Assembly (NCBI RefSeq): GCF_001949145.1
Contig: NW_019091360.1
Span: forward strand, 320,502-384,501
Direction: 5' to 3'
DNA: 64,000 nt
From: Acanthaster planci
Lineage: Eukaryota
Under the pieces are notes generated by a model, which saw only the letters and a program-made list of their open reading frames with translations, did no database searches and was not told the DNA's origin. How positions within the stretch are numbered: position 1 is the stretch's first letter; each line of letters opens with the position of its first letter. Made by a program: the position numbers and the translations under genes. Of this stretch, positions 1 to 64,000 are shown in pieces.

Positions 1-139
1 AAAAAGAAATTTCTTATGCATGTAGTAATACTTACCCAATCTGCGATGAAGGGAAAAAGGAAGGAAATTGAAAGGAAATTGAAAGGAAACTAAATATTAG
101 AAAATGAGAGAGAGAAAAAAAATATATATATACAAATTT

Positions 140-1325
140 CGACAGCAACTGTGACAGCTGGATCCCAAGATGTGTGTTGCTTGAAGATTGATTCTGCCCT
201 CCAAGGTCCAGAGGAGTAATTTTCTTATCAAGAGGCAAAGGCTTGAGGATTTATGTAAGACACCACTGTCCTATTGTCAGATCAGATGAGGATGTGTTTG
301 TTCTCAATTGACAGATGGAAGTGGCAATCGGCATTGAATATGAAGAGTTCCAAGATATTGATGTAATTCCTGATAAGGGATGGACCCCAAGTCTCTGATG
401 CTGGTAAAGGAGGTATGGAGGCACCCCATCACTGGGAAGCGTCAGTTGTGATGGTGAGCTGCAGAGCAGGTCTCGGGAAGGAAAGACCTTTGGTGAGGTT
501 GGGATTTGAGTGCCACCAGCAAACGTGTGGAATGTTTAACTTTAGTCACCAGCACATCTATTGGGTCCTGACTGGCGCAGAAGAATGTCAACAGGTGGAC
601 TTGAATTGGATGCATGTAAAGACGGCAGAAGGGAACTTGGTCCATAAGACTCGCCACGAAGCCCAGGAGGTGAAGTCAAGTTCAAGGCAGGGCCAAGTAG
701 CCAGGCAGAAGGAGGCTGACGCAGACAACCAAGTTGGCAATGCAATCCAGAGTAGGAGTCTTGATTCCCCCGCTGGCAGTCGAGACTTGCCCCAAGGTAG
801 GTCAGACGTTGAGTGGGGGTAGGTCGCAATTTGTTGTGGTTTATAAGAACCCCCAGACTTGTGGAAAGGTTGTAGACAAAGAGGGTGGAAGCTGTAACCT
901 CAGATGCACACTTGCCAATGATGAGCCAGTTGTCCAGGTAATGAAAGGTCAAGATGTCTCGACAACAGAGTTAAGCCACGATAGACCTGACGACATGTGT
1001 GAAGACCCTGGGGGACCCCAAAAGGCCGAAAGGGAAGTGCCACAAATACAAAGGTTTGGCCGTCGTAAATGAAGCGGAGGAACTTTTGGTCGTATAGGTT
1101 GATTGGAATGTGCAGGTACACGTTCTTCAGATCCACTGTAGAGGCCCAGGCTGGGATCGGCAGGGACAGGGTGACTGTTTGCAAGGTGTTCATTTGAAAG
1201 TGCCGAGGACGGATGAATCTGTTTAGCAGCTTGAGATTTGGATGCCAGGAGTTTGACTCCTTCTTCGGAGTGAGGAAGAATGTTGAAACGAACCCGTCGC
1301 AGGATGGATGGGAGACTGGGGTGAT
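140..1325 (-). mobile_element. Decayed DIRS-type (tyrosine-recombinase) retrotransposon fragment: reverse transcriptase + RNase H
   Basis: Frameshifted minus-strand peptides in DIRS order: MNTLQTV..WASTVDLKNVYLHIPI..KFLRF..ALPF; YLDNWLI; PTQRLTYLGASLD; MASLMDQVPFCRLYMHPIQ; TITTDAS..WGA; INILEL; SDNRTVVSYIN. Boundaries approximate. Confidence 0.85.
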
Positions 1326-3239
1326 TGCTCATGTCTGAAGAAGGGAGTTGATATATTTTCTGTGTTCATAAGTTTAATTTGAGGTTGTTTTACTTGCAAT
1401 TGAAGCGAGCGTGTTTCAACAAATTTCCTGCCACAGCACAAGGTCTAGATGCATCACGCACATTTACCACACCATGCACAGACATTGTTGGCCAGTTTGC
1501 TGTTGTGATTATCTGAGTAGTACTGTGTGAATTGTCCATAATTCTTGAGTATTGTCGACTGTTGAAATTTTTCACAGATTAAGACAGGTTTAATTAATTT
1601 TTATTTTAAATTTTTTGAAAAATGTCATTCTCGTTCATGCCATTCAATCAGCACAACAAATTGACTAAAAGAAAAAAAAATTCCGATCGACCGACCTATT
1701 TTTGAGGCATGTAATCAGAAGCACAACTTCTTTTTGGCCTAATTAAAGACAGCATGCATGCAGCAGGCCAAGGTTAAATAACTATAATAATTGTGGATTC
1801 CAAGAAATCTTTGGCAAGTGTTGATCCAAATTGGGCAAGCAAATTTATTACATGGCCTGCACGCTCGAGCAAGCTAAAAAAAAACTGATCACATAAAATA
1901 CATCCATCTACAAACATGTACATGTAATAATGAACCAAATAGGACTTGACACTTCTGCAGTCATTGAATGTTAAAAGTATCACCCTCAGTATTACGTCAC
2001 TTGACCTGTGATGACATCATCATGACATAACCCAACTTCCATTTATAACATATCCTATCTATTTGAGAATGCCAAGTTTTGTCTATGTTGGACTTTTGGC
2101 TCTGAAGATACTAGCCTGCAAAGAATACAACTTTGGAGGTGTGTCATGTGACTTTGGTTGTTGCCCTCACGACCTTAACTCTGGTAAGAAAGATCTTTGT
2201 CTAATAACTGTTTCTTTGTGTGACTTTGCTGATGATGAAAGATAGGAAGATGAAAGATAAGAAAATGACAAGAGTCGCCCCTAGAAGATCGTATCGAATG
2301 TCATCTGTTGTTATAGATATTCAAAATTTAATAATACATGACCTAATTGAGTCATTGTGATGTCACTTAAATGTTATCTGGAGCGGAAATTTTATCAACC
2401 GTATCACTTTTATGATTTTACCTTGAGAAAGATTTTGCTAGAATTGAAAAAAAATCAGGCCCTCCTTACATGTATTTTGTGAATTTTATGGTGATTGATT
2501 CATGTTTTAACAATCTCCTTTGTTCAGAATATGCATCAAAAATGTTTACAATGTGAAAGATGATGTCATCATGACATCAACCAAAATTTCATATAACACA
2601 AGGTTCTTTTGATCCATTCCAAGTTTAATCTCAGATTAATTGTTCTGGAGATATTGGTTTCCAAGGGATTCAGCTTTGCAGGCATGTCATATGAACTCAG
2701 ATGACGTCACCATGACATCACTGTTCTCAGGGAATTTTTAACCTATTATTAGTTCAAGAGATATGTCAAATATCTTGTTAAAATAAGAATTTGAACCTTG
2801 TTAAAACAAGAATAATTGCTCCCACTCCCTACCTGGATATGCCACTAAACACCAAGTAGCCAAGAGGCTAGGGGCTGCAATTTTCCCCTGCAACTGTGAT
2901 TTACATGTACTGCAATTTTCAGAATATACATGTAAGCCATGGCTTATACGCTGATTCTCACGCTGACAAATGTCTCTGCGGCTTATACGCTGGGCAGTCT
3001 TCTGTCACAAAAGCCACAACCAGGCCAAGTGTACCACGTGCAGGTGGCGCAGTCATGCTTTCGTTGGTGGCCATTTACATCTGAAAACTCGAACCTCGGA
3101 GAATAAATAAACATTCAATTGTCCAGATTTCCAGTTATTAACAGAATTCTGCAAGTCATGAAATCACGAAACACATACATGTACATAAATGTGTACGTAA
3201 TCTTAAACTTTACTTGCTCTGCTGCAGCAACATTTCTTA

Positions 3240-5075
3240 GGCGGCTTTGCAAAAAGGTTGCCGCGGTTTGACCGTTGCGGTCGCCACGGTTTGGCCAGGT
3301 TGCTAAGGATCCTACAAACCGCGGTTTGGCTGCATCAAAATCACTCATGCGAAGGCAAGTTAATGAGTACGAGTGGAAACTGCGGCATTGTAATGCTAAA
3401 GCGCTCATGAATAATGCATTATCAGCTGTCCAAAACACGGTGATCGCGGCGTGTTTTTATGAATCCCAAAGTTTTTTTCCAGAACGTCGGCGATCGCTCG
3501 TATGCCCACCGACTTGCATAAATATGAACGCGGTGACTGTGTTGATATTGAAGGGGAATCAACGATCACACATAGTATGAATGAAACACAACGTTTTCAA
3601 ACGTGATTTTGATCAGGTAATTGCTTCGAAATATAGAACAGCAAATGCTAGCTTAAAATTTGTATTACATATGTACTTAATGTTTCTGCCACCTTGGTGG
3701 TACGAGTGTAAAATAATTGCCTTTTACTACTGGCTTGTGTCAAATCCATTGACTTTGCGGTAGGCCGATGTCATGTGCGCTCCAATGGCCGGCGCCAATA
3801 AAAAGCCCAAATGAGAGCTGCCAACTTTTACAAACTCACTAAAAGCGGGGATGAAATTTTCTTTCGGAAAGTTGAAATCACAGTGGTGTAATTAATCACT
3901 GGTATCAAGAATGTGCACTTCTTACTTTACGGATTCCCAGCCCGGCGATGGACATCGTGAAACGCCATCCAAAAAGGCGAGACCATGCAACCAGCGTATA
4001 TGCATTCTACACGTAGTATCACCATGTCACGCGCCCAGAAATAAACAACTGTGATCCAATAGACATGGCATTCAGTCATTTATCGGTCATATTTTGCCAG
4101 CTCTTAGATGTGTTGTGCACGTATAATACTCGCACCACACTCAAAAAACAAAAACAAACAAAACGATCCGTTCATCACAGACTGGAATTTAAGTCTATGG
4201 AATGTAGTGAGAATTTAGGTTCAACAATACGCTCATTACTCAGTTCTTCGCGCTATAAAATCACATCGTTGTACTTCTCGCAAAATTCTTCATGCGTGCG
4301 TATTCCGATGCCCCTGTGTTTTCTTTATCGGGAGCAACTGAACTGCAAACAAGCCTANGTAAAATCACACATCGGACTTATCGATGTCATTGACGCTTAT
4401 TATCGGGCTTCCTACTTCAGTATAAAGCTCATACGCTTTAATTATGCGCTCATTTTAACAAATTAAAGCCGTATTTTTAACGAGAATTTCCATGCGAAAA
4501 TCCGTCCTGGTTGGCAGCTCTGCCAAAATGAACCAGCATGCCCGTTGATGATACGGACCCGTTGGTCAACTACACATAATTTTACAGCGTTTTCCTACCG
4601 GTACCCCAGGCTTTTGACGGAATGGAGAACACTCATGTTCAAAAATACTACTTTACGTATACGTGTACATTACGGGGATCATTTCCCAGAACTGCAAACC
4701 AACATCACAAAACACAAACATCACAGCTGGGGTAAAAGTATGTTCTTAGGAGCAAAACAGTGACATACAATGTGCGCGTTTTTCCCCCTTAAAAAATGCC
4801 CGAGAAATATTGGAGTCGGTATGCTGGCTTCCTGAAAAGTACCTAGACAGCTTTGGAATGTCACCACGGTGGCCGCAGTCAGTTGCTAATTCCTCTGTGG
4901 AGCCGACCGCGATCACCGCGGTCCGAACGTATTTAAATAACAACAGGGGCTTCATAGTCAGTTGCACTGATATGTAAAGTGGGCGGGACACCGCGGTTGT
5001 CGGCTTGTAACTAGGGATTGGACAAACCGCGGTGACTTCGGTCAAACCGCAGTTCAACCTTTCTGCAAAGCCGCC
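3240..5075. mobile_element. Non-autonomous PIF/Harbinger-like element
   Basis: TIRs GGCGGCTTTGCA(A/G)AAAGGTTG at both ends; TTA duplication at 3237-3239 and 5076-5078; subterminal AAACCGCGG repeats; no transposase ORF. Confidence 0.75.
3814..4522. mobile_element. hAT-like MITE nested inside the Harbinger-like element
   Basis: AGAGCTGCCAAC ... GTTGGCAGCTCTG inverted termini; near-perfect 8-bp flanking duplication CCCAAATG (3806-3813) / CCAAAATG (4523-4530). Confidence 0.6.
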
Positions 5076-5689
5076 TTAGTGATTATTTTCCCACTTTTTA
5101 TTCCATTCATGGTGGTTGTTTGGTAGACAAATAATCATTTTACTAAGATTTATTTAGTGTTGTGACCTAGAGATTTCTTTCTTTACGTTATTAAAATAAA
5201 CATCAACCGCCTCAATGGTATACCTTCATGTGGCAAATCTTTGGTCTTTTTGCCGATGGTGTTCAGCATGACATTCTACAGAATATCTTCTTTTTTTCAC
5301 TTGGGTTTTCTGATGACAACACTTTCTGTGGTCACATGGTTATTGGAGTCAGCAATTAGACTGTCCATGAATGGGTCTGCGGTAGCAGTCAGGCAACCCT
5401 GAAAACAGGGTTTATGAGATTGCAGTGGTGCGTGCATGCGTGTGTGCCATGTCACATGCAGCATGCATGCAACACAAGAGGTTCCAATGCGATGACTCGA
5501 ACGAAGGGCTCATGGCAGATTTTTTATTTGTGAAGCAATTTGGCAGTGTCTTTTTGGTCAGTGTCACAAAACCTTCAGATAACTGGATATAGTGCTGTGG
5601 ACAGTTACAGAGTCTCATTTTGAAATTTTACAATCGTGTACACTGCCTTTAATGAATTTTTCTATTTGCTCATGAATTTCAATCTGTTA

Positions 5690-6055
5690 TATCCGTACTG
5701 CTAATTCTTAATTATTCGTGTGCAAATTTCCATAATAACTCCTGTATGAAGAGTTCTTTCTTTTGTGAAGATTCACCACTGCCATTAGAGAGAAATGCCA
5801 CAGCACAGTTTGCAAAACACTGGGTCATTAAATCTAAAATTCACAAAGGATGTGTAATGTTTAAACACACATTGACCTCGAAGGAATTCAGTAACGATAC
5901 ATGGATGTAACAACACCTTCACAGATCACAAACATGATAATGCCCAGTGCTGGAATCGATTGGGTATGATAAAGGTATGTATTGTGAATATGCCTTAAAA
6001 GAATAAGCTTACCGTTTTAAAGAACGCAAAAAATGCTCTATTTGGTAGTCGGAGA
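5690..6055 (-). repeat. Diverged inverted copy of the repeat at ~14170-14530
   Basis: ATTGTGAATATGCCTTAAAA (5981-6000) is the reverse complement of TTTTAAGGCATATTCACAAT (~14206); colinear similarity over ~350 bp. Confidence 0.7.
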
Positions 6056-7377
6056 GCTTTTCAGTCATACAAAATCTCTGATACATGTACCACTAGCATC
6101 ATGAAATTATATACTCCCTTGGCTTGGGTGGTATTTTGGTATCACCGAAATACCGCAGTATTTTTTTTATACCGAACAATACCGACAAACAATCCATGAA
6201 TACCGGAATACCGGCTAATTCTGTACTGAATTTCAATACCGCGGTATTCTGGCTATTTTGTTCAGAATGTTCCCACAACCCTCTTAACATGAAAGCAGAC
6301 AATTAAATCCTCAACACTGACTGCATACTTTGTGGTTTAAGTCACCCAGCATGTGTTTGTATTTTCTCTTTTGGGGAGGAGATAAGATGTAACGTGATAC
6401 TTCAGCCATGGAGGAATGCTTCAGCATGCAGCCATCAACCCGCCTGTCAAAAGGTTTTGTCTTCCTGTCCCCACCGTTGAGTTTGCGGTTTGGGGATAGC
6501 TTGTCGACAGTGCTTGTTGTTATTCCCACCAGCACATATCACAGCCTTTACCAGTAGCTTGGGAATTAAAAAGCAGCTGGTCTTCCGGTTCCGTGTCGCA
6601 CTCGACTTTATTTTCCGAAGATCTTTATTTGCGGATAAGAAATTTAAATGCAAATGCTGCTTATGCTATCCTTATGCTCCCTTTGTGTCTTTTTTGTCCT
6701 TTATTTAAAATATGTACAAGTAGTGTGTGAAAATTTATCTAACTGAAACCAGGAATGTGTGTTCTAAACTTCAAAATGATTCAATAAAACTGCGTTCGGT
6801 TGGACATCCACGGCAATCGAGGATCATTTTTTACTGTTTTCACATTTGTTCCTAGTCCAACCACACAAAAAGAGAAGCAAAACCCGATCCCTCACTTGTG
6901 ACTGCTTGTATTTAAGCTTGTCTGGAATAAATTGAGGACAGTATCTGATGTACACAACTAGCTGCCTTTCAAAATGCGAGACACTGTTTAGTCAAAAGTG
7001 TCAGACCCTCAAAGAGATTATGGACTGAAGACAAGGGCGGCACAAGTGTAGTGAAATTAAGTCTATTGTTGGTCTTGAGTGGTTAGTTTTATTGAATGTG
7101 TGTGTACTTGGCGGAAGTTTACAACAAAATAATGCGGTCGGTCGTTTGATGTTGGTCAACGTCGGTCGGTATCGTTCAATCTGATAGAGACAAAATATCG
7201 TCTGGCTGCATTAAATTTCCTCTGTTGATGCAGGATGCTTAAGAAACTTAAGAAGGTAAGACAACAGGATTTCAGTAGCGTCATGGCGTCACTCGTCGCC
7301 TCCTTCCAAGATAGTACAAAAATGCAGCTCAAACTCCACGCCTCGTTCATGAGTCCTTCCAGATTTACGAATCAAGT

Positions 7378-8397
7378 ATGGCGGTGTCTGGGGAGGAAAT
7401 ACGACTTGTAGGGAAGAAGAAAACGACATCAGCAATATGGAATCACTTCGGCTTCAAGCCTGGTGAAGACGGTACACCTGAGAACGAAAATAAGGCAATG
7501 TGTCGCGTATGCCACAAAACAGTTGTGGCGAAGCACGGAAACACATCAAACCTGGTCGCGCATCTCCGATCAAACCACCCTGCAACGTATGCCAAGTTTG
7601 TGACCGAGAAAGGGCGTGCCACACGGCCCGGAAATGCAGACCTTGGAGCATCGTCATCGAGCATCAAACAGCCAACAGTCAGAGAATCTTTCTACAAGGC
7701 TATGAAATATTCCAGGCAAAGTTCCCGGTGGAAAGAACTCACGGACTCCGTCACACATTTCCTTGCTAAGGAAATGCTGCCAATTTACACCATTGAGAAA
7801 CCAGGATTCAAGAACATGCTGTTGAAGTTTGATCGGCAGTATGATTTGCCTGGAAGGAATCACTTCAGCAGAGTAGCTATTCCACAGTTGTACACCAGAG
7901 TTAAGTCCAGGATTGCGGAGGATTTGCAGGCAGCAGATTTCTTTTCCGCAACAACAGATATGTGGTCAAGCACCAATATGGAGCCGTACATGAGCTTTAC
8001 GGTTCACTATCTCTCGCGTGACTGGAAGCTTCAGTCACGATGTTTAGATACATGCTTTCTACCTCAAAGTCACACCGCACAAAATCTGGCTGATGCACTC
8101 CGATCCACTTTGGAACAATGGGACTTGCCCACAAGCAAGCTGTCATGCATAACAACAGACAACGGGGCCAACATTGTAGCAGCAATCCGACAATTAGATT
8201 GGCCTTGGTTGAACTGTTTCGGCCACAATCTGAACTTGGGGGTGACGAAGGCCATTTCTGATGAGCGTCAACGAACCAGTCGTGCCCTTGGGCTGTGCCG
8301 CACCATCGTGGGAAGTTTTTCCCATAGCTGGAAGTTGAAGAAGGAACTTGCGAACGCCCAAGGGAGTCTAAATCTGCCGCAGCATTCCCTCGTCACG
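7378..8397 (+). CDS. hAT transposase exon 1 (BED zinc finger, start of catalytic domain)
   Basis: WNHF..CRVC..TSNLVAHLRSNH BED finger; TTDMWSS, TTDNGAN and CFGH motifs; GT donor at 8398, phase 0 (340 codons). Confidence 0.92.
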
Positions 8398-8887
8398 GTA
8401 CGTACATTTTTTAAGATTACCAAAAAAATGTCTTTATTGTAGGCATATTTTTTTATAAATAAATTTTTGAAAGCGGTCTTATTTCTCATTTTTTTGTAAT
8501 CAGGCAACTTCGGTCCTGCGTGAACTCTAAAAAGTTAGAAGGAATCTATGTAAAATATTAACATGCTATTTTTTACACTCCTCATCAATGGGATAGTTTA
8601 AAGATGTGCGCACTTTATTTTTGGGCTGGCTGGGTGAACGTCCCCTGTCACCCCCCTGAAATATTGAACTGAGCGAGTGCATATGAAAATAACCACACCA
8701 CAAAGTGAAAGTCTTGTTTAGTATTCTGAAGTTTCAAGTTGTACAAATAAAGTATTAGGATAATTAAGCCTCAGTTGGTGGATTTGTGGTCGGCCGCGGA
8801 ACCCATAGCCTGATTAGCCTCATTAGCATAATGAACCCCATTCTCCCTGATAATTCATTTCGTACTTCTTTTTCTTTATTCCCTAAG

Positions 8888-9778
8888 GACTGCGCCACCC
8901 GATGGGGATCGATGCAGAAGATGGTCGACAGAATCCTCGAGCAAGCACCAGCCATACGCAGGGTATTCTCTGAAGACCGAGCGCATGGACACTTGATGCC
9001 AATTTGGCAGGACATCGGCGTGCTGGAAGCCGTCAACAATGGGCTTAAACCAGTGGCGGCCTTCACCGACATCATGTCTGGGGAGGAATACGTCACTGTT
9101 TCGTCTCTCCTGCCAATGCTGTGTCACCTGGAAAACAACGTTCTCACCGAGGACCAGGCCGATGTCACCCTGACGGCTGACATAAAAGCGACGATAATGA
9201 GGAAAATGAATTCCTTGTATGACCGAGAAAGGACACAGGACTTGATCCATGTCGCCTCCTTCCTTGACCCGCGCTACCGCGCCGACAATTTGACAGAGGA
9301 ACGAATCCAGGCAACAAGGGCCGCGGTCGTGTCAGAAAAAAATTCCATGTCCGAACAAGCCGCACCACCAGCACCCGACTCAGACGTCGAGCGTGACGCT
9401 TCGACCGGCGACCCTATCCCAGCACCTGCACTTCAGGCGCCTCAGCAGAAGCGGAAGCTATCCCTCGGTGGAATTCTAGCGAAGAAGTGGAAGGACGACC
9501 CGAGCATGCCAATCACACAGCGGGCACAACTGGAAATCGAACGTTTTCTGGCGATGGACAATATAGATGGAGAAGTAGACCCCCTCATGTGGTGGCGTGA
9601 TAACCAGCAAATGTTCCCCCTTTTGGCAAAGTTAAGCAAGAAATATCTCTGTATCTGCGCTACAAGTTCGCCCTCTGAACGCTTGTTCAGCACCGCAGGA
9701 CACGTTGCAACATCACAGCGGTCATTGTTGAAGCCAGACAAAGTAAACATGCTGATATTCTTGGCAAAGAACTTGTGA
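8888..9778 (+). CDS. hAT transposase exon 2 (TRW motif, C-terminal dimerisation domain)
   Basis: Polypyrimidine tract then AG at 8886-8887; splicing gives LVT|DCATRWGS; also FLDPRY, PLMWW, ATSSPSERLFS. Joined product is ~636 aa with no internal stop. Confidence 0.92.
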   Translation, partial: DCATRWGSMQKMVDRILEQAPAIRRVFSEDRAHGHLMPIWQDIGVLEAVNNGLKPVAAFTDIMSGEEYVTVSSLLPMLCHLENNVLTEDQADVTLTADIKATIMRKMNSLYDRERTQDLIHVASFLDPRYRADNLTEERIQATRAAVVSEKNSMSEQAAPPAPDSDVERDASTGDPIPAPALQAPQQKRKLSLGGILAKKWKDDPSMPITQRAQLEIERFLAMDNIDGEVDPLMWWRDNQQMFPLLAKLSKKYLCICATSSPSERLFSTAGHVATSQRSLLKPDKVNMLIFLAKNL

Positions 9779-12700
9779 AACTGTCACTATTATTTATTCA
9801 CGCAGGAATACTGGATTTTATGGTCATGTTTCCAATTGCATGACAAACCAACAACTTCAACTATAAAGATTTTTTTCTACCTATTTTTTTTCAGTGTTAC
9901 TTCTTTCAGCTTGCTTCACTGATTTATTCGTACTTTTAAATCACAATTGTTCTCTTTGGTTGAGCAGTTTTGATGACTTTTACAAGATGTACTTCAAGTT
10001 AAGGTAAATAAACTTTGGGGTTGGAATGGAGAAGGAGAGTACTTGTACAGTCTTGTAGATATACGAGGAAAAAAAACAAGACTGCTGCATGTTGATAGAT
10101 GGTGTATTCTTATAATTAGATGGATTTTAAAAACGTGCCGGACCAGGTTCACACTATCAATGAACATAAGCGACGAAAAGCTTGCTAAATATCCATGCTC
10201 TTAGATTAAACGACCGTACGAGTAATAGGAACAGATTGAGCATAATTCTTTGATTTAAAATAAACATTTTTGAGAAGTTTCAGAAGTCTGAACCACCATG
10301 TGTTTGACTCTGTGCCCGTTTACATTTAAGTTTATTTTTAGCGTCAGTCAGTTCTTAGGATTTTTAGTAGTTTTCCTCCCAGTGACTTCAACATTTCATA
10401 CAAAGCCACTGTTGTATTGATCAATCCATGGTCCGTGGTGATCAACGTGCGTGTTGTTGAGTATTTCAGAGGGTTCTAGCAGACAGCAGACCACGTGCTT
10501 TCGTGAGGTCGATGCACTGCATGCAGTATGATTGGGAATGGGAAGCACAACTGTGACCATGACAGATGGGCGAACGTAATTAAGGAATCTGATTGGCCCG
10601 CAATCCCCGAATCATCACTTATGACATGCCCCATGCACCCCTCCGTATAACATGTACATGTACTTGGCATTCTGCAATGCCGGCCGCGCCGCGCCACAGA
10701 CTTTTCTGGAAGCCACCTTACTGTATTGCGCACGCACAGTGTGAAGGCACAGCTGAAGAGGAACAGCCACTGGTGACCGGCACATAATCATTACAATAAC
10801 GCACTGTCTCAGCGAGTACCAACTTGACTGTTGTACATACAGTTTAGTCACGTACAGATTTTCACACCATGGGACTGATAACACAGATACGAATCACAGA
10901 GCAACGAATCGGTATTTAAAACACCGTTCAGTTTTTATTATTCTTTCACATGAATAATATTTATTTGACATCAAGTGGAAAGATAAATTATAATACTTAT
11001 TAAGTTTAGAGGGTTTTGTGATGTTAAAAATAATTTATGCTAGCCGCTAGTTGTTCTGTTTGTGTTTTGCCATTGAATGTCAGCGTCAAGGCTACTTTTT
11101 GATGAGGTCATGCTTTTTTCAATGAATACCGCGGTATTAGTAAATACCGCGGTATTTTTTTCATGGATACCGCGGTATCAAAAAATACAATACCGCCCAA
11201 GCCTAATACTCCCTACCTTCCTTCCCGCCACTGCAATGAAACCTGCGCAAATTCTTCTCCATGACATTTTAAACTTTCACACAAAATTTTGCTGAATTTT
11301 CAACCAAAAATTAACATGTCAAATCGATTAATTTGTTTCAGTCATGTATTGCGTGCTTGGCGATGGCTAACCCTGATCTTGATTGGTTGTTAGAGTCTCT
11401 ATAATCCAAGTAACAATTTTCCATTTGGATGAAAATTCCTTGTGATTTCTGAGACATCTGCAATGCAGACACGAAAGAAAAATCCCAGCAACTAAGAATC
11501 TGATACTTCTCAGACCTTTATTTTTAGTCTCTTTTAACCAATCTGTGCCATATATTAATTTCCTTGCTTAATTTTTGTTTAAAGTGTGATTAATGCAGTG
11601 GAAGTGTCAGGAAAAAAACACAGAATACATGTATGTACCATTTCCACTCTCGACAATGGAAAAGTTGGCAGTGTGTCAGGCAAGTTTATCCTCTTCAGCA
11701 GTGTCATTTGCCTAACCGGCAGGAACATGGCCACTTTTTGCTCATGTGATAGCTCTTGATCATGTTCATCAGTGGTTTACAATGCAGGCTGTCTAGGATT
11801 GTCTGGTGCCATGATCTGAGTGCTAACCCGGACATTGCAGAGGGTTGAGAACTATCAAATCATTTTTACAAGAGATAGAGCTGATCCAAAAAATCAAATC
11901 ATTGTTTATTGAACAGAAATTCAAATAACAGTATTTTTTATTGGATTTGGAAATTTGGAAAAAATATTTACTTACCTTAAATCTTAAAATTTGGCCTTTT
12001 TATATCTATCCCTGTCATGGACAGCCTTTTATTTTTCTGTTTCTAGTGCTATTGAATTTGGTGTTAATTTTTTTACAAAGATTTTAAACGACCAGGCTAT
12101 GTAAAACACAGGCACTGCTTTCAATTTTGTGCTCAAATTTTGTCCCTGAGACTATTGATAACACTGGAAATTTTGTTTACTGGTTCAGAGAGTGTTATCT
12201 TACTGTACTTTTTAATCCCACAAGTATTTCAGTTTCTATTAAAAGAAACCCTACAGTTGTCAATCTCTTTTCAGGAAACTTTTTCTTTGTAGATCTGAAT
12301 AAATTTAATGGAAAGGGGTTTATTTTAACCACTTGCTGCTGGGGAATCCTGTTTTGAGCACCATGGGTTTATACACAGAGCCGGGGTGCCCGAAATGGGA
12401 CAAAAGAGATAGGCCTTGTAACAAAAGACAGTACTCAGAAAAAAAAATGATCTGCTGGGAATTTCAAACATTTTTTCAGTTGTCAACAGTGGAGGAAATC
12501 CATCACTGTTTTTAAACAGTATACCACCATTTGTGGCATTTGGGAACCAGGGACAAAGTGCTCCAGTGCTCCACAGATGAACAATACAATACCACTGCAC
12601 GCTAATCTGGCCTGTATTGAAAAGACGTCAGCAGTGCACTGTACTGGTTTAGATTAGAGTAGCCACCAGACAGTCATTAATGTGTGTAAACATCCAGTAA

Positions 12701-14169
12701 ATGAAGTTATGAATTTTAAAATAATTTTGAAAACAGAAAAAAAAAGACCCTGACCAGCAGAATAAACATGGATAAATGGGTCCGGTGTGAAGTGGTTAAA
12801 AAGTAAAGGGGTTGGAGAATAAGGCCAAAAAAAAAATCTGGTTTCTGGTCTGACGTGCGTCATCCTAGACCTGCGCGTCAGCAAAATAAAGAATTTTTTT
12901 ATTTTGCATAAAACAATTTCCAAAAGCCGCTAAACTTACTTGATCAGCAGGAATTCTGCTACCGTGTAATTTTAACACATTTTAATGGGTGAGATTGAGT
13001 AGTATGTACAGTGAAGGAATCCCCCTAGGACTCCATACATTTCAGTTGGGCATTCTTATCAGATGACGTCATCCCTGTATCTTTACATAAAGGCCATGTC
13101 TGAATCAGTTGGCTGCGGCCTGATATAATGCGTGATCCTGTTGGAACTGGCCGTGAATACTGCCAAATACTCAGTGTAATTTCCGGCCGTAGCCAATTGA
13201 TTCAGACCCGGGCCCACATCTGTGAATCAGACAAACGAAGTGGTATTACGTCCTGCTTACATATACAAATTGAAATGCTTTCAAGCAACAAACCGTAAAG
13301 TTTGCATCGCATGATGCAATGATAACTTCAAGTGTTTATGAGTTTCTTAAAACAGAAAATTAATCATTTGTGATAATTAAAACAAACTTAAATATAACTT
13401 TTTATGAACCCCCTAATCAAATAACTTTCCTGCAGCAAAACATTTCCAGTGTTACCCCTCGTCCTGTGGGGAAAGTGCTCAAATTTGTAAGCAATGCTTG
13501 TGTTTTATGAAGCCTGGTAAGTTATGGTAAATGTTTATAAAGAAATGATCAACAAAAAAATAGAGCCAAACAACAGATCAAATGACATTTTAACACTCAC
13601 AATTATTTTAACAGCCAACTTAAAGGATTTCTGGTTAAGATCTCTAAACATTTTTCTTTAATTTCCCAAACTAACCAAAGAATAATACAACATGAGTTTC
13701 TGTTCAATAAGCAATTATTTGATTTTTAGATCAGCCCCTAATCTTATGTAAAAAGATTTTGACATTTCTCACATCCTCTGCAATGTCCGGGCCAGCAATG
13801 ATACAGCACAAGACAATCCTAAATGGCCTGCAGTGGAGACCGCCGTACTTACCAGTAATCGAGAGCTATCAAATGGGCAAAAAGTTGTGGTTGTGAATTT
13901 CGCTTTAGTGTTGCTATTGACCGGTCATCAGACAAACGGCACTGCTAGAAAGAGAGAAGAAACTTCCCTCACACATGGCCAGTGGTTTCCATTGCCGACA
14001 GTGGAAATGGAATATCTCGAGTTTTTTTGGACACACTGCCACTGCAACAGTCACACTTTCAATGAGAAAAAGTAAGCAAGGAAAATAAATACGGCCCAGT
14101 TTGGTCAAAATAGACTAAATAAAGGTCCGTAGGGAATCAGATCCATAGCCTCTGGGATTTTTCTTTTGC

Positions 14170-28136: not shown

Positions 28137-29381
28137 ATGTCGCAACAGTACACTAAAAAACTAAACCCGAGTCGCAGGCTAAAAGTGCCTCGCACGACTA
28201 AAGGCAAAAGATAACCCGGGCACCACCGCAGCACACCAAACGTTGACCGTAAAATTTCCAGCTTTAGGCATAGACGACGTAATCATACCCGGCACCACAA
28301 AACTGGCTTTCAAGTTGGACCCAGACCGAGCATCAGACGATAATCGAACCGTGTATAATAACGTGGCAACAAACCTGATTTCAGAAATCAACGTCAGCTT
28401 ACAGGGAAACAAAATTGTCAGTTACAGAGACGCAGACGTGTTTCATAATTTTAAGGACAATTAGCTATCTCTGTCGCAGACTAAAAATATGGTGTACTTT
28501 GGCTTAGAACGAGAAAATGTGGCAAAGTTACGTTTAGGTGCAGGTGATGCATCAGACTCGGCCAACAACAGCAAAGACAAAGCTATAGCTGACGCTTTTG
28601 GCAACAGATATGCGATTCTGTTAGATGCACCTATATTGACGGATCACGGCCTTTTTATCCGTCGGGTTTTAAAGAGCCTCTGACGTACCAGTTGACTTTT
28701 AATGACCACAACAAATTAGTTAACTCGTCTGACACGGCCGCAGAATATGCAATTTTGGATATAACTTTAGAATACGAAATCGTAACTAATGGAGACCTCG
28801 CTCAAACTATGCGGAGTAAGCACAAGGGCTCCTGTATTACTTATTTGATACACTCTTGGAAGAAACAAGCGGTAAACAAGTTGGACACTTTGTGGAACAT
28901 TAGTATAGATCAGACGATTAAAAGTCTAAAAGGCATTTTGATTCTGTTCAAAGATCTGGCGGTAAAAAACCCTCAAAGATTTTACAACCCACACATAACT
29001 AAAACGGTAGTCATGGTCGAAGGCAAACCAAATCAGCTGTATTCACAGGGGCTATTTGAATATCAACATTGGACCGAAATTAAGAAGCACTTTGGTGACT
29101 CGGAAACTGAATCGACTTGTGTGGTTGTAAAAAACTTGAACTTGACTGGAGTAGACATGGCTGACTATTTAAAAGATAAGTACGGGCTCTGGCTGGATTT
29201 CAGGAGTTCAGACGACAATTCTGCGCACAGATCGGGTAGGCCGCTCGGCGGTGGCGGTGATATATCGATACAAATGGAAAGACAGGCAGAAATGGCGAGA
29301 CCTTTGACGATGTACGTCTTTTTGGTAATGGATGCACAGTTAACGGTAGAAGACGGGAATTTTAAGAGCTTGGTTTATTAA
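28137..29381 (+). pseudogene. Putative double jelly-roll major capsid protein, copy A
   Basis: Highly similar to 51033-52300; beta-rich, capsid-sized, directly upstream of the packaging ATPase; disrupted. Confidence 0.75.
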
Positions 29382-29408
29382 GTCTAGTTTAATTTAAAGA
29401 TTAACCAA

Positions 29409-29782
29409 ATGTACATGAGACCTCACTGCACCTTGGTCATTGGTAAAACAGGCAGTGGTAAAACCCAGTGGATCCTAGACCTATTAGAAATAGAGTATAA
29501 ATTTATTTTTGAGGCAGTTGTAATGAATTTTGGCAGACACGTTAACCATTCATGCTGGTTGTTAACGCAAAAGTATGATTTGGTGCTCAAAGACTACAGA
29601 GAAAACATGGCGTGGACTGCTTTGTTTCATTGTAAGGATCGAAATAGCTTTGATCAATGTTTACATGAAAATGAGGTAGTGCCTGATTGCGAATGGGAAA
29701 CGATTAAAAAACATTAACCTGATGTACACTTTAGCAAGTTGATTTTAAACACAGAGCCTCCGCTGAATTATATACTTCAATA
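29409..29782 (+). pseudogene. Packaging ATPase with internal deletion, copy A
   Basis: GKTGSGKT joined almost directly to GRH..WLLTQ; the Walker B region present in copy B is missing. Confidence 0.85.
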
Positions 29783-30006
29783 AGCTACCTGCTGAACTAG
29801 AATAAACTACTGTAGCTATAATTTGTTGTTTTATTTTGTTATAATATAACAAATAAAATATAAGCTACGTTAGAGTATATTCAACTTGTTATTCAACTAC
29901 ATGTAATTATCGCAGCTAATTTGACTTATTACACCTATGAGTACCTTTGATTGAAATTTACGTTCAATTTATTTAAAACGTGTATTTTAAAAACGTATAT
30001 ATTATA

Positions 30007-30543
30007 ATGGACATCAAATCCATTATTAACGAGACAAAAAATGAAACCACAGAATCAAAGGCCAACATCAAAGATCGTCTCTGCTCAATCGTAGCCTCGG
30101 GCAAAAGTAAGAAATACCTCGGCAAGGAATTCACCATTAAAGACATTGAATCTTTGAATCTGGCAAAACAGGAAAAATTGTTTAATTTGTACGAGGTCAA
30201 ATTTGGCAAAGAAATCGTTAAAACCTTAGGTCACTCAATTTGCAGTTTGTACACGTGTTTACTAGGAATAGGTACTCCGGTCGAACTCTTGGGCTTCAAC
30301 ATGGACTTTAAATCTGAAGAGGCGCTAACTAAGGACTTAAACGATGACCCGATCATGAGTCAAACCATGGGACATTTTTTAAACGAACTTTGTTACAAGT
30401 ACGGTGTGTACCTATCACCACCGGTAGCAACGTTAATTACGGCTAAGCATCTGGAGTTTAACAAAAGTCCTTTTATAATAAAAGATGGAGACAGAAGAAC
30501 AACAAACGAGCAGTCCAGCAAAGACTCCAGTACAGACAACTAA
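30007..30543 (+). CDS. Conserved hypothetical protein (SKKYLGK motif), copy A
   Basis: Open frame homologous to 53882-54483. Confidence 0.75.
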   Translation: MDIKSIINETKNETTESKANIKDRLCSIVASGKSKKYLGKEFTIKDIESLNLAKQEKLFNLYEVKFGKEIVKTLGHSICSLYTCLLGIGTPVELLGFNMDFKSEEALTKDLNDDPIMSQTMGHFLNELCYKYGVYLSPPVATLITAKHLEFNKSPFIIKDGDRRTTNEQSSKDSSTDN

Positions 30544-30848
30544 AGTTAAAAATCCGAAACGCGTAGAGCAGGGTAAAAAATTAACCCGAGCATAACAAAA
30601 AGATGAAACAACAGCCAGCTAAAATGGCAACGAGTGAAGCCTCCGAAATAAAACCTGAGAATAAAATTTACGCGGCATGCATCAATAACCAGTACTTGAT
30701 CTTGGGTGGGTTAATCGCCAGGCGAATTTTACTTGCGTTTTACTTGAAAAGAAGGCAAAGAATACATGCCGAACCAAAAGTTACCCAAACACCAGAACCA
30801 AAGCTGGCAACAAAAGCACCTGCGCAAGAAATTTTAGACATGGAGTAA
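30485..30848 (+). pseudogene. KNPKRVEQGKKL-motif protein with a hydrophobic segment, copy A
   Basis: Homologous to 54386-54822; frameshifted. Confidence 0.65.
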
Positions 30849-30877
30849 GGTAAATTTAAAAACCGTATATATTAAGA

Positions 30878-31110
30878 ATGAGTGACACAAACATCAACAT
30901 AAATGGAATTGCTAATACGGTCTACCACGGTGCTGTAGTTTCTGCAATTTCCATGGGATACGCCATGCTCGGTAAAAGGCTGTTAAAAATTAAACCCCAG
31001 ATTTGGATCAGTTGAGTATCAAAGACGTTGCGAAAATGAGTGGTGTGTTGGCCACACAGGGGTGGCTCGAGGCACAAGGTGTATTACCTGCAAGTTTGCC
31101 CAGTAGTTAA
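30878..31110 (+). pseudogene. Small hydrophobic protein (ANTVYHGAVV), copy A
   Basis: Homolog of the intact ORF at 54847-55095; frameshifted, so absent from the ORF track. Confidence 0.75.
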
Positions 31111-31142
31111 AGTAAAATCGTTTATTTTAAAGTTGAAGTAAA

Positions 31143-32384
31143 ATGGCAGAAGGCGGATTTGAACCAGTCAATTTTGACCCGATTAACGAAACTGAAGATA
31201 TACCCCTAGAAGGAGAAGACGACGTGACATGGGACGATACCTTTGATACAACGCAAGAAGAAACAAGTTTTATAGAAGGCCAAACAATAGGTTTACCAGA
31301 TTTAAGAATTGAGCTAGTCAAAGACAAAATGTACGATTTTTATGACGTGGTTCAAAGAGAAACTCGGTACGAAGCGTCAATTAGGGATTCAAATCTAGAT
31401 AGCAAAGACCACCTGTACGTCAAGTTTGAAGGCAAAAAAGTTCTCTTAGCCCGAGAAAATAATAGTAGCGTATTTCGTAGCCTAAATACAATTAGGCAAA
31501 AAACAAACACCAATTTTACAATGTCCTAGGCTTACGCAACTACGTTTCTGGTAAAACGAAACAGCAGGCACAAGAGATAATCCATATACTCGCACAGCTT
31601 CAACCTGAAAACCTCAAGAACCAGGAACTCCCACAGGCATCAGATCAAGTCAGTGACATCGTAGAAGATCTTACTCAAGATACAGGCGGATTAAATTACA
31701 GGGAACTCGTTACTTTAGATAAATCTTTACAGACGGTCAAGGGGAATTAATTTTAAACCAGGGCAAGTTTGACCAATTGGACGCCAAGATTGAACAAGTA
31801 AAAAACGAATTAGAAGAAGCGGCATCTGAAGGAAAACGTACGTAACTTCAACGGCAGTTAGACGATTTACAAGTGGAAAGACGGGGTATGTTAGAAGTTC
31901 TTAATAGGAACACGGATCAACTTTGGGGCCAAATCAATCGAATTAAGGAAATAATTACAGCAGTGATGGACAGTGATTTGATTTACGCGAGAAGACTCAA
32001 ACTTTGTTTAAGGAACAGGGTGTAACGATCGTAAGCATTTGAACGTTTTTTTCTTTGGCCGTGAGTACGATTGTAAGTAGTATCATAGCTAGCGTCAAAG
32101 CTGCTGGCACGCTTAGTCCCATGCCTGAACCTACGCCTGAACCAAAAGCCCCAAGTAAGGGAGGTGTTACCGATTGGGTTAAAAGGCAACTGTGGAACTT
32201 AGCAAACGTGTTTAAGAAAGTGGGTTTGAAAGCGCTGGGAGCTTTGCCCAGAATCATCAGTAATGTTTTGAGTTGGATTTTCAACGTGGCGAGTAAAGCA
32301 GTCGGACGGGTCGCCGAGCACGTGTGGACTTTGTTTGTGGGCACAGGTGTTTTGATTTTGACTTATGTGCAGAGGGTACAGTAA
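31143..32384 (+). pseudogene. Acidic N-terminus / coiled-coil / membrane C-terminus protein, copy A
   Basis: MAEGG start; EQGVTIVSI..WVKRQLWNLA..LSWIF C-terminus; homolog at 55123-56474. Confidence 0.8.
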
Positions 32385-32551
32385 GTCACTGTAAGTAGGG
32401 CAAAAAAAAAAAAATTTAAACCCCTTCTCATATTTGGGAAGATTTTTTTTTAATGCCTTAAGTTTTGCTACACGACTTAGCTTAACACTTTATACAACTT
32501 TACATTATACAACTTAACTTAACACTTTAGAACAACTTTACTTTATACAAC

Positions 32552-33772
32552 TTACATAAACATTTTATACACAATGAAACCGAGACCACCCACGGCAATG
32601 GCTCCTAAGGTTAAAGACAGTTTTTCTTCGTTGTGGAAGTCTAACGGTTTTTTTCTCCTTGGTTGAGCGGGTAAAGTTTCTGGTAAAATTGTTGGTTCTT
32701 CCACTCCGTCATTAAAATTGCTATTTGAAACTCCACCAGAATTTAAAGTCGGAACATAACCAGTCTGGATGCCTTTGGTGGCAATTTGTAAATTGTTGTT
32801 GTATCCTTCAAACGTGCCGATGCGTAAATCCATGTCTGAGGGCACCAAGTACAAACCTGGTGCGACTACGAAGTTTAAAGGCATTTTTGCATATTGTAGC
32901 GAATCTTGAAATTGGTTTATCGATTGTTCTTAGTCGGGCTCTAAATTGATTAAAGATTCCACAATGGTAACGAATTGTCTTTGCGCGTCTAATCTGGTTC
33001 CGGGGGCTAAAACGCTGGTCATGGTCTGAGCTTGTGCACCCAGTAACGTGTATACGTAAGCCCTAATAGACTCGTTTACCTTTGAAATTCCAACGTCTGT
33101 GATCTTTGTCCTTTTAAGTGGAATAAAGTCTTGCCACGCAGATTTTACTTTATCATCTTGTAAAATCCAGTCAATTTTATATTTAATCGTTAGACCCGAA
33201 CCCAAAGGTTGCCAATAGAGATCCATTACCTTGCCTTCGCGACCATATTTATTATAAGTTTTTTTTAGGTCTTAGTTTTCCCTGGAACGGGTAGCCATTT
33301 TTTTACACCGGTATCAGAAAAACTTGAATGTCGTAACAGTAAGCGGTGCCGAGGCCGTTCGTATAAGGATCGCGGGTTTGTCTAAAATTCATGTTTGGAT
33401 CCACGTCAAACTCGCGGCAAATGTTATTAAACCATTGTTATCGTAGGATAGAATATATTGCAGTAGGCAATGGAAAATTACACTCGGCAAATATCTTTCT
33501 TACCGCATAATACAAGTGGAAATTCATTAAGGCAGATATGTACTGGGATCAACGATTTGCCCAAAAATCGATTCCACACGCAGTCGTTGCACAATACATC
33601 GCAAAATTGACTTGGTTTTGATAAAATGAAATCGGATCTGTGGCCCAACGATCTACGACTTCTTGCTGGGTGACTTTTGGCATTTTGTAAGCCCTAGTAA
33701 TGTCGGTAAACTTAGCCCAAATGAATTGTCTTTGTTTACTAAAATAAACAGGTTACTAAAATTGATTCCCAT
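32552..33772 (-). pseudogene. Conserved protein with MGxxxS-like N-terminus and C-terminal TM helix, copy A
   Basis: QNQVNFAMYCATT, NFHLYY, ESIRAYVY.LLGAQAQT, GLYLVPSDM..GYNN, then LTLGAIAVGGLGFIVY; homolog at 56466-57544. Confidence 0.8.
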
Positions 33773-33868
33773 CTTTTAAACAAAGGGGTTTTTAAAAAGG
33801 AGGTGCTGTAGGTTTCACGTCTCGGTATTATGGAGGCGAGTCTTCGTATTTAACCGATTTGGTAAAAC

Positions 33869-34532
33869 TTACTCGCCAAGTTTTTTCATAAAATCTTTTT
33901 TTAAAATGGCTGCCCGTTCGTTAGCGAGTGTTTCTGCTCTTTCGTTTACTTGAATTCTTCTTTGCTCATCGATTTACTTGCTTGTAGTTTAATAGACGTA
34001 CTTGACCTAATTTTTTCTTTCATCTCGTTAAACTTTTTCAGCTCAGACAAAATTAGTACAAATTCCTCTTGTAAAATGTCATCATCCTCAATCACGTGAG
34101 AAACATATTCTTCGATGGTGTTTAGCTTGGAGTCTGCCAGCATTCGATTTGATCGTGCATTTTAGTTTTGTGGGACAGCCTGTGACTGGCATACTTTAGC
34201 AAAGCCTAGGCACCAAACGCACCGATAGCAATGCCACCTTCCATCACTGGTCCCACGGGTGCCGACACGCTGCCCAAAAGTACGGGAATTCCTACAGCTG
34301 CAGAAGTTGCACCTATCGCTTCTACGCCGTACTCTACGTAACCGAGTGCTGTTAAAAACCGTTTAATCTTTTTGTGGCTAGTTTCGCGCGTGTCACATTC
34401 TCTTTGGATTTGAGATTTGATTTCTTCGATCTTTCTGAGCCTGTAGACTCTCCTTTCTGCTTGTTCGGCAGAGTTTAATTCTAGGTGCTTAGTCAAATCT
34501 GGATATATGTTTGGCTTGACGTTTACTGTCAT
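33869..34532 (-). pseudogene. Coiled-coil + two-TM + helical C-terminus protein, copy A
   Basis: YRLRKIEEIK..two Gly/Ala-rich hydrophobic segments..LADSKLNTI..EEFVLILSE; homolog at 57701-58362. Confidence 0.8.
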
Positions 34533-34552
34533 CTTTTTGTTATATACGCATT

Positions 34553-35649
34553 TTAAAAAACGTCTAACTCGATTAAATTCCAGCGCCTCTGTTGTCAACT
34601 AGCTACCCTCGCTTGTCTTTTAAAGAAAAGGTCAACTCGCCGACGTTTCTGTAAATTAACGTTTTAGACGTCTTACTGTCACAAGCGATAGTCGAGTTAC
34701 ACAGCCCAGTAGGTATCACGTCCAACAAGTCCGAAGACTGTCCGTTATAAAACTTGTCATGGGTATTTAAGTGTTCCCAATGAATGAACGCAAATTTCAA
34801 GGGGTTTAAATCATATGTATCTTCGTAAATGACGTTGGGTAAAAGTTTGATTTTGGGTAAGTTTAACAAATTAGAGACCTGTCTATTTGGCCTCAACTTG
34901 AGGTTAGGATCCGTGATGGCCAATGTCACCCTTTTAGACTCCGTGAGAACTTTGAAAGATACACCCGGGATCAAATTTAACAAAAAGTCAAACCAGTCTA
35001 TGCCGTAATAACCTGGAAATAGGACGATGGTTCCTCTTTCGCCCTTGGGTAGCGATTGAAATGAGCCTTGAAGATGAAGTGTATCAAGTACGGGTCCTCT
35101 TAATCCCGTGAGATAAAGCCTCTTGTCTAATTCAGCGTTTCTCAACCTTCTGGGTTCGTTGTTTGGTACTTCGGTAGAGGACGTTCGTATTATTTTTCAG
35201 CTTCTTTTAAAGCTAATCGTCTACCTTCCAGTTCATCATTTATTGATTGATGTAATTCAGTCAACCGCCGGTGTAAAGCTTGTTTTGTTGGCACGTAACT
35301 TTCTTGATCAATTTGCACCGATAAATCCTTTATGTGTTGATTTATATTTTTTATTCTTTGGTTTTGTTCTTCAATTTCTGCGTCTAGTGTACCTTGTTCA
35401 ATCGCCTCCAAAAACTCATTTTTAATCCTTTGTATTGTGTCTTGCCCTCATTTCACTTCTTCTATTGGAGGATCTACCGTCCAAGCCTGTGTCCCACTCA
35501 ATTTTAGTAACGTTAGTCACATTAAAATACCCAGCTTCAAACTGAATATTCTTTACTTTGACAACTTTGTCACCTTTAGTATTGTTGGTCTCGTCTTTCA
35601 ATTTAAACGTCTGTGGATTTTTGGCCAAATAAAAAGTGTGAGTCTCCAT
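34553..35649 (-). pseudogene. Putative minor capsid (penton-like) protein with a coiled-coil insertion, copy A
   Basis: N-terminal NTKGDKVVKVKNIQFEAGYFNV and C-terminal PGYY..AFIH..YNGQSSDLLDVIP..ELTFSLKDKRG..IELDVF fit the pattern I associate with Polinton minor capsid proteins. Confidence 0.65.
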
Positions 35650-36208
35650 TTTAGTATAAACAGGTTTTTAAAAGTCTTCTTCGACAAGTTTAAATTTATT
35701 GAGGGCGATGTCCCAGTGCTTATCCGAGACTTGAAATAAGTCTTTAACTGTTGATTCAGCTTCCACGGTTACATTTTGGTATAAGACAGCGATTAAGGCC
35801 TTCAGCGGTTTGCCTCTAGAGATCTTACCCACTAAAATTTGGTTTAACTTGTATTCTATGGTGCCCGCTTGAACATGCTTCAAACGTTTAATTCTTTTAA
35901 AACTTTACTCAACTTTTGCTTATGTTTTTATAAACGAAACATTGGTTATATTTACCACCCACGTTTTCTACATGTACTTCGTCTGACTAAATTTGACAAA
36001 ATATTAATCCGCAATGCCGGCATATGAGTTTATAATCTCTGATTATTTTGGTGTCGTGTGGGCATGTGGGTTCTTCTTCTTCTTCTTTGTTATTCACACA
36101 GGGTCTCATTTGGCTAAAAAGATAGATTAATAGAAGAGATAAACATAATCACCGCGATGGATGACAAATACAGTAAAAAGATAATCGCGGTGTCGTGTTG
36201 CTGGTAGT

Positions 36209-36244
36209 GATGTTTCGGCTGCTAGTGCTGCTAGCCTTCATCAG
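36209..36244 (-). ncRNA. Minimal hammerhead ribozyme core (left Penelope arm)
   Basis: Minus strand reads CTGATGA-AGGCTAGCAGCACTAGCAGCC-GAAACATC. Confidence 0.65.
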
Positions 36245-37064
36245 GCAACTGAAGTCTGGATGCTGCAGGGTCTGCTATATACCGCCGGATCGNNNNNNNN
36301 NNNNNNNNNNNNNNNNNNNNNNNNNNNNNNNNNNNNNNNNNNNNNNNNNNNNNNNNNNNNNNNNNNNNNNNNNNNNNNNNNNNNNNNNNNNNNNNNNNNN
36401 NNNNNNNNNNNNNNNNNNNNNNNNNNNNNNNNNNNNNNNNNNNNNNNNNNNNNNNNNNNNNNNNNNNNNNNNNNNNNNNNNNNNNNNNNNNNNNNNNNNN
36501 NNNNNNNNNNNNNNNNNNNNNNNNNNNNNNNNNNNNNNNNNNNNNNNNNNNNNNNNNNNNNNNNNNNNNNNNNNNNNNNNNNNNNNNNNNNNNNNNNNNN
36601 NNNNNNNNNNNNNNNNNNNNNNNNNNTGCGTTGGTGCTCCTTGATTCTCTCGCCGATTGGTCTGCCAGTTTCGCCGATGTATACCTTGCCACAGTCACCG
36701 CATGGTATCTTGTAGACCACTCCTCCGCGTCTTCTGGGTGGGATGGGATCCTTAGGGCGCACGAGTTGGTACACAAGACGCGTCAAGGAGGCCATCCACA
36801 TCCGCCTGAATAGACACAACATCAACAGAGACAGCGGCATCGACATCCCCAGTTTCTGGCTCCCCACCATCCGCCAACACAACCACCGGAGCACCGGAGC
36901 GCAACGGAGCCATACCGAGGACACGCCCCTTCACGCCCATGAAGTGGAGCGTGCGACGCCCGCTGAGGTCACCTGCACTGCGTCCGCAATACACGGCGGG
37001 GGACACGCGGAGGACGCGGTCCGGCGGTATATAGCAGACCCTGCAGCATCCAGACTTCAGTTGC

Positions 37065-37100
37065 CTGATGAAGGCTAGCAGCACTAGCAGCTGAAACGTC
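37065..37100 (+). ncRNA. Minimal hammerhead ribozyme core (right Penelope arm)
   Basis: CTGATGA, GCTAG-CAGCA-CTAGC stem, GAAAC, then GTC cleavage triplet; typical of Penelope pLTRs. Confidence 0.75.
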
Positions 37101-37232
37101 GCTACCAGCAACACGACACCGCGAGTCATCGATTATCTTTTTACTGTATAAGATAGATTAAGTTTTCTTCGCCCATGGGTAAAGGCTCATATTTGAAGGT
37201 TTGGTTAGACATGATTTTTATTAATAGTCCAT

Positions 37233-37836
37233 TTACTTAAGGTGGTTAAATGAGGGCTGTTTAACCATGCTTTGAAATTCTTGGCGTCTAAAATTTCTAC
37301 TTTCGTCCTCGAGGACCAATGCATATTCGACAAAATCTGGAATTTGCCCTCCTGTCGAGCTAGATCGAAAAACTATTCCTTCGTTTTCATCAAATTTTTC
37401 GTCTTTTTCAGATTCTTCGGTTTCAGGTTTGAATTCTTCTCCCGATTCCATTTTGGCTCTAATTTCGGCTTCTTGAGATAAGCTTATGTATTGTATGGTT
37501 CGGTCAATCATCAAGCCTATTTTTCTCAACTTAATGTCCAATTCGTTTTCTATTTCAGGCATGGGGTCATTTGGCATAATTAACTTTCACAATCTCGATA
37601 ATCAAAACAACCATTGCATTCCTGACAAGATTCACATTCAAAAAAATGGTACATCTGGCGAAATGTGTGCAATGCCTGCAGTCCTGGCATGAATAAATAC
37701 ACCTTGTGTTAAGACAGTTATCACAATCGCGAGCATCTATTACGTTACTGCACGCTTTTATGTTTTTGCAAAAGTGACAATCAAAATTTCTGTCTGTTAA
37801 TCTTTTTGGAAGTAGTTCTTGAACTGTTTTTTTCAC
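37233..37836 (-). pseudogene. Cys-rich (CxxC repeat) protein, copy A
   Basis: CHFC..DCDNCLN..CQDCRHC, plus a frameshifted LRKIGLMI C-terminus; homolog at 60631-61167. Confidence 0.7.
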
Positions 37837-37918
37837 ACTTGGTTTTTCATCTCTAATTTTACAAGAATGTATATAAGGTTTTTAAAAAAATCTCATTTTT
37901 TTTGTCAGAGCTTCAGAT

Positions 37919-38557
37919 CTAAAATTCATTTTCGGATTCAGATTCAGAACAACCAAATCCACTAAATGCTTGTACCACAGATTTATCTAAAACAAGACCG
38001 TCATTTCTAATTTTCAACATAGTCGCCGATAATTTATACCTAACACTGGCACTGCACGACAGTGAACTGTGAGTACCGTAGTATACATGTACGTCTTTTG
38101 GACAAATAAAAGATTGCGCATCACATCTCTTATTCATAAATTTCTCGATATCTGTCTCGTCAATGGGCCTTTTTCGATGATCAAATAGAGAGGCATAGGG
38201 GTCTATTTTAACATACATTCAGTGCTTGGCCGTGTAAGGTGGTTTAAACTACGTATTCCATCTTGTTCAAATCATCAATGTCGCAACTGGCTTTGTAGGC
38301 GTTTATGGTATTAGACGGAATGTTAGACTCGATGGTGGCTTGAGATTCGATGAATCTGTAAACGGCTAAATTTATGTGATCGAGTATGTTCATGGTAGGT
38401 TGCTCTATTTGGTAGCATATTTGACGGCCCGTTATATTTTTAGAGGTTTTGTTTCTAGTACCGTATTTATACAGCGGGTTTATGCCGTAACAGGGTTTGG
38501 TCATCATAATCAACAGGCGTTTATCTTGGCCGTTGTGGCGGTAAAAAATAGGTGAGC
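37919..38557 (-). pseudogene. Putative OB-fold ssDNA-binding-like protein, 5' truncated, copy A
   Basis: Homolog of 59969-60628 (SPIFY..KRLLIM..CYGINPLY..MYVKID). Confidence 0.5.
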
Positions 38558-38689
38558 TGCATACAGTTATACATGTATGTTGGACTTTTTGCACCAAACA
38601 AGATGGCCACCGATTGAGTACTGGGGATCACCTGGCTCTGTTCAACTGTTGAAGGGGTACTTCTAGTCGAGGCGAATATCGGCATACAT

Positions 38690-40315
38690 GTATCTGCCAG
38701 GTTTTATACCTTTCACCCACAGAAAATAATCTTCAAGTCTGGCTGCATCAAAGATGTACATATAATGTGTTTGTTGGGAACGTCATATTTGACAGATTTT
38801 TCATGACATTCGAGAATTTTGACAGAAAATACACGACGTTTAAGAATGCCAAAAACGATGTCACATGTAGTGCTTGAAAATTCCATGAGCTATGTTCATT
38901 TTACCACTTATTTTGGAGATATCCCCGCTAAAAATTAAATTAAAATTAACAACTCTGAGCATAAAATTTTCATCATTAATCGTATTTTATGTCTTGGACG
39001 TCATTTTTTTGTGTCCAGCATTCAGTATGATAGATTTTCTTTTAAGAGACCTTGGTATGAAGAGAAAAATCATGGAGCATCACAATTCCGTGGAGGGGCT
39101 CATGAATATCGAATGAAAAAGAGGGCGCACTATCTGGGTTGATGTCAAAGGTCAAACAGCCAGTGTTGTAGTCGAGTACTTTTTTCCGAGTATCAAGTAC
39201 TGCCGAGAACTTTGACTGCCGAGTACAAAGACAGAGCGAGCACTTTGCCAGCCAAGTATAAGTACTGGTTTCCGAGTACAAGTACTTGCACTTCCGAGTA
39301 CGAGTACAAGTACTTCTAATTCCGAGTACAAGTACAAGTACTTCTAATTAGTTTTAAAGTAGTTTTATCTTAATTTAGAGACGCTAAGACCGGCCACTGT
39401 GTAAAAGAAAGACCAAATACAGATGACATGGCTACAAGAACAAGTGATCTGGCTAGCAATGTCACAGTCACTACACTGCGTTGCAGCAGTTGACACAATG
39501 TGCATGGCGCGGCGAAGTCTATTTTCCAGACTCAATTGTTCACATGCCTGTGATTTTCTGTATGCTGGGTGCGTTGTTAGAATTTTTGACTCCAGGAACC
39601 AGACTGCCAATGCCCAAGTAAATCACGGGACCATTCTGGAGTACCACAATATAATTTGCGTACGTGACTGGTTAAGTACGCGCACAGACGGCGAATGGGT
39701 CGTATATGTTAATGGTCCCACGTTCGGCCTTCACTTTGTCAGAACCGTATCGAATATCGGGTCATTGGAGTCGATATTTTTGTACCTTATTTTAATAGCC
39801 GTGGTAAGTTAACTTAAAGGATTTTTTTTATCGAGTGCGAGTACTTTGATGCTCGAGTACAATTTTTAGATGTCGAGTTCCAAGTATTTTGCAGCTCGAG
39901 TACAAGAACTGTAGTTCGAGTACGAGTACTTGGACGTCCGAGTACAAGTACGAGTATAGGATTTCATGATTATGGTTTTAATATGTGTAAATATTATCAT
40001 CTTTCACCACATATAAATCTGTGTAAAATAACTGCAGGAATTATTCCTTCCCAGTAACTTTTATTTGGCTAGGATTTCAACAGGTTGTCACATCCATCAA
40101 CAATGCTGACGTCCGAGACTTTAATTAATCAACTCCGATTAAGTTAAGAGATACATGTAGGCACTGTCATCATTGTTCCAGATATCAGCCATGACTTCCC
40201 TCATTTCATCAGACATTAGGAATTAATTCACTGCTGTTCACTTCAGAAAAAATGAACCCTCAAAGTTGAACATTGTCTAATGATCCATATTTTGAGGAAC
40301 CTGCCGTTACACAAG
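38690..40315. repeat. Second copy of the ~15230-16315 repeat, interrupted at 39161
   Basis: Colinear similarity on both sides of the inserted element. Confidence 0.75.
39161..39956. mobile_element. hAT-like non-autonomous element, one end lost
   Basis: Starts CAGTGTTGTAGTCGAGTAC; dense CGAGTAC/CAAGTAC arrays at both ends; right terminus and TSD not recognisable. Confidence 0.55.
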
Positions 40316-40864
40316 TAAAAAAGCTTACAGAGTTCCAGTTTGGTTAAGTATCAGTTTGCCCATGCTTGCCCCATAAGAATCTGGCAATGAAACAGCTGAA
40401 ATGGAATAAAGTAGCTGAAACAGGTTTTGAAGGTTTTAAAAAGGATTGTATAGGTACCAAGGATAAGGGTTGTATAGGTATACGATCCCCTAATAGTCTC
40501 CAGTAGCTATATACATAATACCTCTGGTATTCAAATAGTGGACACTGAACAAATCTTGGAAAATTCAGCATTAGCATTGAGGAGTTAGAAGATGTTCTGT
40601 ATAATTTGTCTTATGAACATTATGTGCGGGGCTGCATACCCACGGGTAATAGTAGTTTATTCTACTTTTTCAGTCCCTGACCCACATAACTGTTATTTGT
40701 CTTGTTACATGTATATATTCCGATTTTCTTCTCCGGTCCCTGCTACTGCTTATATTTACTTACAAGTGTGTTTTGTAGTTTTTTGTACACTTTTTGTTCA
40801 ATTTTGCTTTGTCTGTCCTTGTGATGGTCAAATAAACAATAATAATAATGATGTTCTGCCACAT

Positions 40865-42155
40865 GGGGTCTGGACAATTCGAGGGTTCGCCAACTCGACT
40901 TTGGACAAATCGACCGTTGAGACAAGTCATCGGTTGGGACACTGTCCGCTCAGCCCAATCATCTGCTGAGGCCATGGTGTGAATAATGCCTTAATAATGG
41001 GATGGAATTTCACGTAGTAGATAGACAGGCCTAATTTCTGAGTTATTATAAAAATGGTTGCCGCAGTAAGCCAATCTTTGCACGATCAACGGATCTTGCA
41101 CCCTCGCTGACCCTGCCATGTACATATACATAGTTTTGGATTGCTTGAAAAATAACCTACCTCCTTTGTGTTGTCCTTCAGTTCTACATTCTCAGATTCT
41201 GGTTAAAAGGTGAATGTTAGCTTTCTGTTGAACAAAACTTGTTCTCGGAAAATTTCTAGAAAAGAAATTTTGGCCAGACTTCTGATTCGCACTTCGACAT
41301 TTGTGAACAGTTTGTTAAAAATCATGGTAGTGGACAAAAATTGACAAAGAGTTGCAGGGTGATATGTCATTCACTACGAGTGATCCCAAATACTTTCTTA
41401 TACTCAGCAATAATAAGCCTTTGCATCTAATGTCTGTTTACTCAAAATGACTTTCAGAGTTGAATTTTATTAAAACTGGCCGAAAACCATTTTGTTTCCT
41501 AGTTTTGGATCACGCATTAAGTGCGTGCATGCAATATGTACGTTGTGAACTCATCTTACTTTACGGACATTGCAGAAATTTACATGACATAATGAGTTTG
41601 CCAACTGTGCGGCACGAGGTAGTATCGTTGATGGCTCGCGCTGTGCAGGTGAAAAAGTTTACTCAAGATTCACTTTTTAAAATATTCATTAGAATTCTTA
41701 TTTTCGAACTGATTTTCTCTAAATTAAGAAATTTTTCATTAGAAAATAAACTTTTTACAATGGTTCTGGCTGAAAATGGATTTGCCGCCCGCGTGGTTAC
41801 TTTCCGAAAAGTGTTGCCACTTTCGTCGATCCTGTATATCCGAATCAAAAGTTTAAAATTTGAAATTCATTTAGTAGCATCTCTAGCACACAAGGTGGAT
41901 GGTGACAGGTCATATTTCACTGGAATTTGAGAATTTTTTGTAGCTGCAATCTGACTGAATAATTTTTGCAATCTGGAACTGGGAAAACAACTGTATTACG
42001 TGTAGAGTTCTCACTGGTCGAGCTGTTTCTGTGTCAAAGTCAATTTGTCCTAACGGACGACTTGACAAACGGTCGAGTTGTCTCAACGGTCAAGTAGTCT
42101 CAACAGTTGAGCTGTCCGAAGTGGGGTTGGCAAACAGTCGAGTTGTCTGGACCCC
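40865..42155. mobile_element. Unclassified element bounded by long degenerate inverted repeats
   Basis: GGGGTCTGGACAATTCGA..CGACCGTTGAGACAA (from 40865) mirrors TTGTCTCAACGGTC..TCGAGTTGTCTGGACCCC (to 42155). Confidence 0.5.
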
Positions 42156-42419
42156 AAGTTGGTTCGCCGGCGGGTCTGAGTTGACTCCAAACCGAGTTGA
42201 TCAGGGACGACATGTACAAGCTGACCCAAAATTGGATAGGCCTAGAACGGTTTGCAGACTCGGGCCTAAATTTCACTGGACATGCTGGAGCAGACAATGT
42301 AGAGCAGGTAATTTTTTTCAGAAGTTAGGCCTACCTTCAGTTTGATCCAGACAGATTTTTTCTTTCAGTTTTACTGGTTTCGTCCACATTGAATTCTCAA
42401 AGTCAAGGTTTCATCTCAC

Positions 42420-42640
42420 CTAAGCCCACAGCTTACAAATTATCACCGTCAACGGTCCACACGCACACATGTCACGTCTGCATTAAAAGGCGCCGGCGAC
42501 GGACATCTTGTTTGGGCAGTGTTGCTAGGGTATGATTAAACTGGTTTCCTGTCCCGGGTACCGGTAGCGATTTTTCCCCCCCGTACCACCACATTTTTCG
42601 CTATTGGCCCAGAAAACAAAACGCACTCTGATTGGATTAT
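42420..42640 (-). promoter_or_regulatory. Candidate promoter / first non-coding exon of a minus-strand host gene (possibly CFAP65)
   Basis: Donor CTTAG|GTGAGA at 42420; CpG-rich patch; X-box-like GTTGCTAGGGTATG (42521-42534); two ATTGG (CCAAT) boxes near 42603 and 42631. Confidence 0.3.
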
Positions 42641-44165
42641 TGACAAGAATATAATATAAAACCAGTGCTCATACGTAGGCTAATTGCCGACCTTTCGGTG
42701 ACTGAGTACCTTCTTTCTTCAGAGCAAAGCAGATTCAGTGCAGTAGGTATAGGGGGTTTGCGGATACACCTTGTGGAAATTAGATTCAGTTCTGAATGAA
42801 CGCAGAAAAATTTCCACGTTCATGCCCTCTGATTGGTTCATGAAACCATGTGATATGATTGGACCGTTGTCATGCATTACAGAGCGTCAAAAGTGGACAA
42901 CCTCATTTTCTCATATTCTGTTCGGGATTTTTTACTTTGCCTATAGCATTTTTAAAAAAACGCAATTTCCGCTAGGAGAAATTTGGATTTTACTTTAACA
43001 ACTCTTCGTCGCGCGTCAAAAGTGGACAACTAAAAACTTCAAATTCCCACTGGCAAAATTACTGTCATGCTCCAAAAGTGGACCACCCCGTTTTCAAACG
43101 CTAAAAGCGTCGTATTGGGATCCCGTTATGGGCTGTAGTGAACATGTGATACGGGAAAGAAAAAGCATACAGGTTTCCCAAGGGTGCACCCTCGCAAGAA
43201 GGCCCTAAATATGTCCACCGAGCTCATTACTAAAAGTTATACACTGAAAAAATACTCTATATTAGAGAGTCCTGAGAGCCATGAAATTGGGGAATTGGAG
43301 AAATATGGCACTGAACCCCTTCAAATTCAGAGCAATTTGGATGCGGTCAGGTCCAAAAATGGCACTATTTTGCCGTTTTGCAGAGGGCGATGGTTTTTCA
43401 AAATGGCTACTTTTCTGGGCAGGAAATTTTCTTCATTCTAGGGGTGGTCTGCCTTTGGTGAAAATTTCTCAAAATTCATTGGTCAAGCCCCCGAAAATTG
43501 AAAGGAAAATGAAAGGGGACATGTCGATCATCGTATTTCTGTGAAGCCTGGACACCTGTGAGAGTTGTATTTTTAATAATTGCGAAGTGTGGGGATTTAT
43601 CATTGCTGTCTATGGGAATTCATTTGTAGTGGTGCACCCCCCAAGACCTTTCCAAGAGCGATGAACGAAAGGGCGCCCTCTATTTTGTTCAAGATTATGC
43701 ATTGCTGGGACGCGTTTTGCGTAAGGGGGGGGGCTTACAGTTGCACTACACCAAATACGTGCCCATAGAAAACAGAGCAAAATCAAACTGAAATCGCGCC
43801 GCCTGTTGACTCTCGTGAAGAGGTTGGCCTCCGTTTTTTGTTTTTGTTGATGTTGTTGTTTTTTACTGGAAATTCAAGATTATGGCCAGAAGAACACTTT
43901 TCGTTTCATTTTCGTGGGGGTTAGCCACGTTTTTTTTTATTCGCCTTTCAACGAAGATACTCCCAAAATAGTAGTAAAACTAAGCGCTCATTTCTGAATG
44001 TAGCCGCCTGCCTCTATCCAAAATAGGCCCGCAATTTGGGGCTTTTTGTGAAAGAAATACCCAGAACTGGAAACTCGGGAAAATCGGGATTTATAAAAAT
44101 ATTTCTGTGATCCCTCCTGGTTATGGCCTGTCTTATTGTAAAAAAATCCTGTGGGATCACAAAGT

Positions 44166-44430
44166 ATTATGTGTAACAATCCAGTAGCTTGTACTGATTG
44201 TATTTCACAATCAGTTATTTGTTACCAGTGAGGAAACTCGATGAGAAATTATCTGTAACAATCCGGTAGCTTTATTGTATTTCACAATCAGTAATTTGTT
44301 ACTGGTGAGGAAAATCAATGAGAAATTATGTGTAACAATCCTGCAGCTTTATAGTATGTACAATTAGTCATTTGTTACTGATCAAAGAAATCAATATGAA
44401 ATTATATGTAACATTCTTATTTGTTACTGG
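44166..44430. repeat. Minisatellite, ~77-82-bp unit x ~3.4
   Basis: ATTAT.TGTAACAATCC..TAGCTT..ATTTGTTAC..GTGAGGAAA..ATGAGAA repeated. Confidence 0.85.
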
Positions 44431-44999
44431 TTGTCTGTCCTATGGTTTCATCATTTTTTTAAAGTGTTATCTAAGTTAAAAGTTTATCTTGTTAATGAAT
44501 TTGGAAAATTATGTTACTTCATTTGTTTCTTTGAGATTTCTTGTGGGAGAGGCTGTGAAAGGTCAGCCTTTTTATTTAGGCCTGTGGGTTACAGTCAGAT
44601 CTTTTCATGAACCAAATCTTTTAATGCGTGTCGATTCCAATATACAGAATTTTTATACAATCAAATTCTCGGTAATATTTTATATCACAACTCGTCAAGA
44701 TCCATTAATTAAGGTATACTGCCATTATCCTAGTGATGTAAATCTTACTCTGGTGACGAATGTATCACTGGCTAGAGAAGTGTGTGGAAAAGGTACTGAT
44801 TTAAATTGAAATCAAAACTTTGGTCTATATTATGATGGCTGTCATCAGTTGCCTTTCGTCAGAAAGTGTCCATACATTTTTTCTGAGGTTTCCGTAAGAT
44901 GGTTTCTTGTTCGTGAATACTAAGTAGCATACCAAGTGAATTGATTTTCGGTAAAAGAATTGATTCATTCAGACAACTGGGCAATGGCTGCATTAGTTT

Positions 45000-45286
45000 A
45001 GTAGTAGGGATAGGAGAGTTCTGGACCACACGCCCTTTTAACCCCCTTTTACCCACCACACTCACCGGGGATTCCCACTCACCTTTTGACCCAGGCGCAC
45101 TTTTCCTGTAAACAACTCGTGACTCGACGCTAACCCCCTTTCACCCACACGCGCTGGGGATTTCCACTTCACTGACCTTGACCTTTTGACCCCGGCTCAC
45201 GTTTTTGTAAACAACTCGTGACTAGCACCGATCGCACCACTGCAATTACTCACAAACAAAAAAGGGACTTCCCGTCGACCGGAACT
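45000..45286. repeat. Left TIR of copy B, with an internal ~90-bp tandem duplication
   Basis: Matches the reverse complement of 61224-61583 on both sides of the N gap. Confidence 0.92.
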
Positions 45287-45452
45287 GTGACCTCAACTTA
45301 AAGCATGACTCTGTTCAAAGCAAAACACGCTATGTTTACAACCGCCTTAAATAAATGGCCCATATATAAAAATAACAATATAAAAAAACATGTCAAGTCA
45401 AGTCGTCAGACAAAATGATAAAAATTTTAGAGACCTACATATAAATAGAGAC

Positions 45453-48400
45453 ATGAGCAACCCACAACACCGACCTCTACTAACGAACTTTAATCGATTT
45501 AAGAAGGCGTTTTTAGAAGATTTTGTCAAGCGATATAATATTCCATTACCGGCACCAAAAACAACCAAAACCCGTAAATCTCAGACTAAACCTGAGCTCA
45601 TTGAAGCCATACGGGCAGATCAAAAACAATTTAGGTACCTCCCGCGTCAGTCATATCGGCAGCTGTTGAAAACGGTTCAAAAATATGATAATATTCCTTT
45701 TGCAAACAAAGACAGATATGTCAAACAGGACTTTATTGAAGCGATTTAAGCTTACACTCGGCCCAAGGAAATTGCGGAAGTCGACATTAGAAACGTCAGG
45801 CGCTTTCAGGGTAATTTTCGCAATTTGGAATTGGTACATCCGAGTCGTTTCTTTGAATACGATTTGATACAATTTTTTGATTTTAACAAAACTTTCATCG
45901 AGAAAAACGCTTTGGAAGAACTAAAAGAAATTGGTTCGTACAAATTGCAAACGAATATCAAAGTTCAGTTTAGATTGGAAAAACCCGAAAAAAATGAATT
46001 TGGCGTATTCCCCTTTCCGAGCGACAACGATGCAGTCGCAAATAAAACCGACGTTAAAAATGCACTCACTGACCAGAGGGAAAAACAAATAAAAGAGGTG
46101 GAGGCTCATACACAAAAAGGCTCGGGTTGGATCTTTGACAAAGTCGTCGCTTTCTACATCAACGTGGTTAAATATAATCCAGTGGGTTCTTCTTACATTC
46201 AGTTGCCTAAGGAACTGTTAGACAAAAAAGCAATCATAAATGTCGAAAATAAAGATCAAGAATGTATCCGATGGGCATTGCGGGCAGCTTTAAAATTATA
46301 TTCTGACAACGTCAAAAGCAAAATTGAAGTTAATCCAAAATATAAAATACATGACGAGCGAACATCGACTTACAGGTCAGAATCAGATGGTTTAAATTTT
46401 ACAAACATAAGCTTTCCAACACCGGTTTCACAAATCCCACGTATCGAATCGCAAAATAACTTGGCGCTCAATGTGTTTGGTTACATCAAAAAAGACGGTC
46501 TTTACATTCTTTACAAAAGCAAGCGTCCAGAAGAACCGATCAATTTACTTTATTTTACCCGAGATGACGAAAATAACTATTGTTGGATTAAAAACTTTTC
46601 TCGGTTGACGAGTGATATCGATCATCACAACGGCCAAAAACACTGGTGTTTTAATTGCATGTCGCATTTCCAAACGGAAGGAAAGTTAATCAGACACAAA
46701 GAAGATTGTCAAGGCTTAAACGTTCCCACATGTACGGTCGAGTTGCCGGCCAAAGGCGAGAATGTACTCAAGTTCAAAAATTACAAAAATAAACAAGACG
46801 CGCCTTTTGTTATTTACGCCGATTTTGAGTCTGTTTTAGAAAAATTACCACTGACAGCGAGCGATACAAACACGGTCAAAACACAGATTCACAAGCCTTG
46901 CGGATACTCATACGCGGTCGTCAGATGCGATGGAGTTTGCACTAGCCAAAAGAATTACAGGGGTCAAGACGCGGCTGTTAATTTTATACGGTCACTTTCT
47001 CAGGAAACAAAGAAGATCAACGAAACGTTTAAAAACAAAGCGAAGTTGATCTGGTCACCCGAGTTACAAAAATTCTACGAAAAATGTAATAGCTGTTGGA
47101 TCTGCGAAAAGTTGACAGATCGAGCGAAAGCGAACGAGCGAAGCGAGCGGAGCAACGAGCGTAGCGAGCATCACCGAGCGGAAGAATCTCAATGCCAGTG
47201 TGACATTCCAAATGAACCAAAAACAAAAGCTGACAAAATTGATTTCTGTCATAAAAATGAAGCTGGGTTAAGAGAATGGGTATGTTTAGATTGCAAAAAG
47301 CCCATCAATAATTTTAGAAAGGTTAGGGATCATTGTCACGTGACGGGGAAGTACCGAGGCCCAGCGCACGCCAGTTGTAATCTCAAGTTAAGAATAGTGG
47401 TCAATCAAACACCCATTCCGGTGATTTTACATAATTTAGAAAAATATGACGCACATTTAATCATGCAAGGCGCTCACAAATTTTACGGGAAATCAATCAA
47501 GTTGATCGCTAAAAATACTGAAAATTACATTTCGTTTTCTTTCGGCCAACTCAGGTTTTTAGACCCATTTCATTTCATGGCGGCTTCGCTAGATCGGTTG
47601 GTTAAAAATTGTTCACCCGATGATTTTAACTTATTATGCGAAAGGTTTCCAAATAACAGTCATTTACTCTTGGACAAAGGAATTTATCCCAATGAGTATA
47701 TCGATTCCTTTGATCGATTTCAAGAAACAAAACTCCCGCCAGTAGATGCTTTCTATAGCTCTTTAAAGCAGGGAGGAACAACCGAACAAGAATACGCTCG
47801 TTCGGAAACAGTATGACAAGCCTTTGGTTGTAAAAACTTAGGCGACTACCATGACCTATACGTGGAAACGGACGTGTTATTGCTAGCGGCTGTTTTTGAA
47901 AACTTTCGGAAGGTATGTAAACAACACTACAGCCTTGACCCAGCCAACTATTACACATCACCGGGTCTGTCGTGGGATGCACTCTTAAAACATTCGGGGT
48001 ACAGCTGGAACTATTAACCGACATTGATAAGCATTTGTTCTTCGAAAGGGCAAAAAGGGGTGGAATTTCTTCTGTAGGAGCCGAACGATATGCAAAGGCC
48101 AATAATCCAGAACTACCTGACTACAACCCGAATAAGCCAGAGTCACAGATCATGTACCTAGACGCAAATAATTTATACGGCTGGGCGATGAGCAAATATC
48201 TGCCTGTAGGGGAATTTACCTGGGAAACAGACTTAGAATAATTTACATACTATTACATCCAAGAGTTGCGACTAACTGACGACTATGGTTACATGTTTGA
48301 GATTACTATGGATTACCCGGAACGTCACCATGACAAACACAATGACTTTCCACTTGCACCCGAAAATATGTCGGTCCCGAATGAATGGCTTTCGAGCTAT

Positions 48401-49452
48401 CAACAAAATTTAATTAGCAACGGAGTAGCGAGCGAAGCGACCTCGGTAGACAAACTCGTGGTCACTTTGGACACCAAACGAAAATATGTGTGCCATTATC
48501 GTACATTGCAAAAATATCTCAAACTCGGGTTGTGGATCAAAGAAGTTCACCGAGTATTGAAATTCCGTCAAAAGCCGTGGATGAAAAGCTATATTGACAA
48601 AAACACAAAATTGCGCAAATTGGCCAAATCTGATTTTGAGAAAGACTTTTTCAAATTGATGAATAACTCAGTCTTTGGCAAGACGATGGAAAATGTCAGA
48701 TATCGAATTGACGGTCATTTACTGAGAGACGTACAGGATCCGATAAGTACAGAAAATTAACTTATAAACCAAATTACAAATCGACGGTACCATTTGAGGA
48801 GTGCGAGCTTTCGTTTGTGGAGATGTACCGAACCAAAACAAAATTAAATAAGCCAATCTATTGCGGTGTAAGTATTCTCGATATCTCAAAAACATTGATG
48901 TACGATTTCTACTACAACGAGCTAAAAGCCAATTTTGGTGAGGGGGTACGCTTACTTTACACGGACACTGATTCTCTATTAGACCAGATCGAGCGAAGCT
49001 CACACGGTTTAAACGGCTACCTAAACGAAAAGCGCAATTTGTTTGACTTTAGTAATTACCCACCCGATCATCAACTTTACAGCACCAAAAATAAAAAAGT
49101 CATAGGCAAAATGAAAGACGAATTTGGTGGCGAAACAATTTTAGAAGCCGTTTGCATCAGACCAAAAATGTATTCGGTTCTGACGGTCGATCAAAATTTA
49201 AAGAAGGCGAAAGGGGTCACAAAAGTAGTAACCGAGAAACGGTTAACCAACGAGATGTATAAAAGCTGCCTATTTGACCGGGTTTCTTATTTCAATAAAC
49301 AGCCATTATTTAGATCGGACAAACATCGGGTGTTTACTCTGTCCCAAAACAAACTAATCCTCTCGCCGTTGGACACAAAGCACTACATATTGCCGAATGG
49401 AATCGATACGTTAGCTTACGGGCATAAGCGAATCGAAGCGAACCCAAGCTAA
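45453..49452 (+). pseudogene. Protein-primed family B DNA polymerase (pPolB) with EndoVII/HNH-like insert, copy B
   Basis: VIYADFES, VRDHCHVTGKYRGPAHASCN, HNLEKYD, KGIYP, YLDANNLYG, KLMNNSVFGK, YTDTDS, KKAKGV; stops at 45747, 47814 and 48239 plus several frameshifts. Confidence 0.96.
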
Positions 49453-49476
49453 TCAACAACGAAGCTACTCCCGTTA

Positions 49477-50330
49477 TTACTCAGGTAATTCGGTATCTTC
49501 GGGTACGACCTGAAGTTCCTCTTTGACGAAACTCCTATTTGGGCCGTTTAATAGATAATACAAAGTCTGGAGGTAGTTCTCTTTGACGCTCGCTTCGCTC
49601 GCTCACAGGTGCACTGGGTGTTTGGCTCGCTACGCTCGCTAATTTTATAGCTTCTGCAGGAACGGCATCGATTAAACGCGTTTTTTCCTCGTTTAACGAT
49701 TTCACGACCTGGGGCAAACGTTCTACCCATTCAACGTTTCGCTCACCCACGTTTATCATTTCTTGAGCGTATTGATGGCCGAATAAACGCTCGGCTAAAG
49801 TGCAGTTAAACCTTTCCACGAGTCCTTGAGATCTGTGAACACCCGGCACACCCACTTGAATTTGTACTTTATTTTTTGCCATTAACTTTTTAAACTCGCC
49901 TTTGAATTCAGATCCCGAGTCTACTATTCCGAATTTGGGCCAGGTCAGAGCTGATCGTTCGTAAATTTTCTTGGTCGCTTCGCTCACTTGCTCAGCGGTT
50001 TTACTGGTCAACGGCTCGGCTTTTTTATACCGGGAATCCACGTCTATCATGGTCGGTATTTAAACGTTTTTCTTTTAACGCGGTCCCAGGGTAAATAAAG
50101 TACGTCCATTTGATGCGCGTAATTAGGTTCGACCGATTCTGATTGCAACATTGTAGGTCTGGGTACGTAATTTGGTTTTGGTAAATATATTTGCCAAATG
50201 GCCTGCTTTTTTAGCCAGTTCCTGATAACTGATTTGTCAGCACCGGTATTTTGTGTAGATGATCGACCGCGCTTTCTCCTCGCCAGTAACCCTGTGGGCT
50301 GTAAAACAACTTGGAAAATTCTCTCTCCAT
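49477..50330 (-). pseudogene. Retroviral-like DDE integrase, copy B
   Basis: HQMDVLYL, IDVDSRYK, VDSGSEFKG, SQGLVERFN; frameshifts, and a C-terminal deletion relative to copy A. Confidence 0.92.
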
Positions 50331-50341
50331 TTTAAAATAAG

Positions 50342-50761
50342 TTACGCAAATCGATAAGCTAAGAAACCGACCAAGGCCGTCCCGGATATAATTCAAACAA
50401 ACTCGCGACTTTTTTGATCTTCGGAAGGCTCGTAAAAATCGGACAATTAAGGCTCTGGCGGTAATGGGGTAATACTCTTACCGGTCAATTTCGAATAAGC
50501 TAGTAGGGATTCGTCCACGTTTACAAATGTCTGCTGACTCGCGCGTTCTTGTCGCATTCGTTCGTTTAAAAAATCTAGCATGTGTACGCGGTATAGTTCC
50601 CAGGATTCCTTCGCTTGCGCCAATTGCTCCAACGCGAGGTCGTGTCGCTTTCGTTCTTCGTCGACTTTACTTTTTGATAAACTGCTAAATAAAAAATTTG
50701 AGTCCGTGAATGCCAAGCCGTTTACTATCGCTCCTTCCACCATCATCAAAGCACTAGCCAT
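50342..50761 (-). pseudogene. RHDLALEQ-family membrane protein, copy B (inverted relative to copy A)
   Basis: MASALMM..NFLFS..ERKRHDLALEQ..PEP*LSDFY..TALVGFLAYRFA. Confidence 0.8.
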
Positions 50762-50788
50762 TTTTAAAATAAGGTTGAAGTAAATTAA

Positions 50789-50996
50789 ATGAATAGCGAA
50801 GTTAAAGATCAATTGTCGGAGATTCAAGCAGACCTAAGCAACCTCGAGCAGATGTTGGGTGATATGTGTGCCGATATAGACCACATCGGTGATATGGTTT
50901 CAGAGACCCCGGCAAAGTGAAAAATACGAAGACCTGTTTTTTACGGTCGGTGTATCCTTAATCGCATTTTCTTTTCTTTTTAAAATATTTCAATAA
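50789..50996 (+). pseudogene. Small coiled-coil tail-anchored protein, copy B
   Basis: MNSEVKDQLSEIQADLSNLEQMLGDM, then a frameshifted LFFTVGVSLIAFSFLF tail. Confidence 0.65.
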
Positions 50997-51032
50997 GAAT
51001 AGTAAATAAGAATATTATATTATAAAAGTAAT

Positions 51033-52300
51033 ATGTCACAACAATACACCAAAAAGCTAAACCCGAGCAGGCGTCTAAAGGTTCCTCGCGCGATCAAAGG
51101 CGAAAGGCGCGAAGTAACCATTACGCATAATCCGAGTACCATAGCCGCGGGTCACACGTTAAACGTACAATTTCCGGCCCTAGGCACGGACGACATCATT
51201 GTACCCGGCACCGCGAAACTGGCTTTTAAACTTGATCTAGAGGGCGCTTCGGACGATAACAGGACAGTTTATAACAACGTGGCGAGAAACCTGGTTTCGG
51301 AAATAAACGTTAGTCTACAGGGAAACAAAATCGTAAGTTACCGAGATGCGGACGTATTTCACAATTTTAAGGACAATTGGCTACCCCTGTCGCAGACTAA
51401 AAATATGGCGTACTTTGGTTTGGAAAAGGAGAACGTGGCCATGATACGTGTTGGTGCTGGCGACAAAAACGAAGCCGAAAACAACGGTAAAGATAAAGCG
51501 ATTGCCGATGCTTTTAAAAACAGATACACGATTCCACTGGACACGCCTTTGTTGACGGATCATTCTCCCTTTTACCCGTCGTGGTTTAAAGAGCCTCTGA
51601 CGTATCAACTGACTTTTAACGGGCACGACAAAGTGGCCAACTCGTCAGATACAGCCGCAGAATACTCCATTTCGGACCTGACCCTGGAATACGAAGTTGT
51701 TACTAATCGAGATTTGGCGCAAACAGTAAAAAATAAAAAAAAAGCGATGTATTACCTATTCGACCGGGTGCATTCCTGGAAGAAGCAAGCGGTAAACAAG
51801 TCTGACACGCTTTGGAACATCAGCATCGACAAACGATCAAGAGCTTGAAAGGAATTTTGATCCTGTTTAAAGACCCGGCTATTAAAACCCCCCAGAGATT
51901 TTATAAACCGCATATAACAAAAACGATTGTGACGGTCGAAGGTAAACCGAATCAACTTTATTCGCAGGGTCTGTTTGAATACCAACATTGGAACGAAATT
52001 ACAAAATATTCTGGCGATTCGGATAGAGAATCGGCTAGAGCGGTGGCCAAGGACCTAAACTTAACCGGAGTAGATATGGCCGAATACTTAAGAGATAAGT
52101 ACGGTCTGTGGCTCGATTTCAGAAGTTCCGACGATAACAGCGCTCATAGATCGGGTAGACCACTAGGCGGCAAAGGAGATATATCGATTCAAATGGAAAG
52201 AGCGAGCGAAACCGCGGGACCGCTGACGATGTACGTGTTTCTGGTGATGGACTTGCAACTCACGGTTGAGGACGGTAATTTTAAGAGCTTGGTTTATTAA
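51033..52300 (+). pseudogene. Putative double jelly-roll major capsid protein, copy B (single frameshift ~51830)
   Basis: ~420 aa when joined; KLNPSRRL..THNPSTI..FPALG..IVPGT..YGLWLDFRS; beta-rich; among the most conserved genes between the copies; adjacent to the ATPase. Confidence 0.78.
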
Positions 52301-52304
52301 AAAA

Positions 52305-53042
52305 ATGAGCGAGCGTAGCGAAGCGAAGCGAGAAACGAGCGAAGCGAGTGTTACCGAAGCGAATGAACGAAGCGAACAACGAGCGAAGCGAGCGAATGAA
52401 ATGAAAAATTTTAGTAGACCATACTTTTACAAGAATCTGCATTGTGCATTGATCGTGGGTGAGACGGGTAGCGGGAAGACTAACTGGATTTTAAATCTTT
52501 TAGAGACTGAATATAAATTCGCGTTTGAAGCTATCGTGATCATCTGCCCGACGCTTTTTAAGAATAAAACGTATTTAGAACGCCCGTGGATATACACCGA
52601 CGAAAACGTTTACCTGTGTGATTTAGATCGGGAAAGACTAGAATTAAACGAGTCAATCGAACTTTATCAAAAAATATTCGACGAAACGAACACGTTGTTT
52701 ATTATCGACGACTGCGCAGCTGATCAGTTTATTAAGTACCGAAAGAAATCTAAGAGTAGCAATACGTGCGCTTTCAGTAAGATGGCGTTCTCAGGCCGAC
52801 ATTACCTTCACAGCTGCTGGCTACTTACCCAAAAGTACAATTCGGTGCTAAAAGATTTCAGAGAGAATACGGCATGGACCGCTATTTTTCATTGCAAAGA
52901 TAGATCGTCCTTTGACCAATGTCTGGATGAGAATGACGTAGTACCGGACGAAAAACGTGATCAAATAAAAAAATATTTACGAGACGTGAAATTTAGTAAG
53001 CTAATTTTAAATACGGAGACACCGGTGAGCTATTTCGTTTAG
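52305..53042 (+). CDS. A32/FtsK-HerA-type genome packaging ATPase, intact
   Basis: Walker A GETGSGKT, Walker B LFIIDD, SGRH and LLTQ motifs; the first ~32 aa derive from a repeat array (alternative ATG at 52401). Confidence 0.92.
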   Translation: MSERSEAKRETSEASVTEANERSEQRAKRANEMKNFSRPYFYKNLHCALIVGETGSGKTNWILNLLETEYKFAFEAIVIICPTLFKNKTYLERPWIYTDENVYLCDLDRERLELNESIELYQKIFDETNTLFIIDDCAADQFIKYRKKSKSSNTCAFSKMAFSGRHYLHSCWLLTQKYNSVLKDFRENTAWTAIFHCKDRSSFDQCLDENDVVPDEKRDQIKKYLRDVKFSKLILNTETPVSYFV

Positions 53043-53087
53043 TAAAATTGAGAATTTTTTTTAAAAATACTACTAATAAAAGTAACG

Positions 53088-53672
53088 ATGAAAAAGAATT
53101 GCGTTAAGTGTCGTTGGCTTTCAGACTGGACAAACTTTAAAACGCAGAAAACAGGCAAAATTAACTCGACTTGTAACGATTGTATCGAGAAAATACGAGC
53201 TTATCAAGCGTTAAACAAGTGCCCGCACGGGAAGCAGGGATCTCAGTGTGTGGAATGCAACGGATCGTCAATTTGCGAACACAGGCTACTAAGATATGCT
53301 TGTAAACGTTGTGGTGGAGGTGGCATCTGTCTGCATGGAAAACAGAGGTCATATTGCAAGATTTGTTCTGACCCGATTGAAGTAAAGATTAGAAGATGGA
53401 TTAACACCGCTCGCAAATTAGATAAGAAGTATGGCCGATTTGAACCTAATTATTTGATCGACACACACTTTTGCCGTGGTTTGATCAAAGATTGCAAGGT
53501 TCGAATGCAATTCTTAGAGAACAAAGATGACTTGTGTACCATTGAATGATTAGATAACAAAATCGGTCACATTAAGTCTAACGTTGTGCTTTGCTGCTTG
53601 AGTTGTAACTATAAAAGGAAGTCTGATAAGTTAATTGTTACGTCGTCTAATGATTTAAAAATTGGCTACTAA
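53088..53672 (+). pseudogene. CxH-x6-CxxC repeat zinc-ribbon protein with a C-terminal HNH-like nuclease
   Basis: CPHGKQ..CVEC / CEH..CKRC / CLHGKQ..CKIC; reading through TGA 53547 gives TIE*LDNKIGHIKSNVVLCCLSCN. Confidence 0.75.
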
Positions 53673-53762
53673 ATATCTATTAACTACCTAACTTTTGTTA
53701 TAGCTAGGCTACGTCAGCCTAGTTACAACTTTTTTTATTTTAGTTATAACAAATAAGCAACA

Positions 53763-53921
53763 ATGTTTGAGCTAGTTCAACTACTTATTCAGTTAGTTAT
53801 AGCAGCTAACCTGACCTACCTTACGATCGAGTACATACGGTTAAAGCACGCCTACAAGAAATTTAAAAATCATATAATTAAATGGACGATATCAAAAGCA
53901 TTCTCACCGAGCGAAGCGTAG
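53763..53921 (+). CDS. Small single-TM peptide (below the ORF-track cutoff)
   Basis: MFELVQLLIQLVIAANLTYLTIEY; copy A has the homologous LEYIQLVIQL.VIIAANLTYYTYEY at ~29870-29950. Confidence 0.55.
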   Translation: MFELVQLLIQLVIAANLTYLTIEYIRLKHAYKKFKNHIIKWTISKAFSPSEA

Positions 53922-54483
53922 CGAGCAGCGAATCAACTGAATCGAGCGAATGTAAACAAAACGTCAAAGACAGACTCTGTTCGATAGCTGCGTCAGGTGA
54001 AAGTAAAAAGTACCTAGGTAAAGAATATTCGATCAAAGAAATTGAAGCTCTGTCACTTAAAGACCAAGAAAAGCTTTTTAACCTCTACGAAGTTAAATTT
54101 GGCAAAGAGATCGTCAAAACTCTCGGCCACGCTATTTTAAGTCTTTATTCTCGCTTACTCGGTATAGCTACTCCGATCGATCTACTCGGGTTCAACGTTA
54201 ACTTGACGTCCGAAGAAGCGCTGACCAAAGACCTAAGCAACGACCCGATTATAAGTCAGACCATGGGTCACTTACTTTAACCGAGATCTGTTACAAGTAC
54301 GGTGTATATTCGTCACCACTTACAGCTGCGTTGATTACCACTAAGCATCTAGAATTTAACAAAAGCTCTGTTATATTAAAAGAGGATGTCAACGAACGAA
54401 CAAGCGAACACTCCAGCAAACAACGAAGTGAACAGTCCAGTATAGACGAACGAAGCGAGACCTCAGACGGTAACTACAATTAA
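53882..54483 (+). pseudogene. Conserved hypothetical protein (SKKYLGK motif), copy B
   Basis: Homolog of 30007-30543; frameshift near 54280. Confidence 0.75.
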
Positions 54484-54822
54484 AGTAAACGTTAAAAGTC
54501 CGAAGCGTGTAGAACAAGGTAAGAAATTAGCCGAGCATAACAAAAAGATGAAGCAACAGCTCGCCTAGATGAAGCAAAGCGAAGCGAGCAGCGAAGAGAG
54601 CAACCAGAATAAAATTTATCAAACGGCTAGAGAAAACAGAAACTTGATATTTGGTGGATTGGCGATTGGAGCGCTTGCGGTCTATTTAATTTGGAAAAAC
54701 AAGTTGACGCCCATGAAAGCCGAAACGAACAAGAACCAATTAGTTCAACCAAAAAGCGACCGAAAAAAGCAAACTCGAGCCAAGAAAATAAAATTGAAGA
54801 ACAGATTTTAGACATGGAATAA
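54386..54822 (+). pseudogene. KSPKRVEQGKKLAEHN-motif protein with a TM segment, copy B
   Basis: Basic motif, then LIFGGLAIGALAVYLIW; ends QILDME like copy A. Confidence 0.65.
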
Positions 54823-54846
54823 ATTTAAGATTCCTTATTATTAAAT

Positions 54847-55095
54847 ATGAGTAACGCTAAATCAATCGACGTAAACGGAATCGCGAATACTGTTTACCAC
54901 GGTGCAGTCGTTTCGGGGCTATCGCTCGGTTACGCCATGCTATCGAGCAAGCTATTTAAAATCAAACCGCCGGATTTAAATAAATTATCTGCCGAAGACG
55001 CGTTGAAATTGACCGCGCTGTCTAGCGGTGCATTGGCCACCCAGGGTTGGTTGGTAGCGCAAGGTATCCTGCCCGCGAGCCTGCCCACCGCTTAA
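54847..55095 (+). CDS. Small hydrophobic protein, intact
   Basis: 82-aa ORF with two hydrophobic segments; conserved with copy A. Confidence 0.8.
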   Translation: MSNAKSIDVNGIANTVYHGAVVSGLSLGYAMLSSKLFKIKPPDLNKLSAEDALKLTALSSGALATQGWLVAQGILPASLPTA

Positions 55096-55122
55096 GTTTC
55101 TTTATTTTAAAGTTAAAGTGAC

Positions 55123-56474
55123 ATGGCTGAAGGAGGATTGGATCCCGAGGAAATACCTCTGTTAAATCTAGATAACGAAGAAACAAATCAAAAGGATTTA
55201 GATTGGGACTATAATGAAACATCGTTGTTAGAAGACCCTGATTTTACACATCCTATTACTGTTGGGCCAGACGAAGAAGATGAAATATATGGCGGCTTAG
55301 AGAGCGAAAAGCGATACTACGAATAAATTAAAGACGTCGATCCTTTACACGAAACAGAACTAACAAAACAAGTCAACTTAATGGAGCTTAGGCAATTGTT
55401 ACGCGAATCTAAAGTGAACGATTTTTACTCAGCTATTAAAGGAGAAACTGGTTACGAAACAGAAATTAAAGACCCAAATGTTTTTAATTTGGATAGTAAA
55501 GATCGCCTGTACGTAAAGTTTGAAGGCAAAAAAGTTCTTTTAACCCAAGAAAACGATAATAGTAAATTTCTTAGCCTAAATACTATTAGACAAAGAACAA
55601 ACACAGATTTTATAAGACGCGTCTTAGGCTTGATAGATTACGTTTCTGGCAAAACGAAACAACAGGCGCAAAAAGTGGCCCGTAAACTCGCGGACTTCAT
55701 CCCGAGAGCATAGAATTGGTAGAACTACCCCAAGAAGCTGATTTAGCGAGCGACATCGTAGAAGACATTACCCGTGACGTAGACGTTCAATCCGAAGGGT
55801 TAAATTACAGAGAACTCGTCGCTTTAGATAAATCGTTGCAAACGGTAAAAGGAGAATTAATTTAAATCAAGGTAAATTAGATCAGTTAGACGCAAAAATT
55901 CAACAGGTCGAAGCCGAGTTTGAAAAGCGACATCTGGAGGAGAACGTACAGAACTTCAACGGCAATTGGGCGACTTACGAGTCAAAGACGGGGTAGATTA
56001 GAAGTAATCGATAGAAATACCGATCAATTGAGGAGTCTAATTAATCGCATCAAGGAAACGACCGAAAAGATCATGAATTCAGATTTGACACTACGCGAGA
56101 AGATTCGAACGATATTTCGGGAACAAGGCGTCACGATCGTGAGCATTTTAACGGCTTTTAGTTTAGCCGTGAGTACCATCGTTAGTAGTATCGTGGCTAG
56201 CGTCAGAGCTGCCGGAGCGAGCAAACCAACACCCGCACCTAAACCAACGCCAGTTCCTCCTTCCAAAGGTGGAATTACCGATTGGATCAAACATCAGCTG
56301 TGGAACTTGGCAAACGTATTGAAGAAACTCGGGTTGAAAGCTTTAGGCGCTCTGCTCGGAATCATCGGTAGCGTTTTGAGTTGGATTTTTAACGTGGCGA
56401 GTAAAACGGTCGGATTGGTGGCTGAGCACGTGTGGACCTTGTTTGTACGCCTTAAATCAAACCGTTTAAGTTAA
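55123..56474 (+). pseudogene. Acidic / coiled-coil / membrane C-terminus protein, copy B
   Basis: MAEGG..LREKIRTIFREQGVTIVSILTA..WIKHQLWNLA..GSVLSWIF; stops and frameshifts. Confidence 0.8.
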
Positions 56475-57544
56475 AATTTTATACAACGTAAAACCGATGA
56501 CACCCACGGCAACGGCTCTGACGGTTAATGATAGTTTCTCTTCGTAGTGAGCGTCTAAAGACTTACTTAAAACTGGCTATACAATTGGTCTCGGTAACAC
56601 TTCCGGTTCTGGTTCTTCATTCAAACTCGGTACGTATCCAGTCTTCATATCTGCAGTCGCGACTTGTAAATTATTGTTATAACCCTCAAAAGTGCCTATG
56701 CGTAAGTCCATGTCAGAGGGCACCAGGTATAAACCGGGGTGACTACGAAATTCAAAGGCGTTTTCACGTATTGTAGCGAATTTGAAATTGGTCGATCGAC
56801 TGTTCGAGATCGGGGTCCGAATTAATTAAAGACCCCACGATCATAATAAATTGCCGTTGCGCGTCTAATCCGGTGCCGGTGGCCAAAACGCTGGTCTTGG
56901 TCTGTGCCTGTGCCCCGAGTAACGCGTAGACGTAAGCTCGAATTGATTCGTTTACCTTGGTGATTCCCACGTTCGTCAACCGAGACTTTTTAGGAACAGA
57001 ATCCCACCAGGCCAAAGTAACCGCGTCCGACTGTGAAATCCAGGTGACCGTGTAGGTACTCGCGTGACCGGAACCTTTAGGCAATTTAGCCCAGCCAAAT
57101 CCCATGTAAGTAGATCCCGCGTATTTACCGTTGGTCACGTGTAAGTCGTGCGCGTCGTAGTTTTTACCCGGAACAGGTACGTAACCGTCGTCGTAATAAT
57201 AAGCGGTGCCTAATCAGGCCGATAATTTGTCTCTTGTTTGTTTATACGATTTATTTGGGTCTACTCCGTATAAAAGGCACGTGTCGGTAAACTTCCGATG
57301 GTCGTAATTATTGCGTAACGCATCAAATACGTCGTCGCTAGGAATGGGCATCACGCAGTTGTAAAATATTTTTCTTACGGTGTAATACACGTGAAAGTTA
57401 AATAAAGCCGAGACATATGGATTGGGATCAGACAGCAGATCAAAACCCACACCGCCGGCCCATACGCGTGCGTCAAATTTAGAAACTCGGCTGTAAATTG
57501 TCTTCGTTGACTACAATGTTTAGACTACTAAAATTGCCTCCCAT
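56466..57544 (-). pseudogene. MGxxxS-start, C-terminally anchored protein, copy B
   Basis: MGGNFSS start; NFHVYY; ESIRAYVYALLGAQAQT; hydrophobic tail AVAVGVIGFTLY. Confidence 0.8.
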
Positions 57545-57700
57545 TTATTTTAAAAGACTTTTAAAAAGGAGGGGCCGTCGGTTGGGTGAAAATACTCGCT
57601 TCGCTCGTTGTCGTTTTGTTCGGTTTGCTCGTTTCGATCGCTTCTCGATAAGCGGGTGGAGATTCTGGCTTTTCTTTAAACTTAACCGACTTTGTTAAAG

Positions 57701-58362
57701 TTATTCGCCAAGTTTTTTCATAAGATCTTTTTTTAAAACCGCCGCCCGTTCGTTGGCTAGCGCTTCTGCTCTCTCGTTGACTTGGCGTTCAAATTCTTCT
57801 TTAGAAGTTTCTTTAGTTTCCTCCAATTTTGTAGACGTACGCGATCTGATCTTTTCTTTCATCTCGTTAAACTTTTTCAGCTCGGATAAAATAAGGACAA
57901 ATTCTTCCTGGGATATGACACCGTCTTTAATCGCGTGAGATACATATTCCTCGATGGTGTTAAATTTAGCGTCTGCCAACATTCGAATTTGGTCGTGTTT
58001 TTTAGTTTTGTGGGTGAGTCTACGGGAGGTGTATTTCAATATCGCGTAAGCGCCAAACGCACCGATAGCGATGCCTTCCATCACAAGTCCAACGGGTCCG
58101 GTTACGACTCCCAAATTGGCGGGAATGCCGACGGTGTTGATGTGGCACCAATTGCTTCCACGCCATACTCCACTTACCGAGTGCGGTTAAAAGTCGTTTG
58201 ATCTTTTTGTAACTATTTTCTCTCGGGTCACGTTCTCTTTGGATTTGAGATTTAATTTCTTCGATCTTTCTGAGTCTGTATATTTTGGTTTCCGCTTGTT
58301 CAGCCGAGTTTAAAGTCAACTCCGGGTGTTTACTTAAAATCCGGGTATACGTTAGTCGTCAT
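57701..58362 (-). pseudogene. Coiled-coil + two-TM + helical C-terminus protein, copy B
   Basis: YRLRKIEEIK..GVVTGPVGLVMEGIAIGAFG..KHDQIRMLADAKFNTI..DGVISQEEF. Confidence 0.8.
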
Positions 58363-58397
58363 CTTTTATTATAATATTACTTTTATAATCACGCGTT

Positions 58398-59359
58398 TTA
58401 AAAAATGTCTAACTCGATTAAAATTTTGCCGATGTTATTCAAGAGCTCGCCTCTATCGTTTTTAACAGAAAAAGTCAATTCACTGATGTTCCTGTCGATT
58501 AACTTTTTAGGCGTTTCACAGTGATTACAGGTGCGAGGCTCGGTAGCTATCACGTACAGCAAGTCTAAAGACTGCCCGTTGTAAAAATTGTAAAATGTAT
58601 TTAATTGTTTGCAGTGAATAAACGCGAGTTTCAATGGGTTTAAATCGTACTTGCCTTCGTAAATAACGTTGGGTAAAAGTTTTATTTTGGGTAAGTTCAA
58701 TAGCTTCTTTGTTTAATCGCAACTTGAGATTGGGTCCGTAATGGCCAATGTCACCCGTTTAGATTCTGAGTGAACCATAAAAGAAACACCCGCAATCACA
58801 AAAAGTGAAACCAGTCCATGCCATAATAACCGAGGGATACCACAATGCTTCCTCTTTGGCCCTGGGGTAATGGTTCAGATGAGCTTCGCGAATGAAGTCT
58901 GTCATATATAGGTTCAGTTAGCCCTGTCAAAAACAGTCTTTTAGTCAATTCTCTTCTGGGTCTCGTGGGTGTTACGGGGGAGTTGGTGGTGGTAGGTCGA
59001 GTTGGGAGATTCCCTTCGTAGATTTCATCTAAAGCTTGTCTTTGCCCCTCGAGCAGTGAGCTGATTTTACTTTTTTATCGTCGATATCAAAAGCTAAAAG
59101 AGATCGCATTTCTGATGGTTGTCTTTGGTTTAACTGATCTTCTAAAGTTGCGATTTCTTGGTTCGGCTGCTCAATTTCATCAGCAATGATTCTAATTTCT
59201 TGCGCTAAATTGCCTCTTTTATTTGCTTGGATCAATCTGTTTTTAGCTGTTTGTACTAATTCTGAATTGGGAGATGCGTCCGTTCTTTCCACTGAGGGTA
59301 TTCCGGGCGGTCGTTCGCCAAGTACTCCCGCGGGCCTACCCTCCAAGTTTGTATCCCAC
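58398..59359 (-). pseudogene. Putative minor capsid protein with coiled-coil insert, copy B (5' part in gap)
   Basis: AFIHCKQL..YNGQSLDLL..ISELTFSVKNDRG..IELDIF; homologous to 34553-35649. Confidence 0.65.
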
Positions 59360-59968
59360 NNNNNNNNNNNNNNNNNNNNNNNNNNNNNNNNNNNNNNNNN
59401 NNNNNNNNNNNNNNNNNNNNNNNNNNNNNNNNNNNNNNNNNNNNNNNNNNNNNNNNNNNNNNNNNNNNNNNNNNNNNNNNNNNNNNNNNNNNNNNNNNNN
59501 NNNNNNNNNNNNNNNNNNNNNNNNNNNNNNNNNNNNNNNNNNNNNNNNNNNNNNNNNNNNNNNNNNNNNNNNNNNNNNNNNNNNNNNNNNNNNNNNNNNN
59601 NNNNNNNNNNNNNNNNNNNNNNNNNNNNNNNNNNNNNNNNNNNNNNNNNNNNNNNNNNNNNNNNNNNNNNNNNNNNNNNNNNNNNNNNNNNNNNNNNNNN
59701 NNNNNNNNNNNNNNNNNNNNNNNNNNNNNNNNNNNNNNNNNNNNNNNNNNNNNNNNNNNNNNNNNNNNNNNNNNNNNNNNNNNNNNNNNNNNNNNNNNNN
59801 NNNNNNNNNNNNNNNNNNNNNNNNNNNNNNNNNNNNNNNNNNNNNNNNNNNNNNNNNNNNNNNNNNNNNNNNNNNNNNNNNNNNNNNNNNNNNNNNNNNN
59901 NNNNNNNNNNNNNNNNNNNNNNNNNNNNNNNNNNNNNNNNNNNNNNNNNNNNNNNNNNNNNNNNNNNN

Positions 59969-60628
59969 CAGTGAACCGTTGGTACCGTAGTATACGTCTT
60001 TTGCACAAATAAATGATTGCACGTCGCATCTCTTATTGATAAATTTATCGATATTTGACGAGTCGATAGATCTTTTTCGGTGATCAAATAGGGAGGCATA
60101 GGGATCTATTTTAACGTACATTTGGTTTTTAGCAGTATAAGGCGGTTTAACTACATATTCGATCTTGTTCAATTCATCGATATCATGACTAGCTTTGTAG
60201 GCGTTCACGGTGTTAGACGGGAGATTAGACCCTTGAGACTCAATAAATTTATAAACGGCCAAATTTATGTGATCGAGTGCGTTTGTCGTAGGTGATTGTA
60301 TTTGGTAACAAATTTGACGGCCTTGGATGTTTTCAGGCGTTTTATCTCGAGTGCCGTATTTGTAAAGTGGGTTTATACCGTAACATGGTTCTATCGTCAT
60401 AATCAACAGGCGTTTGTTTTGGCCGTTGTGATGGTAAAAAATGGGCGAAGTGTAGGTCCCTTCTTTAACCACGGGTTTTGAAATAATTAATTTACTCGGG
60501 TCAAAGGGACCGTATGTGACACTGGGATCGCAGTTGTCGGCATTGAGACGCTCGTGGTCGTCCGAAACGATAAATACTTGAGTTGACATGGTTCTGATTT
60601 TCCCGGCTTTGACCAAAAATTTTCTCAT
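59969..60628 (-). CDS. Putative OB-fold ssDNA-binding-like protein (3' end in gap)
   Basis: FDPSKLIISKP..PIFY..RLLI..YGI..MYVKI..LFD..KRCDV..DVYYG pattern resembles DUF2738-like ssDNA-binding proteins of large DNA viruses; open up to the gap. Confidence 0.5.
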
Positions 60629-60630
60629 TT

Positions 60631-61167
60631 TTATTCGAGTGGGATTTCTACTTTAATTAAATGTTCGACATCAGCGTTGTATTTAATAATTAATCCAATT
60701 TTGTATAAATCCGCGTCGAGTTTAGTCGATGAATCGGGCAGTGGCTGGTTCTCTCGCGCGTGCCTCAGCTTTTTATGCTTGCCGTCTACGAGCACCACGT
60801 GATCTATTCCTTCCAACTCGACACAATTCACGCAGCAGGTGCAATAGGTACAACCAAAACATTCGATACAACGGGCACACTCGTAACAGTCCTCGCAACT
60901 GTCCAAGGCATTTGAATTCCGGCAGTCGTATGAATTAAAACAAGCCACGCAATTTATACATCTACCGCAATCGTCGCTGGTGGAGCAGTCCTTACATCTG
61001 ACGCAATCGTTACATTGGTGGCAATTGTGGCATTCTTTACAATCGGTGCATTTGCGTAAACTTTTGGAATTTAAACAACGAAAGCAATCGTACGAATCTA
61101 TCAAATCGATCGAATCTCTCGTGTCTTTGCAAAAATAACAATTCACGTTTGTAGTTTGATCTACCAT
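60631..61167 (-). CDS. Cys-rich CxxC-repeat protein, intact
   Basis: 178-aa ORF with Cys at roughly every third residue over ~110 aa. Confidence 0.8.
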   Translation of the reverse strand: MVDQTTNVNCYFCKDTRDSIDLIDSYDCFRCLNSKSLRKCTDCKECHNCHQCNDCVRCKDCSTSDDCGRCINCVACFNSYDCRNSNALDSCEDCYECARCIECFGCTYCTCCVNCVELEGIDHVVLVDGKHKKLRHARENQPLPDSSTKLDADLYKIGLIIKYNADVEHLIKVEIPLE

Positions 61168-61223
61168 TTATTTTTATGTATTTTTATTATTGTTTGTTTA
61201 TTTTTTTATCATTTTTTATAACG

Positions 61224-61583
61224 AGTTCAGGTCGACGGGAAGTCCCTTTTTTGTTTGTGAGTGATTGCTGGTGCGATCGGTGCTAGTNNNNNNNNNNNNN
61301 NNNNNNNNNNNNNNNNNNNNNNNNNNNNNNNNNNNNNNNNNNNNNNNNNNNNNNNNNNNNNNNNNNNNNNNNNNNNNNNNNNNNNNNNNNNNNNNNNNNN
61401 NNNNNNNNNNNNNNNNNNNNNNNNNNNNNNNNNNNNNNNNNNNNNNNNNNNNNNNNNNNNNNNNNNNNNNNNNNNNNNNNNNNNNNGCCGGGGTCAAAAG
61501 GTGAGTGGAAATCCCCGGTGAGTGTGGTGGGTGAAAGGGGGTGAAAAGGGCGTGTGGTCCAGAACTCTCCTATCCCTACTACT
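61224..61583. repeat. Right TIR of copy B (contains an N gap)
   Basis: Reverse complement of 45000-45286. Confidence 0.92.
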
Positions 61584-62024
61584 AGTTTTTCTTGACGTTG
61601 AACTTAGTTTTGAGTGTAGAAAATACAACAATTTTGATACCTCTAAAAGTATACTAGAAAAATGTTTGGATTGAACACGTGCACACAAGCCTGGTTAGTA
61701 AATCTGAAGGTTTAGGTTCCAGTCTTCCCTGATAAGGTTTTGCTTTGCCATTTAGTTTTCCTTCAGCTTTTATACCTGTGAATATCTACTGTTTTGTATG
61801 CTTTATACACACATGGTTTATTTTTATAATCTATTTTCTGAAGGAATATATACACAATGAAATGTTCTTTCCGTTTACTTAAAAACATGAAGTGACCATG
61901 ACATTTTGCTGTTGTTGGTTGTTATTATTATTATTATCGTCATTATAGTCATTATTATCATTTATTCCACCAAATTTTGAAAACAAGAAAAAAATAACAA
62001 ATTAGTTTAACAAATACAAATAGC

Positions 62025-62160
62025 GGGGGGGGGGGCAGGAGGGTGCAGTTGGTTAGGGGAGGGGTGTAGTGGGTTGAAGGAAGGGGTGGAGTGGGTTAGG
62101 GGAGGGGTGGAGTGGGATTGGGGAGGGGTAGAGTGGGGAGGGGTTGGGAAGGAGAAGTTC
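62025..62160 (+). repeat. G-rich low-complexity tract
   Basis: Repeated GGGAGGGGT(G/A)GAGTGGG units. Confidence 0.7.
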
Positions 62161-64000
62161 AGTATGAGGGAGGGACCTATGGCGGAGCGGGCGGATGCAG
62201 GTCCAGGGGGTGTTGCCTCGGGACTGTGGGGGATGACTGTGACAGCACGCAGGTTCTGGTTGTGTTTCATGTATATGTATGAGCCCAGGAAAGGACAAGG
62301 AGTCAATTATCCTCTCTCTGGCTCTGGATATTTATTCGCTGTCTGGGCCCGGGGGCCACCTGTAAAGATATGGCAGGCACTGCCTTGCAGGGNNNNNNNN
62401 NNNNNNNNNNNNNNNNNNNNNNNNNNNNNNNNNNNNNNNNNNNNNNNNNNNNNNNNNNNNNNNNNNNNNNNNNNNNNNNNNNNNNNNNNNNNNNNNNNNN
62501 NNNNNNNNNNNNNNNNNNNNNNNNNNNNNNNNNNNNNNNNNNNNNNNNNNNNNNNNNNNNNNNNNNNNNNNNNNNNNNNNNNNNNNGGGGCCAAACAATC
62601 TCTTTTTTCAAAAGATACTGTGGGGGGCACTTTTAATGCTAATGAGCTGGTCAGAAATTCTCACTTGAATTAGTGGTCTGCACCCTTTATGCCTAGCAAC
62701 TGCATGGGCTGAGGGTTTTGAATGAGTAACATGTAGTTCGTGCAAATAGCAAATATTAACCAAATACAACCTGAGCGATACTATGACAATTACTTTATAA
62801 AGAAATATCCCTGATCACAATAAACATAATGGTTCATGAAAATTTAACTCTACTGTTCCCTTTTTTCTAACTGAGAAATTAACTTAGCTGCCTGTACAAA
62901 ACCAACAATACTTTTGTCGCCTTAATTAAAGTTAGTGTAGTCTTGTTCCAAGTCAAAGAGAGGAGAGTCTCCACTCAAGTCGCATTGACTAATTACGTAC
63001 AGTAGTGGGAAGAGTCAGAGAAAGGGATATGGAAGAAAACCACAACTAGTCATCCATTACAACTGTATGCACAGAAAAGACAACCCAAACTTACGACGGC
63101 CAGGATGAGCAAACAGCGAAAGACACAGTGACTCGAAAGCCTGCTCATCCAATCCAAAGCTAAATAAACAATAATCAATAATATACCTGAATACTACAAT
63201 GAGAAAATATACAAAATAAAAAAGCATAAGTGTAAAATGTACAACAAATTGTGAAAACAACAAAACAAAATTCATGTAGATAGTTTAATCTGCAAATAAA
63301 TCCATCTTAAGTGTAAGAAAATGGAAATATAAAATTAAATTTGTTCCGTCTTTGGGTCGGCTGTTTGTTTGTTCTTTGTTCTCACTTATTGAAGATCACC
63401 AAAGAGGCCTTGTTTTAATTATAACAAATAATTTTGCAAGTTACAAAATGGGCCGATCTATTATGGCGTAAAAACCATGCCCTCAGACACATGAGATCAT
63501 GGAGGTGGGGGAAAGATTAACCATGACATTTTGTCCAATGTAAAGGTTCATGCGGCAGAAATAAGGATTCAGTTATAAGTATTTATAGTTGCATTGGACA
63601 AAAGTAAGTGTTAAATTTAATAAAGACCTTGGAAAGGTGACTTCTTTGAATACTTATTTTCATTCCGCCCGCGCCAAGTTCCTCATCTAAAGAGGCTCTG
63701 AAGAGCCAAATCACTGAGCAAGAAAGCAAATCATAAACATGCCCCTTTACCAGCGCCCCTTTACCAGCTGGCCTTAAAATAATACAAGCTGCGGAGAACT
63801 GCCAAAGCCCCTTTAATGAGCCTGTTGTTTTTGAAACTGCAACCTTTAGACCAATGACGATGGAACGATTTTCAAAGTGAGGGGGGAGGCACATGAGACA
63901 ATCTGGCTTCAGCCGTTAATCATAGAGCAATCTATTAAGCCTACCCAATTGAAAGGCCTGCGAAAAGTGGGGGGGGGTCCCCCAGTTGAAACAGTGGGAC

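Follow-up and report, generated by a model that had tools for sequence, protein, structure and literature searches.

How has a short hairpin-forming repeat come to lie in the coding strands of one Polinton, time after time and in frame, when the related element on the same stretch of DNA lacks it almost entirely? Our window, the 64,000 nucleotides of Acanthaster planci contig NW_019091360.1 that were analysed as a whole, holds both elements, A and B. Element B (45000..61583, no strand assigned) has the termini AGTAGTAG...CTACTACT, terminal inverted repeats of 98 nt (96% matched) and AGTTT on both flanks, a target duplication of 5 bases; in Polintons this duplication is usually of 6 bases. Its length of 16.6 kb fits the 15–25 kb of Polintons/Mavericks. 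It carries a protein-primed family B polymerase region (45750..49449, plus strand, four open frames), an integrase region (49538..50331, minus strand, two open frames) recognised weakly as retroviral-like (rve E 0.0035, under the Pfam curated cut-off), a probable major capsid protein region (51033..52297, plus strand) assigned to double jelly-roll clusters by a lead-level tool (feature score 0.96–0.97), and an A32-type packaging ATPase (52305..53042, plus strand; Pox_A32 E 1.5e-9). Direct Pfam scans of the polymerase pieces gave no match; the homologs of this polymerase bear PF03175 and the endonuclease VII-like PF02945, and its model matches adintovirus, MELD and bidnavirus polymerases. No adenovirus-like cysteine protease was matched by Pfam or PHROG among the frames scanned in B, part of which is N, and several genes are broken across more than one frame. 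B belongs to a high-copy family in which the copies, viewed via contigs, vary at the arrays described below. A single-protein search of viral contigs returned no relative, and an alignment search found one distant locus. One RNA run gave 752 reads, mostly less than 95% alike and on both strands, from which no inference on expression was drawn.

The preliminary description had listed thirteen GCGNAGC heptamers on the plus strand of B, five on the minus strand and one exception at 47583, and all these positions are exact. A further GCGCAGC at 52714, in the ATPase, is likely an incidental codon run. The core was rightly recognised but the conserved unit is longer: it is the 13-mer CGAGCGNAGCGAG, which includes a tandem G·A stem, missed by the heptamer, that bears the covariation signal. 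On one, purine-rich strand only, CGAGCGNAGCGAG is predicted to form a mini-hairpin with a GNA loop, closed by sheared G·A pairs in tandem; from the structures published for each half, three Watson–Crick pairs, the G·A tandem and the GNA loop are expected. Standard folding cannot model such pairs, and with ViennaRNA the arrays fold worse than their shuffles (z +1.5 to +4.2); the available text of PMC13037366 likewise states that standard parameters fail to explain mini-hairpins.

All seven exact copies of CGAGCGNAGCGAG in the window lie within B, as do 17 of its 18 near-copies, where 1.0 would be expected. GCGNAGC occurs 20 times in B against a mean of 4.5 and a maximum of 12 in 300 dinucleotide shuffles, and once in A against 3.4. 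The proposed count against codon-shuffled controls, made with two controls that retain B's own codons and proteins, set 16 sense matches against 2.6 and 1.9 expected; 0 of 2000 permutations reached 16 in each, and antisense matches were at background. All 11 motif clusters, as picked by us, lie on the sense strand (p 0.001), and the motif reads in all three sense frames. No GCGNAGC was found in the 1,596 non-coding bases of B, a weak result with about 2 expected, and no motif copies were found in its terminal or intergenic stretches.

The largest polymerase array (47120..47180, plus strand) contains 13-mers at 47135 and 47156 and a GCGAAAGC tetraloop variant near 47125. It is 54 nt longer than A, in a loop of variable length among homologs, and it is length-polymorphic across the family: in other copies 48 bases are skipped, or 61 bases are replaced by 10 others. 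Downstream in the same gene are a near-copy read as SEATS (48429..48441, plus strand, +6 nt at 48432) in a variable loop, and a copy read as ERSS (48990..49002, plus strand, +2 codons), modelled in a strand–helix loop right after the DTDS motif. The integrase frame holds two exact 13-mers on the minus strand by sequence match, at 49589..49601 and, with a GTA loop, at 49626..49638, as well as a near-copy of replacement type at 49974..49986 (minus strand) that leaves the length as in A. Also of unchanged length is a partial copy of two CGAG units in the 3' part of the capsid gene (52195..52210, plus strand). The array before the packaging ATPase (52308..52396, plus strand) consists of 4- and 5-base units in an open 30-codon extension, with exact 13-mers at 52336 and 52380 and an AT/AT stem variant at 52393; in other family copies it joins 50352, 50785/50803 and 54465. 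Further repeat units form an array near the start of a small gene (53908..53951, plus strand) and a degenerate one near a gene end (54395..54459, plus strand) with an AC/GT core at 54423; the comparison spanning 54447 gives +47, a figure that also counts a separate gap of 1 base some 70 bases further downstream. A near-copy read as SEAS follows at 54576..54602 (plus strand). The last cluster (57595..57640, minus strand, +63 nt) combines an exact 13-mer with degenerate units. The minus-strand matches had been placed in or between genes; the one at 57598 in fact lies in an open frame, ending PTAPPF, that is kept in A and B, and the one at 58883, which has no CGAG arms and no length change, is probably incidental.

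The three A/B peptide pairs given earlier, such as NGEQLTS and NGVASEATS, are correct, and the claim that the B versions keep the frame holds, the length differences from A being whole codons (+54, +6, 0, 0, +3 and +63). That the motif is confined to B stands for the exact 13-mers only, as A retains ACGAGTGAAGC at 30630, homologous to 54579 of B, with SEAS read in both. Between A and B the synonymous sites have reached saturation, and the sequence before insertion therefore cannot be read from A. At one well-aligned site gain in B is shown at the level of the alignment: the insert at 48993 is found neither in A nor in any of the 41 homolog rows. The trees made were quick ones, the second on 35 chosen rows, and the ATPase of A was left out as too short. 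Of the selfish micro-repeat suggested earlier, a hairpin-forming repeat gained in frame under protein selection is supported (dN/dS 0.12 between A and B, with outgroup polarity).

The arrays have no fixed ends and are made up of 4- and 5-base units strung together (periods 5, 9 and 13, at low scores), and in their short head-to-tail units and length variants among B-family copies they behave as tandem repeats. The longest exact stretch common to two clusters of B is 17 bases, mostly the motif itself, and for this reason ectopic copying within B is weakly supported. As candidate identities, a MITE or other non-autonomous transposon was rejected, no terminal inverted repeats or target duplications around each copy being visible in the A/B site alignments, and so was a unit of ~100–150 bases with defined ends like the Rickettsia palindromic elements, given these 17 bases, despite the in-frame insertion into protein genes.

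Beyond B, the 13-mer occurs in two other, separate Polinton lineages. At locus L021 the units are longer, with a common tail, and 4 of the 5 copies having that tail lie on the minus strand among mostly plus-strand genes; in L042 and L078 the ATPase has an insert of 9 codons, the unit of which is found again elsewhere along with its tail, and L078 has one antisense in-frame copy. In IMG/VR the motif was found in ~680 stretches and its compensatory double change in ~580, against 47 for a one-sided mismatch, 32 for a broken G·A tandem and 35 for a fully Watson–Crick hairpin. The non-canonical fold is therefore likely, on these sequence counts, to be what is kept in viruses. Palindrome perfection by template switching was considered as the source of the unit and rejected because the Watson–Crick version is at background. 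The virus matches are mostly non-coding (91/105 and 92/99, versus 6/26 and 12/36 for controls) and cluster, with further copies within 300 bases. In prokaryotes the core occurs in intergenic repeats adjoining unrelated genes; among the 78 of 143 neighbouring frames that we chose and scanned there was no recurring mobility enzyme, with one IS110 transposase and one plasmid Rep/Mob pair.

Our best reading, which we put at an even chance, is that the unit multiplied within the active lineage of B through replication copying errors, and that protein selection then left the in-frame sense copies in tolerant spots. The hairpin would form on single strands bared by strand-displacement synthesis, of which a Polinton-type polymerase is capable according to the available part of PMC3511435. 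The unit being at once a direct repeat (CGAG...CGAG) and a hairpin, arrays may grow longer through loop-outs, and short template switches may seed new sites or overwrite old ones. CGAG blocks are described as shifting register (PMC10085684, in the part available), and short hairpins as causing polymerase stalling and template switching (PMC3874155), although the switches in the accessible text of the latter destroy hairpins rather than spread them. The coding-strand bias would be set by the protein: sense frames encode ERSE/SEAS/RAKR, with a mean hydropathy of the motif peptides of -0.8 to -2.5, and antisense frames LASL/SLRS/RFAR (-0.1 to +1.0), so that the hydrophilic sense peptides may be the ones tolerated. 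This peptide tolerance, already raised in the preliminary description, is favoured because intergenic copies elsewhere show no link to gene strand. Spread followed by filtering in this manner needs no benefit to the element, although there may be one. No copying step was observed, and the covariation without a Watson–Crick excess fits a protein-read fold at least as well. It is also possible that arrays grew in parallel from chance seeds, the element being rich in CpG. A bolder proposal, conceivable but rather doubtful, is that the 13-base non-Watson–Crick fold is a minimal enzyme-less replicator that stalls and redirects strand-displacing polymerases and, since folding is confined to one strand, evades the removal suffered by true palindromes. 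It would repeatedly have colonised protein-primed DNA viruses and added hydrophilic loops and tails to their polymerase, integrase and ATPase, and the same fold would underlie many intergenic repeats in bacteria, archaea, phages and giant viruses that lack an explanation.

Against spread with protein filtering one may set a dispersed signal under selection, carried on the displaced single strand and acting in exonuclease protection, as an SSB-free spot or as a site for primase, polymerase or packaging protein; selection would favour new copies, and coding ones would arise because the genome is gene-dense. The covarying stem with its Watson–Crick twin at background, the clustered non-coding matches in viruses and the two sites of B that reach the motif with no change in length all argue for it, and mini-hairpins resist nucleases, bind SSB poorly and sit at phage and plasmid priming sites (available text of PMC13037366). 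We nevertheless hold such a signal to be unlikely, since family A, a close relative, lacks such copies, the 13-mer occurs at only 4 of 81 related loci (the median locus being 2.5 kb, these absences are weak), array length and position differ among B-family copies, and the terminal and intergenic stretches of B are empty. Far less can be said for codon or CpG bias, or for ancestral arrays that A lost by CpG decay. B is indeed richer in CpG than A (observed/expected 1.36 outside the clusters versus 0.94) and A has one decay-like remnant, but the controls with B's codons and proteins fail 2000 times of 2000, A has no CpG-decayed 13-mer and the outgroups match A in length; this account is very improbable and already largely refuted, save at one shared site.

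The agreement of 11 of 11 clusters with gene direction, on both strands, would follow directly if the copies arose or acted in mRNA, or on the non-template strand while transcription holds it open. GNA triloops are, however, specially stable in DNA and are not known to be so in RNA. Viral intergenic copies show no orientation relative to co-oriented flanking genes (10 vs 15, p 0.42), those of L021 are mostly on the template strand, L078 has its antisense copy, and Rfam matched nothing in B, all of which makes a transcriptional origin improbable. We consider equally remote an enzyme that recognises and moves the fold, be it the HNH-like protein, the endonuclease VII-like domain of the polymerase or a host rolling-circle transposase. 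It would draw on the presence in B, and absence from A, of a Cys-rich, weakly endonuclease VII/HNH-like gene (53088..53651, plus strand) that a stop interrupts, on the tailed units of L021, which resemble a small mobile element, and on the prokaryotic repeats beside unrelated genes. The HNH label itself is weak, judged from sequence: the gene is unmatched in Pfam with Atlas scores <0.9, and gives endonuclease VII (E 0.0008) for its short C-terminal piece only; a Cys-rich gene of L021 matches that family weakly (E 0.0087). Moreover, the HNH-like region is present in a small part of the family, at 3–8% of the median depth, and the loci of its best matches among relatives, L045 and L015, which match the C-terminal piece, have no 13-mer, so that the HNH link proposed earlier is not supported. 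The copies of B have neither fixed ends nor visible target duplications, and the endonuclease VII-like domain is common in polymerase homologs, 0 of 120 of which have motif peptide arrays.

The counts are comparative evidence that natural genomes maintain, as a fold, a DNA hairpin with sheared G·A pairs that was known mainly from structures solved in the test tube, and that they do not maintain its Watson–Crick twin. With arrays that are absent, short or long, a high-copy Polinton family offers a direct test of self-spread versus signal. Motif insertion also supplies viral proteins with new peptide loops, and the motif may report indirectly on single-stranded intermediates when Polintons replicate. 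In the literature, covered through listings and abstracts with few subscription papers and no supplements, we found no paper that describes the 13-mer as a repeat in nature, nor any on Polinton hairpin repeats; in PMC9584320 the heptamer is present only inside primers.

In size, terminal inverted repeats, polymerase, integrase, ATPase and capsid-like gene, B resembles the Polintons/Mavericks of PMC6431247 (as far as its available text goes) and differs by its internal hairpin repeat family, of which our searches found no report for Polintons, and in that no protease gene was identified. With mini-hairpin DNA, GCGNAGC / GCGNNAGC, it has in common the seven-base core, A/T/G loops and one GCGAAAGC variant; the natural cases in the accessible part of PMC13037366 occur on single-stranded DNA of phages and plasmids, as single sites located at origins or promoters. 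B differs in its many copies, its tandem G·A stem extension and its location in coding frames of a eukaryotic DNA virus-like element. The outer stem is the CGAG block (C:G, G:A, A:G, G:C) of the AUTS2 promoter hairpins, with a register shift possible in arrays; those hairpins, in the part of PMC10085684 available, lie in one human promoter region and have long loops. The tandem G·A between C:G and G:C pairs occurs in B as well, its compensatory variant enriched and its broken variants not, but in B the unit is a single block, topped by a GNA loop on a C:G pair, and it is dispersed. Rickettsia palindromic elements are Watson–Crick palindromes of defined extent. Together with other small bacterial repeats they likewise lie in frame, within or at the ends of protein genes, and are tolerated as new peptide; the Rickettsia elements are ~105–146 bases long (PMC3184786, available text). 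The unit of B has 13 bases, a fold on one strand, no fixed ends and a Polinton host. Short CAG/CTG tandem repeats expand with the assistance of hairpins. Like them, the repeat of B is direct, is predicted to form a mismatch-hairpin on one strand and is polymorphic in length; unlike them, it mixes 4- and 5-base units, would seed dispersed sites and has a stem that covaries across unrelated genomes.

The enrichment of GCGNAGC in element B, a Polinton/Maverick at 45000-61583 with inverted termini and AGTTT at both flanks, is real: 20 copies were found against 4.5 expected, and the related Polinton copy A in the same window contains one against 3.4 expected (300 shuffles each). All 19 motif positions listed in the preliminary description proved exact on re-scanning the sequence. 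The GCGNAGC core proposed there as the unit is present, but conserved flanks lengthen it to CGAGCGNAGCGAG, which occurs exactly seven times, always within B, and 18 times when up to two mismatches are allowed (17 of these in B; 1.0 expected). A general hairpin pattern search gave 12 matches in B versus 0.6 expected, and none in A. The outer part of CGAGCGNAGCGAG is a CGAG block, for which the available text of PMC10085684 describes C:G, G:A, A:G and G:C pairing solved by NMR, and the inner part is the known GCGNAGC mini-hairpin (PMC13037366, available text); both structural halves are known chemistry. Judged from the sequence, these pairs appear possible on the purine-rich strand only, and standard folding software is blind to the predicted fold.

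The preliminary description had proposed counting motifs per strand against codon-shuffled controls, and this comparison bore it out. Across 22 open frames in B, which total 11,739 bases and leave out three of the listed sites, there are 16 sense motifs and one antisense. Synonymous-codon permutation with the proteins kept gave a mean of 2.6 and codon shuffling a mean of 1.9, each with a maximum of 8, so that the sense excess lay beyond all 2000 permutations of either kind. The motif uses all three sense reading frames, and orientation followed the gene strand in 11 of 11 clusters, as we defined them (p 0.001). With the clusters removed, CpG observed/expected is 1.36 in B versus 0.94 in A, but the controls preserve B's own codons.

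B encodes a protein-primed polymerase (homolog and structure-model comparisons), an A32 ATPase (Pfam), an integrase with a weak Pfam match and probably a capsid protein. Because synonymous sites between A and B are saturated and dN/dS over aligned frames is 0.12, the two are best regarded as families diverged under protein selection and not as near-copies. A small gene lies in inverted orientation (A 27413-27753 vs B 50361-50698), and a Cys-rich gene with repeated CxxC units near the right end of B (60634-61167, minus strand), which has a counterpart in A, gave no match in a Pfam scan. Close to a gene end, TTTTAAAAAAAG is kept in both A (33790-33915) and B (57560-57745), on the minus strand, and is followed in both by an open stretch in the -1 frame ending in PTAPPF. 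The arrangement suggests a conserved, programmed -1 frameshift by which a tail with a PTAP-like motif would be added. Elsewhere in the window, blocks at 15245-16303 and 38732-40305 (78-87% identity) link its left part with the end of A and may be a shared repeat or what remains of a third element. Nested inverted repeats at 5762-14453 (5762-6030 with 14177-14453; 11462-12174 with 13439-14178) enclose a hAT transposase with a BED finger, and a MITE-like insert of about 1 kb with 108-base inverted ends and an internal assembly gap lies inside A at 36168-37149.

The picture of a motif confined to B is not entirely clean, since A retains a partial site of decay-like appearance at 30630. B carries two residues at 48993 that are missing from A and from all 41 homolog rows, and the predicted structure places them in a loop after the strand following DTDS (mean pLDDT 77); at 48432, in a variable loop, B exceeds all 45 homolog rows in length, and at the 47120 polymerase array homologs bear their own unrelated inserts. 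This largest array lies within a Cys-rich stretch of the polymerase N-terminal region (46900-47500), where many homologs have an endonuclease VII-like domain (PF02945). B-minus-A length differences at motif sites were +54, +6, +6, +3, +63 and two of 0; the matches at 58883 and 52714 are probably incidental.

B is a member of a multi-copy family, since the summed depth of contigs from three runs, which is not a copy number, is very high over it. Within the polymerase array, 48 bases are missing from some family copies; in others 61 are missing and 10 non-motif bases stand in their place. Both changes amount to whole codons. Contigs joining the ATPase array (about 52308) to 50352, 50785/50803 and 54465, by short matched sides (20-25 bases where given) and with strand given for part of the joints, suggest that other family copies have comparable arrays elsewhere. 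Depth over the HNH-like gene (53088-53651) was 3%, 7% and 8% of the median across the three runs.

The 13-mer was found in four of 81 related loci (L021, L042, L078 and L074; median locus 2.5 kb). The ATPase tree requires three changes for these and B, and a single clade of motif-bearing lineages was rejected (p-AU 1e-5) in this quick tree of 35 chosen rows, with the tested group named after an earlier tree. L042 and L078 share a 9-codon ATPase insert missing from their closest relatives; its unit recurs at other sites with the same tail, and one in-frame copy in L078 is antisense. In L021, a Polinton of 26% GC, copies are longer, mostly intergenic and share a tail, and four of five tailed copies are on the minus strand amid mostly plus-strand genes; a unit of some 30-45 bases, built around an AC/GT hairpin core (the compensatory stem change), is dispersed at 134, 1454, 3618, 4094 and 4304. 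As a candidate for a genuinely mobile small unit, the L021 repeat is stronger than B's. Motif peptide arrays were absent from all 120 polymerase homologs, so an invasion as extensive as B's seems to be uncommon.

When IMG/VR was scanned for exact 15-base matches, the hairpin motif came to an estimated 680 or so stretches (12 of 64 parts scanned) and the AC/GT form to about 580 (14 of 64). Complete scans for the controls gave 47 stretches with a one-sided change, 32 in which the G·A tandem was broken and 35 with a fully Watson-Crick hairpin. Redundancy is modest (124 stretches in 110 distinct contexts), matches are largely non-coding (91/105 and 92/99; controls 12/36 and 6/26), and copies sit close to further copies of either form. 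Several viral contigs (L107, L140-L142, L093/L112/L114/L127) have multiple copies in intergenic repeats, including opposite-orientation pairs about 130-170 bases apart. Prokaryotic genomes hold an estimated 8,400 or so stretches (1 of 64 parts, from a scan for the motif alone), in intergenic repeats adjoining unrelated genes.

We give about an even chance to spread of the unit combined with filtering by protein selection. The unit would fold on single strands laid bare by strand displacement, which the available text of PMC3511435 describes for a Polinton-type polymerase; as it is not only a hairpin but also a direct repeat, slipped loop-outs could lengthen it, and short template switches might seed it at new sites. 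In yeast, stalling and template switching occur at short hairpins, where they destroy the hairpin (PMC3874155, available text). Protein selection would then purge copies that shift the frame, fall in protein cores or lie antisense; the antisense peptides of the unit are more hydrophobic. Spread with filtering would explain the loops and ends, whole codons, three frames, polymorphism and the absence of strand preference in copies outside genes.

Taken alone, spread with filtering leaves the stem covariation across all viruses unexplained; selection on the repeat's own copying would account for it, and so equally would a protein reader. That the hairpins are a selected signal we hold to be a tentative reading, of perhaps half the weight of spread with filtering. 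Transcription is an unlikely source of the motif copies, and viral matches had no evident orientation relative to co-oriented flanking genes (10 vs 15). Enzyme-driven movement is equally doubtful; the B arrays are strings of CGAG, CGAA, CGAAG, CGTAG and TGAA units in which fixed ends are absent. An artefact of the motif counts is scarcely credible beside the codon permutations.

A literature search over an incomplete library showed no paper describing the 13-mer as a repeat in nature, nor any on hairpin repeats of this kind in Polintons. The B unit was rejected as a MITE. Although it fails the length and boundary tests of the small bacterial repeats, it is like them in its in-frame fusion into genes, as the available text of PMC3184786 describes them.
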